DNA of 64,000 nucleotides. Source: Fibrobacteria bacterium. GTDB taxonomy: Bacteria > Fibrobacterota > Fibrobacteria > UBA11236. The stretch covers positions 241 through 64,240 of the forward strand of contig DATENA010000247.1 in the NCBI GenBank assembly GCA_035275285.1. The letters are read 5' to 3'. The position numbers were made by a program, and so were the translations under genes. The notes under the pieces were generated by a model. The model searched no databases. It was not told the origin of the DNA and was given only the letters and a program-made list of their open reading frames with translations. Positions 1-64,000 of this stretch are shown here, piece after piece (position 1 is the first letter of the stretch; each line of letters starts with the position of its first letter).

Positions 1-1650
1 CAAGGCGCGGCCCGTAGCGCCTTGATGCTTTCCAAGCCCGGCGCATTCACGTTCGCCACCAACCACGGAGTGATGCAGAACCTGGCGCTCCTGCATTTCT
101 GCGCGGCGTTCCCCGGCCTGGACGGGAACGGAGCGTTCCGGAAGACGGCCGTCGAGAGGCTTTCCGCGCAAATGCGTTTCTACGTCTCCGATTCCGGCGT
201 CGTCATGGAGCACTCCCTGGGATACCATGATTTCGGCCTGAGCCTGGTGGGCATGGGCTTGCGGTATTTCGAATTGCTCGGCCTGGAAATCCCCCCGGTC
301 TGGGCGGCGAAGTACGAGGGGATGAAGCGTTTCCATCAGCTTATCACGCGGCCCGATGGAACCCTGCCCCTGTACGGGGACACGGAATGGATGCATCATC
401 CCGAGCCCTTGGTCGCCGATTTGGAAAAGGGCGGAGGTCCCTTGCGGCCCCTGCGGTACCGCATGCCGGCGGATACCGGCTATCTGGACCCCGTGGCGGC
501 GTATGCGATCTTCTGGGATACCCTGGCGGGCGATCCCGGGGATTCCCGGGATCCGCAGGCCGCTCCGGCCCTGGCTCAAACGCTGTTGGCCTGGCCCAAT
601 TTCGCCAGCCGCGCGCACAAGCGGGCGGATGAGATGAGCCTGCACTTCTGGGCCAGGGGAAACGATTGGTGGACGGGGATCGGCTATTGGCCGTACGGCA
701 TGGCGCATAGGGACAAAGCGGAAGGCTGGGACGGCTCCAACGCCCCCCATGCCATCGGGGAGCGGCCGGAGGTGGGGCGGATCACCCGTCCGGTCCGGTA
801 CGCCCGCGGGAACGGAGCCCATTCCCTGGAGCTGGAAAGACGGACGGCGGAAGGATACCGCGCGCGCAGGCAGCTGGTGTTCATGCAACCGGGAATCTGG
901 ATCGTCCTCGATGCGGTTTCCGATTCGCTCGGGAGGGGTTCGCGTATCGACTGGGCGCTTTTCCCCGCGTTGGCGGCGCGCGGACTCGGCGGCAACCGGT
1001 TCGCGTTCGAAGACACGGGCACGCATGCTTCGATGCGCGTGGCGTATGACGTCCGCAAGCCCGGTCCGGTCCCGGTGAAGCTCGTCTCCGGCAGCGACAA
1101 CCCTTTCGCGGGGTGGACCGCGATCGGGAACGCCATCCGCAAGACCCATTCCCTGCTCTTCGCCCTTTCGGGCCGCTCGCAATCGATCCTGGCCTGGGGC
1201 CTGGATTCGCTCGGCAAGACCCTGGAGTCCGCATCGCTGTCGGACTACGCGGAAGACGGATCCTGGCGGGCCGCGATCGTGGTCGCGGGCGACACCTTGC
1301 ATCTCGAATGCGGTGCGGCCGCCTTGGACATCAGGCCGTCCAACGGAAAGAGCGGCGTCGCCGGCCAAAGGCTGGACCTGCGGCCGGTATCCGTCCCGGA
1401 AGGAGAGTACGCGGCCATGACCGGGGGATTCGCGGCGCTTTCCGGGCGGTACGCGCGGTATCCCGAATCCTACTCGCCCTACCGCCTCAAATGGAGCGGA
1501 ATCCTGCTCGCCTTGTTCCTGGCGCAAGAGATCTTCTTCCTGATCTTGCGGCTGTTTCCGCCCTCCGTGGGGACCGCCGCAAGAGCCCTTTCGGTGCCGG
1601 CCTGGGCGGGCGCCTCGGCCTGGCTTTCCATGGTATACTTCGCGTACTGA
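1..1650 (+). CDS. heparinase II/III-like (polysaccharide lyase-like) protein. The ORF is open to the window edge, so the 5' end is probably outside the window; the first in-window Met is at 22.
   Basis: ORF 22..1650 has no stop in the 21 nt upstream. Alpha/alpha-toroid-like N-terminal region (HGVMQNLALLHF..., YHDFG), and a C-terminal hydrophobic tail. The EPS-locus context fits. I made the family assignment from memory of sequence patterns, so confidence is moderate. Confidence 0.45.
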   Translation, partial: QGAARSALMLSKPGAFTFATNHGVMQNLALLHFCAAFPGLDGNGAFRKTAVERLSAQMRFYVSDSGVVMEHSLGYHDFGLSLVGMGLRYFELLGLEIPPVWAAKYEGMKRFHQLITRPDGTLPLYGDTEWMHHPEPLVADLEKGGGPLRPLRYRMPADTGYLDPVAAYAIFWDTLAGDPGDSRDPQAAPALAQTLLAWPNFASRAHKRADEMSLHFWARGNDWWTGIGYWPYGMAHRDKAEGWDGSNAPHAIGERPEVGRITRPVRYARGNGAHSLELERRTAEGYRARRQLVFMQPGIWIVLDAVSDSLGRGSRIDWALFPALAARGLGGNRFAFEDTGTHASMRVAYDVRKPGPVPVKLVSGSDNPFAGWTAIGNAIRKTHSLLFALSGRSQSILAWGLDSLGKTLESASLSDYAEDGSWRAAIVVAGDTLHLECGAAALDIRPSNGKSGVAGQRLDLRPVSVPEGEYAAMTGGFAALSGRYARYPESYSPYRLKWSGILLALFLAQEIFFLILRLFPPSVGTAARALSVPAWAGASAWLSMVYFAY

Positions 1651-1677
1651 CGGCTTCATGCGGGATAAAGCGGCGGT

Positions 1678-2976
1678 ATGTTGAGGACCCTTTTCATTTT
1701 GCTGGCTTACGGATCCGGCTCCCTGCTGGCGTTCCGCACCGTGAATTTCGCGGCGGTGCTGTACATCTGGAGCAATATCTTCCGGCCCCTGGAGTGGTCG
1801 CGGCACGCGGGACTGTTCCCCGCGCCGACGTACGTCGCCGGGCTTCTGGTCGTCTCCCATCTCTACCATTATTTCCGCGGCAGGTACAAGCCGCTCTTCG
1901 GCCTTTTCACCCTCATGGTCCTGGCGCAGGTGGCCTGGCTGATCCTGGTGACGATGGTTTCGCCTTTCCGGCCGGTCCTGATCCCGGATCTCATCGTCCT
2001 CCTGAAATACCTGCTGCCCGTCATCCTCATCCACGCGGGAATCAAGACCCTGGCGGACGCGAAGCTCGTCGCGTTGGGGATGTTGTCGGCCATGGCGATC
2101 TGGATCGCGCATTACGGCCTGTATTGCATCGCGAAGGGTTCCTGCATCGATATCGGCATCGAGGGCGGGTTGATGGCGGAGCGGAACGATTTCACCGCCG
2201 CCGTGGTTTCGACCATTCCCGTCCTGTTCTATTTCGGAGTGCATTACCATCTGGCCTTCAAGCGGCTGGGGAAATGGGCCTTCCGGGGGCTGGGTTCGCT
2301 CGCGGTGGGCATCATATTCCTGTCGCTGTCCCGCGGCGCCTCCCTGGCCTTGGGCTTCCAGGGCCTGCTGTACGCGTTCGTCTTCTCCCCGAAACGGATC
2401 CGGGACGTTTCCATCCTGATGGCATGCGTGGCCGCGGGATTCTTCTTCGTTCCGGAAAAATGGGTCGAGCGGATGAGCACCATCAGCCTCAGCACGGAGA
2501 ACCAGAAAGAAGCGTCCGCCTCCCACCGGTTGATCCATATCCAGGGGACCTTGGAAGCCATCAAGGATTTCCCCGTGTTCGGCGTGGGCCCCGAGGGCTG
2601 GCAGCAAATCACCTACATCTATGGCCGCGGTTTCCAGGACAACCCCCATAACATCTATCTCATGGTGGCCATCTCTTCCGGACTGCCGGGCCTGGCGCTG
2701 TACTTGTCCATCATGCTGATCAGTTGCTACCGGGTGTTCAACGTGCGGAGGCGGGCGCTCAAGATCGGGGACGGGGAGACCGCCGCCCTGGCCGCGGCTT
2801 TGCTGTCCAGCATCGCGGGGTATCTCGCCGCGTTGACCTTCCTGAACCGGCCCTTCGGCGAATTCCTGTTCAGCTGGCTGGCGATAGGCAACGCCTTGCC
2901 CAGGGCGTTCGATTATAAGCAGAGGATGATCCTGAAAAACGCCAAGGCGCGGAAGCCGGCGGCGGCCCTTCCGTGA
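1678..2976 (+). CDS. O-antigen ligase/polymerase (Wzy_C) family integral membrane protein
   Basis: 432 aa with about 10 TM helices. It carries the Wzy_C-type motif ...GFQDNPHNIYLMVAISSGLPGL... typical of O-antigen ligase/polymerase family proteins. Confidence 0.75.
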   Translation: MLRTLFILLAYGSGSLLAFRTVNFAAVLYIWSNIFRPLEWSRHAGLFPAPTYVAGLLVVSHLYHYFRGRYKPLFGLFTLMVLAQVAWLILVTMVSPFRPVLIPDLIVLLKYLLPVILIHAGIKTLADAKLVALGMLSAMAIWIAHYGLYCIAKGSCIDIGIEGGLMAERNDFTAAVVSTIPVLFYFGVHYHLAFKRLGKWAFRGLGSLAVGIIFLSLSRGASLALGFQGLLYAFVFSPKRIRDVSILMACVAAGFFFVPEKWVERMSTISLSTENQKEASASHRLIHIQGTLEAIKDFPVFGVGPEGWQQITYIYGRGFQDNPHNIYLMVAISSGLPGLALYLSIMLISCYRVFNVRRRALKIGDGETAALAAALLSSIAGYLAALTFLNRPFGEFLFSWLAIGNALPRAFDYKQRMILKNAKARKPAAALP

Positions 2977-3108
2977 AGAGCGCGTTCGATAAGAGCGTCC
3001 TTTGATGGGGCCGGCCGTCCTTAGTAAGTTTATGGATTTTCGCGGCGGGCCGGGATGCATCCAGGCCTGGCCGGCGCGAAGCGGCGAACCCGGAAGGCGG
3101 GCTGATCG

Positions 3109-4983
3109 ATGTGCGGCATAGCCGGATACCTCCTGACCTCGGGGAACGCCGAAAGCAAGCGGCCGGTGCTGGAGGCGATGTGCGACCTCATCCGCCATCG
3201 CGGTCCGGACGGCTCCGGCGTGGAGTTCCGCGGCCAAGCGGGATTGGGGCACAGGCGGCTCAGCATCATCGATCTGGCGGGCGGCGCGCAACCCATGAGC
3301 ACCGCGGACGGCTCCCTGACCGTGGTATTCAACGGCGAGATCTACAACTTCCCGGAATTGCGGAGGGAGCTGGAGGGAAAAGGCCATTCCTTCCGCACCG
3401 GATCGGACACGGAAGTGCTCCTGCACGGCTATCACGCCTTCGGGGACGCCCTGCCGGGCAAGCTCAACGGCATGTTCGCCTTCGCCCTGTGGGATGCGCG
3501 GCGCAAGCGCCTGTTGGCGGGACGCGATCGCCTGGGCAAGAAGCCCTTTTATTTCCATTCGTCCCCGGATCGGTTCCTGTTCGCCTCGGAGATGAAGTCC
3601 ATCCTGGCCGAACCCGCCGTTCCCCGCCGCATCGATCCGCGCGCCGTGGACGCCTTCTTCTCGTTCGGATACATCCCCGCTCCCGAGACCATTTTCCGGG
3701 ACGTCTGCAAGCTGCGTCCGGGCCACCAGCTGGTCTGGGAAGACGGGCGCGTGACCGTCTCGCAATATTGGGACGTCGCCTACCGCCCGGATCCCGACTG
3801 CCGCACCGAGGAAGACTACGTGGACAAGCTGGAGGTGCTGCTGACGGCGGCCGTCAAGCGCCGCCTCATGAGCGAGGTCCCCTTGGGGGCCTTCCTGAGC
3901 GGCGGCGTGGATTCCAGCACCATCGTCGGGCTCATGGCGAAGCTCTCCGGCGAGCCGGTGCGGACCTTTACGGTCGGCTTCGCGGAGCGGGAGTTCTCGG
4001 AAGCCGGGGACGCGCTCCTGGTGTCCAAGGCATTCGGCACCCGGCACAACGAGCAGTTCATCAAACCGGACGCGCTGTCCATCCTTCCCTCCCTGGTCTG
4101 GCACTTCGACGAGCCGTTCGGGGACTCCTCCGCGGTCCCCACTTTCTACGTGTCCCAGGCCGCCCGCCGGGAGGTCACCGTGATCCTTTCCGGGGACGGC
4201 GGCGACGAGCTCTTCGCGGGCTACAATTCCTATCACCTGAGGAACCGCTACGAAGGGTTCAAGGCCATCCCCGCGCCGTTGCGCCGGGCGTTCATGGGCG
4301 CCGCCGCGCGCATGCTCCCTTGGAACGCCCCCGGGCGCAACCTGCTCCGCCGCATCGGCGCGCTGGAGGCCTACGATCGGGGCGACGTTCCCGAGCTGTT
4401 CCCGCCCATCAAGGAAGCCTTGTACGCTCCCGAGTGGGCCGAAGCGGCCGCGGGCGCCGATCCCGCCGGGTACCTGCGCTATTGGGGCAACGCCCCCGCC
4501 GGCGGCCTGAGCCGCCTGCAATACCTGGATACCAAGGTATACCTGCCCGAGGACATCCTCATGAAGGTGGATCGCATGTCGATGGCGAACTCCCTGGAGA
4601 CGAGGGCGCCTTTGCTGGATTATACCGTGGCGGAATTCGCCGCCTCCATCCCGCCGGAGATGCATACCAGGGACGGGCGGGGGAAATACATCCTGCGGAA
4701 GATGGCCTCGCGCTTTCTGCCGCCGCACGTCCTGGCCAAGAAGAAACAGGGCTTCGCCATTCCGCGGGAGAAGTGGTTCCAAGGGGAGCTGAAGGACTTC
4801 GCGCGCGGGACCCTGACCTCGGAGCGGTTCCGGGCGCGGGGTTATTTCCGCCCGGACCGGGTGGAGGCCATCCTCCGCGATCATGCGGCGGGCAGGAAGG
4901 ATTACGGGATGTGGATCTGGTGCCTCCTCAACTTCGAGTTCTGGCACCAGGCGTTCCTCGACGCGGATACGCGCAAGGTCTGA
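3109..4983 (+). CDS. asnB: asparagine synthase (glutamine-hydrolysing), class II amidotransferase; exosortase-locus associated
   Basis: N-terminus MCGIAGY (Cys2 nucleophile). PP-loop motif SGGVDSS. 624 aa, with the GATase-2 + Asn_synthase architecture. Confidence 0.9.
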   Translation: MCGIAGYLLTSGNAESKRPVLEAMCDLIRHRGPDGSGVEFRGQAGLGHRRLSIIDLAGGAQPMSTADGSLTVVFNGEIYNFPELRRELEGKGHSFRTGSDTEVLLHGYHAFGDALPGKLNGMFAFALWDARRKRLLAGRDRLGKKPFYFHSSPDRFLFASEMKSILAEPAVPRRIDPRAVDAFFSFGYIPAPETIFRDVCKLRPGHQLVWEDGRVTVSQYWDVAYRPDPDCRTEEDYVDKLEVLLTAAVKRRLMSEVPLGAFLSGGVDSSTIVGLMAKLSGEPVRTFTVGFAEREFSEAGDALLVSKAFGTRHNEQFIKPDALSILPSLVWHFDEPFGDSSAVPTFYVSQAARREVTVILSGDGGDELFAGYNSYHLRNRYEGFKAIPAPLRRAFMGAAARMLPWNAPGRNLLRRIGALEAYDRGDVPELFPPIKEALYAPEWAEAAAGADPAGYLRYWGNAPAGGLSRLQYLDTKVYLPEDILMKVDRMSMANSLETRAPLLDYTVAEFAASIPPEMHTRDGRGKYILRKMASRFLPPHVLAKKKQGFAIPREKWFQGELKDFARGTLTSERFRARGYFRPDRVEAILRDHAAGRKDYGMWIWCLLNFEFWHQAFLDADTRKV

Positions 4984-5002
4984 CGGGAAAGGTAGGCGAG
5001 GC

Positions 5003-6952
5003 ATGGGATACATTTGCGCCATCGTGAACAAGCGGCCCGAGGATCGCGGCGACGCGGCTTCCGTGGCGGCCATGCTGGCCGCAGCCGTTTCCGGCCGCGC
5101 GTCCGCGGGCGTTTCCGCGGAAGCGCCCGCGGTCCGGGCCCATGGGCCGGCCGCGGCCGGCCATGCCGGCGCTTTCGGCGAGGGATCCGCCCGCGGCCTT
5201 TACGAGGACGGCGGTCTGCTGGCGGTTTGCGACGGGGAATTCTACAACGCCGCCGACCTGGCCCCGCCGGCCGGGTGCCCCGCGGACGCGGGGGAGGCGG
5301 CGCTTCTGGCCGGCTTGTTCCGCAAGCGGGGCGAAGCCTGGTTCGAGAAGGTGCGCGGCGTTTACGGCGCCTTCGTATGGGACAAGGCGGCGGGCAAGGG
5401 ATATGCCTGGTCCGATCGCCTGGGCGTGCGTTCCATCGTCGTCCATGAAGACGCGGACCGCATCGCCGTGGCCACGCGCATCTCCTCGCTCGCGGCCCTG
5501 CCCGGGTTCGAGGCCGGGCTCGATCACCAGGGCATCTTCAGCTACCTGTACATGGAAATGATCCCCACGCCCTTTACGCTGTACAAGTCCATCCGGAAGC
5601 TGGAAAGCGGCCACGTGCTCCGCATGGCCGGCGGCAAGGCCGATACGGCCATGGTCTGGAACATGCGCTATCCCCCCGCCAAGCTGTCCGATCAGGCGGA
5701 GATGGAGAAGCGCATCCGCTCCCTGACGCTCGCCGCGGTGCGGGGCCAGGCCTCCCTGGGCGTGGCCTCCGCGGAAGAGGCCGGGGCCTTTCTCAGCGGC
5801 GGCACGGACTCCAGCGTCGTGGCCGGGCTCATGAGCGAGCTCGCGCCGGGCCGCGTCAACACCTTCAGCATCGGCTTCGATGAGCCCGGGTATGACGAGA
5901 TGGAATACGCCCGCATCGCCGCCAGGCGTTTCAAGACCCTGGCGCACGAGTATTACGTGACGCGGGAAGACGTGGCCGACGCCTTGCCCCTCATCGTGCG
6001 GGCGTTCGACGAGCCGTTCGCCAACTCGTCCGTGATCCCCACCTATTTCTGCGCGCTCAAGGCGCGCGAGGCGGGCGTGAAGGTGATGCTGGGCGGGGAC
6101 GGCGGCGACGAGATCTTCGGCGGCAACACCCGCTACTCGGACAATTACAGGAATTTCAGCCGCTTCCCGGCCCCGGTGGAATGGGCCATGAAACTGGCGG
6201 TGGCGGTGACGCCGCCCGGCGCCCGCAAAGGCCCCTTGCTGAAGGCCGCCAACTACCTGAGCCGCAAGGACGCGCCCCTGCACAAGCGCATCCACGCCTA
6301 TGATCTCAGCTATTACCTGGGCGGGGCGGAAGGCATCTTCGCGCCGGGGTTCCTGGAGCGGGGCGGACCGTTCCTCCGGCCCCACGAGGTGGCCGAACGC
6401 ATCCTGTCCAAGGCGGAAGCGGCCGACGAGCTGGACCGCTACATGTACCACGATCTCAAGAACACGCTCATGGACAATGATCTCCGCAAGGTCAACACCG
6501 TCACGGAGCTGGCCGGGGTGCGGGTCCGCTATCCCTTCCTGGACGCGGACGTGGTGGAGTTCACGGGGCTCATCCCGCCGGATCTCAAGGTGCGCGAGGG
6601 CGCCTTGCGTTACCTGTACAAGCAGGCGTTCAAGGACTTCCTGCCCCTGGAAATCATCAACAAGAAGAAGCACGGTTTCGGCCTGCCGGTGGTGCGCTGG
6701 ATGCTGCGCGAGGGCCGCCTGCACGATATGCTCCGGGACGCGTTGTTCAACGGGACGCTGCGGGCGCGGGGCATCTTCCGCGAAGGCTTCGTGGAGGGCC
6801 TTTACAAGCGTTCCCGGGAGGACAAAACCACGTATTTCGGGTCCTATTTATATTACATTTTTTTCCTGGAGCTCTGGATGAGGGAGCACCTGGACAAAGC
6901 CGGAAGCCGGCCCGCCCCCGCCGCGGCGGCGACCCTGTCGCCGGCGCGTTGA
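5003..6952 (+). CDS. asparagine-synthase-family amidotransferase paralog lacking the N-terminal catalytic Cys
   Basis: The ORF track frame runs 4883..6952. I chose the ATG at 5003, preceded by an AGG-rich ribosome-binding site (RBS) and 20 nt after the asnB stop. N-terminus MGYICAIV has no Cys at position 2, while the synthetase PP-loop SGGTDSS is intact. Confidence 0.8.
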   Translation: MGYICAIVNKRPEDRGDAASVAAMLAAAVSGRASAGVSAEAPAVRAHGPAAAGHAGAFGEGSARGLYEDGGLLAVCDGEFYNAADLAPPAGCPADAGEAALLAGLFRKRGEAWFEKVRGVYGAFVWDKAAGKGYAWSDRLGVRSIVVHEDADRIAVATRISSLAALPGFEAGLDHQGIFSYLYMEMIPTPFTLYKSIRKLESGHVLRMAGGKADTAMVWNMRYPPAKLSDQAEMEKRIRSLTLAAVRGQASLGVASAEEAGAFLSGGTDSSVVAGLMSELAPGRVNTFSIGFDEPGYDEMEYARIAARRFKTLAHEYYVTREDVADALPLIVRAFDEPFANSSVIPTYFCALKAREAGVKVMLGGDGGDEIFGGNTRYSDNYRNFSRFPAPVEWAMKLAVAVTPPGARKGPLLKAANYLSRKDAPLHKRIHAYDLSYYLGGAEGIFAPGFLERGGPFLRPHEVAERILSKAEAADELDRYMYHDLKNTLMDNDLRKVNTVTELAGVRVRYPFLDADVVEFTGLIPPDLKVREGALRYLYKQAFKDFLPLEIINKKKHGFGLPVVRWMLREGRLHDMLRDALFNGTLRARGIFREGFVEGLYKRSREDKTTYFGSYLYYIFFLELWMREHLDKAGSRPAPAAAATLSPAR

Positions 6953-6987
6953 GGGCAAGCATCCCGTGGATAGGAAGGATCGGCAAC

Positions 6988-7233
6988 ATGGCCAATGAGG
7001 TCAAGGAACGCGTCAGGAAAATAGTCTCCCGGAGCATCGGCGGGGAATACAAGGACAAGCCGATCCCGGACGGCATGAAGCTCATCGGCAACCTGCTCGA
7101 TTCGATGGCGGTGAACAGCCTGATCGTGGCCCTGGAAGAGGATTTCGGCTTCGCGTTCGACGACGAGGATCTCTCGGCCGAAGCCTTCGACACCGTGGAA
7201 TCGCTTTCCGAGCTAGTGCAACGGAAGCTCTAG
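6988..7233 (+). CDS. acyl carrier protein (phosphopantetheine-binding)
   Basis: 81 aa from the ATG at 6988, with an AGGAAGGA RBS. The 4'-PP attachment motif LLDSMAVNSLIVALEEDFG is present. The whole protein is acidic. Confidence 0.85.
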   Translation: MANEVKERVRKIVSRSIGGEYKDKPIPDGMKLIGNLLDSMAVNSLIVALEEDFGFAFDDEDLSAEAFDTVESLSELVQRKL

Positions 7234-7259
7234 ACCGGATGGCCTCGAGACGGGAGGAG

Positions 7260-8066
7260 ATGTTCTTCTTCGACGGCGGCGGCGGCCGCAGGCTCCTGGG
7301 CTTTTTCCATCCCCCGATCGGCGTTCCCAGGGATTTCGGGCTCGTCTATTGCCACCCGTTCGCGGAAGAGAAGAACCAGAGCCACGTCGTGGCGGCGCGC
7401 ACCGCCCGGCGCCTGGCCGAGTCCGGCACTCCGGTGCTGCGTTTCGACTTCAGCGGCTGCGGGGACAGCGAAGGCGAGCTCGAAGACGCCTCCGCCGACG
7501 ATTGGCTCGGGGAGATAGGCCGCGCCGCGGACCTGCTGCGCGCCAAGACCGGATTGTCCCGCACGGGTTTCTGGGGGTTGCGCTCCGGCGCCAACTTGGC
7601 GGCCCTCCACGCTTCCACCCGGAACGACGTGGCCATGGCCATGCTCTGGCAGCCCGTGCCCGATCTCAAGTCCTACATCCACCAGTTCCTCCGGCAGAAG
7701 CTGGCCACCGGGATCGCCGCCGGCGGCGAAGGCGGTTCCGTGAAGGAGCTGGTCAAGCGCATCGAGGAAGGGGAGGCGGTGGAGGTGATGGGCTACCCCG
7801 TCCGGGGGCCCCTGTACCGGAGCTTCGCGTCGAAAACGGCGGGACCGGCCGCCGGCGCTTACGCGTTCCCGGTTTCCCTGTTCGCGTTCACGGAAGAGGA
7901 CTCGCCGCCCGAATGGCTGGTGCGGATGGCGGCTTCCATCAAGGCGTCCAACCTCCCCGTTCCCCTGGTGCAGGTCCGGGAACAACCTTTCTGGGACAGG
8001 TATTGGCGCTGGGATGCGCCCGCCGCCGCCGAGAGCGCGGCGGCCTGCGTCTCTTCCCTGGCCTGA
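7260..8066 (+). CDS. alpha/beta-fold hydrolase (exosortase A system-associated hydrolase family, member 2)
   Basis: ATG at 7260 after a GGGAGGAG RBS; an alternative start lies at 7239. Nucleophile elbow GLRSGA is present, and the conserved GCGDSEG motif is shared with the next gene. Confidence 0.7.
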   Translation: MFFFDGGGGRRLLGFFHPPIGVPRDFGLVYCHPFAEEKNQSHVVAARTARRLAESGTPVLRFDFSGCGDSEGELEDASADDWLGEIGRAADLLRAKTGLSRTGFWGLRSGANLAALHASTRNDVAMAMLWQPVPDLKSYIHQFLRQKLATGIAAGGEGGSVKELVKRIEEGEAVEVMGYPVRGPLYRSFASKTAGPAAGAYAFPVSLFAFTEEDSPPEWLVRMAASIKASNLPVPLVQVREQPFWDRYWRWDAPAAAESAAACVSSLA

Positions 8067-8074
8067 AGGCGCGC

Positions 8075-8950
8075 ATGGAAGAAGCGGTTCGGTTCGAGGT
8101 CTCCGGAACGGCCCATTTCGGCATCCTCCATCTGCCTTCCGGGCGGGCGGAGTACGCCGATTTCCTGATCATGGTGGTCGGAGGCCCGCAGAACCGGACG
8201 GGAAGCCATCGATCCTTTACCCAAGTGGCCCGCGACCTGGCGGCCCGGAACATCCCCGTCTTCCGGTTCGATTATGCCGGCCTGGGGGACAGCGAGGGCG
8301 ATTGGCGGGGATTCGCCCACGCCGGCCCGTCCATCAAGGGCGCGATAGACTTCCTCCACGCGACCTTCCCCTCCCTCGAGCGGGTATCTTTATGGTCGCT
8401 TTGCGACGGTTCCGCCGCATGCGCCCTCTATGCGTCCGGGGACCGGCGCGTCTCGGGCATGATCCTGGCCAACCCATACGTCCATTCGGCGGAAGGGCAG
8501 GCCAAGGCCTTCCTCAAGCAGTATTACCTGCGCCGGCTCCTGGACAAGGCGTTCTGGAAAAAGGTATTCTCATTCCGGTTCAATCCGTTCGGTTCCCTCT
8601 CGTCGATGCGGTCCGTTGCGATCGCGGCATCCGGGGGAACGGTGGCTGCGCCCATCGCGGGCATGACCGTGGGCCCGGGGGAGGATCCTCCCCGGCTTCC
8701 GGAAAAGGTGATGGAAGGGCTGGAGGCTTACCGCGGCCGCTTGCGCCTGATCCTGAGCACCGCCGATCTCACGGCGCGCGAGTTCGAGGATCTGTTCCGG
8801 AGCCGGGCGGGCAAGGGTTCCCGCGGGGCGGAAGAGCTGCGTTACGTGGAAGGCGCGGATCATACCTTTACCGGCGGGGAAGCGAAGCGCCGGGTCTGCG
8901 AATTGAGCGCGGAGGCATGGGGAGCCATCCGGGCGGGAAGGGAGGCGTAA
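8075..8950 (+). CDS. alpha/beta-fold hydrolase (exosortase A system-associated hydrolase family, member 1)
   Basis: 291 aa. It has the GLGDSEG motif, and the nucleophile position shows SLCDGSA, so the nucleophile may be Cys. The stop overlaps the start of the next gene (TAATG). Confidence 0.7.
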   Translation: MEEAVRFEVSGTAHFGILHLPSGRAEYADFLIMVVGGPQNRTGSHRSFTQVARDLAARNIPVFRFDYAGLGDSEGDWRGFAHAGPSIKGAIDFLHATFPSLERVSLWSLCDGSAACALYASGDRRVSGMILANPYVHSAEGQAKAFLKQYYLRRLLDKAFWKKVFSFRFNPFGSLSSMRSVAIAASGGTVAAPIAGMTVGPGEDPPRLPEKVMEGLEAYRGRLRLILSTADLTAREFEDLFRSRAGKGSRGAEELRYVEGADHTFTGGEAKRRVCELSAEAWGAIRAGREA

Positions 8951-10551
8951 TGGCGAGAGTACTGCATGACATCCTGCTCGAGGCGGCCGAAGCCCGGCCG
9001 GACAAGGCGGCGGTCCTGATCCGGGACGCGTCCATGACTTACGCCGAGGTCCTGGGGGAAGCGCGCCGTCTCGCGGAAGTGCTGATGGCCTCCGGCGTCA
9101 AGCGCGTCGATCGCGTCGGTTGTTTCCTGGAGAAGCGTTTCGAAAAGGTCACTTCCATCTTCGGGATATCCATGGCCGGCGGCGTATTCGTTCCCATCCG
9201 GCGCTTGTCCACCTCGGCGCAGGCCGCCCATATCGTCCAGGACAGCGGTTCCCAGGTGGTCATCACCACCTATTCCCGCCTGCCCGTGCTCGCGGAATCG
9301 CTCGAGGACATGCCCTGCCTCCGCCTGGTCCTGGCCATCGGGTCCGCGGAGGAAGGGAAGGGCGCGCAGCTTCCCGGCGTGGAGGTCAGGGACTGGAGCG
9401 CCTCGCTGGCCGGCGCTTCCGGCCGCCCGGAGGTTCCGCGCGTGGTCGAGCCCGACCTGGCCGCCATCATGTACACCTCCGGGTCCACCGGCAGCCCCAA
9501 GGGCGTGGTGTTCAGCCACCTCAACGTGGTGGCGGGCGCCTGCACGGTTTCCGAATACCTCAAGATCACGGAGCATGACCGCCTGCTCAGCATCCTGACC
9601 TTCGGCTTCGACTATGGGCTCAACCAGCTGACCACGTGCTTCCTCAAGCAGGCCTCCCTCGTGCTCCTGGACTACCTGTTCCCCAAGGACATCACCGCCG
9701 CGGTGAACAAGTACGGCGTGACCGGGCTGGCAGCGGTGGCCGCGACCTGGATCCAATTGGTGCCGATCGAGGATTTCCAGGAGGCGCGCATGCCCACCTT
9801 GAGGTACGTCACCAATTCCGGCGGCGCCGTTCCCGAGGAGTTCGTGCGCGCCATCCGCCGGAAGCTGCCCAAGGTCTCCGTCTACCTGATGTACGGGCTC
9901 ACGGAGGCGTTCCGGTCCACCTTCCTCGATCCGGAGCTGGTGGATCTGTACCCCACTTCCATGGGGAAGGCCATACCGGGCGAGGAGATCATGATCCTCG
10001 ATCCCCAGGGCCGGCCGGTGAAACCCGGGGAAGTCGGTGAGCTGGTGCACCGCGGCGTGCTGGTGGCCCAAGGCTATTGGAACGCCCCCGAGCTCACCGC
10101 CAAGCGCTACAAGCGCAATCCCATGCAGCCCGCCGAAGTGCCCATCCCGGAAATGGCGGTATTCTCGGGCGACAAGGTGCGCATCGACGAAAAGGGTTTC
10201 CTCTACTTCGTGGGCCGGGACGACGAGATGATAAAGACCGCCGGCAACCGCGTCAGCCCCACGGAGATCGAGGACTTGCTGTACAAGTCGGGCTTCATCC
10301 GGGCGGCCATGGCCTTGGGCGTCCCGCACGGGAAATACGGGCAATCCGTGTACGCGGTCGTGGTCCTCGGGGAGGGGCGCGTTCCGGACGCCAAGGAGAT
10401 CCTGGCCCATTGCAAAAAGGTCATGCCCGCCTACATGGTGCCCGCGCAGATCGAATTGCGCGAGTCCTTGCCGCGCAACGCCAACGGCAAGCTCGACCGC
10501 GCGCTCATCAGGAAACAGGTATATGAAAAGTTAGGATTGGCCCCGAAATGA
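8950..10551 (+). CDS. acyl-CoA ligase (AMP-forming), exosortase A system-associated
   Basis: The AMP-binding signature IMYTSGSTGSPKGVVFSH is present. 533 aa. The TAATG overlap with the upstream hydrolase and the ATGA-type overlap downstream indicate an operon. Confidence 0.9.
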   Translation: MARVLHDILLEAAEARPDKAAVLIRDASMTYAEVLGEARRLAEVLMASGVKRVDRVGCFLEKRFEKVTSIFGISMAGGVFVPIRRLSTSAQAAHIVQDSGSQVVITTYSRLPVLAESLEDMPCLRLVLAIGSAEEGKGAQLPGVEVRDWSASLAGASGRPEVPRVVEPDLAAIMYTSGSTGSPKGVVFSHLNVVAGACTVSEYLKITEHDRLLSILTFGFDYGLNQLTTCFLKQASLVLLDYLFPKDITAAVNKYGVTGLAAVAATWIQLVPIEDFQEARMPTLRYVTNSGGAVPEEFVRAIRRKLPKVSVYLMYGLTEAFRSTFLDPELVDLYPTSMGKAIPGEEIMILDPQGRPVKPGEVGELVHRGVLVAQGYWNAPELTAKRYKRNPMQPAEVPIPEMAVFSGDKVRIDEKGFLYFVGRDDEMIKTAGNRVSPTEIEDLLYKSGFIRAAMALGVPHGKYGQSVYAVVVLGEGRVPDAKEILAHCKKVMPAYMVPAQIELRESLPRNANGKLDRALIRKQVYEKLGLAPK

Positions 10552-11798
10552 ACGCTTCCTCCCAGTCCGTCCCGGGCAGGTTCCCGTCCCGCGGCGGCGA
10601 GCTGATCGTCGGGGGCCGGCCGATCTCGGACATCGCCCGCGAGCATGGATCCCCGCTGTACGTCTACGACCTGGCCGTGCTGCGCGCCCGCCGGGCCGAG
10701 CTCCGCGCGGCCCTGCCCGGCAACCTCCTCATCACTTACGCGGTCAAGGCCAACCCGGAGCCCGGCATCGTCCGCGCCCTGGGGGCCCTGTACGACGGGG
10801 TGGACATCGCCTCGGGCGGGGAGATGCGCGTCGCGCTCGCCGCGGGCGTCCCCGCCGCCAAGATGAGCTTCGCCGGACCGGGCAAATCGCGGGAGGAGAT
10901 CCGCTTCGCGGTGGAGCGGGACATCGGCACCCTGAGCCTGGAAAGCGAGCGCGAACTCGATCACATCGAGGAGGCCTGCGCCTCCCTGGGGCGCGCGGCC
11001 GGAGTGATGGTGCGCGTCAATCCCGATTTCGAATTCACCCGCTCCGGGCTCAAGATGGGCGGCGGCTCCAAGCAGTTCGGGATCGACAGCGAACGGGTCC
11101 CGGCGCTGATCCAGAGGCTTTCCGCCTCCCGCCACGCGCGCTTCCAGGGCATCCATATCTTCTCCGGCACCCAGAACCTCAACGCGGACTCCGTCGTGGA
11201 CGCGTTCCGCAAGATCGCGGAATACACCGTCGGGCTCCGCGCCGCGACGGGCGCCGAAGTGCGCACCCTGAACCTGGGCGGAGGCTTCGGCATCCCCTAT
11301 TTCAAAGGCGATCAACCCTTGGACCTCGCCAGGACCGGGGAGGGCATCGGCGCCTTGTTGGCGGAGTTCGCGCCGCGGCTTCCCGGAACGGCCTTCAAGG
11401 TGGAGCTGGGGCGCTACCTGGTGGGCGAATGCGGCGTCTACCTGGCCCGGGTGCGCTACCGGAAGGAGTCGCGCGGCCAGGCCTTCCTGATCCTGGACGG
11501 GGGCATGCACCATCACCTCGCGGCTTCGGGGAACATCAGCCAGAGCCCCATCCGCCGCCAGATGCGATTGCTCGCCGCCAACCGCCTGGACGCGCCGGTG
11601 GAAAAGGTCAACGTGGTCGGGCCGTTGTGCACGCCCCTGGACACCTTCGGGCTGGGGGTGGAACTGCCCCGCCTGGAAGAGGGCGATTTCGTCGCCATCC
11701 CCAATTCCGGCGCCTATGGCATCTCCATGAGCCCGGCATCGTTCCTCGGGCATCCGCATCCCAAGGAAGTGCTCGTGGACGGGGAGGCGGCCGGATGA
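10548..11798 (+). CDS. PLP-dependent decarboxylase, Orn/DAP/Arg decarboxylase fold type III (diaminopimelate decarboxylase-like)
   Basis: The YAVKANPE motif carries the PLP lysine. 416 aa. The coding region overlaps both flanking genes by 4 nt. Confidence 0.85.
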   Translation: MNASSQSVPGRFPSRGGELIVGGRPISDIAREHGSPLYVYDLAVLRARRAELRAALPGNLLITYAVKANPEPGIVRALGALYDGVDIASGGEMRVALAAGVPAAKMSFAGPGKSREEIRFAVERDIGTLSLESERELDHIEEACASLGRAAGVMVRVNPDFEFTRSGLKMGGGSKQFGIDSERVPALIQRLSASRHARFQGIHIFSGTQNLNADSVVDAFRKIAEYTVGLRAATGAEVRTLNLGGGFGIPYFKGDQPLDLARTGEGIGALLAEFAPRLPGTAFKVELGRYLVGECGVYLARVRYRKESRGQAFLILDGGMHHHLAASGNISQSPIRRQMRLLAANRLDAPVEKVNVVGPLCTPLDTFGLGVELPRLEEGDFVAIPNSGAYGISMSPASFLGHPHPKEVLVDGEAAG

Positions 11799-13228
11799 TC
11801 ACGGTGCGCGAAACGGCCGAACCCGCGGCGGCGGAAGCGCGGCTCGCGGAGGCGGACGCCCTGGGGAAGCGCGCAGGTTACCCCATGCCCTATCACGATC
11901 CGCGCCTGGCCCTGGCCTGGTGGCGGCATTTCCACGGTCTCGACGGGGCCGATTTCGGCCCCAAGCGCGGCAAGAACTTCTACGGGGTGCGCAGCCGCGT
12001 CACGGCCCTCCGCATCCTGTGGGCCGAGGAAGACGGGAAACTGCTGGGGGTGCTCCCGCTCGCGCTGCAGGACGTGAAGACGGCCGGCGAGACCGGCGAC
12101 GTGCGCATGCTCTGCTTCTGCGGGGATTCCGTCATGTTCGCGTACCATGACATCGCGGCCGACGAGGCCCGGCGCGCGGAGGTGCTGGAGGCCTTTTTCG
12201 CGCATCTGGAGCCCGGCCTGGACCGGGATTACGACATCCTGTTCCTGGGCTACATGCCGCAACGCTCCGCCAACCTTCCCTGGCTGCGCGCGCGCGCGGA
12301 GGCCTGGAAGCGGGCGGGCCGCATCGCGAGCCTGGGCCCCAACCGCCGGCGCGGCGGGGTCTATCCGTGGACCCTGTATCCGCTGCAGAACCTGGCCAGG
12401 AAGATCGCGGAGAAGCTGCCGGGGCTGGATCCGGAAAAGGCGTCGCGCCTGGCCGATCTCGCCGCGGGCCTGGCCAAGGCCACCCCCGGCGCCCTCTTTT
12501 TCCCGGCCACCCGTTCCTCCCTGGAGCGGAAGGCCAGGGCCGTGCTGGAGGATCTTGCGGGCGAGGCGGCCGTGGAGGAGGAGCGCCGCGCCGCGGCGGA
12601 CCTGCTGGCGCCCATGCCCATCCCTTACCCGCACCTCGACCTGCCCAACACCGCGGAAGGCTTCCTGGAGCGCCTGAGCAAGGACACCCGCAGGTATTTC
12701 ACCCGCTACAAGCGCCGTTTCCTGGAAGCGGGCGGGAGCTTCGAAAAGGTGGAGGCCGGCAAGATCACGGCCGCCGACGTGGAAGAGTACCTCGAGCTGC
12801 ACCGCATGCGCTGGGGGGAGGATTCCGCCTCCCTGAACTCCTCGGAGGCCTGGAACTTCCACCGGGCGCTCAGCCTGGACGCCGCCAAGGCCGGGCGCTT
12901 CACGCTGTTCTTCGCCCGCTTCGAGGGCAAACGCATCGCCTCGCATTCCTGCCTGGATTTCCACCCGCGCCGGGAAGGCTATTACAACGGGCGGGATCCG
13001 GCGCAGGAGGAGTTGCGCGCCGGCCGCCTGCTCTACATGGAGACCATCAACGACGCCATGGAGAACGGGTTCACCGAGTACAACATGGGCTACGGCGGTC
13101 ACGATTACAAATCCAGTTTCGCGGCCCTGGAGGAGCATACCTTCAACCTGCTGCTCCATTCCGGCAAACGCGCGATCGATTTCGCGCGGGTGTTTTCCGG
13201 CTATGAGTCCATCGTTCCGGAAGCCTGA
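11795..13228 (+). CDS. FemAB/GNAT-like N-acyltransferase family protein, PEP-CTERM/exosortase A-associated
   Basis: ATGA overlap with the decarboxylase stop. 477 aa. Its position and size match the FemAB-like member of the known exosortase A cassette. I assigned it from context plus recollection of the family, not from a defined motif. Confidence 0.55.
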   Translation: MITVRETAEPAAAEARLAEADALGKRAGYPMPYHDPRLALAWWRHFHGLDGADFGPKRGKNFYGVRSRVTALRILWAEEDGKLLGVLPLALQDVKTAGETGDVRMLCFCGDSVMFAYHDIAADEARRAEVLEAFFAHLEPGLDRDYDILFLGYMPQRSANLPWLRARAEAWKRAGRIASLGPNRRRGGVYPWTLYPLQNLARKIAEKLPGLDPEKASRLADLAAGLAKATPGALFFPATRSSLERKARAVLEDLAGEAAVEEERRAAADLLAPMPIPYPHLDLPNTAEGFLERLSKDTRRYFTRYKRRFLEAGGSFEKVEAGKITAADVEEYLELHRMRWGEDSASLNSSEAWNFHRALSLDAAKAGRFTLFFARFEGKRIASHSCLDFHPRREGYYNGRDPAQEELRAGRLLYMETINDAMENGFTEYNMGYGGHDYKSSFAALEEHTFNLLLHSGKRAIDFARVFSGYESIVPEA

Positions 13229-13243
13229 AGGAAGGGGCGAGGC

Positions 13244-14431
13244 GTGTCCCCCGGGCTGACCAAGGTCCCCCTTCCGGGCCTGCGCGATCTCCTGGCGCCG
13301 CCCGCGCCGATCCGCACGCCGTTCCGCCCCGGTTACCGCACCGCTTATACCATGAACGGGCGCAATGCCATCCACTTGGGGCTTTCCGCCCTGGGGATAA
13401 GGCCGGGCGCGGTGGTGCTCCTGCCTGCCTTCCATTGCACCGCCCTGGTCGATCCGGTGATGGCCTACGGCGCCCGGCCCGCCTATTACCCGGTGCGCCG
13501 GGACCTGACCCTGGACCTGGCGTCGATCGAAGCCGCCCTGGTCCGGACCGGCGCTTCCGCGCTGCTGTGCGTGCATTTCTTCGGCTGGCCGGCGCCGGTG
13601 CGGGAGCTCCGGGCCTTGTGCGATCGCCATGGCGCGTCCCTCATCGAGGACGCCACCCACGGGCTTTTCGGGGAGGTGGAGGGGCGGCCCTACGGATGCT
13701 TCGGCGACGTGGCGGTGTTCAGCTTCCGGAAAACCCTGCCCGTCCAGGATGGGGGCGCCCTGGTGGTCCGCGCCGCCCGGGCCGCGTTTCCCCGGCCGCG
13801 CCGTTTTTTCCCCGCGCCTTACCAATTGCGCATGTTGAAGTGGACCTTGGACGCTTCCCGCGCGGGACCCTTCCGGCCCCAACCCGTTTCCCCGGCCGCG
13901 CGGGCTTCGGAGCCTCCGCCTCCCGGCGCCGATCGCGCCCGGACCCGCGGTTCGGGAGCCCGTTCCCCGGCCGGTATCCGGGGCCCGGATTCCCAGGAGG
14001 ATCCCGCCTTCGTCCCCGAATGCTTGTTGTTCCCGATGTCGCTGGCCTCGCGCCTGATCCTGGGCTCCGCGTCCGCCGGGGCCGTGGTGGCGGCGCGCAG
14101 GCGCAATTACGCGTTCCTGTCCCGGCGCCTGGCCGGCGTCGCCGGGCTGGAACCCTGCTTCCGGGACCTCCCGGAGGGCGTTTGCCCCATGGGATTTCCC
14201 TGCCTGGCGGGGGACGGCGGCCCGCGCTGGGACTACCGCTTGCGCGGCCACGGCGTGCCCGCGTTTTCCTTCGGCGAGGAGCTCCACGCCACCCTGGACC
14301 TCTCCGGCTTTCCGGACGCCCGCGAATTGTCCGAGCGCCTGGTGATCCTTCCCGTGCACCAGGGGCTTTCCGAAGCGGACCTGGAACGCATGGCGGCCCT
14401 GGTCATCGGGGCGTTCGGGGCGGCGGGGTAG
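13244..14431 (+). CDS. DegT/DnrJ/EryC1/StrS-like PLP-dependent aminotransferase-fold protein
   Basis: NGRNAIHLGLSALGI ... AVFSFRKTLPVQDGGAL is the K-containing segment typical of the family. It has an unusual Pro/Ala/Arg-rich low-complexity insertion near residues 205-250. Confidence 0.5.
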   Translation: MSPGLTKVPLPGLRDLLAPPAPIRTPFRPGYRTAYTMNGRNAIHLGLSALGIRPGAVVLLPAFHCTALVDPVMAYGARPAYYPVRRDLTLDLASIEAALVRTGASALLCVHFFGWPAPVRELRALCDRHGASLIEDATHGLFGEVEGRPYGCFGDVAVFSFRKTLPVQDGGALVVRAARAAFPRPRRFFPAPYQLRMLKWTLDASRAGPFRPQPVSPAARASEPPPPGADRARTRGSGARSPAGIRGPDSQEDPAFVPECLLFPMSLASRLILGSASAGAVVAARRRNYAFLSRRLAGVAGLEPCFRDLPEGVCPMGFPCLAGDGGPRWDYRLRGHGVPAFSFGEELHATLDLSGFPDARELSERLVILPVHQGLSEADLERMAALVIGAFGAAG

Positions 14432-14456
14432 CGGCTTTGCTACATTTGGCGCACCG

Positions 14457-15686
14457 ATGAAAAGGATCCTGCTGGTCGCCTTCCATTTTCCGCCCATCCA
14501 GGGCAGCAGCGGTTACCTGCGCACGCTCAAGTTCACCCGCTACCTGCCGGAGTTCGGGTGCGAGCCCATCGTATTGACGGTGAGGCCGGGCGCTTACGGC
14601 GCGGTGAATCCCCGCGGCCTGGAGCAGATCCCCGCGGGCCTGGAGGTCCACCGCAGCTTCGCGTTCGATCTGCCCAAACTGCTTTCCATCCGGGGGCGCC
14701 ACTTCTCGTGGATGAGCATCCCGGACCGCTATTCCCCTTGGATTCCCTTCGCGGTGATGGACGGGCTCCGCCTCATCCGCAAGCGCGGCATCGACGCGAT
14801 CTTCTCGACCTACCCCATCCCGGGCGCGCACGTCATCGGGGGGATGCTGCACCGCCTTTCCGGCAAGCCGTGGGTGGCGGATTTCCGCGATCCCATGTGG
14901 GACGATTATTCCCGACAGGCGTCCCTCTCCCTGAGCGTGCGCAAGGCCGTGGAGCGGCGCGCCATCGAGCGGGCGACCGCCGTGGTGGTGGCCACCCGGG
15001 GCATGAAGTCCATGTATGCCGCACGTTACCCCGGCATGCCCGCCGGCAAGACCACCGTGATCCTGAACGGTTTCGACGAGGAGGACTTCGCGGGGATGGA
15101 GACGCCTCCGCGCCGCAACGGCGGGCCCGCGGTCCTGATCCACGCGGGTCTCCTCGAGCGGATCGATCGCAACCCCGAAGCCTTCTTCCTGGCCGTCAAA
15201 TCCCTCCGCGACAGCGGCAAGGCGGGACCGGAGCGGCTGCGCGTCAGGCTCATCGCCACCGGCCAGGACGGCGAGTACCGGAAGAACCTGGAAGCGCTGG
15301 GCATCGCCGACATGGTCCGGCTGGAGCCGGCGATACCCTACGGCGAGGCCCTCTCGGCCATGGCCGCCTCGGACGTGTTGCTGCTGTTCCAGGGCCCTAC
15401 CTGCGACGCGCAGATCCCGGCCAAGCTGTACGAGTACATGCGCGTCGGCAAACCCATCCTGGCGCTGGCCACGGAGTCCGGCGAGACCGGCCGCCTGGTG
15501 ATCGCGTCCGGAGGCGGCAAGGTGGTCCCCATCGGGGACGCGGCCGCCATCGCCGCGTGCCTGGAAGAGTGGCTGGAATCGATCGAAGCGGGGCGCCCCT
15601 TGCCCGCCACCACCGCGGAAACGGCCTCGGCCTATGCGCGCCGGAACCAGGCCGGGCAATTGGCGGACATTTTCCGGGGCTTGTGA
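14457..15686 (+). CDS. glycosyltransferase family 4 (GT-B), PEP-CTERM/EpsH1 system-associated type
   Basis: 409 aa. The N-terminus MKRILLVAFHFPPIQGSSGY and the C-terminal EYMRVGKPIL region are typical of GT4. Confidence 0.8.
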   Translation: MKRILLVAFHFPPIQGSSGYLRTLKFTRYLPEFGCEPIVLTVRPGAYGAVNPRGLEQIPAGLEVHRSFAFDLPKLLSIRGRHFSWMSIPDRYSPWIPFAVMDGLRLIRKRGIDAIFSTYPIPGAHVIGGMLHRLSGKPWVADFRDPMWDDYSRQASLSLSVRKAVERRAIERATAVVVATRGMKSMYAARYPGMPAGKTTVILNGFDEEDFAGMETPPRRNGGPAVLIHAGLLERIDRNPEAFFLAVKSLRDSGKAGPERLRVRLIATGQDGEYRKNLEALGIADMVRLEPAIPYGEALSAMAASDVLLLFQGPTCDAQIPAKLYEYMRVGKPILALATESGETGRLVIASGGGKVVPIGDAAAIAACLEEWLESIEAGRPLPATTAETASAYARRNQAGQLADIFRGL

Positions 15687-15694
15687 AGGACGGG

Positions 15695-15767
15695 AGCCGC
15701 CTCCCGGACTCGAACGCGGGATCCGCTCATTGCGAATGAGCCGCTCTGCCGGTTGAGCTAAAGCGGC
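15695..15767 (-). tRNA. tRNA-like sequence (anticodon CGC, nominally Ala), probably degenerate or pseudo-tRNA
   Basis: The minus strand folds as a cloverleaf: acceptor GCCGCTT/AGGCGGC, a perfect D-arm GCTC-AACCGGCA-GAGC, and a perfect anticodon arm GCTCA-TTCGCAA-TGAGC with U33, anticodon CGC and A37. The T-loop is TTCGAGT, but the T-stem CCGCG/CCGGG has two central mismatches. The 3-70 pair is C:G, not the G3:U70 alanine identity element. No CCA is encoded. Coordinates are +/-1. Confidence 0.45.
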
Positions 15768-15818
15768 GGGGTAGAAGCGCAAATGCATAAAAACCCGCCT
15801 TTCCACGCGCACACCGCC

Positions 15819-15862
15819 CGGCCGCCGCAGGCGCGTCGGCCGGCCGCCGCAGGCGCGCCGTC
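15819..15862. repeat. tandem duplication of a ~22-bp GC-rich unit (cggccgccgcaggcgcg...)
   Basis: Two adjacent near-identical copies sit immediately next to the tRNA-like sequence and upstream of the secreted-protein genes. Confidence 0.5.
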
Positions 15863-15923
15863 TTGCTGATTTCCGGCCGCGAATCTATTTTCTGATGCCA
15901 TTCCATCTCCGCGGAGGCTCGAC

Positions 15924-17222
15924 GTGAAAGGATTCCTCAATCCACTGGCATTGGTTCTCTGCGCGGGGCTGGCGGCGGGGTCCGCCGAGGACCTCAAACT
16001 GTATTGGTATTTCAGCACCATCGACACCAATGCGGCCATCTGGGGGTCTTCCCGGGTGGAGTTCGACAAACGCGACAGCATCAAGGTGGCCTACCGCGGA
16101 TACGAGCATGACATCCGGTTCGCGGAGTTCACGCCCTGGCGGTGGCGGTCGGTGCAGGCGGACACCAATTACACGGGCGGGCCGGCCCAGATGAACGCCA
16201 CGCTGGCTTCCAACGGGCAACCGCACATCATCTACCAGAGCGCGGACTACCAGAGGGCCTACCATGCCACCTTCTCCGGCGGCAAATGGCAGCACAGGCT
16301 GCTGGGCAACATCGGCATCGAGAACCTGGACTGGTACCAGATGGCCATCGCTCCCGATTCCAAAGGCGGGGTGCACATGGTCTACGGGAAGGACGCCGGC
16401 GGCGATGCGACGGTGATGTACCACGCCTACATCGATTCCGCGGGAACGCTCAGCGATACGGGTTTCGCCAGCAAGGAACGATCGGGCAAATGGTGCTCCA
16501 TCACCGTGGATTCCAAGGACAGCCCCGTGATCGCGCATTTGCGGATCACGGAGGAGCGGCTCGCCGTGGCCTATATCGACAGCGGGGCCTGGAAAACCCA
16601 AACGATCGGCGAGGACCTGCCCCAGATCCCCATGGGCTTCCATGCCTCCATCCTGAGGGAATCGGACACCCTCTACCGGATCCTCTACCAGGACAGGAGC
16701 AGGAAAGAGCTTTGGATGGCCAGCGGAAAGCCCGGCGGAACCTGGACCACCGAGAAGATCGACAACCTGGACGGCTACACCAACTTCACCGCCCTGAACG
16801 ATATCGGCATGGGCAAGGACGGTACCCTGTTCGTAGCCTATACGAACATCACGTCTCCGGACGGGGAGACGGTGGACAAATGCAAGCTGATGTTCGCGTA
16901 CCGCAGGGACGGGGCATGGCAAAAGCAGGTGGTTGATTCGAGCGGCAAGGCCGGGGAGTTCGTCTCCATGGCGATCGATTCGAAAGGGCAGCCCGCCATC
17001 ACGTATTACGATCGCGGCACCCACCATCTGAAGCTGGCCCTCGGCAGCTTCACGGAGCTCACGGGCATCAAGCCGGCCGGAAAATCCCTGTCCCGTAGCG
17101 TCCTTCATTCCGGCGCGCCGTCCTTCGATGCGACCGGGAGATTGCGTTCCACCGTGACGGACGGGAACAATCCCAAATCGCGGAAAGCGAAGGGAAGGAC
17201 GATCCTGTTCACCGCGCCCTGA
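15924..17222 (+). CDS. secreted repeat protein, predicted beta-propeller (hypothetical)
   Basis: GTG start with a GGAGG RBS. Signal peptide MKGFLNPLALVLCAGLAAGSA. About seven repeats of a ~45-aa unit ending in VAY/IAY/ITYYD. GC is lower than the surroundings. Confidence 0.5.
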   Translation: MKGFLNPLALVLCAGLAAGSAEDLKLYWYFSTIDTNAAIWGSSRVEFDKRDSIKVAYRGYEHDIRFAEFTPWRWRSVQADTNYTGGPAQMNATLASNGQPHIIYQSADYQRAYHATFSGGKWQHRLLGNIGIENLDWYQMAIAPDSKGGVHMVYGKDAGGDATVMYHAYIDSAGTLSDTGFASKERSGKWCSITVDSKDSPVIAHLRITEERLAVAYIDSGAWKTQTIGEDLPQIPMGFHASILRESDTLYRILYQDRSRKELWMASGKPGGTWTTEKIDNLDGYTNFTALNDIGMGKDGTLFVAYTNITSPDGETVDKCKLMFAYRRDGAWQKQVVDSSGKAGEFVSMAIDSKGQPAITYYDRGTHHLKLALGSFTELTGIKPAGKSLSRSVLHSGAPSFDATGRLRSTVTDGNNPKSRKAKGRTILFTAP

Positions 17223-17230
17223 GGCAAATC

Positions 17231-17258
17231 CTCCCATTTGTCAAACATTTGACAAATG
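17231..17258. promoter_or_regulatory. perfect 13-bp inverted repeat with 2-nt spacer (cccatttgtcaaa ca tttgacaaatggg); candidate terminator hairpin or operator
   Basis: It starts 9 nt after the stop of the 15924..17222 gene and contains TGTCAAA/TTTGACA half-sites. A T-run follows about 15 nt downstream. Confidence 0.4.
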
Positions 17259-17366
17259 GGGGAATCCTCAAGTTTTTGGACCCGCGTCGTTGAAAAAGCG
17301 TTTTTAAAGGACAGGTCTGAAATGTCTCAAGCCTTGCAGCCCCCGTTATTCGCCCCCGTCCGCCGG

Positions 17367-17395
17367 TTGCATTCACGGGGGTTGCCTGCTATGAT
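17367..17395 (+). promoter_or_regulatory. sigma70-like promoter candidate (TTGCAT - 17 nt - TATGAT)
   Basis: -35 TTGCAT and -10 TATGAT with a 17-nt spacer. It lies about 28 nt upstream of the ATG at 17423. Confidence 0.4.
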
Positions 17396-17422
17396 AATGG
17401 GGTGTTGAAAGGTCGGGTAACC

Positions 17423-18613
17423 ATGCGTATCATCACCCTCGCTATTCTTTGCGCTCTCGCGGTACTGCCGGCGCGCGCTACCGTTCTCGGCGATGCCGCC
17501 GCGAACCTGAAGCCCGGGGAATGGGTTTCGTTCTCCGCCAAGGGCTGGAGCAGCGCCCTCATCACCACGGGCGTCGACAACATCCTCAACTATTCGAACT
17601 CCGGCGTCTGGGATCCCATCAAGAAGGAAATCCGGTTCGTGGGGCAGGGCCATTACGAAGCCGAGAAGATGATCATCTATGATGACGCCACGAACACCTG
17701 GCGGAACGCCTCCCCTCCGGTGGGGAGCGGGATCGGCCATGGCTATGATCACAACACCATCAACACCGTGACCGGCATCTCCTATTACCGCAAGTATTAC
17801 TCCACCGGCATCTACGCGTTCCAGAACAACGCGTGGAGCAAGCTGACCAACATGCCGGGAACCGAAGACGATTATTCCTGCTGCGGCGCCCTGGTCTACT
17901 TCAACGACTACAACGGGCTCACCTTCTGGGGCGGCGGCAAGCTGTACGGATTCCGCGACAACAAGTGGACCACGCTCAAGACCGGCTTGGCCATGGGCGA
18001 TTACCATAACGTGGCCGAATACAGCAGGCAATACGGGCTGGTTTTCGGCGGCGGCGGCAACGGCAGCAAGAGCCTTTTCGCGATGGACGGCAAGGGAAAC
18101 GTCACCGCCGTACCCGCCGCGCCCACGGGCCTGGGCGTGAACACCGGGCTCATGAGCGTGGATCCCGCCACCGGCGAACTGCTGGTCATCGGCGGCAGCG
18201 GCACGTTCCACGCATATTATCCCGCCGCCAAGACCTGGAAGAACCTTCCCAATCCGCCCACGAAGTTCCTGGAATTGGAGGGCCTGGCGACCAAGATGAC
18301 CGTGGCCATACCCATCGATACGTACGGAATCACCATGTTCCTCCACCGGGACGGCGTCGATCTGTACAAGCATATCCCCTCGGGACCCGTGGTCGTGGGA
18401 CTGGGCCGGAGCGGGGCCGCCCCCCGGATCCGCACCGGCGGCGGCATGGTCGCCTTCGGGTCCGATTGGAGCGCGAATCCCGCGTACCAGGGTTTGCAGG
18501 CGGTAACCTTGATGGGACGCAACCTGCCTGCGCTTACCCAGGGCGGGGACGCCGGGTCCATCCGGATGCGGCCTTCGGCGGGCGTCTATATGATGCTTCC
18601 CGAGCGGCGCTGA
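17423..18613 (+). CDS. secreted Kelch-like repeat (beta-propeller) protein, hypothetical
   Basis: Signal peptide MRIITLAILCALAVLPARA. Repeated units with conserved W (IYDDATNTW, AFQNNAWSKL, GFRDNKWTTL, YYPAAKTWKNL) and GG pairs, as in Kelch/galactose-oxidase propellers. Confidence 0.5.
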   Translation: MRIITLAILCALAVLPARATVLGDAAANLKPGEWVSFSAKGWSSALITTGVDNILNYSNSGVWDPIKKEIRFVGQGHYEAEKMIIYDDATNTWRNASPPVGSGIGHGYDHNTINTVTGISYYRKYYSTGIYAFQNNAWSKLTNMPGTEDDYSCCGALVYFNDYNGLTFWGGGKLYGFRDNKWTTLKTGLAMGDYHNVAEYSRQYGLVFGGGGNGSKSLFAMDGKGNVTAVPAAPTGLGVNTGLMSVDPATGELLVIGGSGTFHAYYPAAKTWKNLPNPPTKFLELEGLATKMTVAIPIDTYGITMFLHRDGVDLYKHIPSGPVVVGLGRSGAAPRIRTGGGMVAFGSDWSANPAYQGLQAVTLMGRNLPALTQGGDAGSIRMRPSAGVYMMLPERR

Positions 18614-18777
18614 AGTCCCCCCGGGCCCGCTTCCGGAGGCGCGCTCCCGGTCCCGCGGGGCTCACTTGTTTCCGATCCCGCCAATTCTTACCTTTCCGGC
18701 TCCTGACGCGGACGTTCCGTCATCACCCTTCGAGGCCGCCGTCCGGACGCCTGGCCGCGGAAAGGAGCCTGTACAGC

Positions 18778-19833
18778 ATGTCTTTGACCGGGGTCGTCAA
18801 GGAAGCGGGATTTCGCGCCCTGGGCAGCGTCCTGCAGGCCGGATCTTCCGGAAGGGGCCTTGTTTCCGGGCTGGACGCGATCGCCCTGCGCGGGCGTCCC
18901 ATTCCCCGCGTCACCCGCAATCGCATCCCCCGGTTCCAAATCCTCGTCTACCACCGGGTGCTTCCGGACAACGATCCCTTCGCCATGTCCCCGGTCAGCG
19001 TGTCCGCCTTCGATCGGCAGATGGCGTTATTGGGTTCCCGTTTCCGGGTGGTCTCCCTGGATCAGTTGACGGACGAGCTGGATGCGGAAAGCCTGAAGCC
19101 GGGAACCGTATGCGTGACGTTCGACGATGGGTACCGCGACAATCATGACCATGCCATGCCGGTCCTTTTGAAGTACGGGATTCCCGCCACCATCTTCCTG
19201 GCCACGGGATTGATCGGCACGGGGGAATCCTCCTGGTACGACAAGGTGCTGGCCATCCTGCGGGAAACGCGCGCGGGCTCCCTGGATTTCGCCCCGGCCG
19301 GGCTGCGCAGCGCGGACCTGGCGCGGCCGGAAACGCGGAGCGCCTTGGCCCACCGTCTCCTGGAATGGCTCAAGGGTTTCGCGCCCGCGGAGAGGGACGA
19401 CCATATCCGGGATCTGGGCAAGTCGCTGGGCTGCGGGCCGGAGGCGGCCTCCAAGGCCATGCTCGATTGGGACCTGGTCCGCGCCATGCACGCGAAGGGG
19501 ATCGCGTTCGGCGCGCATACGGTGAACCATCCGATCCTTGCGAAAGTGGGGGAAGCGGAAATGGACGCGGAGATCGGGGCCTCCAAGGCGGCCATCGAAA
19601 AGGAACTGCAACGGGAAACCCGCCATTTCGCCTATCCCAACGGCCGGCGCGGGGATTACAACGCCGACACCATCCGATTGCTGAAAAAGCACCGCTTCTC
19701 CCTGGCGTTGACCACCAACCCCGGCGTCAACGGTCCGGAGCAGGATCGCTTCCAGTTGCTCCGCCGCCAGCCCTGGGAGGACAGCGTGGACAGCCTGTTT
19801 TCCCGCATGCTCATGGAGAGGCTGACGACTTAG
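18778..19833 (+). CDS. polysaccharide deacetylase (NodB homology domain), PEP-CTERM locus subfamily
   Basis: ATG at 18778 after an AAAGGAG RBS. NodB motifs VCVTFDDGYRDNHDHAMPVL and GAHTVNHP are present. 351 aa. Confidence 0.8.
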   Translation: MSLTGVVKEAGFRALGSVLQAGSSGRGLVSGLDAIALRGRPIPRVTRNRIPRFQILVYHRVLPDNDPFAMSPVSVSAFDRQMALLGSRFRVVSLDQLTDELDAESLKPGTVCVTFDDGYRDNHDHAMPVLLKYGIPATIFLATGLIGTGESSWYDKVLAILRETRAGSLDFAPAGLRSADLARPETRSALAHRLLEWLKGFAPAERDDHIRDLGKSLGCGPEAASKAMLDWDLVRAMHAKGIAFGAHTVNHPILAKVGEAEMDAEIGASKAAIEKELQRETRHFAYPNGRRGDYNADTIRLLKKHRFSLALTTNPGVNGPEQDRFQLLRRQPWEDSVDSLFSRMLMERLTT

Positions 19834-19900
19834 AACCTTGGATCGCGCCGAATAGTTAGCTTTACTCCCCTAACCTATGTCGATCAGCGTGCAAGGAAAA

Positions 19901-21370
19901 ATGGCCCGGGGGGCCGTATGGATGATCCTGTTCAAGTGGGTCGAACGCGGTCTCGGCCTCGTGAGCACCTTGATCCTGGTCCGCTTGCTTTCCCCGGCGG
20001 ACTTCGGGATGGTCTCCATGGCCCTTTCGTTCATCTTCATGGCCGAACTGCTCTCGGCCTTCAGCTTCGACATCGCGCTCATCCAGAACCAGGCCGTCAC
20101 GGACGAGCATTACCATTCGGCATGGACCGCGAACATCATGCTGGGCGGCTTCATCTCCGTCCTGATGCTGGGCCTGGCCCTGCCCATTTCCCATTTCTAC
20201 AAACAGCCGGCGGTCTTCCCGGTCATCTGCGCCCTGTCCCTGGGCCCTCTCCTGGGGTCGCTCGAGAACATAGGCATCGTGGCGTTCCGCCGGAATCTTG
20301 ATTTCCGCCGCGAGTTCATCTTCCAGGTCAGCCGCAAGATCATCGCCACCTCCGTCACCATCCCCCTGGCCCTGGCCTTGCATTCGTATTGGGCGCTGGT
20401 GGCCGGCATCCTGGCCTCCAAGGCGGGCGGAACCGCGATGAGCTATTGGGTGCAAGCCTTCCGCCCGCGCCTTTCCTTCAAGGAAGTGGGATCCCTCATG
20501 AGTTTCTCGCGCTGGCTGCTGCTCAACAACTTCGTCAACTTCCTCAAGGAAAGGTCCACCGACTTCGTGATCGGCCGCTTCTTCGGCCCCGGGCCGCTGG
20601 GCATGTACAACGTGAACAACGAGTTCGCCAGCATGGCGAGCAACGAGATGGGCCAGCCCATCAACCGCGCCCTGCTTCCCGGGTTCGCCAAGCTGGCGGG
20701 GGATGAAAAGGCGATTTCCCGGACCTTCGCGAACGCGGCGGGAATGGTGGCCGTGCTGGCCGTGCCCGCCGCGGCCGGCATCTTTGCCGTCGCTCCCTAC
20801 CTGGTCCCCGTGGTGCTGGGCGCCAAATGGCTGCCCGGCGTGCCGGTCATGGAAGTGCTCAGCCTGAACAGCGCCCTGGTGGTATTCCAAGGCACCATCG
20901 TGACCGCCCTGGTGGCCACGGGCAATCCGTTCGCCGCCACCAGCACCAACGTCTTGTTCGTGGCCCTGCTCCTGGCGGGAATGTTCCTGCTGACCGGGAG
21001 GTTCGGGCCCTTGGGCGCCGCTTTCGCCGTCTTCGCCGCCTGCGCGGCGACGACGCCGGTCTTCCTGTGGCAACTGAAGCGGCATGCCCGCGTGCCCGTT
21101 TCCAACTTCTTCCGCGTCACGGTGAGGCCCGCGCTCGCCTCCGCCGCGATGATCGCGGCCGTGCGATGGGCCCTTCCCGCCTACGTGCCGGGGATGGGAA
21201 GCGCCAGGGCGGGCCTGCTGCTTGCATGCGGCGTGGGCATGGGCGTATTGGTGTACGCCTGCGCCATGCTGGCGTTGTGGACCTCCATGGGACGGCCGGA
21301 CGGCGCCGAGAAGCAGGTGTTTTCCCGCCTCAAATCGCGCGTTCCCGCCTGGATGCCCATTCCGGGTTGA
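19901..21370 (+). CDS. polysaccharide biosynthesis protein / Wzx-like flippase (MOP superfamily)
   Basis: About 12-14 TM helices. The N-terminus is the Polysacc_synt type (ILFKWVERGLGLVSTLILVRLLSPADFG). ATG at 19901 with an AAGGA RBS. Confidence 0.75.
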   Translation: MARGAVWMILFKWVERGLGLVSTLILVRLLSPADFGMVSMALSFIFMAELLSAFSFDIALIQNQAVTDEHYHSAWTANIMLGGFISVLMLGLALPISHFYKQPAVFPVICALSLGPLLGSLENIGIVAFRRNLDFRREFIFQVSRKIIATSVTIPLALALHSYWALVAGILASKAGGTAMSYWVQAFRPRLSFKEVGSLMSFSRWLLLNNFVNFLKERSTDFVIGRFFGPGPLGMYNVNNEFASMASNEMGQPINRALLPGFAKLAGDEKAISRTFANAAGMVAVLAVPAAAGIFAVAPYLVPVVLGAKWLPGVPVMEVLSLNSALVVFQGTIVTALVATGNPFAATSTNVLFVALLLAGMFLLTGRFGPLGAAFAVFAACAATTPVFLWQLKRHARVPVSNFFRVTVRPALASAAMIAAVRWALPAYVPGMGSARAGLLLACGVGMGVLVYACAMLALWTSMGRPDGAEKQVFSRLKSRVPAWMPIPG

Positions 21371-22512
21371 TGGCGATGCCGCGCATCCGCATCCTGCACA
21401 TCGTCCATTCGCTCGGTTACGGGGGAATGGAAAGCCGCATCGCCCGCCTGGCGCGCGGCCTTCCGCGCGAAACCCATGAAGTGGAAGTGCTGAGCTTCAA
21501 GGCCGCCTCCACGGGGAAACTGGAATTGGCGGCGGGCGTTCCGCACCGTCTTTTCCCCATCCCTTCCGGTTTGCATCCCTTGCTGCTGCTGCGCCTGGCC
21601 CTGGCCGTCCGCCGGGGCGGATACGACATCGTGCATACCCACAACTGGTCCAGCATGTTCTACGGCGTGGCCGCCGCCGCGCTGGCCCGCGGGCCGGTGG
21701 TGGTGCACGGGGAACACGGGCTGAACCGGTCCGATCTGTCCGGGATCCCCTGGAAGCGCCTGGCCGCGCAGCGGGTGCTGGCCCGCATCGCCGACTGGAT
21801 CGTTCCCGTGAACGGGGTCATCGCCGCCCACGTGCGCAAGGCATGGCGCCTGGACGATTCCAGGATGACCGTGATCCCCAACGGCGTGGACCTGGAGCGC
21901 TTCGCGCCCGCGCCGCCGGGTCCCGCTCCGGAAGGATTCGCGCTGGGGATGGTGGGCCGCCTGGACGACGTGAAGGACATCGGCTGCGCGTTGCGCGCCG
22001 TGCGCCTTTTGATCGATCAAGGCAAGGGCGAAGGCCTCCGCCTGATCCTGGTCGGCGAGGGGCCGATGCGGGAACGGCTCGGAGCCTTGGCCGCGGAGAC
22101 GGGCGTCGCGGATCGGGTCGAGTTCGCCGGCGCCAGGAGCGACGTCGAAGCCTGGTACCCGCGCTTCCACCTCTACCTGAACACCTCCGTCTACGAGGGC
22201 ATGTGCAATACGCTCCTGGAAGCCATGGCTTGCGGCCTTCCGCTCGTGGCGTCCCGGGTGCCGGGAAACGCGGCCTGGCTCAAGGAAACGGAAAACGGCC
22301 TTTTCTTCGAGGCCGGGGATGCGCGGGGATTGGCGGGATGCATCGAGGCGTTGCGCGCCGATCCGCATGCGCGCGGCGCCATGGGCCGGCGCAACCGCCT
22401 GCGGGCGGAAACGGAGTTCGACAACCGGCGCTTCATCGAAGCCTATGCGGGCCTGTACGCGCGCCTGCTCGCGAACCGCGATCGCGCGCGCGGCGGCGGC
22501 AAGCCCGGTTAG
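21370..22512 (+). CDS. glycosyltransferase family 4
   Basis: TGATG overlap with the upstream stop. MAMPRIRILHIVHSLGYGGME... and the C-terminal EGMCNTLLEAMACGLPLVASRV (E-x7-E region). Confidence 0.8.
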   Translation: MAMPRIRILHIVHSLGYGGMESRIARLARGLPRETHEVEVLSFKAASTGKLELAAGVPHRLFPIPSGLHPLLLLRLALAVRRGGYDIVHTHNWSSMFYGVAAAALARGPVVVHGEHGLNRSDLSGIPWKRLAAQRVLARIADWIVPVNGVIAAHVRKAWRLDDSRMTVIPNGVDLERFAPAPPGPAPEGFALGMVGRLDDVKDIGCALRAVRLLIDQGKGEGLRLILVGEGPMRERLGALAAETGVADRVEFAGARSDVEAWYPRFHLYLNTSVYEGMCNTLLEAMACGLPLVASRVPGNAAWLKETENGLFFEAGDARGLAGCIEALRADPHARGAMGRRNRLRAETEFDNRRFIEAYAGLYARLLANRDRARGGGKPG

Positions 22513-22554
22513 GGCGCGGATTCGCCCGTCCGCCCCGGAAACGACCGGCGGCCT

Positions 22555-23751
22555 TCAACGGCCCGCGGCGCGGGCCGCCAGCGAATCGAAAATGGGCCGC
22601 AACTGGTCGGAGACCTGGCTCCAGGTGCGCGCGCCCCCGCTGCGGGCGATGGCCTCCCGATCCCAGGAGGCGGCGAGCGCTTTTTCCAAGGCCTTGGACA
22701 GGGCTTCCGGCGTCCGCTCCGGTATCAGCATGCCCAGTTCCGGACCGGTGACGATTTCGGGCATGCCCCATACCCGCGTGCCCACCACCGGCAGTCCGCA
22801 GGCCAGGGCTTCGCATACGGCGTTAGGCCAGCCTTCGCGGGAGCTGGCCATGACGAACACGTCGCTGGCGGCGTACCATTCCGGCAGGGCGTCGTTGCCC
22901 ACGGCGCCGGGAAAGATCACCCGGTCCGCGATGCCCAGCTCGGAGGCCAGGCGGTGCAGGGCGTTCCGCATTTCGCCGTCCCCGGCCACCGCTACGCGCA
23001 GGTCTCCACGCTCGCGCAGCATGGAGAACGCGCGCAGCAGGATGTGGAAGCCTTTCCTTTCGGTCAGGTGGCCCACCGAAAGGATGATGCGCCCTTCCGC
23101 GGGCAACTTTAGATTGCGCCGGGAAACGTCCTTGGGCAATGGCCGGAACCTGGCGGTGTCCACGCCGTTGCCGATCACGGAGATGCGGGCCGGGTCCATG
23201 CCCAACTCCAGGGCGACGGTCTGGAGATCGGAGCATACGCAAATCAGGTGGCCGCAGGTCCCCAGATTTTCCCTGATCCGGCGGCGGATGGCCGGAAAAC
23301 GGGGAAACAGGTTCAGATCCGTGCCGCGCGCGGACAGGAGCACGGGCGCGCCCGCGAGGCGCCCCGCTTCCAAGGCGGCGGTGGCGTCCGGATAGATGTA
23401 ATGCCCGTCGACGAGATCCACCGGCCGGCGGGAGTGGATTTCCCGGACCAGGCGGCGGATGCCCATGGCCATGGAGCGTCCCTGGAACCGCATTCCGATA
23501 TTGGGCGCCACCAGGTACCGCGGATGATGGACCGGGTAGCCGCGATCCTGCTCCAGCTTCGGGACGCGGGCGAACCTGTCGTAGACCTCCGAGGTGGGGA
23601 AGGGCAGCCGGGGATACCATGGGACCGGGGCGATGACCGTCCACGCATGGCCGTAGCGCTTGGTGAAATCCTCCATGCGCGCCCGGATGAAAAGCCCGTG
23701 CACGGGCTGGACCGAGTTGGGAAACAGGGAGGTGATGGTCAGGATATGCAT
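22555..23751 (-). CDS. glycosyltransferase family 4
   Basis: Start MHILTITSLFP with a GAGGAG RBS. C-terminal ...EGWPNAVCEALACGLPVVGTRV. Confidence 0.8.
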   Translation of the reverse strand: MHILTITSLFPNSVQPVHGLFIRARMEDFTKRYGHAWTVIAPVPWYPRLPFPTSEVYDRFARVPKLEQDRGYPVHHPRYLVAPNIGMRFQGRSMAMGIRRLVREIHSRRPVDLVDGHYIYPDATAALEAGRLAGAPVLLSARGTDLNLFPRFPAIRRRIRENLGTCGHLICVCSDLQTVALELGMDPARISVIGNGVDTARFRPLPKDVSRRNLKLPAEGRIILSVGHLTERKGFHILLRAFSMLRERGDLRVAVAGDGEMRNALHRLASELGIADRVIFPGAVGNDALPEWYAASDVFVMASSREGWPNAVCEALACGLPVVGTRVWGMPEIVTGPELGMLIPERTPEALSKALEKALAASWDREAIARSGGARTWSQVSDQLRPIFDSLAARAAGR

Positions 23752-23800
23752 GGCGCATGCTCCTCGCGGGTCCTTCCGGAGCGCAGCCCGGGCGAAAGCT

Positions 23801-24997
23801 TCATGGGAGCCCCAGGATGGCCAGGATCTCGCCGGCATGGCGGTCCCAGGTGAGTTCGGCGAAGACGTGCGCCCGCGCCTTGAGGCCCAGGGCGCGGGCC
23901 GATTCCCGGTCCGCCATCAGGTCCAGGATGGCGTCCTTCATGGCGGACATGTTCCCGGCGGGGAAGATCCTCCCCATGGAGCCGTCCATCAGGGCCGCGC
24001 GCACGGAGGGCAGATCCGGGGCCACGATGGGCAGTCCCATGGCCATGTATTCGATCAGTTTCATGGGCGAGGCGTGGGCCGCGGCCTTGGGGATCACGGC
24101 GATATCGAACACGGCCAGGTATCCGGGCACGGCGTCGATGGGAAGCATGCCGGTGAAATGCACCCGGTCGGCCACTCCCAGGGCTTCGGCCTTGGCCATG
24201 ACGTCCGCGCGGGCCGGACCGTCCCCCACGAAGAGAAAGCGCAGGTTGCGGGCCTTCGCCTCGGGCCCCAGCCGTTCCACCAAGTCTGCCAGGCCATGCC
24301 ATTCCAGGAACTGCCCCGCGCCTCCCAGCACGATCGCGTCCTCCAGCCCGAGCGCCCGGCGCACCGCCTCCCGGTCGAAGCCGCGATCGAAGCGCCGCCG
24401 CGTCACCGCATTGGTCATGACCTCGATGCGGATCCCGCGGGCGCCGAACCGGTCGAGCAGTTGCCGGCGGAAGCGCTCGGTGATCGTGATGGAAAGGTCC
24501 GCGGAACGGAGGCAGCAGCCTTCCAGGAAGGAAGACACGGCCCTGAGCTCCAAGGGACGGCTGCGCTCGATGACGACGCTGTCGTTCACTTCCAGCACAT
24601 GCTTGATCCCCAGCAGCCGGCACAGCAGGGAAGGCGCGAAGGTGTTGAGGGAGTAGCGCTCGTAGATGAGCGCGGGCCGGTTCCGCAGGCAGCGCCGGGC
24701 CAATTGCAGGAACAGCAACCCGTTGTAAGCGAGCTCGATGCCCTCGAATAGGATCTGGGGCGCCTGGTCGGCGATGATGCGGTAGAGGCGTTTGGGGGCG
24801 GGCCCGGGCTTTCGCGGCGGCGTCCGGACCCCGGCTTCCGCGCCGGCCGGGACCGGAGGCGCTTCGGCCGGGTTGCAGCCGGGCAGGCAGAGCATGGAGG
24901 TCTCATGGCCCAGGTCCCGGAAAGCCTCGTACATGCCTTTGATGTGGGCGCCCTCGGCTCCCACGCCTTGCGTCCTGTGGGTATAGAGTATCCTCAT
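23801..24997 (-). CDS. glycosyltransferase family 4
   Basis: Start MRILYTHRTQG. C-terminal ...SPMKLIEYMAMGLPIVAPDLP. The upstream part of ORF 23801..25186 is out-of-frame noise. Confidence 0.8.
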   Translation of the reverse strand: MRILYTHRTQGVGAEGAHIKGMYEAFRDLGHETSMLCLPGCNPAEAPPVPAGAEAGVRTPPRKPGPAPKRLYRIIADQAPQILFEGIELAYNGLLFLQLARRCLRNRPALIYERYSLNTFAPSLLCRLLGIKHVLEVNDSVVIERSRPLELRAVSSFLEGCCLRSADLSITITERFRRQLLDRFGARGIRIEVMTNAVTRRRFDRGFDREAVRRALGLEDAIVLGGAGQFLEWHGLADLVERLGPEAKARNLRFLFVGDGPARADVMAKAEALGVADRVHFTGMLPIDAVPGYLAVFDIAVIPKAAAHASPMKLIEYMAMGLPIVAPDLPSVRAALMDGSMGRIFPAGNMSAMKDAILDLMADRESARALGLKARAHVFAELTWDRHAGEILAILGLP

Positions 24998-25019
24998 CGC
25001 GGGCCTGTCGTCCGGAGCG

Positions 25020-26921
25020 TCAAGCGAAGCGCCGATGCCAGAGCGCGAAGGAGAGCAAGGCGAAAATCGGATAGGTGTTGTCGCGCATGCCGCTTTGATG
25101 ATCCTTCCAAAGCCGCTCCAGATAGGGCCTTTCGAACAGTCCCGAGGAGGGCAACCCCCCCGGCCCCAACAGCAGATCCTCCGCATAACCCCGGAGGTCC
25201 TTCTTGAGCCAGGGCCCCACCGGCGCGGAGAATCCGGACTTGGGCCGGGAGAATATCTCCGCCGGCAGGATCCGCTCGAGCGACCGCTTGAAAATGTATT
25301 TGCCCGCTTTGCCGCGGAGCTTCCACTCCGAGGGCAGGCGGGCGGCGAGTTCCACCACCTTGTGGTCGAGCACGGGCACGCGTACTTCCAGGGAATGCGC
25401 CATGCTGGCGCGATCCACCTTGACCAGGATGTCGTCCGCCAAGTAGGTCTTGAAATCCAGGTACTGGACGCGCGAAAGGGGATCGCGGCTTCGGCAGCGC
25501 TGCCAATGGGCCTCGAACACGGACAGCGAATCGTAGCCGGCGAGTTCGCCCTTCAGGTCTCCGCTGAAAAGCTCCCGCTTCATCCCGGGCTGGAAATGCG
25601 AAAGGCTGGTGAAATACCCGCGCACGGGCGGGTAGGAGAGATTGAGGAGAAGGGTCTTGGCCCTGAGCGGCCGGGGCAGCCAATCGGCCTTGGGGTACAG
25701 CGTGCCCAAAAGGCGGAAGAGGGGCGTGCGCACCCCTCCCGGAAGGCGGGCGCGCAGGCGGTTCTCCATGCGATCGAAGTAATACCTGCGGTAGCCGGCG
25801 AAGTTCTCGTCCCCGCCGTCGCCGGAAAGGGCCACCGTGACCCTTTGGCGCGCCATGGCGCATACGTAGTAGGTGGGGATCATGGAGGGATCCGCGAAAG
25901 GCTCGTCGTAGAACCATGCCAATTTGTCCATGACTTCCACGGCCTCGGGCTCCACCTGGTAGTCCCGGTGATCGGCCTTGAGGAAAGCGGCCGTCCGGGC
26001 GGCCAGGCCGCTTTCGTCGTAGGACTTGTGGCTGAAGCCGATGGTGTTGGTAAGGATGGGTTGGCGGGAATTCCGGGCCATCAGGGCCACCACCGCCGCC
26101 GAGTCCACGCCGCCGCTCAGGAAGGCCCCCAGGGGCACGTCGCTTTCCATATGCGAGCGCACGGCGTCTTCCAGGGTGGCCAGCACCTCCTCGCGGGCCC
26201 GCTCGAAATCCTTGGGGGAGGCGGGATCGGACGCATCGGTGAATTCCAGGTCCCAATAGGATCGGATCACCGGGTCCCCGCCGGGGAAGGCCTTGAGCCA
26301 GTGGCCCGCCGGAAGCTTGCGGATGCGCTTGAAGATGGATTTTGGGGCGGGAACGTACATCAGGGAGAAATAGTCGGAAAGGGCTTGCGGATCCATCTCC
26401 CGCGACATGCCGGGGAACTCCAGGATGGCCTTGCATTCGGAGGCGAAGAGCAGGTTCCCCTCATGGGTGCCGTAATAAAGGGGCTTGATGCCGAGGCGAT
26501 CCCGGGCCAGGAACACCGAACCGTCCCGGTGATCGTAGACGGCGAATGCGAACATGCCCCTGAGCCTGGGGAGGCACTCCGCCCCCCATTCCTTATAGGC
26601 GTACAGCAGGGTTTCCGTATCGCAGCGGGTACGGATGGGATGGCCCTTGGCCGCCAGCTCCGCCTTCAATTCCCCGTGGTTGTAGATTTCCCCGTTGAAG
26701 ACCAGGGTGAGCCTCTCTCCCGCGTCCGTCATGGGCTGGATCCCGTGGGTCAGGTCCAGGATGCTGAGCCTTTTATGGGCCAGGGCGGCCTTGCCGGAGG
26801 GATGGACGAAAACGCCTGTCTGGTCCGGGCCCCGGTGGTGGAGGCTTTGGTTCATTCTCCCGATTATGGAGGCCAGGTCGGGTACGGGTCGGGGTCCGAT
26901 AAGGCCTACTAAACCGCACAT
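25020..26921 (-). CDS. asnB: asparagine synthase (glutamine-hydrolysing), exosortase A system-associated amidotransferase
   Basis: MCGLVGLIG (Cys2), SGGVDSA PP-loop, 633 aa. Confidence 0.9.
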   Translation of the reverse strand: MCGLVGLIGPRPVPDLASIIGRMNQSLHHRGPDQTGVFVHPSGKAALAHKRLSILDLTHGIQPMTDAGERLTLVFNGEIYNHGELKAELAAKGHPIRTRCDTETLLYAYKEWGAECLPRLRGMFAFAVYDHRDGSVFLARDRLGIKPLYYGTHEGNLLFASECKAILEFPGMSREMDPQALSDYFSLMYVPAPKSIFKRIRKLPAGHWLKAFPGGDPVIRSYWDLEFTDASDPASPKDFERAREEVLATLEDAVRSHMESDVPLGAFLSGGVDSAAVVALMARNSRQPILTNTIGFSHKSYDESGLAARTAAFLKADHRDYQVEPEAVEVMDKLAWFYDEPFADPSMIPTYYVCAMARQRVTVALSGDGGDENFAGYRRYYFDRMENRLRARLPGGVRTPLFRLLGTLYPKADWLPRPLRAKTLLLNLSYPPVRGYFTSLSHFQPGMKRELFSGDLKGELAGYDSLSVFEAHWQRCRSRDPLSRVQYLDFKTYLADDILVKVDRASMAHSLEVRVPVLDHKVVELAARLPSEWKLRGKAGKYIFKRSLERILPAEIFSRPKSGFSAPVGPWLKKDLRGYAEDLLLGPGGLPSSGLFERPYLERLWKDHQSGMRDNTYPIFALLSFALWHRRFA

Positions 26922-27113
26922 ATCCGGGGAAAGTTAAATAAAATCGCCAGTCCCTTGTCTTTTGCGGGCCCAGTGGTCGAAAATACCTGCTGGGGCTTGG
27001 CGGGGCGCGGATGCGTTCCCGCATTTCCGACTCCTTACATGCCGGAACGAGAATGTAAATTGGAAAACCGGACCCCATTCGAAGCCACCATGTACCTTGC
27101 AGAGGAATAGACC

Positions 27114-28367
27114 ATGGCAGACCAATTTTCCCGCAGCCATTCCTTGTGCCGTTTTTGCGAGGAGCCCCTGGAGCAGTCCTTCTGCGACCTGGGGATGGCC
27201 CCTCCCTGCCAGAGCCAGGTGTCCCCGGCGAACGAGAACAAGGCGGAAGCGTTCTACGCCCTGCACGCTTTCGTCTGCAGGAAATGCCTGCTGGTGCAAA
27301 TCCCCGAATACGTCAGCCCTAAGGACATCTTCACCGAGTACGCCTACTTCTCCTCCTTTTCCGATTCCTGGCTCAAGCACGTCAAGGCCTATTCGGACAA
27401 GATGGTGGAGCGGTTCGGCTTCGGCTCCAAGAGCCGGGTGATCGAGCTGGCCAGCAACGACGGCTACCTCCTGCAATGGTTCAAGGAGAAGGGCGTCCCC
27501 GTGCTGGGCGTGGAGCCGGCCGCCAACGTGGCCCAGGCCGCCATCAAGAAGGGCATCCCCACCGTGGTCAAGTTCTTCGGCCGCAAGACCGCGGAGGAGG
27601 TGGCTGTGGAACACGGCAAGGCCGATTTGCTGCTCGGGAACAACGTGCTCGCGCACGTCCCGGACCTGATGGATTTCGTCGGGGGCATGAAGATCCTGCT
27701 CAAGCCGGACGGGATCATCACCATGGAGTTCCCGCACCTTTTGCAGCTCATGGACCAGAACCAGTTCGACACCATCTACCACGAGCATTTCTCCTATTTC
27801 TCCTTCACCGTGGCGGAGAAGGTGTTCGCCTCCCACGGCCTCACCCTTTTCGACGTGGAGGAGCTGCCCACCCACGGAGGTTCCCTGCGCATTTACGGGC
27901 GCCATTCCCAGGACGCGTCCAAGCCGGTGGGCCCGCGCGTCTCCGAGCTCAAGGCCAAGGAGGAAAAAGCGGGCCTCAACAAGCTCGAGGGTTACCTCTC
28001 CTTCGGGGAAAAGGTCAAGGAGACCAAGCGGCAGGTGCTGGATTTCCTCATCCGCGCCAAGCGGGACGGCAAGACCATCGTCCAATACGGGGCCGCGGGA
28101 AAGGCCAATACCCTGCTCAACTATTGCGGCATCCGCAACGATTTCATGGAGTACGCGGTGGACCGCAACCCTTACAAGCAAGGGCATTACCTGCCGGGCT
28201 CGCGCATCCCCGTCTATCCGCCCGACCGGATCAGGGAAACCCAGCCGGACTATCTCTTCATCGGGGTCTGGAACCTCAAGGACGAGATCGTGTCGCAAAC
28301 GTCTTATATCAGGGAATGGGGCGGCAAATGGATCGTGCCCATCCCCCACGTGACCGTGGTGGATTGA
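27114..28367 (+). CDS. class I SAM-dependent methyltransferase with N-terminal Zn-ribbon; sugar C-methyltransferase-like (TylCIII/NovU-like)
   Basis: CRFC...C..C...CRKC zinc-ribbon at the N-terminus, a methyltransferase core (VIELASNDGYLL), and the C-terminal C-methyltransferase-type domain. Lower GC than the neighbours. Confidence 0.7.
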   Translation: MADQFSRSHSLCRFCEEPLEQSFCDLGMAPPCQSQVSPANENKAEAFYALHAFVCRKCLLVQIPEYVSPKDIFTEYAYFSSFSDSWLKHVKAYSDKMVERFGFGSKSRVIELASNDGYLLQWFKEKGVPVLGVEPAANVAQAAIKKGIPTVVKFFGRKTAEEVAVEHGKADLLLGNNVLAHVPDLMDFVGGMKILLKPDGIITMEFPHLLQLMDQNQFDTIYHEHFSYFSFTVAEKVFASHGLTLFDVEELPTHGGSLRIYGRHSQDASKPVGPRVSELKAKEEKAGLNKLEGYLSFGEKVKETKRQVLDFLIRAKRDGKTIVQYGAAGKANTLLNYCGIRNDFMEYAVDRNPYKQGHYLPGSRIPVYPPDRIRETQPDYLFIGVWNLKDEIVSQTSYIREWGGKWIVPIPHVTVVD

Positions 28368-28444
28368 ATCGCATCGGGAAGTATCGGGTTTCGGAAAGAA
28401 CGGGTTTGGGGAGAACAGGTTCGGAAAGATCAGGGGAGTCGCAG

Positions 28445-29467
28445 ATGAAGGTTTTGGTGACGGGCACGGACGGATACATCGGAGTGATGCTGGGACCCGT
28501 GCTGCAAGAACGCGGCCATCAAGTGACCGGGCTGGACACCGGCTATTACCGGGACGGATGGCTGTACGACGGCGCCAAGCCCCTGGCCCATACCATCCGG
28601 AAGGACATCCGCCACATCACCGAGAAGGACCTGGAAGGCTTCGACGCCGTGGCCCATCTGGCCGAGCTGTCCAACGATCCCCTGGGCCAGCTCAACCCGG
28701 ACATCACCTACAAGATCAACCACCAGGGCAGCGTGGAGCTGGCCCGCAAGGCCAAGGCCGCCGGCGTCAGGCGTTTCGTCTACACCTCCTCCTGCAGCGT
28801 GTACGGCCTGGGCTCGGACGAGTACCGCACCGAGCTGTCGGAGACGGCCCCGCAAACCGCCTACGCCAAGTGCAAGGTGATGGTCGAGCGGGACGTGGCC
28901 CTGCTGGCCGCCCCGGGCTTCTCGCCCACCTATCTGCGCAACGCCACCGCCTACGGGCCCTCGCCGCGCATGCGCTTCGACATCGTGGTCAACAACCTCT
29001 CCGCCCTGGCCTGGACCACCCGGGAAATCAAGATGACCAGCGACGGCACGCCCTGGCGGCCCCTGGTACACCTGCTGGACATCTGCCAGGCCGTGGCCTG
29101 CTGCCTGGAGGCGCCCAAGGAGGCGGTCCACAACGAGATCTTCAACGTGGGCAACACGGAAGACAATTACCGCGTCAGGGAAATCGCCGAAATCGTGGCG
29201 CAGACCTTCCCCGGCTGCAGGCTCAGCTTCGGCAAGGTCGATCCGGACAACCGCAGCTACCGCGTCTCCTTCGAGAAGATCAAGGACAGGCTGCCGGGCT
29301 TCAAGACCAAGTACCGGGCCGGCGACGGCGCGGCGCAATTGAAGGAGGTCTTCGAGAAGATCGCCTTCAACGACGACACCTTCAAGTTCCGGGCCTTCAC
29401 CCGCCTCAAGCAGCTGGAGCACCTGATCGGGACGGGCAAGCTGGACAACGACTTCTTCTGGAAATGA
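28445..29467 (+). CDS. NAD-dependent epimerase/dehydratase (SDR family, CDP/NDP-sugar modifying)
   Basis: MKVLVTGTDGYIGV carries the GxxGxxG Rossmann motif. YxxxK (YAKCK) is present. 340 aa. Confidence 0.85.
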   Translation: MKVLVTGTDGYIGVMLGPVLQERGHQVTGLDTGYYRDGWLYDGAKPLAHTIRKDIRHITEKDLEGFDAVAHLAELSNDPLGQLNPDITYKINHQGSVELARKAKAAGVRRFVYTSSCSVYGLGSDEYRTELSETAPQTAYAKCKVMVERDVALLAAPGFSPTYLRNATAYGPSPRMRFDIVVNNLSALAWTTREIKMTSDGTPWRPLVHLLDICQAVACCLEAPKEAVHNEIFNVGNTEDNYRVREIAEIVAQTFPGCRLSFGKVDPDNRSYRVSFEKIKDRLPGFKTKYRAGDGAAQLKEVFEKIAFNDDTFKFRAFTRLKQLEHLIGTGKLDNDFFWK

Positions 29468-30792
29468 TCCCGGAAGGATCCATGCGGATTGACGGCGTTC
29501 TGGAAAGCTTCGATTTCCAAGCCGCGGGGATGCGCATGCACGCCCTGGCCGGGCGCCTCTATCCCATCTGCCGCAGCATCACCGGCGCCGGCCTGCGGGA
29601 GACCCTGGGCGTGATCGGGGAGAAGATCCCGCTCATCCGCCATGAAGTCCCTTCCGGCACGGAGGTCTTCGATTGGACCGTTCCCAAGGAATGGAACATC
29701 CGCGACGCCTGGATCAAGGGGCCGGGAGGCGGGAAGATCGTGGACTTCCGCGCCTCCAATCTCCACGTGGTGGGCTACAGCACGCCCGTGCGCGCCACCC
29801 TGAGCCTGGCCGAACTCAAGCCCCATCTCCACTCCCTGCCCGATCATCCCGACTGGATCCCGTACCGATCCTCTTATTACAAGGAGGCGTGGGGTTTCTG
29901 CCTCAGCCATAGGCAATTGCAATCGCTCCCCGAAGGCGATTACGAGGTGTGCATCGATTCCACCCTCGCCGACGGGCATCTCACCTATGCCGAGTGCTTC
30001 CTGCCCGGCGAAACGGCGGACGAAGTGGTCCTGTTCGCCCACACCTGCCACCCCTCCCTGGCCAACGACAACCTTTCCGGCATCGCCGTGGCCGTGGAAA
30101 TGGCCGCGGCCCTGGGGCGCGCGCCGCGCCGCTACGGGTACCGGTTCCTCTTCTGCCCCACCGTCATCGGACCCATCACCTGGCTGGCGCGCAACGAGGC
30201 GGACGTCTCCCGCATCCGGCACGGCCTGGTGCTGGCCCTGCTGGGGGACGCGGGCGCGCTCACCTACAAGAAGAGCCGCCGCGGGGACGCCGCCATCGAC
30301 AAGGCCATGGCCCACGTGCTCAGGCATTCGGGGAGCGCGCACAGCGTGCGCGAGTTCACCCCGTACGGCTACGATGAGCGGCAGTTCTGCTCGCCGGGCT
30401 TCAACCTGCCCATGGGATGCCTGATGCGTTCGCCCAACGGCACCTTCCCGGAATACCATTCCTCCGGGGACGACCTCGATTTCATCAAGCCCCAGGCCCT
30501 GGCGGAATCGCTGCGCGTCTGCCTGCGCGCCGTGGCCGTGCTCGAGGGGGACGGCAAATACCTGAACCAGAACCCCAAATGCGAGCCCAGGCTGGGCAAG
30601 CGCGGGATCTACGAGGGCCTCAAGGGCAAGGCGGCCCTGAGCGACGCGGAACTTTCGCTGCTGTGGATCCTCAACTTCTCCGACGGAGGCCACAGCCTGC
30701 TCGACATCGCGGAGCGCTCGGGTTTCCCTTTCGAATCCATTCGCGGCGCCGCGGACGTCCTCGAAGGATGCGGGCTGCTGAAGGCGTCCTGA
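29464..30792 (+). CDS. DUF4910 / aminopeptidase-like domain protein (Zn-peptidase fold) commonly embedded in O-antigen/CDP-sugar clusters
   Basis: ATGA overlap with the epimerase stop; an alternative ATG lies at 29482. 442 aa. Family assignment is from memory of its recurrent co-occurrence with C-methyltransferase and RfbF. Confidence 0.5.
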   Translation: MIPEGSMRIDGVLESFDFQAAGMRMHALAGRLYPICRSITGAGLRETLGVIGEKIPLIRHEVPSGTEVFDWTVPKEWNIRDAWIKGPGGGKIVDFRASNLHVVGYSTPVRATLSLAELKPHLHSLPDHPDWIPYRSSYYKEAWGFCLSHRQLQSLPEGDYEVCIDSTLADGHLTYAECFLPGETADEVVLFAHTCHPSLANDNLSGIAVAVEMAAALGRAPRRYGYRFLFCPTVIGPITWLARNEADVSRIRHGLVLALLGDAGALTYKKSRRGDAAIDKAMAHVLRHSGSAHSVREFTPYGYDERQFCSPGFNLPMGCLMRSPNGTFPEYHSSGDDLDFIKPQALAESLRVCLRAVAVLEGDGKYLNQNPKCEPRLGKRGIYEGLKGKAALSDAELSLLWILNFSDGGHSLLDIAERSGFPFESIRGAADVLEGCGLLKAS

Positions 30793-30817
30793 TACCCAGA
30801 CAAACGGAGGATTTTCC

Positions 30818-31600
30818 ATGAAGGTTGTTCTTTTCTGCGGAGGGCTCGGCATGCGGTTGCGCGAGGTTTCCGAAAGCACGCCCAAGCCCATGGTCCCCAT
30901 CGGCTATCGCCCCATCATCTGGCATCTGATGAAGTACTACGCGCATTTCGGCCACAAGGAATTCATCCTGGCCCTGGGCCACAAAGCGGACATGTTCAAG
31001 AGCTATTTCCTGAACTACCAGGAATGGCTGTCCAACGATTTCACCCTGGACGGAAGGACCGGCCAGCCGACCCTGCTCCACACGGACATCCACGATTGGA
31101 AGATCACCTTCGTGGACACGGGGGCGCAATCCAACATCGGCATGCGGCTCAAGGCGGTGGAAAAGCACGTGATCGAGGACGATGCCTTCCTGGCCAATTA
31201 CAGCGACGGCCTGACCGACATGCCCCTGAACCAGCTCACCGACTTCTTCCGCAAGAAGGACAAGATCGCCACCTTCATGAGCGTGCACACCGGCCAGAGC
31301 TTCCATACCGTGACCATGAAACCCGACGGCATCGTGGAAAGCATCCAGGACATGTCCTCCGCGGGGCTGACCATCAACGGCGGGTTCTTCGCCTTCAAGC
31401 GCGAGATCTTCGACTACATCCGCCACGGCGAGGAACTGGTCCACGAACCGTTCCAGCGCCTGATCGCGAAGGGGGAGCTGACCGCCTTCCAGCACAACGG
31501 TTTCTGGGGCTGCATGGACACCTTCAAGGACAAGCAGCGCCTGGACGATCTGTACGCCAAGGGCAATGCGCCCTGGGAAGTCTGGAACCAGAAACAGTGA
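30818..31600 (+). CDS. rfbF: glucose-1-phosphate cytidylyltransferase
   Basis: MKVVLFCGGLGMRLRE...PKPMVPIG nucleotidyltransferase N-terminus. 260 aa, typical RfbF length. Confidence 0.85.
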   Translation: MKVVLFCGGLGMRLREVSESTPKPMVPIGYRPIIWHLMKYYAHFGHKEFILALGHKADMFKSYFLNYQEWLSNDFTLDGRTGQPTLLHTDIHDWKITFVDTGAQSNIGMRLKAVEKHVIEDDAFLANYSDGLTDMPLNQLTDFFRKKDKIATFMSVHTGQSFHTVTMKPDGIVESIQDMSSAGLTINGGFFAFKREIFDYIRHGEELVHEPFQRLIAKGELTAFQHNGFWGCMDTFKDKQRLDDLYAKGNAPWEVWNQKQ

Positions 31601-31607
31601 GGACTCC

Positions 31608-32249
31608 ATGCTGACCACGGGCCTGCCGGGCTTGTCCAAGGTGCTGTGCCTGGGAGCCCATTGCGACGACATCGAGATTGGCTGCGGCGGCACGGTGCTC
31701 CGGCTCCTGCAAGAGCATCCGGGCCTGGAGGTCGCCTGGGTCGTCTTCGCCTCCAACCCCGCCCGGGCCCTGGAGGCGGAAAAGGCGGCCGGCCTGTTCC
31801 TCGCGGGGGCGGGCCGGAAGCAGGTGGTGATCAAAGCGTTCCGGGACGGCTTCCTCCCTTATACGGGCGCCCAGGTCAAGGATGAGTTCGAGGCCATCAA
31901 GGCCCTGGTCAGGCCCGATCTCATCCTCACCCATTACCGCCACGATTTGCACCAGGACCATCGCCTGGTCTCGGAGCTCACCTGGAACACCTGGCGGGAC
32001 CATCTCATCTGGGAATACGAGATCCCCAAATACGACGGGGACATGGGCATCCCCAACGGGTTCGTGGCCTTGGAGGAACCCCTGCTGCGGCGCAAGGTGG
32101 AACTGATCCGGGACTGTTATCCCACCCAATGGGGCAAGAACTGGTTCGACGAGGAAACCTTCTTCAGCCTGGCGCGGCTGCGGGGCATGGAATGCCAATC
32201 CCCGTCCCGCTACGCGGAAGCCTTCCACTGCCGCAAAATCCGCCTGTAA
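31608..32249 (+). CDS. PIG-L family deacetylase (LmbE-like)
   Basis: KVLCLGAHCDDIEIGCGGT motif (AHxDD). 213 aa. GAGGA RBS. Confidence 0.8.
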   Translation: MLTTGLPGLSKVLCLGAHCDDIEIGCGGTVLRLLQEHPGLEVAWVVFASNPARALEAEKAAGLFLAGAGRKQVVIKAFRDGFLPYTGAQVKDEFEAIKALVRPDLILTHYRHDLHQDHRLVSELTWNTWRDHLIWEYEIPKYDGDMGIPNGFVALEEPLLRRKVELIRDCYPTQWGKNWFDEETFFSLARLRGMECQSPSRYAEAFHCRKIRL

Positions 32250-32330
32250 GGAGCGGACGCCTTTCCGCGGACAAGGCGGCGCCCAACAAGGCAGGCGGAA
32301 TCAAAAGCGGACGGAACAAGCGGACGGAAC

Positions 32331-32363
32331 AAAAAAAAGCGGAGGGGAAACCCTCCGCTTTCC
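32331..32363. terminator. bidirectional Rho-independent terminator (A8 - GCGGAGGG gaaa CCCTCCGC - TTT)
   Basis: An 8-bp GC stem with a GAAA loop, flanked by AAAAAAAA on the plus side. That run becomes a U8 tract for the minus-strand PEP-CTERM transcript. It sits between convergent genes. Confidence 0.6.
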
Positions 32364-32387
32364 ATTTCGAGTTGCCATCCGAAACCG

Positions 32388-32482
32388 GCGCTTTAAGTGG
32401 ACCGGTGCCTTAAGTGGACCGGTGCCTTAAGCGGCACCTACACCTTAAGCGATCCAACACCTTAAGCGGTTGGCCGCTTAGG
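32388..32482. repeat. five tandem ~17-18-bp repeats, each containing CCTTAAG(C/T)GG, in the 3' UTR of the PEP-CTERM gene
   Basis: gcTTTAAGtggaccggtgCCTTAAGtggaccggtgCCTTAAGcggcacctacaCCTTAAGcgatccaacaCCTTAAGcggttggccgCTTAGG. The last copy forms a hairpin with the stop-codon region. Confidence 0.55.
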
Positions 32483-33182
32483 CCTTCTTGCGGCGGGCGG
32501 CGAACACCAGGCCGACGAGGCCCAGGCCCATCAGGCCCATGGTGGTGGGTTCCGGAACCGGCTGGACCGATTCCACCATCAGCACCATGTCGTCGAAGTC
32601 GTTGTCGCCCTCGGCCACGTCTTCCCAGCCCAGGACGTATTCGTTCGGCACCCATTCGCCGGAGGAGAGGGTGGGGAGGGTGACCAGGTCGCCCTTGCCC
32701 TGGAAGGAGACCAAATGGTCCTTGCCGCCGGGGTTCAGCGCGTCATCGGAATAGAAGGTGCCGCCGGGGCCCTGCAGGAAGTACCCGAAGTCATGGCTGG
32801 CGAAGACCACGCCCGTGGGCTGGAAATTGATGTAGACGGCGCCGGAGGCCTTGATGGACACGGCGGCTTGGTCACCGCCGGTGGCGGCGCCGTTGAACAG
32901 GATGACCTTGTTGGCCGGGTTGGCCACGTCATACAAGCCGAAGACGTTTTCCGAATGGAAACCCGCGACTTCGATGATCATGGTGGCGGCGGAGGTCCCG
33001 GAAGCGGTCAACTGCCAGTATTTGTCCAGCGCGATTTGGTCGGCGTTGACATCGACGCTGCTCGTGCCGTCATTGGTGATGCCGTTGAGGATGTTCTGCA
33101 GGCTGGGTCCATTGATGGTGGTGGCGAAAGACGCCCCAACCAAGGCCAAGGTCGCCAGCAGGCTGAGCTTCAAGTTCTTCAT
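32478..33182 (-). CDS. PEP-CTERM sorting-domain protein (exosortase substrate), DUF4114-like N-terminal domain
   Basis: Signal peptide MKNLKLSLLATLALVGASFA. C-terminus VPEPTTMGLMGLGLVGLVFAARRKKA is a PEP motif + TM helix + Arg/Lys cluster. Confidence 0.9.
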   Translation of the reverse strand: MKNLKLSLLATLALVGASFATTINGPSLQNILNGITNDGTSSVDVNADQIALDKYWQLTASGTSAATMIIEVAGFHSENVFGLYDVANPANKVILFNGAATGGDQAAVSIKASGAVYINFQPTGVVFASHDFGYFLQGPGGTFYSDDALNPGGKDHLVSFQGKGDLVTLPTLSSGEWVPNEYVLGWEDVAEGDNDFDDMVLMVESVQPVPEPTTMGLMGLGLVGLVFAARRKKA

Positions 33183-33221
33183 TCATTAACCTTTCGAAAT
33201 GTTCGGATACACCCTTAAATA

Positions 33222-33236
33222 GCGAAAGATGTGCCA
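33222..33236 (-). promoter_or_regulatory. sigma-54 (-24/-12) promoter candidate for the PEP-CTERM gene: TGGCACatcttTCGC
   Basis: The minus strand reads TGGCAC-N5-TCGC, with the GG-N10-GC spacing exact and one mismatch to TTGC. It lies about 40 nt upstream of the start codon in an AT-rich leader. A sigma-54 activator (PrsR) is encoded in the locus. Coordinates are +/-1. Confidence 0.4.
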
Positions 33237-33390
33237 ATAAAATATGGCTATTCCTGAAGGAAAGTGACGGTTGTAGACAACTGTTTGTAAGAAAATCCGG
33301 CACACCAGATGTTTCTTTACAATTCCAGGCCCCGGAAAACCTATGCAAATGGCCATGCCCCAAGGATTTAGAGAAGAAATTTTAGCGGAT

Positions 33391-34029
33391 TTAGGGTAGG
33401 TTTCGACCCAGCTCGGGAAGCAGAAAATGCGTGAAATCCTCCAATCGGGCCTGGACCTGCGCCTGGCTTTCGCCCCGCACCTCCGGGGTCAATAACCGCA
33501 CCAGGGAGGCCCCCCGGGTTTTTTCCCCGATCAGTCCTCCCAGGAACATCAGCAGGCTGGAACGCAAATAAGCCGCGGTATAGATGTCCCCGATCTTGTA
33601 CCAGTAACAAACCCATTGCCTGCGCTCGTGAAGGTCGATGGAAATCAGTTTGCCCAACACCCGGTTACTGTCCAGGTTGATATCTTTGATGCTTCCCACC
33701 ATCGCCCCGGCCCCGCGCAGGCAGGCTTCCTGGGCATGGGCGGACTTGCGGCTGCTATGGGAGATATAGGCTACGACCAGTTCCACGTAATTCCGGCCAT
33801 TGGAATAAGTCCGCTTGATGATATCGGTGGTTTCCAATCCCTGGACCTCCGCCGGCGAAGCGGGCGCTTCTTCCACCAGCTCCCATTCCCCGATGCGGGA
33901 AGGGATATTGCGGGTCAACTCGGTCTTGCCGGCGACCGTCTGGCGGAACAGCACGGTGTTGGACAGCCACGCGGACACGGCCATCGCCGCCAGGGCGGCC
34001 AGGATCCAGAACCTCTCCGGGCCGGGCTT
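33391..34029 (-). CDS. epsI: EpsI family protein (exosortase-associated); start codon unresolved
   Basis: The C-terminal ~205 aa of ORF 33391..34359 are a convincing EpsI: an N-terminal TM helix (FWILAALAAMAVSAWL) followed by a periplasmic domain. There is no in-frame ATG/GTG/TTG between the exosortase stop and the TM helix. The ORF frame continues upstream through the exosortase 3' end in the -1 frame. Confidence 0.7.
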   Translation of the reverse strand, partial: KPGPERFWILAALAAMAVSAWLSNTVLFRQTVAGKTELTRNIPSRIGEWELVEEAPASPAEVQGLETTDIIKRTYSNGRNYVELVVAYISHSSRKSAHAQEACLRGAGAMVGSIKDINLDSNRVLGKLISIDLHERRQWVCYWYKIGDIYTAAYLRSSLLMFLGGLIGEKTRGASLVRLLTPEVRGESQAQVQARLEDFTHFLLPELGRNLP

Positions 34030-34931
34030 CAGGGAGCCGCCTTGGAAGAAGAGGCCGCTTGGATCCGTTCCAAGAGATGGCTCGCCCCGTACAGGCAGGC
34101 GAAGGCGGCGATGAAGATTACGGCCCCGGTGAACAAGTGCAGGTCCCAGGAGCCGATCAAGGGTTGGAACACCTTTTTCTGCCCGAACCCGATGACCAGG
34201 CATGAGACCAGGAAGATGCGGATCCCGTTCCCCACGATGGCCGCGGGAACCGACGTGCACAGGACGGCCAGCACGTGGGCCTTGCCTCTGGAGCGGATCA
34301 ACCACGCGTACAATACGCCCAGGGAGAGCAAGGCGAGCAGGCTCCGCAGTCCGGAACACACGTCGCCGACGGCGAGCTTCTCGTCCCCGAAAATCATGTA
34401 GGAGCCCTGGCGGATGGCCGGCAGGCCGATCAGGTTCAGGAGCCCGGTGGCCAAATCCGCGGCCATGAGCTTCAGGGAGAAATTCATCTTGCTGATCACG
34501 AACTCCGGAGGCGGGACCATGAACGCCAGGAAAAGGATGGGAAACCAGGCGGCCTTGGCCACGGGCGGGCCGGACACCAGCAATACGAAACCGAGCAGCA
34601 CCGGCACCAGGGTAAGGCCGGATAGGGAGGACACGTCCGCCATGCCGGCCACCAGATGCAGCATCAAGCCGGACAGCAGCGGAAAAAAGCCGAGAGGCGT
34701 GCCCGCGCCGGGAGCGCTTGCCAGCCTGGAGCGCTCCTGCCAGAGCAGAAACGCGGAAACGGGAGGGATGAGCCAGCCATGGGCCATGTAGGATTCGGGC
34801 TCATCCCACCGCTCGACCATCCATTTCAGGGTGGGGAAATAGGCGGCGGGAAGCAGGAAGGCGAAGGAAACCCAGGCGAAGAGCCGGAAGGATGCGGTCA
34901 CGCGCGCGGCGGATCCGGGGGAAGGCTGCAT
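34029..34931 (-). CDS. xrtA: exosortase (EpsH/XrtA family)
   Basis: ATG at 34931 with a GAAGGAG RBS, 16 nt after the PrsT stop. Conserved Cys motif VGDVCSGLRSL, the GNGIRI motif, and 8 TM helices are present. 300 aa. Confidence 0.9.
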   Translation of the reverse strand: MQPSPGSAARVTASFRLFAWVSFAFLLPAAYFPTLKWMVERWDEPESYMAHGWLIPPVSAFLLWQERSRLASAPGAGTPLGFFPLLSGLMLHLVAGMADVSSLSGLTLVPVLLGFVLLVSGPPVAKAAWFPILFLAFMVPPPEFVISKMNFSLKLMAADLATGLLNLIGLPAIRQGSYMIFGDEKLAVGDVCSGLRSLLALLSLGVLYAWLIRSRGKAHVLAVLCTSVPAAIVGNGIRIFLVSCLVIGFGQKKVFQPLIGSWDLHLFTGAVIFIAAFACLYGASHLLERIQAASSSKAAP

Positions 34932-34947
34932 CAGGCCCGCATCTCCT

Positions 34948-36861
34948 TCATCCCAATCCCGCCAAGAGCTTCTCCGCTTCCTTGCGCTCCTCGAACGGCA
35001 GCTTGGTGCCCAGGGCCGAGTCCAGGTACTTGCGCGCCTCTTCCTTGTTCCCCTCATGCGCCAGGATGTACGCCCAATGGTATTGGAAGGCGGGGAAATC
35101 CGGCACCAGGTCCAGGGCGTTGCGGATATAGGTTCTGCCCTCGTCGTACTTCCCGTTCATGGCCAATATCCAGCCTATCGTATCCAGGATGCGCGGATCA
35201 AGGTTTTTTGCCGCCCTCAGCCGGTCCAGGTAGGGAGCGGCCTTTTCCAGGTTTGCCTGGTTGATGCCGTACTCCCAGGCCATGTTGTTCAGGACCACGG
35301 TGTTCCCGGGATTGAGAGCCAATTCCTTTTCGTAATACCGGAACGCCCTGGCCCGGTCCTTCTTGATCCAGTGATCCGCGAGCATCACGTTGATGCCTTG
35401 CAGCTTCGGGTATTCCGCGGTGAGCTTCTCCGCCAGGGCCACGGCCTTTTCCGCCTGCCCGGAACTGGAAAGGAGTTGCAGCATGGCCGCCTTGTGGGTC
35501 AGGGAGGGATTCTCCAGGGTCGCCAGGACTTTGGCGGCCTCGGCGGCGGATCCCACGCTGGAAAGCTGGGAGACGTACATCTCCACCGCCATCGGGCTCC
35601 GCGGCCAGCGTTTGTAGAGCTCCGCCACCGCCTGGTACACCCAGTAATCCTGGTGATTGACGCCGTAATAGGAGATGAGGGCCCATTGGCCGATGAACTC
35701 CTTGTCCGGCACCAACTGGGCCTTGAACGCATTCAGGGATTGCCGCAGGCTGTCGGGCTGCTGTTGGATGAACGCCACCGCCTTGTTTTCCTGGTCGATG
35801 GCCAGATAGGCCGCGACCAAGGGGGCCATCAGGGCCGGGCGCTTGTCCGTGATCTGGATGGCCTTCAGGGCTTCCAGGGCCCGGGCGGGATTCCGGTTCT
35901 TCATGTGCAGGTAGAAGACCATGTTTTCCGCGCCCAGGCGGGCTGCCGGCGAGATTTCCCCCATGGCTTGGTACACGGCGATGGCGGAATCGTAGAAACC
36001 GCCTTTGACGTGGACGATGGCGAGCTCGGAAAGGGCGGGGAGATTGGCCTCCTTGCTCTCGCGGTAGGGCGCCAAGGCGGCCTTGGCCTCCTCCAGTTTG
36101 TTGCTTATCGAATACAGGCGGGCTTTGCGGATCTCCAAGGCCTGCAATTGTTCCGGATCCGATTCCTTCCAGGCGTCCAGCGTCGATTGGGCGGAATCGA
36201 CTTTGCGCTCCTTCAGGTAGCTGTCCACCATCAGCAGGCGCGCGCGATTGTTCTTGGGGTTTTTCTCCAGGACCCGCGCCAGGAATTGCCGGCTTTCCGC
36301 GGACCGCCCTTGCTTGAGCAGCACTTCCGCGAGGGGCAGGAGCGCCAGCGCCGAATCCGGGTACCTGGAGTACAGGTAGCGCAATTGCTCCTCGGCGAGA
36401 TCGAGGCGCCCTTGCTTGGCGCGCACGCTGGTGAGGAGCAAGCGCGCGGGGAAATACCACGGGTCCTTCTCCAGCACTCCGTTGATGGCGTTGAAGGCGG
36501 TTTCCGTTTCGCCCAGTTGGAAAGCGAGCTGGGCCAGGATAATCCGGCCTTCCTTGATTTCCGGATGCGCCTGCGCGAACATGCGGCTGTTGTTCAGGGC
36601 TTCGGCCGGATTCTTGTCCTGCAGGTTCATCCGGTTGGTCAGGTTCAGGACCTCGAGCGATGCATAGGGCGTGAACGTGCCGGTGGCTCCGTAGGCCGCC
36701 TCGTACTCCAGGCGGGCGGCGGTGAGGTTGTTCTCCTTGGTGTAGAGGCGCGCCTTGGTGACGTGCTTGGCGAAACGCTTTTCAGGGAGGTTTTGCCAGA
36801 CCAAAAAGGCAACCGCTGCCAGGACGGGAACGGCTGACAGGGAGAGCAGCATTTTTTTCAT
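34948..36861 (-). CDS. prsT: PEP-CTERM system TPR-repeat protein PrsT
   Basis: 637 aa. Signal peptide MKKMLLSLSAVPVLAAVAFLV, followed by TPR repeats throughout. It lies immediately upstream of the exosortase on the same strand. Confidence 0.8.
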   Translation of the reverse strand: MKKMLLSLSAVPVLAAVAFLVWQNLPEKRFAKHVTKARLYTKENNLTAARLEYEAAYGATGTFTPYASLEVLNLTNRMNLQDKNPAEALNNSRMFAQAHPEIKEGRIILAQLAFQLGETETAFNAINGVLEKDPWYFPARLLLTSVRAKQGRLDLAEEQLRYLYSRYPDSALALLPLAEVLLKQGRSAESRQFLARVLEKNPKNNRARLLMVDSYLKERKVDSAQSTLDAWKESDPEQLQALEIRKARLYSISNKLEEAKAALAPYRESKEANLPALSELAIVHVKGGFYDSAIAVYQAMGEISPAARLGAENMVFYLHMKNRNPARALEALKAIQITDKRPALMAPLVAAYLAIDQENKAVAFIQQQPDSLRQSLNAFKAQLVPDKEFIGQWALISYYGVNHQDYWVYQAVAELYKRWPRSPMAVEMYVSQLSSVGSAAEAAKVLATLENPSLTHKAAMLQLLSSSGQAEKAVALAEKLTAEYPKLQGINVMLADHWIKKDRARAFRYYEKELALNPGNTVVLNNMAWEYGINQANLEKAAPYLDRLRAAKNLDPRILDTIGWILAMNGKYDEGRTYIRNALDLVPDFPAFQYHWAYILAHEGNKEEARKYLDSALGTKLPFEERKEAEKLLAGLG

Positions 36862-36962
36862 GGTCGCACGCGTGGGTTGGATGGTATGTTATGGGTCACG
36901 CCCTGTGGAGGGGAGCGGAATTTCAGGTTCTGAAAATTAATATTTATCTTTGGCTATTGTAA

Positions 36963-39449
36963 ATGAACCCCAATACCCCCTCATCCAATGATTTTCAAGT
37001 GGGGGACATGGAGGAATTGGCCCCCGGCCCCCGCAAGATACCCGCTCTCGCCAGCTTGTTCCACGTCCTGTGGCTGAGGAAATGGGTGGCGTTCGCCGCC
37101 TGGTTGGCGGTGTCGGTGCCCGTGGGAATAGCGCTCTCCATCTTCAACCTGCCCAAGTCCTATTCCGCCACCACGGTCCTGCGTTTCCCGGAAGTCATCG
37201 GCGCGCAGACGAACGTGATGCGCGACGTGGCCATCACCCAGGGCCAGAGCATCATCAGCATCCTGAACAGCTTCCAGGTGCTGGACGGGGCCATACGCAA
37301 GCTCGGGCTGCGGATGCGCATCACCACTCCGGATCTTTTCCAGCGCGACGTCTTCAGGGAGATCAAATACGGGGAAAGCCTCGGGACCGGCGACTACGCC
37401 GTCACCCTGGAAAAAGGAGGCTCGGCCGCTTCCATCACCTATCTGCCCACCGGAGGGTCGGCCGAGTACAAGATTTACGAGGGTCCGGTCCAGGGCGGAC
37501 GCGTGACGATGCCGGGCCTGGAAATGGAATTCGCCCCCGCTTTCCTGTCCGGCACGCGGGGCAACCGCGTGGAGCTCAGCCTCAACGCTTTCGACGCCAC
37601 CTTCCGCGATTTGAAAAAGAGCATGGCGTCACGGCCCCTGGGCGGCGGGAACTTCGAAATCCGCCTCAAGGACCGGGATCCGTGGATGGTTGCCGAGATC
37701 CTCACCACCCTGCAGTCCCAGTTCCTGGACGTCTACTATGGAACCACCGAGGTCCAGGACGTGGGCATCCTGGTGCAGATGGAGAAGGATCTGGAGCTGG
37801 CCAAGGACAGGCTGGAGAAGAGCCAGGACGAGCTTTCCCGCTATTACGCCGATCACCCGGAGCTTTCGAGCCAGGCGTCCACGCAAGGGGACAATTTCTC
37901 TTACCTGGATTCGCGGCAACAGATCGAAAACCTGCAGCAGAGGAAGAAGCGCGTGCAGGCCTCCTATGCCGCCAAGGAAGAGGGCGCCGCGCCGGAAAAG
38001 AAGTTCTTCTGGGCCATGGAGCTGCTGGCGGCCATGGCGGAGGCGGGGGAGGCCAAGGCCAACATCCTGCGCCAGAGCCTGCAGGAGCTCAACCTCCGCC
38101 AATTGGGCTATGAACGGACCCTGGGCCCCGACCATCCCAGGATCCGCGAGGTGGAAACCGAGAAAGAGGGCACCTATAAGCAGATCGAGGAGACGGAAGC
38201 GGCGTTGCTGCGCCGCATGGAGCAGGACCTGGGCGATTTGAAGGTGCGCATGGCCAGCAGCGTGCCCCGCGGCAACGTGCGGCCGCCGGTAAAGGTGCAG
38301 CTGGAGCTGGAACGCCTCAACAACGTCAACAAGAACAGCCAGAACATCTACGATCGCCTGCTGGAAAGCTACAACCGCGCCAAGCTCGTCACCGGGTCCG
38401 AGTTCTTCAAGGTGTCGGTGGTGGATCCGGCCCGCCCGGCCATCTATGCGCCGCCCTCGCGCAAGACCCGTCTCCTGATCGCGGCGACGGCCGTGCTGGT
38501 GCTGCTGATGGTGGTTCCCGGCCTGGTGCTCCTCTGGCCCTTGGTCTTCATCCGCATCTGGACCAAGGACGACGTACGCCGGCTCCTCAATCTGAAGACC
38601 CTGGGAGTGATCGCGTTCCGCAAGACCGGCAATCCGTCCGGACGCGGATTCGGCCGGAGGAAAAAGAAGCGGGCCGAGGCGGAATCCGGCGGGGACCGCA
38701 AATCCGGCGTGGATCCCATGCTGATCGTCTACGGGGAAAGTTCGCTTCTGGAGGACGTGGAAGCGTTCCGCATCGTCCGGGAGGAGATCGAAAACTCCTT
38801 CCGCAATCCCGCCGCCCCCGGCAAGTACTGCCTGATGCTCACCTCCTCGCGCCCGCATGAAGGCAAATCCACCTGCGCGGCCAACCTGGCGGTGACGTTC
38901 GCCCGCAAGGGCAAGCGCACCCTGCTGGTGGACGCGGATTTCCGCCTGGGCCGCGCGGCCAAGATTTTCAACCTGAGCGTTTCCACCGGCATCGATTCCA
39001 TCCTGGAGCAATCGGACATCGGCGCGGAGCAGTTCCTGGAATCGGCCTCCCTGATCTTCCAGCCCACCCTGCAAAGGAACCTGGTCGTCGCGCCCCGCAA
39101 GTCCCCCACGCCCAACGCCAGCGAGCTGGTCAGCTCGGACCGGTTCAAGGCCTTCCTGGCCATGGCGCGGGAACAGTTCGAGGTCGTCATCATCGATACG
39201 CCTCCCGTGATGATCACTCCGGAGCCTTTGTCCCTTGCGGAGCTCGCCGACGGCGTGATCTTCGTCTGCCGCTCGGGCCTTACGGGCGCCTCGGAGGCGA
39301 GGGAAGCCATCGAGATCCTGGGGGAGCGCAACAAGAAAGTGGCCGCGCTCCTGAACGGGGCCATGGTTTCCCCTTTCGAGGAGAACCGTTACAAGAAGTA
39401 TTCCTACTATTATCAGGTGCAACCCGCGCCGGAAGCGGAAGCCGGCTAG
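36963..39449 (+). CDS. polysaccharide chain-length determinant / BY-family tyrosine autokinase fusion (Wzc-like, PEP-CTERM locus type)
   Basis: Wzz-like N-terminus with two TM helices and coiled coils. C-terminal kinase with Walker A RPHEGKST, Walker A' LLVDADFR, Walker B VVIIDTPP, and the Tyr cluster YKKYSYYYQ at the end. Confidence 0.85.
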   Translation: MNPNTPSSNDFQVGDMEELAPGPRKIPALASLFHVLWLRKWVAFAAWLAVSVPVGIALSIFNLPKSYSATTVLRFPEVIGAQTNVMRDVAITQGQSIISILNSFQVLDGAIRKLGLRMRITTPDLFQRDVFREIKYGESLGTGDYAVTLEKGGSAASITYLPTGGSAEYKIYEGPVQGGRVTMPGLEMEFAPAFLSGTRGNRVELSLNAFDATFRDLKKSMASRPLGGGNFEIRLKDRDPWMVAEILTTLQSQFLDVYYGTTEVQDVGILVQMEKDLELAKDRLEKSQDELSRYYADHPELSSQASTQGDNFSYLDSRQQIENLQQRKKRVQASYAAKEEGAAPEKKFFWAMELLAAMAEAGEAKANILRQSLQELNLRQLGYERTLGPDHPRIREVETEKEGTYKQIEETEAALLRRMEQDLGDLKVRMASSVPRGNVRPPVKVQLELERLNNVNKNSQNIYDRLLESYNRAKLVTGSEFFKVSVVDPARPAIYAPPSRKTRLLIAATAVLVLLMVVPGLVLLWPLVFIRIWTKDDVRRLLNLKTLGVIAFRKTGNPSGRGFGRRKKKRAEAESGGDRKSGVDPMLIVYGESSLLEDVEAFRIVREEIENSFRNPAAPGKYCLMLTSSRPHEGKSTCAANLAVTFARKGKRTLLVDADFRLGRAAKIFNLSVSTGIDSILEQSDIGAEQFLESASLIFQPTLQRNLVVAPRKSPTPNASELVSSDRFKAFLAMAREQFEVVIIDTPPVMITPEPLSLAELADGVIFVCRSGLTGASEAREAIEILGERNKKVAALLNGAMVSPFEENRYKKYSYYYQVQPAPEAEAG

Positions 39450-39455
39450 CCCGCG

Positions 39456-41630
39456 ATGCTGATCCTGGGTTTCCTCCTGGTCGGCACCGTTTGCGACCTG
39501 GTGTTGGGGTTCCTGGTCCTTTTCAAATCCTACCGCAAGCCCCTCCGCCTGGTCCTGCTCGCCCTGAGCGGGCTGTTCGTGGCCCACCTATGGATCGCGT
39601 ACGCCTCGGTTTTCGCCCGCTCGCCGATGGAATGGTACCGGTACCAGCGCATCCTGCAGGCCTTGGGCCTGCTGATCTCCCTGCTGACCCTGGAACTGAC
39701 CCGGCATTTCCTGCGGGGCGAGGAGACGGAAACCGACCTGAGCTGGACCTGGGGGCGCTGGCGCGTGTCCATGTTCTTCCTGGCCGCCCTGGGCACCATC
39801 CTGGGGGAACTCGTCCTGTGGCTTCCCGGTTACCTGGCGCCGGCCGAGTCCGCCGCCAGCCCGTCCCTGATCTTCAAGGGGGCGGCGCTCCTGATCCCCG
39901 CCCTGCGGGTCCTGGTGGCCATCTACGTCCTCTACCTGCTGGAGAGCACCTACCGCTTCGCCAAGGATTACCAGCGGCGCATCGCGAGGCTCTGTTTCAT
40001 CGGGCTGGGGAGCCTCGCCATCTTCCACATCGTGTACTACTCGCGCGTCCTGCTCTACCGGGCCCTCCCCGATCATTTCTCCGAGGCCTCATCGGTGGTC
40101 TACGGCGTGCTGTATCCCGTGATCCTGGCGGGCTTCCTCCGCTACCGCCTGGGGTCCGAGCGCATTTCCATCCCGCGGGACACCTTGTACACCTCCGCCA
40201 CCGTGTTCCTGACCGGCGCGGCCTTCCTGGGGGTGGCGCTGACCATCTTCGTGTTCCGCTGGCTGCGGATGGATTTCACCTATTTCGAGAACTTCCTGAT
40301 CGGCTTCACCTTGTGCCTGCTGGCGGTGCTGGTGCTGGGTTCGGGGACCATGCGGCGGCGCATCAGCCGGTTCATCAACCAGCAGTTCTACTCGCGGAAG
40401 TACGATTACCAGGAGCAATTCTTCCGCCTGCACAAGACGGCCACCTCCGGCGCCGACGTGGACGGGGCCCTGACCGAACTGGTCGAGAACATGAAGTACT
40501 CGTTCAACGTGGACGACGCCTATTTCTTCATCCTCAACTGGCAGGACGGCAATTTCTACCAGCATGAGAACAAGGAGGAATCCACCCGCCGGGGCCTGGT
40601 GGTGAGCGGGGACAGCCCGCTTGCGCGCATGCTGGCGCGGGAAGGAGGTTCCGTGGACCTGATGGCCGACGACGACGAGGGCCGCGCGCGGCGCCAGGCC
40701 GTGCGCGAGGAGCCCCTGGTGACCCTGCTGCGCTTCGACGGGGTCTTCCCCATCTTCATCGGCGAGCGGCTGGCCGGCATCCTGGCCCTGCGGGGCGGGC
40801 GCATGGAGCCGTTCGACGAGGAGGACATGGCCCTGATCGCCGTGTTCACCAATTCCATCGGGGACGTGATTTTCAAGAACCGGGTGCTCAAGGAGCGGAT
40901 CGAGCAGAAGCAATTCGAATCCTTCCACCACGTGGCGTCCTTCATCATCCACGACATCAAGAACCAGATCGCCACCCTGAGCCTGCTCCTCAAGAACGCG
41001 GAGAAGAACCTGGGGAACCCCTCCTTCCAGACCAGCATGCTCACCTCCGTGAAAAGCTGCGCCGGGAACCTGCAAAGCCTCATCAACCGCTTGTCGGTGG
41101 CGCCCAAGAGCGAGGCGCTGGCGCTGGCCCCCCATCCCCTGCGGCCCCTGCTGGACGAAGTGGTTTCCAATTCCGGGCTGGCCGCCCTGGCGGGCATCGC
41201 GTTCGAACTGCGGGGGCAGGATCACGAGGCGGTGCCCATGGACCGCCAGGCCCTGTTCTTCGTGGTCCGCAACCTGGTGAACAACGCCCTGGAAGCGATG
41301 CCCGGCGGCGGCCGCCTGGCCCTATCCCATGGGCCCCTGGGGGGCAATGCCCCGGCGCGCCTGCGCGAGCTGTTCGGCGGCGGAGAGCGCTTCTTCGCGA
41401 GCTATGGCGCCTACATCCTGGTGGAAGACACCGGCTCGGGCATGGACCGGGAGTTCGTGCAAAGGCGCTTGTTCCAACCCTTCGCCACCACCAAGGAAAA
41501 AGGCGTGGGCATCGGACTGTACCAATGCAAGACCCTGGTGGAGAAGATGGGCGGGAGGATCCTGTGCCATTCGGAACTGGGAAAGGGGACGGAGTTCTGC
41601 ATTTTGCTGCCGGCGGAGGGAGGGGGATAA
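39456..41630 (+). CDS. prsK: PEP-CTERM system sensor histidine kinase PrsK
   Basis: Multi-TM N-terminal half. H-box HDIKNQIATL. HATPase G-boxes DTGSGMD and GVGIGL. The start is 7 nt after the Wzc stop. Confidence 0.8.
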   Translation: MLILGFLLVGTVCDLVLGFLVLFKSYRKPLRLVLLALSGLFVAHLWIAYASVFARSPMEWYRYQRILQALGLLISLLTLELTRHFLRGEETETDLSWTWGRWRVSMFFLAALGTILGELVLWLPGYLAPAESAASPSLIFKGAALLIPALRVLVAIYVLYLLESTYRFAKDYQRRIARLCFIGLGSLAIFHIVYYSRVLLYRALPDHFSEASSVVYGVLYPVILAGFLRYRLGSERISIPRDTLYTSATVFLTGAAFLGVALTIFVFRWLRMDFTYFENFLIGFTLCLLAVLVLGSGTMRRRISRFINQQFYSRKYDYQEQFFRLHKTATSGADVDGALTELVENMKYSFNVDDAYFFILNWQDGNFYQHENKEESTRRGLVVSGDSPLARMLAREGGSVDLMADDDEGRARRQAVREEPLVTLLRFDGVFPIFIGERLAGILALRGGRMEPFDEEDMALIAVFTNSIGDVIFKNRVLKERIEQKQFESFHHVASFIIHDIKNQIATLSLLLKNAEKNLGNPSFQTSMLTSVKSCAGNLQSLINRLSVAPKSEALALAPHPLRPLLDEVVSNSGLAALAGIAFELRGQDHEAVPMDRQALFFVVRNLVNNALEAMPGGGRLALSHGPLGGNAPARLRELFGGGERFFASYGAYILVEDTGSGMDREFVQRRLFQPFATTKEKGVGIGLYQCKTLVEKMGGRILCHSELGKGTEFCILLPAEGGG

Positions 41631-41750
41631 GAGATGTTGCCCGAAGCGCCCCGTGGCGTCAAATCACGCTTGGGCCTGTCCCGCAGCTCTTGTCCGCATG
41701 ATTATCTTTAGAATCTCCGTACGGGCGGGTTCAGCAAGGATAAGGCGTTC

Positions 41751-43121
41751 ATGGTCAAACTGCTGTTGGTGGAAGATAACCTGGGCCTGCGGGAGCAGAT
41801 GAAATGGGCCCTGAACGCCGACTACGAGGTGCTGGAGGCCGAGACCTTGGAGGGCTGCCTGGACGCCCAACGCAAGCAGCGGCCCGGGGTCATCTGCCTG
41901 GACATGGGCCTGGAGAACAAGCCCGAGCGCGGCCTGGAAATCATCGATGCCGTGCTGGGTCAGGACCGCCTGGCCAAAATCATCGTCATCACCTCCAACA
42001 TGAGCCCGGACCTGGGCCGGCGCGCGGTGGAGCGCGGGGCTTTCGATTTCCTGCAGAAGCCGGTGGACATCGACCTGCTCAAGGTCATCCTCGAGCGCGC
42101 CCGGCGGATGATGTCGTTCGAGAAGCCCGCGGCGGAGAATGCCACCGTGGGGCTGCCCAGCGAGGCCGACAACCTGATGATCGGCCGGAGCGAGGCGATG
42201 CGGAAGATCTTCGAGCATATCCGCAAGCTCGCCAAGACCGGCGTGAACGTCTTGCTGACGGGCGAAAGCGGCACCGGCAAGGAATTGTGCGCGCGCGCCA
42301 TCCATTACCACAGCATGCGGCGGAACGAGATCTTCGTGCCCATCAACTGCGGATCGATCCCGGCCAGCCTGATGGAGTCCGAGCTGTTCGGCTACGTGAA
42401 GGGCGCCTTCACGGGCGCCAATACGGACAAGATGGGCCTCATCGAATCCGCCCACAAGGGGACCCTGTTCCTGGACGAAATCGGCGACATGCCCATGGCG
42501 TTGCAGGTCAAGCTGCTGCGCTTCCTCCAGGACCAGAAGCTCCAGCGCGTGGGCGAGACCACCTTCCGCGCCCTCGACGTCCGCATCATCGCGGCCACCA
42601 ACAAGACCAACCTGGCGGAAAAAAACAACACCGCCATGCGCACCGATCTCTACTACCGCCTGAGCGAATTCGAGATCAACCTGCCCCCCTTGCGGGACCG
42701 CAAGGACGATATCCCCCTCATCGCGGCCGCCATCATCGAGGCCAACCGGGCGAAGTTCAACCAGCCCCGGCTCAAGCTCAGCAAGCGGGCGGAGCAGATG
42801 CTGCAGAACTACAGTTGGCCGGGCAACGTGCGCGAGCTGGAGAACAAGCTCAACCGCGCGTCCATCACCTGCGCCGGCCAGATCATCGAGGCCGAGGATC
42901 TGCAGCTCTCGGAGACCTCCTTCACCGTGCTCTCCTACCGGGAGGCGCGCCAGATGTTCGACCGCAACTTCATCCTCAACGCCCTGAAGCAGGCCAAGGG
43001 CAACATCAGCCTGGCCGCCAAGGTCACGGGCCTGACCCGGCCCACCCTGTACGACATGATGAAGAAGAACGGCATCACCGTGCAGATGGAGGCCAAGATG
43101 GAAGAGAAGGGCCCGGACTGA
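41751..43121 (+). CDS. prsR: sigma-54-dependent response regulator PrsR (receiver + AAA+ sigma-54 activator + HTH)
   Basis: Receiver LLVEDN...CLDMGL. AAA+ motifs GESGTGKE and GAFTGA (the sigma-54 contact). C-terminal Fis-type HTH. Confidence 0.9.
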   Translation: MVKLLLVEDNLGLREQMKWALNADYEVLEAETLEGCLDAQRKQRPGVICLDMGLENKPERGLEIIDAVLGQDRLAKIIVITSNMSPDLGRRAVERGAFDFLQKPVDIDLLKVILERARRMMSFEKPAAENATVGLPSEADNLMIGRSEAMRKIFEHIRKLAKTGVNVLLTGESGTGKELCARAIHYHSMRRNEIFVPINCGSIPASLMESELFGYVKGAFTGANTDKMGLIESAHKGTLFLDEIGDMPMALQVKLLRFLQDQKLQRVGETTFRALDVRIIAATNKTNLAEKNNTAMRTDLYYRLSEFEINLPPLRDRKDDIPLIAAAIIEANRAKFNQPRLKLSKRAEQMLQNYSWPGNVRELENKLNRASITCAGQIIEAEDLQLSETSFTVLSYREARQMFDRNFILNALKQAKGNISLAAKVTGLTRPTLYDMMKKNGITVQMEAKMEEKGPD

Positions 43122-43123
43122 CC

Positions 43124-43513
43124 ATGGCCCAGGTCAAAATCTACGGCCTGCGCGAGTCCCTCGCCGCCACCCGGGCGCAATGGTCCGGCCTCATCCATGC
43201 CGCTCTGGTCGAGACCCTGGGTCTCCCCGAGGACAAGAAGTTCCAGCGCTTCATTCCCCTGGACCCCGGCGATTTCATCCATCCCGCGGATCGCACGGAC
43301 GCTTATACCATCGTGGAGATCAGCCTGTTCGAGGGGCGCTCCCCCGGAGCCATCAAGAGCCTGTTGAAAAGGATCATGGCGGACGCGCAAACGGCGCTGG
43401 GCCTCTCCGCCCACGATATCGAGATCACGGTATTCGAATCGCCGCGCCATTGCTGGGGCATCCGCGGCAAGACCGGGGATGAATTGGCGCTGGCCTACAA
43501 GGTGGACGTCTAG
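43124..43513 (+). CDS. tautomerase-family (Tautomerase_2/PptA-like) small protein; no Pro at position 2
   Basis: 129 aa, MAQVKIYGLRESL...YTIVEISLFEGRS...HDIEITVFESPRHCWGIRG. The start is 3 nt after the prsR stop. Family call is from memory. Confidence 0.5.
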   Translation: MAQVKIYGLRESLAATRAQWSGLIHAALVETLGLPEDKKFQRFIPLDPGDFIHPADRTDAYTIVEISLFEGRSPGAIKSLLKRIMADAQTALGLSAHDIEITVFESPRHCWGIRGKTGDELALAYKVDV

Positions 43514-43517
43514 TACT

Positions 43518-43680
43518 AGTGCTGTGACACCCCAATTGCGGGACGAAGGCGGCGAGGGATGGGGGTTCAGGGCAAGGCGTCGCCGACGCAGGAATAGCAG
43601 CGCTATTCCAAGGAGGCGCAACGCAGCCCTGAACCCCCAGACCCGGCGAAAGCGGCCCGCAATTGGGGTGTCACAGCACT
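43518..43680. repeat. 163-bp nested inverted-repeat element (25-bp perfect terminal arms AGTGCTGTGACACCCCAATTGCGGG, 13-bp inner arms, central 8-bp hairpin)
   Basis: The right arm is the exact reverse complement of the left arm. The inner arms gggggttcagggc/gccctgaaccccc and the central ggaatagc-agc-gctattcc hairpin are nested within it. The element precisely fills the gap between two convergent genes. Confidence 0.7.
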
Positions 43681-44935
43681 AGGTCGGGAACAACGAGGGC
43701 CGCCGGAGCGCGGGCCGCACCCCCGTCCAATCGCGGGCCGGTTCCGGCGCCTGGCCTTTCCGCAGCGCGCCATGCTCTTCCAGGATCCCCGCCAGGCAAT
43801 CCAGGAAGGCGTCCTCCCTGCCCATCAGTTCCGCCGTTACCGGAAGGGTGAGGATCTCTTCCGCCACGCGGCGCGCCCCGGGGAAATCCGCTTCCCCGCC
43901 GATCCCTTCCGGAGCGCCGGGAAGCCCGGGCAGTATCTCCGGATACATGCGCGTCACCCCTCCGAAGCGCGCGTTGGCGCCGCGGTACAGGCCTTCGCGC
44001 AAAGTCCGGTCCCGCACCAGCACGGGAAAACGCGTGGGCAAGCCCGCCGCCGCGGACGCGGGGCCGGAAACGGCTTCCCGGTCGCAGGCTCGCAACAGGT
44101 CGCGGTACCCGCCGATCAGCTTCCGGTAGAAATCCCGCCTTTGCAGGTAGGCCTCCAGGCAGGCGGAACCGGGGGAAGGGAACCCCGGGGACATGGCTTC
44201 GAGGGCGAGCGGCGCGTTCCAGACCGTGGCGCCGATGCCCAGGAAAGGCAAACGGGTCAGGGCCCAGAACAGGCGCGGTTGCGAGAGCAGGTTGATGGCC
44301 AGGGCCTTGGGCAGGATGCGCTCATGGCTTACGGGCAAAGCGGCCAGGGCGGAACGGCAGGCGTCCAGGCGGGGACCGGGTCCGGGCAGGCACAAGGCGC
44401 CGCCATGGCCGGCGTTGAGCGCCTTGCCGCGGCCGAAGCTGTAAAAACAGGGGGCATCGTCCTCCGGATCGTGGCGGTGGTCGAAATCCTGGGCGCAATC
44501 GCGCAGAAAGGCCGTATCACCCCACTCGCCCGCGGGCCTGGGCTGCGGCACGGCGAAGAAATGCACCAGCAGCACCGCCAGCAAACCGTGCGCGCGGGCC
44601 CCTTCCAGCGATGCGGCATCATAGGCCAGCGTGCCGGGATCGAGATCCACCAGCACCGGCCGCAGCCCGGCCTGGATCACGGCTTGCGGCACGGAGGGGC
44701 AGCACCAGGCGGGCACGGCGACGGCTTTGAGGCGCGGCCGCAGGGCCGCGAGCCCGCGCAAGGCCACGTACAGAGCCGCGGCGCCGGAGGCGGTGAACAG
44801 GATGCGATCGGCGGCGTAGCCGCTATGGGCCGCGAAGGCGCCGGGAAAATCCTCCCCGCCCGCTTCCAGGAGAAAGGAGGCGGGGACCGCGTTGCCGCTG
44901 GGGGGAAGCGCGAAGCAGGTCATGTAGGGAAACAA
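43679..44935 (-). CDS. DegT/DnrJ/EryC1/StrS-like PLP-dependent aminotransferase-fold protein (second paralog)
   Basis: ASGAAALYVAL...FYSFGRGKALNAGHGGAL segment with a Lys. The alternative start MTCFA is 4 codons in. Confidence 0.5.
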   Translation of the reverse strand: MFPYMTCFALPPSGNAVPASFLLEAGGEDFPGAFAAHSGYAADRILFTASGAAALYVALRGLAALRPRLKAVAVPAWCCPSVPQAVIQAGLRPVLVDLDPGTLAYDAASLEGARAHGLLAVLLVHFFAVPQPRPAGEWGDTAFLRDCAQDFDHRHDPEDDAPCFYSFGRGKALNAGHGGALCLPGPGPRLDACRSALAALPVSHERILPKALAINLLSQPRLFWALTRLPFLGIGATVWNAPLALEAMSPGFPSPGSACLEAYLQRRDFYRKLIGGYRDLLRACDREAVSGPASAAAGLPTRFPVLVRDRTLREGLYRGANARFGGVTRMYPEILPGLPGAPEGIGGEADFPGARRVAEEILTLPVTAELMGREDAFLDCLAGILEEHGALRKGQAPEPARDWTGVRPALRRPSLFPT

Positions 44936-44995
44936 AGCTTTGGGGGCGGGCGAAACAAATGCCGCGGATCCGGCGGAAAACCGGGGGAGGGCGAA

Positions 44996-45922
44996 TCAGG
45001 GAAGGATGAGGAAGGAACCGGTTTCCAGCACCGACCCGCCCGGGCCCCGCGCCGCCCACAGGTAGCGCGCCGGCCGCAGGAACAGACCCGAATGGTCCCG
45101 GCCGTCCCAGAGCAGCCGGGCCCGGGGTCCCGGAAGTTCCAGGACCCGGGCCCGGGCGCCCAGGGCGGTGAGGATCTCCAGGCTGCCGGGACCGGGCAGA
45201 CCGCTGAGGGAAAGCGGCCCCTGCGCGAGCGGGGAATAGCGGGACGGGAACGCGGAGCGGGCGGCGCCTGCCGCGGGCGCGCCGGGAAGCCGCGGGAGCG
45301 AAGCGGCGGAGCCGGTGGCGGAGACCAGGATCAGCACCGTATCCCGGTCCTCGAACTTGCCGAAGTATTGCGCGCGCACCACCACCCGTCCCGTATCGGC
45401 CTTGCCGCTGCGCGACCGGAAGGCGGCCGTGCGGGAGGCGGGGTCGTAGGCGACGGAAAAGCGCGCGGAATCCGCCAGGGACAGGACCAAGGGCGCGCTG
45501 CCCAGCAGGGGATCGGAATGCGGCGCCAGGACGGCGCGCGTGGCCCCCGTGGCCTGGTCGGGGCGCAGGGTGTCGGGCAGGGACAGCAGGGGATATCCCA
45601 CCTGGGTCTGCGCGGACGGATCGCTGGCGACGCCGCCGGCGTTGATCCCCTTGATGGCGTAGAAGTAGGGGCGGCCCTTTTCCGCCGACAGATCCCGGAA
45701 GCCCAGGGTGTCGCTTCCGGGAGAAGCCGGCACCACGCCCACCGCCTTGGCGGAACCGCCCGCGGAATCGGAGCGGTACACTTCGTAACGGACGATGGAA
45801 TCCTCCGGGGGGCAGGCCAGGAAGCGCACGGAGATGCCTTTGGCGGAAGCGGCCCCGGACAGGCCGGCGAGCAGGATCGCGGCCAGGGAGGCGGAGGCGG
45901 ATTTCCAGGGGAGAAAATACAT
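44996..45922 (-). CDS. secreted hypothetical protein with Fn3/Ig-like segment
   Basis: ATG at 45922 with an AAGGAAGGG RBS. Signal peptide MYFLPWKSASASLAAILLAGLSGAASA. The other-frame ORF 44823..46091 is rejected. Confidence 0.5.
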   Translation of the reverse strand: MYFLPWKSASASLAAILLAGLSGAASAKGISVRFLACPPEDSIVRYEVYRSDSAGGSAKAVGVVPASPGSDTLGFRDLSAEKGRPYFYAIKGINAGGVASDPSAQTQVGYPLLSLPDTLRPDQATGATRAVLAPHSDPLLGSAPLVLSLADSARFSVAYDPASRTAAFRSRSGKADTGRVVVRAQYFGKFEDRDTVLILVSATGSAASLPRLPGAPAAGAARSAFPSRYSPLAQGPLSLSGLPGPGSLEILTALGARARVLELPGPRARLLWDGRDHSGLFLRPARYLWAARGPGGSVLETGSFLILP

Positions 45923-46382
45923 GGCAATACCCTTCCTTGACCGTCCAAGGCCCGAGGCAGCGAGATTCCCCAAAACGCTTCGGGAACCGGAAAAGTCGGG
46001 CGTTCCGTAGGCCGCGGGAGCGGCCTTTCCGCGGAACGCGCGGCCCGGTTTTCAACGCTCGGTAGAGCATTGAAAACCGGGCCGATGACAATGTTATTCT
46101 AGCGCCGCAACCCGGGGATCGCCAGTAAAATTGCCGTCAGTTTTTCCGACAGGGCCCTGCCAGAAAGTCCCCCAGGGCCTTGAAATCGGGGCCGGTGGGC
46201 CGCTTGTCCCGCCCGTCGTCCGGAAACAGATACGGTTTTTTCTTCTTGCACCCTGCCGGACCGTTATGATTTTTAACCCTATAGGCGCGCGGATCCCGCG
46301 GCAATGCGGGGACTCCCGCGGGCCGGGGCGAAGGGATGCGCCGATTCCGGAAAACCAGGCTTTCAGGAGGCGCGAAATCGCT

Positions 46383-47117
46383 ATGGCAACTTCCCCCTAT
46401 ACGGTTCCGGACGCTCGGCTGAAACGGACGCCGGAGAAACCTTTGCACGTGTTCCTCGATCAGGCGGTGCGCGAGTACCGCGACAAGGTCATGGAACGCA
46501 TTCTCCGCAAACAGGTGCGCAAACCCTGGATGAAATACCGCGAAATCGGCATCATGGAAGATCTGCTCAACACCCTGCGTCCCCTCCGGGCCCTGGAATG
46601 GGGCGCCGGCTACGGCACGTCCCACTTTTCGCGGCTGCTGCCGCCCGGGGGAGAATGGATCGCCGTGGAGCACGATCCGGAATGGGCCGAACGCATCCGC
46701 GCGGAGGTGCCCGCGAACGTGCGCGTCTACGCGGTGCCTCCGGAAAAGAACCACTGGCTTCCCGCGGAAGGGGACGGCTCCTACGGGGACTTCCGCAATT
46801 ACGTGGAGTTCCCGGCGCGGTTCGGGGACTACGATTTCATCCTCGTGGACGGCCGCGCCCGCGAAGCCTGCCTGCGCCAGGCCCGCTATCTGCTCGCCGA
46901 AGGCGGCGTAGTGGTGCTGCACGATGCCAACCGGGATTTCCTGCACAAGCCCTGGGAACTGTATCCGCGCCAGATCTTCTTCCAGGACTACCGCCGCTAT
47001 TCCGGGGGGATATGGATCGGCAGCGTGGACCGCGACATCTCTTCCCTCATGGACCTGGGCCGCCATCGCCGCATCTGGAGCATCTACAATGCGCTGGGCC
47101 GGAGGTTCCGGTTGTGA
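46383..47117 (+). CDS. class I SAM-dependent methyltransferase (polysaccharide O-methyltransferase candidate)
   Basis: ATG at 46383 after an AGGAGG RBS. Motif I is LEWGAGYGTSHF. 244 aa. Confidence 0.65.
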   Translation: MATSPYTVPDARLKRTPEKPLHVFLDQAVREYRDKVMERILRKQVRKPWMKYREIGIMEDLLNTLRPLRALEWGAGYGTSHFSRLLPPGGEWIAVEHDPEWAERIRAEVPANVRVYAVPPEKNHWLPAEGDGSYGDFRNYVEFPARFGDYDFILVDGRAREACLRQARYLLAEGGVVVLHDANRDFLHKPWELYPRQIFFQDYRRYSGGIWIGSVDRDISSLMDLGRHRRIWSIYNALGRRFRL

Positions 47118-48217
47118 ACGTTCCCTCCCCGTCCGAGGACCCCGCGCTGGAAACCCTCGCGCCGGAGCCGCTTTCCGTCCCGGACGGAGGGACGCATCGC
47201 CCGGCCGGCGGCGGCCGCGTCTGGATAGCCTGGGAAAAGCAACGGCGGTCCCTGAACCTGTCCCGGCGCCTGGGGGCGCGGCTCTTCCTGTGCCTGGACG
47301 AAGGACGCGGCTGGAAACGGTATCCTTTGTCCATCGCCAAAACGGTGCGGGAATTGCGGCGCCTCCGCGGCCATACCGTGGTGGTCCAGAATCCCTCCAT
47401 GGTGCTGGCGGCCCTGGCCTGCCTGCTCAAAAAGCCGTTCGGCTATTCCCTGACGGTGGACCGGCACAGCAATTTCGGCTTCCTGGCGGGCGCGCGCGCC
47501 GGGTTCAAGCGCCGCCTTTCCGATCTGCTCAGCGACTACACTCTGCGCCATGCCGACCTCACCCTGGTCACCAACGACGAATTGCGGGACCGGGTGGAAC
47601 GGGCCGGCGGCCGCGGCTTTACGCTGCCGGATCCGTTCCCGGACCCCCGGGGGCCGCGGGACGGGCCCATCCTCCGGCCGCGGCCGGAAGGCGCTCCCAA
47701 GGAGATCCTCTTCGTCTCCTCCTGGGCTTTCGACGAGCCCATCGCCCAGACCGTGGAGGCCTGCCGGCGGTTGCGGGGGGAAATCATCGTGCGCATCACC
47801 GGCAGGATGAAGCCCGGCTTCGCGCGGCTGGTGCGGGAAGCGCCGGACAATTTCGTGCCCACGGGATTCCTGAGCGATCGGGACTATTTCGCCTTGATGG
47901 CGGAATGCGATGCGGTGATGGCGGTGACCCATCGCGCCGCCACCCTGGTATGCGGCGGCTACGAAGGCGCGGCCATGGGCAAACCCCTCATCCTGGGGAA
48001 CTCGGCCGCCCTGCGCGCCTATTTCGACGAAGGCTGCGTGTACACGGACGGGTCCGCCGGGGATCTGGAAACGCAGATGCGCGGGCTCATCGCCGACCTG
48101 CCCGCCCATGCCCGGGGCATCCGCCGGTTCCATGCCCGCAGGCGGGAAGAATGGGACGCGCGGCTCGCGGAATTGGAATCCCTCCTCCCGCGTCCGGGCC
48201 GGGCGCGATCGTCGTAA
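47114..48217 (+). CDS. putative GT-B fold glycosyltransferase
   Basis: GTG start overlapping the upstream stop (GTGA), with a GGAGG RBS. The C-terminal half resembles a group-1 glycosyltransferase (..VTHRAATLVCGGYEGAAMGKPLILG..). Confidence 0.5.
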   Translation: MNVPSPSEDPALETLAPEPLSVPDGGTHRPAGGGRVWIAWEKQRRSLNLSRRLGARLFLCLDEGRGWKRYPLSIAKTVRELRRLRGHTVVVQNPSMVLAALACLLKKPFGYSLTVDRHSNFGFLAGARAGFKRRLSDLLSDYTLRHADLTLVTNDELRDRVERAGGRGFTLPDPFPDPRGPRDGPILRPRPEGAPKEILFVSSWAFDEPIAQTVEACRRLRGEIIVRITGRMKPGFARLVREAPDNFVPTGFLSDRDYFALMAECDAVMAVTHRAATLVCGGYEGAAMGKPLILGNSAALRAYFDEGCVYTDGSAGDLETQMRGLIADLPAHARGIRRFHARRREEWDARLAELESLLPRPGRARSS

Positions 48218-48259
48218 GACCGGCGCGCAACGCCGGATCCCGGCCGGCGCCGGATCCTT

Positions 48260-49159
48260 TCAATCCGGAATGGGATCGTATTCGTGCGCCTGCAGGTTGC
48301 GGGGCGGGCTCTTCGGCTTTTTGACGGGCGGCAGGGCGGTGGCGGGTCCGATGTAGGCATCGGAAACGGCGGGATCGTCGACGTACCGGCGCGAAGGGGA
48401 GACCGGATCCGGACAGGGGTTCTTGCCGGCGGACGAGTTGGAGTACCACCCGCCGAACATCACCCGATTGATGGGGGAAGCGACGGAGGCGGTCAGGTTC
48501 ATGCCCGTCTTCTCCGCCACCATGCGGCCGTCCACCCAGATGCGGACCGCGCCGTCCGAAGCCCCCGGGGTGTTGAGCTTGATCTCGGTCTCGATGCAAT
48601 ACCAGCGCTTGCGCAGCGGGGTCCAGCGCGCTTCCACGCTGCCCCAATCCACCGGCCCGCCGTTGAAGGAGAGCGCCAGGACCTTGGCGTCCGTGAGGCC
48701 GCAATAATTGGAGCCCGGTTCGTCCGCCTTGAGCTGCAGGATGATGTCGAAATCATTGATCTGCTTGGCTTCGTTGAAGGAAGAGAGGCGGTGGATCTTC
48801 ATGCCGGCGGCGAAATCGAATCCCTCATCGTAATAATCGTAGAAGCGCGTAAAGATATGGCGGGAATCCGCTTTGCGCCAGGTGCCGCCGTAGACCTCGT
48901 TCTTGACGAACTCTATCCGGAAGGCCTGCGCGCCGGTATGGGATATCCCTCCGCGGCCCAGGGAAATGGCATCGTCGTGGATGCCCAGCCATCCCTGGCA
49001 TCCGGCGGCGGGCCGGTTGGAAAAGCAGGCGGGGTCGGCGTCCTCCAGATCGGAGAGGAAACGGATCTGCGCGGAAGCGGTGCCGAAGGAGAGGAGCGCG
49101 GCCGCGAGGCAGCCGCGCGCGCAAGGGACGGACGGAATGCGGAACGGGCGGAACGGCAT
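48260..49159 (-). CDS. secreted concanavalin-like/lyase-like protein (putative polysaccharide lyase)
   Basis: Signal peptide ...CLAAALLSFGTASAQ. A beta-sandwich-like composition with the VRIWVDGRMV motif, reminiscent of the heparinase I / PL families. The assignment is tentative. Confidence 0.4.
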   Translation of the reverse strand: MPFRPFRIPSVPCARGCLAAALLSFGTASAQIRFLSDLEDADPACFSNRPAAGCQGWLGIHDDAISLGRGGISHTGAQAFRIEFVKNEVYGGTWRKADSRHIFTRFYDYYDEGFDFAAGMKIHRLSSFNEAKQINDFDIILQLKADEPGSNYCGLTDAKVLALSFNGGPVDWGSVEARWTPLRKRWYCIETEIKLNTPGASDGAVRIWVDGRMVAEKTGMNLTASVASPINRVMFGGWYSNSSAGKNPCPDPVSPSRRYVDDPAVSDAYIGPATALPPVKKPKSPPRNLQAHEYDPIPD

Positions 49160-49363
49160 CCCCTGAAGATACCACCGGACGGCGGCCGGAGCAATCGCGG
49201 CGGCGTTTTAAAAGCGAAAATTGACCGTAGCCTGACTCCTCGGCGCGCGCCTTCCTCCCTGGAGGCCTACTCCCGCCTGGCCCCGAAGGCATATTGACTT
49301 GCCCCGTCGGGAAAGGTTGTTTCTGGAATGGGATCCCGATCCGCGATCTCCAAGGAGTGGAAA

Positions 49364-50404
49364 ATGCCTTCGGAACCCGCCATGGCCCAGGGAAGGAAGC
49401 ACACGAGACCGGATTCACAGCCGCCCCCGCTGGTCAGCTTGGGGCTTCCGGTCTACAACGGGTCCAATTTTCTCCGCCCCGCCCTCGATTCGATCCTGGC
49501 CCAGACCTACCGGCACTGGGAATTGATCCTCTCCGACAATGGATCCACGGACGCCACCGAATCCATCTGCCGGGAATACGCGGCCCGCGAACCGCGCATC
49601 CGCTACTACCGGGAAGCGGTCAACCGCGGCGCCACCTGGAACTTCAACCGGGTCTTCGACCTGGCCACCGGTCCCCTGTTCCGCTGGACCGCCCACGACG
49701 ACGTCTGCGCGCCCGAGCTCCTGGAGCGTTGCGTGGCGGTGATGCAGTCGCGGCCGGAAGTGGTGCTCTGCCATCCGCGCACCCGCATCATCGACGCGCA
49801 CGGCGAAGTGGTGTGCGATTACGGGACGCGCCTGCGCACCGACTCCCCGTCCCCCGGGCGCCGCTTCCACGATCTCATCTGCGTCGATCACGCCTGCTTC
49901 CCCATCTTCGGGGTGGTGCGCACGCGCCTGCTGCGCCGCGCCAATCCCATGGGCGATTACGTGGGGACCGACCGCAACCTGCTGGCCGAGCTCTCCCTGC
50001 ACGGGCCGTTCCACGAAATCCCGGAATTCCTCTTCCTGCGACGGGATCACCCCGGCACCTCCACCCGGCAATATCCGTCGGCGAAGGAACGCTTGGTCTG
50101 GTTCGGCGCCCACGGAACGGGCGGGCAGCATCCCACCTTGCGGCGCGGCCTGGAATACTGGCATTCCATCGCGCGGGCGCCCCTGGGGCCCGGCGACAGG
50201 CTGGCCTGCGTGGGCATCCTGGGCAAGTGGGTCTCCATGCGGATCCGCTCCGTGCTGGGCCGCAACCTGAACCTCCCCGGCCTGGGCGGGGCGTACCAGC
50301 CCGCTGCGCTGTCCCAGGCCGCGGCCTCGCCGGTTTCCCCGGCCGCCTCTTCCATGTATCTGACCCTCAAGCGAGCGCTCGCCCTGACCCTCTCCCAGCT
50401 CTGA
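49364..50404 (+). CDS. glycosyltransferase family 2
   Basis: LGLPVYNGSNFL...ILSDNGSTDATESI (GT2 DxD-type motifs). An alternative start lies at 49382. Confidence 0.8.
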   Translation: MPSEPAMAQGRKHTRPDSQPPPLVSLGLPVYNGSNFLRPALDSILAQTYRHWELILSDNGSTDATESICREYAAREPRIRYYREAVNRGATWNFNRVFDLATGPLFRWTAHDDVCAPELLERCVAVMQSRPEVVLCHPRTRIIDAHGEVVCDYGTRLRTDSPSPGRRFHDLICVDHACFPIFGVVRTRLLRRANPMGDYVGTDRNLLAELSLHGPFHEIPEFLFLRRDHPGTSTRQYPSAKERLVWFGAHGTGGQHPTLRRGLEYWHSIARAPLGPGDRLACVGILGKWVSMRIRSVLGRNLNLPGLGGAYQPAALSQAAASPVSPAASSMYLTLKRALALTLSQL

Positions 50405-50451
50405 GATCCCGGTTCCGCCTTCCTTAACTACTTTTCCCGGCAGGGAAGGCG

Positions 50452-50817
50452 TTGATGCAGCACCGGAAAAGAACATCCCTCGGATCGATCCGGGCCATGC
50501 CGTTCTGGATCGGCCTTTTCTGCCTGGCCGGTCTCGCGGCGTGCCGGAAAAGTCCCGTCTTGGTGGCCGAGCGCAGCGCGCCGGTCGGCAACGAGTTCAT
50601 CCGCCTCTACGCGGACGGCCGGGCCGAATACGGCTTCGTGGTGGTGCGCGAGAACCTCAAGGCCCAGGGGAGCTACCGTTACGCCGACGATACGGTCTGG
50701 TTCCTCTCCGAGTCCTTCAAGCCCCATTTCCCCGCCGGCTACCTGCCCGTCAAGGAGGGCGTGCTGTACATGGACAGCGGCCTGCATTTCAAGATCAAGA
50801 AGAACGGGCTGAAATAA
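50452..50817 (+). CDS. small lipoprotein, hypothetical
   Basis: Lipobox LAGLAAC following a hydrophobic stretch. 121 aa. An alternative start is at MPFWIGL. Confidence 0.45.
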   Translation: MMQHRKRTSLGSIRAMPFWIGLFCLAGLAACRKSPVLVAERSAPVGNEFIRLYADGRAEYGFVVVRENLKAQGSYRYADDTVWFLSESFKPHFPAGYLPVKEGVLYMDSGLHFKIKKNGLK

Positions 50818-50830
50818 CCGGGGAACCGCC

Positions 50831-51052
50831 ATGGGCAAGAAGGATCCCCGCATCGACGCCATCATCGCCAAGTCCGCGGACTTCGCCAAGCCCAAGCCTT
50901 CCGTGGAGCCGCCGCAGTATTTCCTGGCCGCCCTCAGGAAAGACAAAAAGGCGTGGGCCACCTCGGACGCGACCCGGGACAAGCGCCTGGAAACGGCGGT
51001 CGCGTGGATGGCGGAAGGCAAGACCCGGCTCTGGAAATACTCCGGAATATGA
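50831..51052 (+). CDS. small hypothetical protein (YdeI/OmpD-associated-like C-terminal motif)
   Basis: 73 aa. The ending ...AVAWMAEGKTRLWKY resembles the C-terminus of DUF1801 proteins. The match is weak. Confidence 0.3.
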   Translation: MGKKDPRIDAIIAKSADFAKPKPSVEPPQYFLAALRKDKKAWATSDATRDKRLETAVAWMAEGKTRLWKYSGI

Positions 51053-51112
51053 AGCCGCCGGGAAATTGAAGCTGTCGGAAAATGGAAACCGCCGGCGCCC
51101 GGCGGCCCCGGT

Positions 51113-51763
51113 TCAGCGCACGACCTTGTAATTGAAGTTGGCGGTCTTGAGCGTGCCCCAGGTGCGCAGCCATAAGGGCAGGATCATCTCCTGGCCGCGC
51201 GCCGCCGTGATGTCCCCCAGGTCCACGACGTCCTTCCAGCCGAACCCGTTCTTCAGGAGGTCGAGCACCCGGGCCTTGGCCTCCGCGTCGTCGCCGCACA
51301 GGAACATGGTGTGATCGCCGCCCGCCAGCTGGCCCGGATCCACCATCAGGGGGGCGCTGGTGGTGTTGAGGGTCTTGACCACCTTGGTGTCCGGAAGGGC
51401 CTTCTGGATCCGCTCGCCCAGGGAATCCGTATTGCACACGCTCAGGGAAGGCGGCATGCCCTTGGAAAAGTCCAGCGGGTTGGAGATATCGATCAGGATC
51501 TTCCCCTTGAGGTTGGCGGCGCCCGCCTGTTGCAGGGCCTCCATCGATCCGGCTCCCGAGGTGCAATTGAACGCGAGCTCGCCGAAGGCGGCCGCCTCGG
51601 CGAACGTCCCCTGGGACGCGTCCGGGCCCGCGGACCCGGCCCATGCCGCCGCTTTTTCGTTCCCCGCAACGCGCGCGCCCATCTTCACCTTGTGGCCCAG
51701 CTCGATCATCTTGCTTCCGATGGTGGTTCCCACCATGCCGGTCCCGAGTATCGCGATTTTCAT
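51113..51763 (-). CDS. NADP-dependent oxidoreductase, F420-dependent NADP reductase-like Rossmann protein
   Basis: MKIAILGTGMVGTTIGSKM carries GxGxxG. 216 aa. A strong GGAAAGGAG RBS. The long ORF 51113..53383 is a frame-spanning artefact, and only its 3' 651 nt code for this protein. Confidence 0.7.
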   Translation of the reverse strand: MKIAILGTGMVGTTIGSKMIELGHKVKMGARVAGNEKAAAWAGSAGPDASQGTFAEAAAFGELAFNCTSGAGSMEALQQAGAANLKGKILIDISNPLDFSKGMPPSLSVCNTDSLGERIQKALPDTKVVKTLNTTSAPLMVDPGQLAGGDHTMFLCGDDAEAKARVLDLLKNGFGWKDVVDLGDITAARGQEMILPLWLRTWGTLKTANFNYKVVR

Positions 51764-51891
51764 CCCGTCTCCTTTCCGCCGTCCTGGCGCAGCCTCGTTG
51801 AGGTGGTGCCAAGATAACCGGCCCGCGCGCCCGATGCAATACGGAGATGCCGGTGACGGTGCCTGCAAGCGACTTCGGGAGTTTCGGGAGG

Positions 51892-53367
51892 CTATTTCCT
51901 GCGCAATCCGGTCAGGAAGTCCCAATGCACCAGCCGCAGGTACAGTCCGTACCCGGAAAGGAACAGGGCCAGGCGCGCGGCCAGGATGGCCCAGGCGGCC
52001 GGCGTCCGCCCCAGATGCACGGAGGCGAAAGGCGCCACCGCCTTGTCCAGGCAGAACAGGGCCGCGCAGACCAGGGTCATGGACAGCAGTTGGCCCAGGA
52101 AGCGCCTCAGGAAAATCCTTTCGGATCGGAACTGCCAGGCGAACCAGGCCAGGAACACGGCCGCTCCCAGGACGGACCAGAGATGGGCCAGATGGAAGAG
52201 GTTCAGGGAACGGAAGGCGAAGGTGGCTCCGGGGATGACGATGGCCATGGCCAGCTCGAACCAGGTGGAGCGCGACGGCCGCCCTTGCGCGGTATTGTAG
52301 ATGGACACGATGCTGGCGAGCACGTTCCACATCTGCACCAGGCACAGCACCTCGAAAAGCGGGAACATGGGCGCCCATTTCTCCGGCAGGATGCAGGCGA
52401 GGGTGGCTTCGCCGTAATACCAGCCGCACAGGTAGATGGGGAGGACGAGCAGGGCCATCACCTTGAGGGCGGTGGCGAGGCCGCTCAATTGGGCCGCCGG
52501 GTTGTGGCTCCGCTTGGCGAGCAGGGGCAGGAGCACTTCCCGCAGCAATTGCACGATCTTGAGGTTCGGGATGCCGGAAAGGCTGCCGGCGAAGCCCAGG
52601 AGGCCCAGTTGCGACACCGAATAGGCGCGCCCGACGAGAATGGGGATGCTGCGGTCCTTGAGCACGGACAGGAACCAGTTGAGGGTGAGCTGGGCGGAGA
52701 AGCCGATGTCCTCCTTGAGCAGGTTCCAGTCGAAGTGCAGGCGCGGGCGGTAGCCCGAATACCCGAAGGCGAGCGCCAGCCGCACGAAGAACCTCACCGC
52801 CGAACCCCACAACAGCGTCCAGACGCCGAATCCCAGGAAGGCCATGACCATCTGGACCGTGATGGACGCGATGACGCTGTACATGTCCAAGAGGCCGCGC
52901 TCCTTGAAGCGCATGTCCCGGTTGAGGAAATTGTAGGGCACGATGGTGAGCGAACTGAGGACGTAGATGAGGGCGGTGAATTGGGTGAGGACCACCAGCT
53001 CGGGGTTCTTGAAATACCAGGCGCCGAAATAAGAGAGCGCGAACGCGGAAAGGGCCAGCAGCAGGCCCAGCCCCACCGTGGCCGTGAAGAGATTGTCCAC
53101 CTTGTCCCGGTCCACCTCCTGCCGCTGGACCATGGTGGTGCCTATCCCGAGGTTGGTCAGGATGACGGCGAATTCCGTGAAAGCGGTGGAGAGGTTGGAG
53201 AGGCCGTAATCGCTGGGCAGGAGATGCGAGGCCACGTAGAAGGTGCCGATCCACGAGAAGATCTGGGACCCCAGCTTGCACAACGCCAGCCAGCCCGCGC
53301 CCGCGAACACGCCGGCCTGGGCCAGGGGGCGCAGCTCCACCTTTCCGGATTTCCCTTCCATGATCAT
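51892..53367 (-). CDS. polysaccharide biosynthesis protein / Wzx-like flippase (second copy)
   Basis: 491 aa, about 12-14 TM helices. Start MIMEGKSG. The start overlaps the stop of the upstream ligase-like gene by 4 nt. Confidence 0.75.
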   Translation of the reverse strand: MIMEGKSGKVELRPLAQAGVFAGAGWLALCKLGSQIFSWIGTFYVASHLLPSDYGLSNLSTAFTEFAVILTNLGIGTTMVQRQEVDRDKVDNLFTATVGLGLLLALSAFALSYFGAWYFKNPELVVLTQFTALIYVLSSLTIVPYNFLNRDMRFKERGLLDMYSVIASITVQMVMAFLGFGVWTLLWGSAVRFFVRLALAFGYSGYRPRLHFDWNLLKEDIGFSAQLTLNWFLSVLKDRSIPILVGRAYSVSQLGLLGFAGSLSGIPNLKIVQLLREVLLPLLAKRSHNPAAQLSGLATALKVMALLVLPIYLCGWYYGEATLACILPEKWAPMFPLFEVLCLVQMWNVLASIVSIYNTAQGRPSRSTWFELAMAIVIPGATFAFRSLNLFHLAHLWSVLGAAVFLAWFAWQFRSERIFLRRFLGQLLSMTLVCAALFCLDKAVAPFASVHLGRTPAAWAILAARLALFLSGYGLYLRLVHWDFLTGLRRK

Positions 53368-54701
53368 GGCTGCGCCCATCCATAGGCGGGCAGCGCCCGT
53401 TCCGCCGCGCTCCCGGAGGCGGCGGGCGCGGCGGATTGCGACCGCACCGCGGCCACCAGCAATTCCATGCGCCAGACGCGTCCGGAGGCCTGCGCCAGGG
53501 CCGCGAACAGGGCCAGGCCCGGATAGAACAGCACGGACAGGAATCCGCCGCTGACCAGGTATCCCGCGATGCCGATGGCCAGGCAGGCGGAGAAGTGGCG
53601 GAGGGAGCGGATGGCCCCGGCCATGCGGGCCAGCGCGGCCGGATCCCCGGACGGGTCCAGGACCAGGGCGGCGCCGCGCTCCAGGCGGGCCCCGCGGAGC
53701 TCCCGCAATTCGCGGAAGGTGGCCGTCAGGAACCCCATCCAGCAGAATACGCCCACCAGTCCCAGTTCGCTCAGGAGCTGGAAGTAGATGGAATGGGGCG
53801 TCATGTGCGCGCGCCGGTCCGGGCTCGGGAGCAGGCCGGAATACAAGGCGTTGCCCCAGCACATGGCGCCCACGCCGAAGACGGGCCGCTTCTCGAACAT
53901 CTGCACGGAGAGGTCCCAATAGTACCGCCGCGCCTCGGCGGTGTTCTCGTGGGTATCGCCGATGGATTCGAATTCGGTCTTGAAATTCGAGGGCGCGAAC
54001 ACCAGGGCCGCCCCCAGGACCAGGCCTCCCACCGCCAGGCTCAGCGCCTTGTTGCGGCTCTTGAGCCAGCAGAATGCCAGGGCCGGGATGGTGCCCACCA
54101 TGCCGCCGCGGGACAGGGTCAGGCCGATGGCGCACAGGGTAAAGAAAAAGACGCCCAGGGGCAGGGCGATCCTGCGCAATCCGCCGCCCTCGCCGGCGAA
54201 CACCTTGAGGCAGGAGAAGGGCAGCAGCATCACCAGCACCAGGGCCGCATCGTTCTCGTCGATGTAGAGCCCGGGCCCATGGCCGTGATGGGTCACGACC
54301 CAGGCGGAAATCAGGAACGCCACCCCGATGAACATGTTCTGCAAGGCGCGCAGGTCCTCCACGCGGCGGATGAACAGGCAGGCCCCCAGGAAGGCGGTGA
54401 GGAAGCGCGGCGCTTCCGTTTTCAGGACCATGAGCGCGCGGCCCTGGGTCACCGCCAGGAGCAGGCCGGTGGCGACGGCGCCCAGGAAGAGCACGCGCCA
54501 GACCACCACGGGCCGGAGCCAGGTCCCGCCGGGAGCGTTCAGGCCGCGGGGCGCTTCCAAGGCCACCAAAGCCAGGAGGACGGCGGTGGTGATGGCGCCC
54601 GGCATCAGGTGGGAGAACCCCGGGATCATGCGGTGGACCTGCCCGAAATCGACCAGCAGGTACGCCATCAAGGCCCAGAACCCCATGCGGTAGGTGCTCA
54701 T
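53364..54701 (-). CDS. O-antigen ligase family protein (putative O-glycosylation ligase, exosortase A-associated)
   Basis: 445 aa, multi-TM, with the conserved RRAHMTPHSIYFQLLSELG motif of the O-antigen-ligase family. Start MSTYRMGFWAL. Confidence 0.75.
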   Translation of the reverse strand: MSTYRMGFWALMAYLLVDFGQVHRMIPGFSHLMPGAITTAVLLALVALEAPRGLNAPGGTWLRPVVVWRVLFLGAVATGLLLAVTQGRALMVLKTEAPRFLTAFLGACLFIRRVEDLRALQNMFIGVAFLISAWVVTHHGHGPGLYIDENDAALVLVMLLPFSCLKVFAGEGGGLRRIALPLGVFFFTLCAIGLTLSRGGMVGTIPALAFCWLKSRNKALSLAVGGLVLGAALVFAPSNFKTEFESIGDTHENTAEARRYYWDLSVQMFEKRPVFGVGAMCWGNALYSGLLPSPDRRAHMTPHSIYFQLLSELGLVGVFCWMGFLTATFRELRELRGARLERGAALVLDPSGDPAALARMAGAIRSLRHFSACLAIGIAGYLVSGGFLSVLFYPGLALFAALAQASGRVWRMELLVAAVRSQSAAPAASGSAAERALPAYGWAQP

Positions 54702-55939
54702 GCGGCTCCCGGTCCCGGCCCGCGCGGCGCGGCCGATCCGCCCTCCCGGTCCCGGCGATAGAGGTCGAGGTAGCGATCCACCATGCCGGCGCTGTCGTAG
54801 CGGGCGTCGAAGGCGCGCCGGGCCTCGCGGCCCATGGCCTCGGCGGCGCGGGCGTCGTCCAGGCAGGCGATCACCGCCCGGGACAACGCGGCGGGATCCA
54901 TGGGCGGGACCAGCCTGGCCGTGCGGCCGTCTTCCAACAGGTCCCCCACGCCGCCCACGCGGGTGGCGATGATGGGCAGCCCCAGGCTCATGGCTTCCAA
55001 AAGGCATAGCGGCAGGCCCTCCCACAAGGATGGCAGCACGAAGCAGTCGATGAGCGGATAGAAGGGCGTCAATTCGGGGTAGGCGCCCAGGAAGCGCACG
55101 TTGTCCGCCACGCCCAAGGCGCGGGACCGCTCCCGCAGATCGGATTCCAGGGCGCCGGTTCCCGCCACGGCCAGGCCCGCGTCCGGATGCCTGGCCAGGA
55201 TGGCCGGCATGGCCTCCAGCAAATAGCGGATGCCCTTCTGCTCTTCCAGGCGCACGCCCAGGCCGAACACGCGCCCGAAGCGGTCCAGCCCGGCCTCCCG
55301 GCGCAGGCGGCCGGCGTCCAGGCGCGCCCTTTCCGCGCGGTACCAGGCTCCGTCTATCCCGTTGCGGATCACGGTCAGGCGCCGCGGGTCCATCCCTTCA
55401 TGGCGGCGCAGGTTCTCGGCCGTATGCGCCGAGACGCCCACCACCTTGTCGTAAGCGCGGGACATGAGCCGCTCCAGGACCATGTAGCGGAGCCGGTCGG
55501 GAAAGGCGCGCGCATGATCGGTGTGGATGCGGACCGGGACCCGCGCCAGCAAGGCGGCCATGCCCCCGTCCAGGAACGCCTGGGTGTTGTGGGTGTGGAT
55601 GACGTCATACCGGTGTTTCCGTAACAGGTGGAATACCTTCAGGAACATCCACCGGTCGGCGCCCCTTTCCGGCCAGGGCATGGTCCAGAGGGGGATGCCC
55701 CGGCCGCGGATTTCCGCCCCCAGGGGGCCGGGCCCGCGCAGGGAGCAGATATGCGCGTCATGCCCCAGGCGCCGCAGGCCTTGGGCCAGATCGATCACCA
55801 CCCGTTGCAGGCCCCCGGCGCGCAGGTCATGGCTCACCTGGAGGATCTTCAACGGGCGGGATCCGTTCGCCGGGCGGGTTCCGGAAAAGGCGTCCTGGGC
55901 CTCGGCCAAGACGTCAGGCATGGGCGAGAACTTGCGCAT
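54698..55939 (-). CDS. glycosyltransferase family 4
   Basis: ATG at 55939 with a GGAGG RBS. KILQVSHDLRAGGLQRV... and the C-terminal EGLPLCLLEAMSLGLPIIATRVGG. Confidence 0.8.
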   Translation of the reverse strand: MRKFSPMPDVLAEAQDAFSGTRPANGSRPLKILQVSHDLRAGGLQRVVIDLAQGLRRLGHDAHICSLRGPGPLGAEIRGRGIPLWTMPWPERGADRWMFLKVFHLLRKHRYDVIHTHNTQAFLDGGMAALLARVPVRIHTDHARAFPDRLRYMVLERLMSRAYDKVVGVSAHTAENLRRHEGMDPRRLTVIRNGIDGAWYRAERARLDAGRLRREAGLDRFGRVFGLGVRLEEQKGIRYLLEAMPAILARHPDAGLAVAGTGALESDLRERSRALGVADNVRFLGAYPELTPFYPLIDCFVLPSLWEGLPLCLLEAMSLGLPIIATRVGGVGDLLEDGRTARLVPPMDPAALSRAVIACLDDARAAEAMGREARRAFDARYDSAGMVDRYLDLYRRDREGGSAAPRGPGPGAA

Positions 55940-57104
55940 AAGCCTCCAGGTAACGGCCGTGGGTGGCCCGGATGTCGTGATGGGCCAGGACCTCCTTGCG
56001 CAAGGCCCGGCCGAAGGCGGCGCGGCTCTCGGGGCCGAGCAGGAGATCCTCCAGGGCGCGGACGAGGCCGTCCTCGTCGCCCATGCGGATGAGGCGGCCC
56101 GTGGCCCAATCATGGACCAATTCCGGCATGCCGCCGGAGTCCGTGCAGACCACGGCCTTCTGCAGCAGCCCCGCCTCCAGCAGGGCCATGGGCAGGCCCT
56201 CCCCATCGTCGGAGGGCAGCGCGAAAACGTCCATGTCCGCGACCCAATCGAGCACGCGGCTCTGGAAGGGGAACAGGCCGGGCGGCTCGTCCGGGATCAG
56301 GCCGCGCCAAAGGCTTTCCAGGGAGGATCGCAAAGGGCCTTCGCCGATGATGGCGAGCCGGCAGGGGACGGTCTTGCGCACTTCCGCGTAGGCGCGGATG
56401 AGCATGGCATGGTTCTTCATGGGCACCAGGCGGCCCGCCGTCCCGATCACCGGCGCCCGGTCGCCGGGCGGGAAACCGCCCCGGCCGCCGCCCCAGCCCA
56501 GGGCGCGCCAGAGGGGATGGGAAGGCTCGACCTGGATCTCGGTGCGGATGCCGTTGGGGATGGTGCGCAGCCGGCAGATGGGATTGCGGGCGCGCAGATA
56601 GCCTTCCATTTCGCCGGACACGGCCACCACCGTTTCCGCGGCGCCCAGGAAGACCAGGTCCAGCCAGCGGTAGACCGTGGCTTTCCAGTCGCCGGATCCT
56701 TTGGCGTAGCCATGCGCCGTGACCAGGAGCGGCACGCGGTGCATGCCGAACCAGCGCGAGCAGAGATGGAACGCCGTGGCCTTGTAGCCATGCGAGTGCA
56801 CGATGCCGATGCCGCCCTCCGTCAGGGCCCGGGAGTACGCCCTGAGGCCCTCCCAGGTCAGGCCGGGCGGGACGGGGACGCGCGATACGGGAAGGCCCAG
56901 GGCGGCGACGCGTTCGGCCACCTCGTTGCCGGTCTGGCCGGGATCGAGAAGGGCCAGGAGCCGCGGGGCATAAGCGGGGCAGGCGGCTTGTTCCCCCGCC
57001 AGGTCGCAGATGACCTTTTCCGCGCCGTAGAAACCGCCGCTGTGGATGGCATGCGCCAGCCTGACCGGGGAAGGACGGGGGGTTGCATCTGCGCTATCCG
57101 ACAT
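55914..57104 (-). CDS. glycosyltransferase family 4
   Basis: Start MSDSADATPRPSPVRLAHAIHSGG. C-terminal DGEGLPMALLEAGLLQKAVVCTDSGG. Confidence 0.8.
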   Translation of the reverse strand: MSDSADATPRPSPVRLAHAIHSGGFYGAEKVICDLAGEQAACPAYAPRLLALLDPGQTGNEVAERVAALGLPVSRVPVPPGLTWEGLRAYSRALTEGGIGIVHSHGYKATAFHLCSRWFGMHRVPLLVTAHGYAKGSGDWKATVYRWLDLVFLGAAETVVAVSGEMEGYLRARNPICRLRTIPNGIRTEIQVEPSHPLWRALGWGGGRGGFPPGDRAPVIGTAGRLVPMKNHAMLIRAYAEVRKTVPCRLAIIGEGPLRSSLESLWRGLIPDEPPGLFPFQSRVLDWVADMDVFALPSDDGEGLPMALLEAGLLQKAVVCTDSGGMPELVHDWATGRLIRMGDEDGLVRALEDLLLGPESRAAFGRALRKEVLAHHDIRATHGRYLEAYAQVLAHA

Positions 57105-57380
57105 CGAGGGCCGCCAGGAACGGGTTGCCGGACGGGATGCGCATGTTCCATGCGCCCGCGCGTCCGTCCGATAGGGAAACAATGTTTTTAAGGATTTCGA
57201 CACAAGCGCGCCCCTCCGGTGGATCGCCTTGCAGGCGGAAAGGAGCCCGACAAGCCCGCGATCGAATCGACCCACCCCCCTTCCCGGGAATTTAGTTTCA
57301 AGGAAGTCCGCCCGCGCCCGCAGGGGCGACCGTCCCGCCGGGGGCCGAAAGGGCGTTCCCGGCAGGGGGAAGAAGGAGCT

Positions 57381-58547
57381 ATGACCCAAACCGCGTTCTG
57401 GATCGGTGCCTTGGCCTTTTTATCGGCATACTCCTATTTCATCTACCCCCTGATCCTGCTGGTGGCGCGCAAGTCGGCCATCGCCGCCCGGACGCAAGGC
57501 GGCAAGCATCCCCCATTCACGGAGGAGATCCCCTTCGAGCCCAGGATTTCCCTCCTCATCACCGCGCATAACGAAGAGGATCGCATCCGGGCCAAGCTGG
57601 AGAACAGCCTGAAGCTGGAATACGATCCCGAATGCCTGGAGATCATCGTCTGCTCGGACGCGTCCACGGACGGCACCGAGGCGGCCGTCGCGGCCTATCC
57701 CGGCGTCAGGCTGGTGCGCGTCGGCGAGCGCCGGGGAAAAGAGCATGCCCAGAAGCACGGCATCCTCCACAGCACCGGGGAGATCCTGGTCTTCACCGAT
57801 GTGGCCACCCTGCTGGACCGGGACGCGTTGCGCCTGCTGGCGCGGAATTTCCGCGATCCGGCCGTCGGGGCCTTGAGCTCCACGGACAGGATGATCGGGG
57901 AAGACGGCAACCCCTCGGGCGAAGGGCTCTACGTGCGGTACGAAATGCTGTTGCGCCGCCTGGAGTCGGACGTGCGGGGCCTGGTGGGCCTTTCGGGATC
58001 CTTCTTCGCGGCCCGCCGATCCGTCTGCCGGACCTGGGCCGAGGACCTGCCTTCCGACTTCAACACCGTGATGAACTGCGTGCGCCTGGGCTACCGGGCG
58101 GTATCGGACGACCGGGTCATCGGGTATTACCGGGACATCCAGCGCGGCCAGAGCGAGTTCCAGCGCAAGGTGCGCACCCTGGTGCGCGGCCTGACCGCTT
58201 TCTTCGCCAACCTGGAACTGCTGGATTTCCGGCGCTTCGGGTTCTTCTCCTTCCAACTGGCCAGCCACAAGCTCATGCGCTGGCTGGCGCCGGTGTTCAT
58301 GATCCTCCTGCTCCCGGCCACCCTGGCGGGGATGGCGGCCGGGAACCGCGCCGCCTACGTGGCCGCGGCCCTGCAGGCCTGTTTCTACGGCCTGGCCCTG
58401 CTGGGGTACGCTTCCACGGCGGCCCAGGGGAACCCCCTGGTCAAGGTGCCCTATTTCTTCGCGCAGGTGAACGCGGCCATCCTGGCGGCCTGGATCAAGT
58501 ACCTGCGCGGCGAGCGCATCACCATGTGGGCGCCTTCCAAACGATGA
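57381..58547 (+). CDS. glycosyltransferase family 2 (membrane-anchored, processive-type architecture)
   Basis: GAAGGAG RBS. An N-terminal TM helix, then LLITAHNEE...IIVCSDASTDGTEA (GT2 motifs), and C-terminal TM helices. Confidence 0.8.
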   Translation: MTQTAFWIGALAFLSAYSYFIYPLILLVARKSAIAARTQGGKHPPFTEEIPFEPRISLLITAHNEEDRIRAKLENSLKLEYDPECLEIIVCSDASTDGTEAAVAAYPGVRLVRVGERRGKEHAQKHGILHSTGEILVFTDVATLLDRDALRLLARNFRDPAVGALSSTDRMIGEDGNPSGEGLYVRYEMLLRRLESDVRGLVGLSGSFFAARRSVCRTWAEDLPSDFNTVMNCVRLGYRAVSDDRVIGYYRDIQRGQSEFQRKVRTLVRGLTAFFANLELLDFRRFGFFSFQLASHKLMRWLAPVFMILLLPATLAGMAAGNRAAYVAAALQACFYGLALLGYASTAAQGNPLVKVPYFFAQVNAAILAAWIKYLRGERITMWAPSKR

Positions 58548-58608
58548 GCGGACGGCCACACCCCGCCCCTTCCGGCCGCGCGACCGGCGCGGGAAGCGAC
58601 GAGCCAAC

Positions 58609-59793
58609 ATGAAAAGAAACCGCCTGCTCCTCATCCTGCCCGGTCCGCTGTGGGAAATCAAGGATTCGCTGCGCCAGCGGATGGAACGGCTTTCGGAGCG
58701 CTACCAGGGCCGCATCGTCACCACCATGCCCGAGAGCGGCGGGCACCGCCTGGGGAATTTCACCCTGACCGCTCTGCGCTACCGGCGCGGGGCCCCGTGG
58801 AAGCCCTGGATGAACCTGAAGTTCCTGCTCTACGGATGCCTCCTGGGCCTGCGGGCCCGCCTGGGCGGGGAAAGCTACGATCTGGTGGTGGCCTATGACC
58901 CGCTCCGCTCGGGGCTCATCGGATTGCTGGTGGCGCGCCTGGCCGGGGCGCGTTTCGCCCCCGAGGTCAACGGCGTGTACGAGTCCTACGCCAATTACCT
59001 GGACGGGGGCCCCCGCTGGCTTCTGGCCTGCAAACGCCACCTGTATCCGCGCTTGGTGGGATTCACCTTGTCCCGGGCCGACGGGATCAAGACCCTGTTC
59101 CCTTCGCAGCTCAAGCATTACCGCGATCGCATCCGCACGCCGGTGGTGGAGCATTTCTTCGACTATGTGGACCTGGAACCGTTCCGGGACCTGGGGGAGG
59201 AAAAGGTGGTCCTGTTCGTGGGCTTCCCCTACAAGCTCAAAGGGGTGGATCTGCTCATCGAAGCCTTCAAGCGGGTCGCGCCGCGCCATCCCGGCTGGAA
59301 GCTCAAGATCCTGGGCTGGTTCCCGGACCTGCGCGAGCTGGACGCCGCCATCGGCGGGCACCCGGACATTTTCCGCCATCCCCCGGTGTTTTCGCGCGAC
59401 ATGCCCGGGCATATGGGCCGCTGCGGGATCTTCGTCCTGCCCTCGCGCACCGAAGCCATGGGGCGCGTGCTCCTGGAGGCGATGGCCTGCGCCAAGCCCA
59501 GGGTGGGGGCGGACGTCGAAGGCATCCCCACCGTGATCGAGGACGGCGTGGACGGGCTGCTGTTCCAAGCGGGGAACGCGGACGACCTGGCCGCCAAGCT
59601 GGACCTGCTGATGGGGGACGCCGCGCTGCGCAAGAGCCTGGGGATGGCCGGACGCATGCGCTCCATCGGCGAATTCAACGCCAACCATTATTTCCGGCGC
59701 CTGCTGGATTTCTACGGCCGCGTGCTGCGCCAGATCCCCACCCGGCGCTCTTCCGCGCTGGCCGAAGCGAAAGGCGCGTATGATGCGGTCTGA
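58609..59793 (+). CDS. glycosyltransferase family 4
   Basis: C-terminal TEAMGRVLLEAMACAKPRVGADVEGIP (E-x7-E). 394 aa. Confidence 0.8.
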   Translation: MKRNRLLLILPGPLWEIKDSLRQRMERLSERYQGRIVTTMPESGGHRLGNFTLTALRYRRGAPWKPWMNLKFLLYGCLLGLRARLGGESYDLVVAYDPLRSGLIGLLVARLAGARFAPEVNGVYESYANYLDGGPRWLLACKRHLYPRLVGFTLSRADGIKTLFPSQLKHYRDRIRTPVVEHFFDYVDLEPFRDLGEEKVVLFVGFPYKLKGVDLLIEAFKRVAPRHPGWKLKILGWFPDLRELDAAIGGHPDIFRHPPVFSRDMPGHMGRCGIFVLPSRTEAMGRVLLEAMACAKPRVGADVEGIPTVIEDGVDGLLFQAGNADDLAAKLDLLMGDAALRKSLGMAGRMRSIGEFNANHYFRRLLDFYGRVLRQIPTRRSSALAEAKGAYDAV

Positions 59794-60895
59794 ACCGGTG
59801 CTGTTCCTGCTCTCCAAGGTGCTGGGAGGGAAGACCTTCAGTTCCCATTTGATGCGCGTGGTGGAGACCATGGCGCAGATCCGGCCCCATTACGTGTTCC
59901 TGGAAGAGGACGATTACGGCCGCTACCGCCGGCACATCCCCTCCTGGAACCGCCTCTCCGGGCTGTTCGTGGGCCCGTCCATCCTGCGTTGGAAGCTGCG
60001 GCGGGATCCGCCTCCCGAATACTCCAAGGTCTTCGTGCAGAGCTTCGAGCTGATCCCGGCCCTGCAGGAGCTGGATCCGCTCTCGCCGGCCATCCTGGCC
60101 CACGATTCCACCAACGTCCTTTCCTACCGCCTGATCCGCGATGCCAGCCCCGGTCCCGGCGCCAGGCTCCTGTGCGGGATCAAATCGCTGCTGGTCACCC
60201 CGAACTACAAATCCGCCATCGGCCGCGCCCGCGCCTTCCTGCCCCGCACGCATTGGTGCGCGCGCTCCCTGGTGAAGGATTTCGGGGTGGCCCCCGAGCG
60301 CATCATCGTCGCGCCCAGCGGCATCGATACCTCGCTCTGGAGCCCGGACGGGCCGCGCGCGCGCGCGGAGCCGCCCGTGCTGCTGTTCGTGGGGAACGAT
60401 TTCGCGCGCAAAGGCGGCGAGCTCCTGCTGGACGTCTTCGTCCGGTACCTGCATCCGCGGGCCAGGCTGCGCATCGTCTCCAACGATCCCGCCCTCCGGG
60501 ACCGCGCCTGGCCGGACGGCGTGGAGCATGTCCGGGGCCTGGGCCACGGCAACCCCTCCGATCTGGTGGAAATCTACCGCACGGCGGACATCTTCGTCTT
60601 CCCCACCCGCAAGGAGCACATGGGGATGGTCCTCCCGGAAGCCTGCGCGGTGGGCCTGCCCATCGTGGCCACGGACGTGGGCGGGGTGCGCGAGGCGGTG
60701 CGCGACGGCAAGAACGGCCTCCTGGTCCCGTACGGGGCGGGACCGGAAGAGTGGGCCAACGCCATCCTGGGCCTGATCGCCGATCCCGTGAAACGCGAGC
60801 GTTTCGGCCTGCACAGCCGCTTCATCGCCGAGAGCGAATTCGCCTTCGGGGTGCTGCGGGAGAGGGTGGAAGCGGCTTTCGCCAAGCTGTCCTGA
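59780..60895 (+). CDS. glycosyltransferase family 4
   Basis: C-terminal KEHMGMVLPEACAVGLPIVATDVGGV. It overlaps the upstream gene by 14 nt. Confidence 0.8.
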   Translation: MMRSEPVLFLLSKVLGGKTFSSHLMRVVETMAQIRPHYVFLEEDDYGRYRRHIPSWNRLSGLFVGPSILRWKLRRDPPPEYSKVFVQSFELIPALQELDPLSPAILAHDSTNVLSYRLIRDASPGPGARLLCGIKSLLVTPNYKSAIGRARAFLPRTHWCARSLVKDFGVAPERIIVAPSGIDTSLWSPDGPRARAEPPVLLFVGNDFARKGGELLLDVFVRYLHPRARLRIVSNDPALRDRAWPDGVEHVRGLGHGNPSDLVEIYRTADIFVFPTRKEHMGMVLPEACAVGLPIVATDVGGVREAVRDGKNGLLVPYGAGPEEWANAILGLIADPVKRERFGLHSRFIAESEFAFGVLRERVEAAFAKLS

Positions 60896-60916
60896 AGAAT
60901 CCCCGCCCCTCGGTTG

Positions 60917-61642
60917 TCAGTTGTTCGCCCGGTCCACGCTCAGGAAGTAGATGGTCATGGCATTGAGCACGATGGCCAGGGCCGTGCCGATCAGCGGGAT
61001 GGCCTCTTTCATGGTGATGCGCTCGGGCACGGGCACCAGGATTTCGTCCCCGGAAGCGATCCCCGCTTCCCGCAAGGTCATGCCTTGGCTGATGCTCCTG
61101 GCGAGTTCGTCGTTCAGCACCTTGCCGGCGCGCAGGTGCGAAGTCTCCTCCAGCTTGTAGGGGAGCAGCGGACCGCCGGCCAGGTTGATGGCGTCGTAGA
61201 TCACGGCATCCGGCGAGGGATAATAATAGCCCGGCGTCTTCACGTTGCCCATGATGGCCACGCGGATGACGGGGATGGCCTGGACATGGGTGTCCTTGAG
61301 ATAGGGGGCCCAGAGCCCCGCCAGGTATTGCTCGATGTTCTGCCGGTTCTTGCCCGCCACCACCACGCGCCCCGCGATGGGGAGATCCGCCATCCCCGAT
61401 CCGTCGATGGGGTAGACCCCCTTCAGCACCGATCCCGTATCGGCGGGGATCAGGATGCGGATGGCGTCGCCGGCCAGGAAGTCCTCGCGCGGGACCTCGC
61501 GTTCCTTGGCTGCCTGGGCCGTTCCCCCGGTGATGCAGGGGAGCAGCGCCAGGGCCATGCAGGCCGCGAAAAGGCGCGGGGAAAACCCCGCGGGATCGTT
61601 GCGGAACGTCGATTTCACGGGGCCTCCGGGCGGGTTGTGCAT
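60917..61642 (-). CDS. periplasmic polysaccharide export protein (Wza/EpsE-like, small PEP-CTERM-locus type)
   Basis: 241 aa. Signal/lipoprotein-like N-terminus (LFAACMALALLPC). Poly_export-type core (GDEILVP, SLN-like beta-grasp). Confidence 0.65.
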   Translation of the reverse strand: MHNPPGGPVKSTFRNDPAGFSPRLFAACMALALLPCITGGTAQAAKEREVPREDFLAGDAIRILIPADTGSVLKGVYPIDGSGMADLPIAGRVVVAGKNRQNIEQYLAGLWAPYLKDTHVQAIPVIRVAIMGNVKTPGYYYPSPDAVIYDAINLAGGPLLPYKLEETSHLRAGKVLNDELARSISQGMTLREAGIASGDEILVPVPERITMKEAIPLIGTALAIVLNAMTIYFLSVDRANN

Positions 61643-61713
61643 ACCCTAAATTAAAACCTGTCCGGGGTGGGCGCAAAAATTTTCATTCTTAATTGACCAT
61701 CACGGAGCGGACA

Positions 61714-64000
61714 ATGGATCCCAAAAGCCGGGGGCGCGGCCTCGATCTGGAAGCATATCTCAATCCCAAGAGCAGCCTGTCTTCCCCCTCCACGTTCATG
61801 CACGTGCTCTGGCTGAAGAAGTGGAAGCTGATCGCCATCTGGGCCGTGATCGCCGTGCCCGCGGCCGTGTTCCTCGCCTTCTACGACATCCCCAAGACCT
61901 ATTCGAGCGTGGCCTACCTGCGCTTTCCGCGCGTGACGGGCGGCGCCCAGAACAACGTGTTGCGCGACGTGTCCATGGGCGAAGCGGAATCCGTCGTCCG
62001 CCTGTTCCTCAGCCAGAAGGTGCTGGCCAAGACCATCGAGGAGATGGCGCTGCGCATGACCGTCTCCTCCAAGGAAGTGTACCGCAAGCACGTGATCCGG
62101 AACGTCGCCTACAGCGATCGGACCCTGCCGGGCCGGTACCGGTTCGAATTCGCCGGCGACCGCCGCGTGCGCGTGCTGTACCGTCCCTGGCAGACGCGCG
62201 GTTACCGCCTGCTATACGACGTGAAGGCGGACAGCGGCAACGGCGTTCCCATCCCCGGGGGCCGCATCGCGTTCAAGGCCCCGCTATTGGAGATCCCCGA
62301 CGGTTTCCAGGTGGACATGATCTTCCAGACCCCCGACGAGGCCCTCAAGGATTTCGCGGACCGCCTGAAGGTGCAGCCGCTGGACAAGGGCCAGGTGGCC
62401 GTCAACTATTCCGTGGAATTGCAGGATCGCGATCCCTTCCTGGTCGCGGACGTGCTCAACCACCTGACCGCCAATTTCATCCAGGTATACGCCGGCGACA
62501 ACGCGGATCAGGACCAGGACATGCTGAAGCAGATGACCGAGGGCATCGCCTCGGCCCGCGAAAACCTCAACAAGGCCCAGGACCGCCTGGCCGATTTCTA
62601 CGACAAGAACCAGTCGCGCCTGGCCGTCAAGGAGGGCAACCCCTATGCGCTGGCCACCGCCCAGACCCAGAAGGCGCAGATCGAAACCAATCTCGATCGC
62701 CTGACGCAAAGCCTTTCCGGGAAGCCCGCCGCCTCCGATTCCGATGCGGTCAAATCCCTGTGGATGAGCGAGGTGCTGGCCCTGTTGAGCGGCCAGGGGA
62801 TCCAGCGCGCGGAAGCCTTGCGCGGGCGCATCACCGCCCTGGAACAGAAGAAGGTGGCCCTGGCGGCCACCTACAGCGCGGCCCACCCGTACGTGAAGGC
62901 CGTGGACGAAGAGATCGCGGGCCTGTACGCGCCCGTGGCGCGCCTGGCGGACGAAACCCGCTCCCTGTACCAAGCGCGCCTTTCCCAGGCCGGATCGGAC
63001 ATCGTGCGCAACCTGCCCGGAGGCGCCGGGGACATGGCCGTCACCATCGAGGCCAAGCGCCTCACCGATGACCGGGACAACGCCAGCAAGGCCTTGGAGG
63101 GGTTGCAGGCGGAATACGACCGCGCCAGGCTGAGCGCGGGCCCCGGCATGTTCCAGGTCAGCATCATGGACGCGGCCCGCCCTCCCCTCTACGAAACCCC
63201 CAGCATCCGCACGCGCCTGGTCTTCTCCCTGGCCGCCGCGGTGGCGGCCGTCTTCCCGGGCCTCATCTGGGCCCTGCTCTCGCAAATCCTGTTCCCGCGC
63301 ATCTGGAACAAGGACGATGCGGAGCGCAAGCTCAAGATCAAGGTGGCGGGATCGCTGTTCCATATCGACGGAAAGCCGAAGCGCGCCCCCGGCAAGACCG
63401 CGGGCAGATCATCCGGAAAACCCGCCGGCGGTCCGCCCGTGGACGACCGCCTGCTGCATCATGGCCGCCTGGCCGGCCCGGCGGACGTGGAAGCCTACCG
63501 CGCGCTGCGGGTGGAGCTGGAGCACCATTTCGGCACCGACCTGGGCCGCGAGGGCATGTGCATCCTGGTGGCCAGCACCCAGCCCAACGAAGGCAAGTCC
63601 CTCATCGCCGCCAACCTGGCCGTGGGCTTCGCGCGCCGGGGAAGGCGCACCCTGCTGGTGGACGCCGATTTCCGGCACGGCCGCCAGGAAAACCTTTTCG
63701 GGTATCCGCCGCAGCGCGGCCTCATCGATCTGTTGCGCAGCGGGGTCGATCCCGATTTCGGGCGGCGCGCCCATTCCATGCTGTTGCCCACTGTGCAGCC
63801 CAACCTGTCCTTGATGCCCAAAGGCGTGTTCGACGAGTCCGCCACCGAGGCGGCCTACCGCGCGCCCATGGAGTACTACCTGGAGATGATGAAGGCGGCC
63901 TATGAAGTGGTGATCGTGGACGGGCCCCCGGTCATCGTCACCGCCGATCCCCTCAACTTCGCGCGCCTGGCCCGCGGCGTCCTGTACGTGCTGCGCTCCG
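61714..64000 (+). CDS. second chain-length determinant / BY-kinase fusion protein (Wzc-like paralog), 3'-truncated by window end
   Basis: This is not in the ORF track because no stop lies within the window. I translated it manually: MDPKSRGRGLDLEAY...FMHVLWLKKWKLIAIW (paralogous to 36963..39449), then LRFPRVTGGAQNNVLRDV, and near the end the Walker A STQPNEGKSLIAANLAVGFARRGRRTLLVDADFRHG. GGAG RBS. Confidence 0.8.
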   Translation, partial: MDPKSRGRGLDLEAYLNPKSSLSSPSTFMHVLWLKKWKLIAIWAVIAVPAAVFLAFYDIPKTYSSVAYLRFPRVTGGAQNNVLRDVSMGEAESVVRLFLSQKVLAKTIEEMALRMTVSSKEVYRKHVIRNVAYSDRTLPGRYRFEFAGDRRVRVLYRPWQTRGYRLLYDVKADSGNGVPIPGGRIAFKAPLLEIPDGFQVDMIFQTPDEALKDFADRLKVQPLDKGQVAVNYSVELQDRDPFLVADVLNHLTANFIQVYAGDNADQDQDMLKQMTEGIASARENLNKAQDRLADFYDKNQSRLAVKEGNPYALATAQTQKAQIETNLDRLTQSLSGKPAASDSDAVKSLWMSEVLALLSGQGIQRAEALRGRITALEQKKVALAATYSAAHPYVKAVDEEIAGLYAPVARLADETRSLYQARLSQAGSDIVRNLPGGAGDMAVTIEAKRLTDDRDNASKALEGLQAEYDRARLSAGPGMFQVSIMDAARPPLYETPSIRTRLVFSLAAAVAAVFPGLIWALLSQILFPRIWNKDDAERKLKIKVAGSLFHIDGKPKRAPGKTAGRSSGKPAGGPPVDDRLLHHGRLAGPADVEAYRALRVELEHHFGTDLGREGMCILVASTQPNEGKSLIAANLAVGFARRGRRTLLVDADFRHGRQENLFGYPPQRGLIDLLRSGVDPDFGRRAHSMLLPTVQPNLSLMPKGVFDESATEAAYRAPMEYYLEMMKAAYEVVIVDGPPVIVTADPLNFARLARGVLYVLRS

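Follow-up and report, generated by a model that had tools for sequence, protein, structure and literature searches.

A gene labelled tRNA-Ala(CGC) in an exopolysaccharide locus of a Fibrobacteria bacterium is very probably a tRNA-Thr(CGU) by descent with a changed anticodon

The only tRNA gene called in the 64,000-nucleotide stretch of Fibrobacteria DNA analysed here (in the following, the window) carries the anticodon CGC and is labelled as tRNA-Ala, but it is very probably a tRNA-Thr(CGU) gene by descent. Alignments with its orthologues show the CGC anticodon as a derivative of CGU that apparently arose by a single transition (U36 to C) in the species of the window. With a probability of roughly 0.55, we favour the reading that this clade-specific tRNA-Thr(CGU) orthologue has recently become a null or weak allele in the species of the window. 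The RNA with the U36C exchange would be poorly charged and under-modified and would pair with GCG, so that a tRNA-Thr(CGU) that was dispensable anyway would have been weakened or inactivated only very recently. At most, a little threonine would be inserted at GCG codons, and the ACG codons would be read by another tRNA-Thr that is encoded outside the window. The gene would thus show, caught in the act, how an anticodon shifts while the body of the tRNA does not suit the new synthetase. In standard annotation the gene is counted as tRNA-Ala(CGC) and the genome seems to be without a tRNA-Thr(CGU), and both conclusions are probably wrong. Such a mislabel matters for everything that is deduced from the tRNA sets of metagenome-assembled genomes, namely completeness, codon capacity and genetic-code calls.

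The gene comprises 73 nt at 15695-15767 (tRNA positions 1-73) and lies on the minus strand, a strand that the original prediction had left unstated. ARAGORN, run over the whole 64 kb window, gives 15693-15767 (-) as its sole tRNA call and labels it tRNA-Ala(cgc). In a local scan, the Rfam model RF00005 matches 15695-15767 (-) over its full length (model positions 1-71) with 49.3 bits and E = 1e-9, well within the tRNA family, for which the gathering score is 29. The Rfam scan of the whole window at gathering thresholds returned no tRNA match, but this miss does not speak against a tRNA, since it is a filter artefact in view of the score of the local scan. Read on the minus strand, the 5' part of the RNA is GCCGCUU UA GCUC AACCGGCA GAGC G GCUCA UUCGCAA UGAGC, and the 3' part that follows the anticodon arm is GGAUC CCGCG UUCGAGU CCGGG AGGCGGC U. 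The acceptor stem consists of seven pairs, one of which is a U6.G67 wobble, and the D and anticodon stems are perfect. The anticodon C34 G35 C36 (15732-15734, minus strand; C36 is 15732, a G on the plus strand) stands together with U33 and A37 and is of the NGC type of tRNA-Ala. C3 (15765) pairs with G70 (15698) and C2 with G71, position 20 is a C, and the discriminator base is U73 (15695). CCA is not encoded: positions 15693-15694 are CC and are followed by another C, giving the 3' continuation CCC. Like the strand, the identity of the discriminator base, the lack of an encoded CCA and the A at position 15 go beyond what the original prediction had described. All core bases (U8, A14, G18 G19, A21, U33, U54 U55 C56 A58, as encoded) are present. 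The original prediction had described the CGC anticodon, the C3:G70 pair, the CCGCG/CCGGG T stem, U33, A37 and the otherwise perfect arms, all of which were found again when the sequence was re-read. Its change in local GC content was also recovered, with 0.684 at 14-16 kb versus 0.601 at 16-18 kb. The minimum-free-energy fold of the single sequence is not a cloverleaf (z = -1.6); folding of single sequences is usually uninformative for tRNAs.

The descent of the gene can be read from relatives of the locus, i.e., Fibrobacterota-like metagenome contigs that encode homologues of the glycosyltransferase beside the tRNA. In the nearest species, represented by L003 and L004 (glycosyltransferase 65% identical) and L005 (64%; all of them within 64-66%), ARAGORN calls a 75-nt tRNA-Thr(cgt) gene on the minus strand, at a distance of 6 nt past the stop codon of the glycosyltransferase gene. 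The window tRNA is 88% identical to the tRNA-Thr(CGU) of L003/L004 and 85% to that of L005. Identity in the adjacent spacer is 48%, and at four-fold synonymous sites of the glycosyltransferase it is 51-54%, which is near saturation; about 41% would be expected there from composition, and the corrected distance between the window and L003 is ~0.9 substitutions per site. The comparison shows purifying selection on the tRNA across the window, L003 and L005. The window tRNA differs from both orthologues at only 6 positions, among them two compensatory pair changes (A4-U69 in the orthologues to G4-C69 in the window, and C29-G41 to U29-A41), and the two remaining differences are nt 17 in the D loop and U36C. 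In each of the three species the stem pairs are intact (21/21) if the T stem is read in the slipped register described below. Furthermore, the only full-length matches in an E. coli collection are annotated as tRNA-Thr, the best matches in a plasmid/chromid collection, those of S. meliloti, Sphingomonas and Mycolicibacterium, are all Thr(cgt) by ARAGORN, and the annotated full-length matches in a phage collection are tRNA-Thr as well. Synteny, the identity of 85-88% and the best matches in all three collections point to common descent with tRNA-Thr genes. The original prediction had named a tRNA for another amino acid with an alternative fold as the outcome that would speak against it, and this is largely what was found, as body and descent are those of a tRNA-Thr.

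With bacterial tRNA-Thr(CGU) genes (E. coli thrW-type, S. meliloti) the window tRNA shares the 5' end and the D arm (GCCGCUUUAGCUCA...AGAGC), G1-C72, C2-G71, G35, A37 and A38, the T loop UUCGAGU and the overall length. Unlike them, it has C36 instead of U36, A15 instead of G15, no encoded CCA and a T stem that pairs only in a slipped register with a bulge. In the standard register of the T arm (15703-15720, minus strand), G51.G63 and C52.C62 stay unpaired in the window tRNA, and neither 51:63 nor 52:62 is paired in any of the three species (3/3). In the slipped register, C48-G65, C49-G64, C50-G63, G51-C62 and G53-C61 form five Watson-Crick pairs with one bulge, C52 (15716), and leave the loop UUCGAGU. 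Counted over the three species, 63/63 pair cells are paired in the slipped register versus 90.5% in the standard one, and for the window tRNA the slipped cloverleaf is more stable by ~5 kcal/mol (-27.5 versus -22.4 kcal/mol; the canonical S. meliloti tRNA, for comparison, reaches -25.1 kcal/mol). The Rfam model chose the slipped register independently. The T arm CCCG[C/U]G UUCGARU CCGGG is common to both orthologous Thr(CGU) species, and the bulged base, C or U, is the one variable base of the arm among the species. Since the gene has the length of canonical tRNA-Thr, the arm can be regarded as a re-registration and not as an insertion. C48 is pulled into the stem, which leaves a variable loop of 4 nt in the tRNAs of the window, L003 and L005. 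Canonical tRNA-Thr(CGU) genes combine G15 with C48, whereas this family has A15 (15753 in the window, aligned with the tRNA-Thr of S. meliloti, Sphingomonas, Mycolicibacterium and an E. coli prophage). A pairing of A15 with U47 (15721), which would take the role of position 48, probably supports the slipped register further. The original prediction had taken the T stem as a mark of decay. As judged from the alignments, the irregular stem is instead an old conserved trait of the lineage, since the orthologues with CGU share the arm and the slipped register pairs fully. The gene would thus be a member of a small group of tRNA-Thr genes in which the slipped T stem is conserved. A search for the exact pattern spanning the D, anticodon and T arms found nothing in 185,579 GTDB representative genomes, the JGI metagenomes or IMG/VR, so that the group could not be enlarged in this way.

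AlaRS ignores the anticodon, whereas ThrRS, unlike AlaRS or SerRS, reads anticodon base 36. Because AlaRS does not read it, CGC alone confers no Ala identity. The identity of bacterial tRNA-Ala lies in A73, G2-C71, G3.U70, G4-C69 and G20 (PMC9976931 Table 1). Here the window tRNA has C3:G70 instead of G3.U70, and U73, C2-G71 and C20 instead of A73, G2-C71 and G20, so that the original prediction was right in holding that this is no normal tRNA-Ala. Judged by the published identity rules, AlaRS cannot charge it. What it has in common with tRNA-Ala(CGC) is only the anticodon, with A37 and G4-C69, and no relatedness is seen beyond the similarity of all tRNAs. For bacterial tRNA-Thr the identity set comprises G1-C72, C2-G71, G4-C69, G5-C68, G34/G35 and U36 (PMC9976931 Table 1). 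Of its acceptor determinants the window tRNA keeps G1-C72, C2-G71 and G4-C69, and the pair 5:68 is C-G, not G-C (of the set, G4-C69 and G5-C68 are determinants in E. coli); the acceptor stem was counted as one of the tRNA-Thr type. In the anticodon, G35 is kept and position 36 is C where the orthologues have U. By the same published rules, the loss of U36 would weaken the ThrRS identity. Moreover, formation of t6A37 strictly requires 36-UAA-38 (PMC13276492), and with the U36-A37-A38 context gone the modification would be lost too. Charging by ArgRS or GlyRS was considered as well and is ruled out, as the anticodon bases are wrong. Editing of C36 from C to U was set aside, since nothing in the data favours it, and to our knowledge it has no precedent in bacteria.

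Codon usage bears on the favoured reading from two sides. GCG accounts for 40% of the Ala codons and 5% of all codons, and since an efficiently Thr-charged tRNA with CGC would be costly at this frequency, a weak or null molecule is favoured. ACG makes up 36% of the Thr codons and ACA 0/250, and losing the ACG reader may not be neutral, which counts against the null-allele reading. The age of the exchange can be narrowed by the state of the stems. In a simulation, all 21 pairs survive three random substitutions with P = 0.20 and six with P = 0.05. The window tRNA has no broken pair despite ~0.9 synonymous substitutions per site, which counts against an old loss; a neutral 73-nt sequence at that distance would be changed beyond recognition. 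From the intact pairs it follows that U36C arose very recently, unless selection still acts on the gene with CGC. If selection ended with U36C, this would have happened in about the final tenth of the history of the lineage.

That the tRNA is dispensable is suggested by the occupancy of the slot behind the glycosyltransferase gene. In L012, the closest relative of L005 (the glycosyltransferases of the two are 80% identical), the spacer measures 240 bp and holds no tRNA, and in eight further related loci the next gene follows directly behind the glycosyltransferase gene, again with no tRNA. When the tRNA-less loci, including the spacer of L012, were searched for remnants of a tRNA with an nhmmer profile, only noise came up. 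Because L012 and the eight further loci have no tRNA in the slot, this clade can apparently do without the gene. U33 is almost universal in tRNAs and a purine is expected at position 37. The tRNA of L005 has C33 in place of U33 (loop UCCGUAA). L013 (glycosyltransferase 58% identical) carries an unrelated tRNA-Lys(CUU) in the same slot and on the same strand (61 bits in Rfam), and this tRNA has U37. Thus, three of the four slot tRNAs at species level, all of them from metagenome assemblies, have intact stems but an irregular anticodon loop, with C36 in the tRNA of the window, C33 in that of L005 and U37 in that of L013. As a control, 117 distant homologous loci, which were taken from scans with the glycosyltransferase alignment and are at most 46% identical, were found to contain 2 tRNAs, neither of them adjacent to the gene. 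The gene order beside the slot differs as well, with a Kelch-like gene in L003, L005 and L012 and a methyltransferase gene in L013.

The tRNA gene lies antisense between two plus-strand genes of an exosortase-A/PEP-CTERM exopolysaccharide locus. The order of this locus is acyl-CoA ligase (TIGR03098), PLP decarboxylase (TIGR03099), GNAT (PF13480), DegT aminotransferase, GT4 glycosyltransferase and tRNA, and beyond the tRNA follow a 432-aa protein, a deacetylase, a flippase and further glycosyltransferases. The GT4 glycosyltransferase gene (14457-15686, plus strand; assigned with Pfam and NCBIfam), which served as anchor for synteny, is convergent with the tRNA gene, and its stop codon is 8 nt away from the discriminator base at 15695. 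NCBI lists its product as a protein of a Fibrobacteria MAG. The 432-aa protein downstream of the tRNA (15924-17222, plus strand) belongs to no Pfam family. Two genes upstream of the tRNA, the exosortase-A-associated cassette encodes a GNAT of 477 aa (11795-13228, plus strand) with an Acetyltransf_6 domain (PF13480, E = 2.9e-18). A match of this protein to FemAB_like (PF04339; E = 0.001, 18.7 bits) is below the cut-off of 27, and a sequence search of the PDB with it found no relative. Elsewhere in the window a PEP-CTERM protein, a TPR protein, a histidine kinase, a sigma-54 regulator and Wzy-type polymerases are encoded. Neither an aminoacyl-tRNA synthetase nor an integrase is present among the genes called for 4457-25686 and 20 large ORFs elsewhere in the window.

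This setting raises the question whether the tRNA has a task in the locus itself. A smaller but real share of the probability goes to a non-decoding tRNA that is tied to the exopolysaccharide locus and kept for its body and not for its anticodon loop. By analogy, it could be an aminoacyl donor for the FemAB-like GNAT or have another non-ribosomal use, with its binding to EF-Tu possibly lowered by the irregular T arm, in the manner of the non-proteinogenic tRNA-Gly of Staphylococcus. The conservation of the stems, with compensatory changes, across species with saturated synonymous sites would fit such a role, as would the anomalies in three of the four slot tRNAs, since C33 and U37 should hurt decoding and not charging. 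Three independent defects that all seem recent would be explained better in this way than by coincidence. The same holds for the unrelated Thr and Lys tRNAs that share one slot, versus the 2 non-adjacent tRNAs in the distant loci, and also the lack of exact matches to the T-arm pattern in the three large collections and the GNAT with its weak FemAB_like match in the same cassette are in line with it. Precedent exists in non-proteinogenic tRNAs of Fem-family reactions, i.e., the tRNA-Gly of S. aureus and the substrates of FemX of W. viridescens (PMC2175331, PMC12256121), with which the window tRNA would share an idiosyncratic T arm, a Fem-superfamily-like GNAT nearby and the link to a cell-envelope polysaccharide pathway. 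Those tRNAs, however, keep a synthetase-correct anticodon and lose G18 G19, whereas the window tRNA keeps G18 G19 and, with T54 Psi55 C56, has a normal elbow. Furthermore, the FemAB_like match of the GNAT is under the Pfam cut-off and its use of a tRNA is hypothetical. Since it occurs in at least eight related loci that have no tRNA, which is most of the related loci, the GNAT is independent of a local tRNA. It also speaks against such a donor that Thr would be carried by one kind of slot tRNA and Lys by the other, that U36C removes a ThrRS determinant, which would be bad for a donor tRNA too, and that the sample amounts to only four species-level sequences, all from metagenome assemblies. Taken further, one could assume a new class of locus-embedded tRNAs, consisting of Thr with slipped T arm and Lys, whose loops drift (C36, C33, U37) and which act off the ribosome to serve the polysaccharide pathway, but this class as a whole appears doubtful. 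If a non-decoding role were true, tRNAs would be linked to the still uncharacterised accessory cassette of exosortase A.

As a further analogy, anticodon-shifted or dual-identity tRNAs are known in bacteria, namely tRNA-ProA, tRNA-ProN and tRNA-ProT of Streptomyces and Kitasatospora (PMC10404621), and the window tRNA shares with them the chimeric combination of anticodon and body in an otherwise intact tRNA. In a deliberate mistranslator of this kind, ThrRS would still attach Thr in spite of C36, and under some conditions Thr would take the place of Ala at GCG codons. The acceptor determinants for Thr that are retained would allow for this, and G4-C69 of the window corresponds to the E. coli determinant, while L003 and L005 have A4-U69 there. 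Nevertheless, we consider this improbable. CGC is present in one species only and both orthologues keep CGU, U36 is a listed determinant of ThrRS, and with GCG at 5% of all codons the effect would be proteome-wide. Moreover, no dedicated synthetase paralogue was found among the genes and large ORFs covered in the 64 kb, unlike ProRSx beside tRNA-ProX. In comparison with the Pro tRNAs, the window tRNA thus has neither a chimeric anticodon that is conserved among its relatives nor an adjacent partner synthetase gene.

The original prediction had read the element as a decayed tRNA, for example a remnant of an integration target, or as a tRNA-like regulatory RNA. This reading of a structurally decayed pseudogene, a mobile-element remnant or a regulatory RNA is largely refuted and is now very improbable. 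It could draw on the two mismatches of the T stem in the standard register, on the drop in GC content just downstream of the tRNA and on the gene order beside it, which varies between species. Against decay stand the full length of the tRNA with its 49.3 bits and the T arm, which it has in common with the Thr(CGU) orthologues; in comparison with these it shows no truncation, no broken stem and no lost core base, and the sole change at a functional site is U36C. An integration remnant is disfavoured as well, as neither the 5' nor the 3' part of the tRNA recurs in the 64 kb when 3 or fewer mismatches are allowed and no integrase was found among the genes listed above, i.e., neither a duplicated tRNA segment nor a nearby integrase marks an att site. 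The protein encoded at 15924-17222 is orthologous to that of L003 13030-14310 (44% identity, E = 8e-110). Since the gene past the tRNA is an orthologue of the one that directly trails the glycosyltransferase gene in tRNA-less loci, no island boundary is to be assumed here. For a regulatory tRNA-like RNA we found no support.

By the last explanation, the organism truly has CGU, and the base at position 36 is a minority variant or a mistake of sequencing or assembly. This reading could appeal to the single-base nature of the difference and to a possible sharing or relatedness of reads among the three agreeing assemblies, but it is the least probable of all, as the third-party metagenome-assembled genome, L001 (ENA assembly) and L002 (Logan assembly of SRR5195143) come from different pipelines and carry the same base, and a consensus error at one particular functional base is unlikely. 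The sequence is identical in L001 and L002 including the flanks (100% over 301 nt), and because two further assemblies agree in this way it is not a slip of one assembly pipeline.

With respect to expression, no consensus of a sigma-70-type promoter or of a terminator was found around the tRNA gene. The block CATTTGCG (15778-15785, minus strand), 11-18 nt upstream of the 5' end of the tRNA, is not enriched within the 64 kb window, and neither is the Bacteroidetes-type motif TAnnTTTG. From the alignment the block is a possible promoter element, and it is the only upstream stretch common with L003 and L005, where it reads GTTTGTACATTTGCG.

The tRNA-Thr(CGU) orthologue of the related metagenome contig L005 (3726-3800, minus strand) lies in the spacer directly after the glycosyltransferase gene and has every stem intact, its one-sided changes being G27.U43 and U6-A67. 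Its anticodon loop reads UCCGUAA, so that position 33 is C and not U, a residue that is nearly universal among tRNAs. The closest relative of L005 is contig L012, and the glycosyltransferases of the two are 80% identical. In L012 the spacer at this position comprises 240 bp (1006-1245), within which neither a tRNA nor a remnant of one is detectable; the loss of the tRNA there is clean. In a further related contig, L013, the corresponding slot downstream of the homologous glycosyltransferase is filled by a different tRNA, tRNA-Lys(CUU) (1963-2035, likewise minus strand, 61 bits with Rfam), which is followed by a methyltransferase gene. This tRNA carries U37 (loop CUCUUUA), a position which is almost always a purine in tRNAs.

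T-stem irregularities can be tolerable in tRNAs of mobile elements: in the tRNA-Thr(UGU) that served for comparison, from an E. coli prophage tRNA cluster (L177, 301-376), the T stem (ACCAG/CCGGU) is itself interrupted by an A52.C62 mismatch. An Rfam scan of the whole window (1-64000) at gathering thresholds reported no family, the window tRNA included, while the same tRNA (15695-15767) reached 49.3 bits, 20 bits over threshold, when a stretch of 400 nt was scanned; a true tRNA is lost from the whole-window scan through the fast filters.

Codon use in the genes of L001, an assembly with the same sequence as the window (here 5003-24997), is extreme. ACA is absent among 250 Thr codons, and ACG and ACC account for 36% and 62%, respectively. 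Of the Ala codons 40% are GCG, which amounts to 5% of codons overall. The same pattern is found in relatives with and without the tRNA.

Between the 5' end of the window tRNA and the following gene, a 22-nt GC-rich unit is repeated twice in tandem (15815-15858; copies CGCCCGGCCGCCGCAGGCGCGT and CGGCCGGCCGCCGCAGGCGCGC, 91% identical) and overlapped by a palindrome; no alignment of this repeat to the L003 or L005 spacers was possible. The octamer TACATTTG, which is similar to the Bacteroidetes -7 promoter box TAnnTTTG, occurs at 5009-5016 and at 14441-14448, the latter 9 nt ahead of the glycosyltransferase start codon. Upstream of the tRNA it appears as GTTTGTACATTTGCG in both L003 and L005, and its counterpart in the window is TGCATTTGCG. 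Motifs of the TAnnTTTG type are not enriched in the window, with 4 found versus 5.4 expected.

The lower-GC stretch (0.60) encodes two proteins of about 400 aa without a Pfam or NCBIfam family. For the second (17423-18613) no relative was detected in L003. The first (15924-17222) is kept in related loci and shares 44% identity with the L003 protein at 13030-14310, which has a faint BNR_4 match.

The whole window is a single large exosortase-A/PEP-CTERM locus, noted at 8014-14431 and 32478-43121. It encodes a TPR protein, a PEP-CTERM protein (32478-33182, minus strand) and an uncharacterised accessory cassette of an ACP, two hydrolases, a TIGR03098 ligase, a TIGR03099 decarboxylase and an Acetyltransf_6 GNAT protein. 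A histidine kinase is encoded at 39456-41630 and a sigma-54 response regulator at 41751-43121.

Follow-up and report, generated by a model that had tools for sequence, protein, structure and literature searches.

Between the stop codons of two convergent genes of an uncultured bacterium of the Fibrobacteria, we found a palindromic non-coding element that is probably a MITE-like insertion, derived from a transposon and integrated at the TA of a CTAG where the two stops abutted. The window referred to below is the whole stretch of DNA that was analysed, 64,000 nucleotides in length. A MITE-like nature had been one of the options in the original prediction for this gap, and it is now the best supported of them, with CTAG/TA at both flanks, empty orthologous junctions in relatives and no similarity to the local sequence, but the multiple copies expected of such a family were not found in the collections searched. 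The features of the element and its surroundings are as follows.

41751..43121, plus strand: gene of a sigma-54-dependent response regulator of an exosortase/PEP-CTERM locus, with its stop 2 nt before the tautomerase ATG
43124..43513, plus strand: tautomerase-family gene (129 aa, PF14552, identical to HKP97257.1), with the stop TAG at 43511-43513
43516..43519, no strand: left boundary CTAG, outside any stop codon; the TA at 43517-43518 is the left copy of a putative target-site duplication
43519..43542, plus strand: left terminal inverted repeat GTGCTGTGACACCCCAATTGCGGG, 24 nt inside the TA, or 27 nt perfect with CTA
43560..43573, plus strand: inner perfect arm TGGGGGTTCAGGGC, 14 nt, from the repeat finder
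43577..43589, no strand: local 13-nt palindrome GCGTCGCCGACGC, inside the left inner "loop" segment
43589..43611, no strand: apical 23 nt holding the 8-bp hairpin GGAATAGC-AGC-GCTATTCC (43591-43609)
43626..43639, minus strand: partner of the inner arm (GCCCTGAACCCCCA on the plus strand), 14 nt, from the repeat finder
43656..43679, minus strand: right terminal inverted repeat, the exact reverse complement of the left repeat
43679..43682, no strand: right boundary CTAG; the TA at 43680-43681 is the right copy of the putative duplication
43679..44935, minus strand: DegT/DnrJ/EryC1-type aminotransferase gene (PF01041 in homologs), start codon uncertain

When both boundary CTAGs are counted, the whole palindromic unit covers 43516..43682 (167 nt); the element proper is 43519-43679 if TA was duplicated and 43520-43678 if CTAG was duplicated. 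Three nested arm pairs (outer, 14-nt inner and 8-bp apical) are seen both by reading the sequence and with the repeat finder. The terminal arms had been described as 25 nt long, which is right but two bases short, as the outer CT/AG was missed: the repeat finder gives a perfect terminal inverted repeat of 27 nt, CTAGTGCTGTGACACCCCAATTGCGGG, at 43516-43542 / 43656-43682, and the outer pair extends to 30 nt at 97% (43516-43545 / 43653-43682). Both boundaries read CTAG because the complementarity runs on through CT...AG. The second arm pair that had been reported is present with a length of 14 nt instead of 13, and the central 8-bp hairpin was recovered by the repeat finder at its reported place, with arms at 43591-43598 / 43602-43609 and the loop AGC. 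The two halves of the element differ in two 16-17-nt segments. These "loops" were also considered as direct repeats, and only the inner pair was significant (p = 0.0006); this pair is accounted for by the local 13-nt palindrome, which makes the left inner segment similar to its partner in either orientation. With up to 3 mismatches allowed, the 25-mer arm occurs in the window at just these two sites, when shuffled sequences lead us to expect 0.00, and the repeat is the longest inverted repeat within 400 nt across the 64 kb.

Folding of the RNA, which had been proposed as a check, gave very stable structures for both strands: -131.5 kcal/mol (z = -14.8) for the plus strand and -120.1 kcal/mol (z = -13.4) for the minus strand, with 0 of 200 shuffles as good in either case. 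The element (159-167 nt, depending on the boundaries chosen) has no coding capacity; its six frames contain low-complexity peptides only, with no homolog. No family of Rfam 15 was recognised in it, and the only matches were chance hairpin matches to eukaryotic microRNA models at 15-21 bits, compared with thresholds of 62-87.

The two genes belong to a polysaccharide cluster of the exosortase/PEP-CTERM type. One side of the junction is the regulator side, with EpsH, EpsI, a histidine kinase and the sigma-54 response regulator ahead of the tautomerase; converging on it is the DegT-type aminotransferase, behind which relatives have glycosyltransferase, Wzy-type polymerase and flippase genes. The gap between the two convergent genes is 165 nt, so the description of the element as filling it exactly is true save for 2 nt, and its reported end at the minus-strand DegT-like stop was borne out: this TAG is the complement of 43679-43681 and sits within the right CTAG. 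Both reading frames beside the element are intact, and both proteins end at ancestral residues. The tautomerase C-terminus ...AYKVDV* and its stop position are kept in relatives, including L009, L010 and L016, and the DegT-like C-terminus ...RRPSLFPT* matches in position the ...PSLFPT* of the closest relative, L003.

As a separate observation, the DegT-like protein of the window (43679-44935, minus strand) was absent from the protein search results, where its best match had 78% identity, although the tautomerase of the same contig is in that protein collection. The DegT-like frame is intact and of full length when compared with its homologs, and the protein may have been left unannotated or flagged in the source record.

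The boundary motif is rare in this DNA. CTAG occurs 7 times in the 64 kb, at positions 7213, 7230, 39446, 43510, 43516, 43679 and 46099, when 204 occurrences are expected from composition and 38 from a Markov estimate, which corresponds to a 5- to 30-fold depletion. Three of the seven are located at the tautomerase/DegT junction, and two of those three are the ends of the element. The dinucleotide TA is found at about half of its expected count; TTAA and TATA are also low, and GATC and CATG are about two-fold enriched. These counts suggest a strong avoidance of CTAG in this Fibrobacteria lineage, by way of restriction-modification or a repair bias. Most of the remaining CTAGs of the window coincide with stop codons. 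The left CTAG (43516-43519) is in no stop codon, and therefore coding does not account for its presence.

The site that would have existed before the insertion can be reconstructed. When the element and one TA are deleted, the sequence becomes gtCTAGTACTAGgt, a 10-nt palindrome holding two CTAG sites, in which the convergent TAG stops are 2 nt apart and both frames end at their ancestral residues. This predicted empty site resembles the junctions of relatives, which have 8-9 nt between the genes (L009 and L011/L012) or overlapping genes (L013). Target-site duplications had been named as something to look for, and TA (or CTAG) was indeed found on both sides of the element; the motif is palindromic, however, and in one copy it can equally be read as two or four more bases of the inverted repeat. 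For the same reason, a 2-nt duplication and a 4-nt duplication look alike in a single copy. A 6-nt duplication fits at 5 of 6 positions only (aCTAGt against aCTAGg).

Two other hairpins in the window were noted. One, at 46041-46084, has 20-nt arms that are 95% complementary and a 4-nt loop (CGGCCCGGTTTTCAACGCTC ggta GAGCATTGAAAACCGGGCCG); it is intergenic and follows closely on the 5' end of ORF 44996-45973 (minus strand), with the CTAG at 46099 about 15 nt away. The other, at 17228-17265, has 18-nt arms (89%), ATCCTCCCATTTGTCAAA/TTTGACAAATGGGGGAAT, with a 2-nt loop. The DNA around it, at 16-18 kb, has 60% G+C, the lowest value in the first half of the window, and the gene for tRNA-Ala (15693-15767) is about 1.5 kb away.

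Orthologous loci were fetched through homologs of both flanking proteins, which gave 16 loci with about 150 kb of sequence. The element is absent from all eight distinct Fibrobacterota orthologous junctions examined, all of them from species other than that of the window. The spacers between the tautomerase and DegT-like genes are listed here in order of length.

L013: -19 nt, the genes overlap
L009: 8 nt, TAG ctatcgcg CTA
L011 / L012: 9 nt, short
JGI contig: 37 nt
L014 / L015: 66 nt, an ordinary A-tract / hairpin / T-tract terminator (in L014, AAAA-hairpin-TTTT)
L016: about 70 nt, 4-5 tandem copies of a 16-nt unit
L010: 81 nt, a different 75-nt inverted-repeat element
Window: 165 nt, the 163-nt hairpin

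The absence of the hairpin in relatives, together with the conserved C-terminus and stop of the tautomerase, indicates a lineage-specific insertion between ancestral stops, with neither gene damaged. In the L016 locus, where the tautomerase is 79% identical, about 4.5 tandem copies of the 16-nt unit CCAGGGAACGGGCGTT occupy L016:484-570 and run into the probable 3' end of the DegT-like gene. In a subclade comprising L003, L005 and L007 the tautomerase gene is missing, and 24-52 nt separate the aminotransferase from the response regulator, on which it converges directly (L003:11251-11285, L005:11281-11306 and L007:11254-11307, corresponding to 43122-43678 of the window); a small GC hairpin is present at the L003 junction. 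This subclade includes the relative with the most similar DegT protein (78%). The tautomerase, which is present at this position in many other Fibrobacterota, was probably lost there.

We then consider where the sequence of the element came from. Local alignments calibrated with shuffled sequences gave p = 0.82 for the element against the tautomerase flank, p = 0.064 against the aminotransferase flank, and p = 0.37-0.91 against the spacers of all relatives, including the L010 element. An origin by inverted duplication of the DegT 3' coding sequence was tried on account of a 19/23 complementarity between 43644-43666 and 43727-43749, but this is the match with p = 0.064 against the shuffled flank, and it was rejected. 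The element has no significant likeness to its flanks and so did not arise by inverted duplication of the DNA beside it.

The tautomerase/DegT junction of L010 (ENA ERZ25039476, a 163-kb contig) holds a second inverted-repeat element of 75 nt, TTA|GAGTCCCTGACA...TGTTAGGGACTC|TTA, at L010:10395-10474. Its fold has -46.6 kcal/mol (z = -4.8), and its right TTA is the DegT stop codon. A sequence TGACA...AATGCGGGCGAAG... seemed to be common to this element and that of the window, but homology was rejected with p = 0.37-0.64 in shuffle tests. By its sequence, the L010 element seems to be a MITE-like insertion that hit the same stop codon independently. IS1237 of the IS5 family has TTA duplications and repeats starting with GAG (PMC2516522); the L010 element, which reads TTA|GAG..., is alike in both respects and fits IS5 better than the window element does. 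Two unrelated elements on one stop codon are in line with the near confinement of A+T-containing targets to stop codons in a G+C-rich genome.

Searches for further copies were made at several scales. No second copy with 3 or fewer mismatches exists within the 64-kb window, and there is none in the 150 kb of the 16 related loci. An exact 20-mer search of 185,579 species genomes (GTDB), JGI metagenome contigs and IMG/VR returned only two single-arm matches, both inside coding sequence: one within a 1043-aa ORF (L001) and the other at the end of an ORF resembling a group-II intron maturase (L002). We estimate that about one chance 20-mer match is expected in the 596-Gb genome collection. A blastn search of PLSDB gave no copy. 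We also looked for spurious ORFs or C-terminal tails made by other copies, with the six-frame translation compared to 5.8 billion protein clusters and one frame to 1.84 billion representatives; the only match was arginine-rich and of low complexity. These searches covered 64 kb of the source genome, and the public collections were used without that genome's DNA. With the exact 20-mer or blastn, the window, the fetched loci, PLSDB, the species genomes, the metagenome contigs and IMG/VR yielded neither a transposase nor a related autonomous insertion sequence whose ends match.

Several known transposon families offer a comparison. Elements of the IS630 family duplicate TA, and IS630 itself prefers the TA in CTAG; in ISY100, terminal repeats of about 24 bp suffice in cis (PMC2170065). 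The window element resembles MITEs derived from IS630/Tc1-mariner in that each of its ends has a TA embedded in CTAG and the repeats inward of this TA measure 24 nt, but no IS630-family transposase or related end sequence was found for it. MITEPsy1 of Pseudomonas syringae, which is derived from IS5, is a non-coding element of about 100 nt with 18-nt terminal repeats and a 4-nt duplication of CTAG or YTAA (PMC3189936). A CTAG duplication fits the window element as well as TA does, and it would give the ends 5'-TG...CA-3'. The IS5-family ends quoted in PMC3189936 and PMC2516522 start with GG or GA, whereas the window element would start with TGCTG. Elements of the IS481 family, such as ISLxc2, target and duplicate NCTAGN, a motif whose TAG can act as a stop codon (PMC2516522). 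The end of ISLxc2, TGTGCTGCTCAGG, has GTGCTG in common with the end of the window element, a hexamer too short to carry weight, and the 6-nt duplication of this family matches the window element at only 5 of 6 positions.

From these comparisons a mechanism can be proposed for the MITE-like insertion. A DDE transposase encoded elsewhere would bind the 24-27-nt terminal repeats and integrate the element at TA/CTAG, duplicating TA (or CTAG). Candidate families for this transposase would be the IS630/Tc1-mariner type and the IS5 type, and the IS481 type fits less well; the parent element may be a DDE transposase gene (of IS630, IS5 or IS481/IS3 type) bounded by ends like GTGCTGTGACACC.... The target would be the CTAG formed by the abutting convergent stops of the tautomerase and DegT-like genes. 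Because this target is palindromic and the ends of the element rebuild CTAG, the DegT-like TAG stop stays at its ancestral position and the proteins are unaltered; the insertion is tolerated because it lies downstream of both genes. In a genome of 65% G+C, where TA and above all CTAG would be nearly confined to stop codons, such elements may be funnelled to the ends of genes. The complementarity through the whole element, including the second perfect 14-nt arm pair, is not demanded by the transposase model.

Correia elements of Neisseria and ERIC sequences of enterobacteria are small non-coding repeats that form tight hairpins with their terminal repeats paired. In pneumococci, BOX, RUP, SPRITE and IS elements are found in excess between genes that converge; 36 stop codons are supplied by BOX, and in the folds of BOX and RUP the terminal repeats pair with each other (PMC3049150). 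Like the window element, BOX and RUP are small and non-coding with tight hairpins, and they are co-transcribed with genes and sometimes supply a stop codon (PMC3049150). BOX, RUP, Correia and ERIC are, in contrast to the element described here, defined multi-copy families of other phyla, and no sequence relationship between them and the window element was detected. Transcription usually proceeds past the stop codon; if it does so in both genes, each of the two convergent mRNAs would have the element at its 3' end, where it would form an interrupted hairpin of about 80 bp in either orientation. Judging from its position, its folding energy and the behaviour of BOX, RUP and SPRITE, such a hairpin would probably block 3' exonucleases and impede read-through into the opposite gene. 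The present effect of the element is most likely passive.

The REP-like option of the original prediction was dropped. REP/REPIN sequences, mobilised by RAYT, also form hairpins and are intergenic, often between convergent genes, but they consist of two 20-40-nt REPs with a GTAG/CTAC head; the window element, with 163 nt and nested arms, is far longer than a REP and has no such head in its arms.

An alternative that we regard as unlikely is that of a one-off relic, which never transposed in its present form: either the interior of an insertion sequence that had landed here was deleted on the spot, or a break in CTAG took up a piece of palindromic DNA of foreign origin. The element is single-copy in everything searched, as a relic would be, and the CTAG flanks and the foreign sequence fit this explanation equally well. 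Of the source genome, however, the negative copy searches covered the 64 kb of the window only. A nested hairpin that includes a perfect 14-nt arm pair is also not the interior expected after an internal deletion, and perfect ends of 27 nt suggest an element that is recent or maintained.

It is decidedly improbable that the hairpin was instead selected locally, as an immobile bidirectional terminator or RNA-stabilising structure for both convergent operons. Its exact position between two convergent 3' ends and its extreme fold stability on both strands would suit this role, and other hairpins exist at the junction, namely the A-tract/hairpin/T-tract terminator of L014/L015 and the small GC hairpin of L003. 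But there is no T/U tract on either side, and a terminator scan makes no call; the original prediction had already held that this is not a simple intrinsic terminator, and we agree, since neither a T run nor an A run is present at the base (CTAGGTCGGG / CTAGTACTAG) and the stem of about 80 bp is far beyond what a terminator needs. Furthermore, no ancestral spacer or flank is related to the element, the two genes overlap or are 9 nt or less apart in several relatives, and a locally selected hairpin does not account for the CTAG boundaries. An attenuator, which had also been suggested, is excluded by position, with the element 3' of both genes.

We give very little credence to a dedicated structured RNA, i.e. 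an antisense regulator or a small RNA derived from the 3'-UTR, that couples the regulator operon with the polysaccharide-biosynthesis operon. If transcribed through, both transcripts would be fully complementary across the element, and the fold z-scores are very strong, but there is neither an Rfam family nor a promoter-like site, and the element is conserved in no relative, so that covariation is not available. A shared 3'-UTR hairpin would follow from the position of the element if both genes are transcribed to their ends. A candidate sigma-54 promoter in the arms was rejected: TGACACcccaaTTGC, at 43525-43539 (plus strand) and 43659-43673 (minus strand), is one mismatch away from TGGCAC-N5-TTGC, and this mismatch removes the invariant GG. 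One-mismatch matches of this kind number 4 when 4.6 are expected, which is the level of chance. The arm motifs adjoin the gene of a sigma-54 activator, which we judged coincidental.

Two further classes were considered and rejected. An integron attC site was considered because a gene with a hairpin behind it has the look of a cassette, but the R'' RYYYAAC and R' GTTRRRY cores are missing; the sole GTT is in GTTCAGG, which breaks RRR. The tautomerase and the hairpin do not form one mobile cassette either, as the tautomerase is ancestral here in many relatives that have no hairpin, and the attC core motifs are absent.

Finally, an assembly artefact such as a fold-back chimera is hardly credible. 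The source is a short-read MAG, and in a second assembly of the strain the contig ends within the element, whose 23 apical bases are missing. On the other hand, the syntenic genes on both flanks are the correct ones, as in relatives, the arms are not copied from flanking sequence, and the two halves differ in their 16-17-nt segments, unlike a fold-back product. This second assembly, L008 (ENA ERZ27257057), is 100% identical to the window over 10,465 nt and is therefore of the same strain. It carries the left part of the element, with the left 73 nt and a further 46 nt identical in both assemblies. What it omits is exactly the 23 bases at 43589-43611 (caggaatagcagcgctattccaa), with no flanking microhomology (L008:10465-10466), and the contig stops just before the right arm, 25 nt short of the right end of the element. 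The apical gap and the contig break could be a population indel, an assembly error, or the result of low coverage or a repeat-induced break, and we give the break no weight as evidence. As the element is found in two assemblies, it is no artefact of one assembler. In practice, it marks a spot that breaks short-read assemblies and could lead gene callers to place 3' ends wrongly.

A broader reading, which we put forward only as a speculation and consider quite unlikely, is that abutting convergent stops in CTAG- and TA-depleted Fibrobacteria trap hairpin-forming mobile elements, which are then kept as bidirectional insulators or terminators between sigma-54 regulatory and polysaccharide-biosynthesis operons. 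If true, it would account for the variety at this one junction, which in different lineages is filled by two unrelated inverted-repeat elements, an ordinary terminator and a tandem repeat. The MITE-like insertion itself is an element of an ordinary kind and a tidy example of it, instructive but unsurprising to a specialist, and it does not change the understanding of any pathway. In a full-text literature search, no description of MITEs in Fibrobacteres surfaced (one paper mentioning both terms was left aside). If its mobility is confirmed, this would be the first MITE-type element described for this uncultured, high-G+C Fibrobacteria lineage. The case illustrates how strong avoidance of CTAG may restrict target-specific transposons to stop codons, so that the gaps between convergent genes are filled and the genes are left unharmed.
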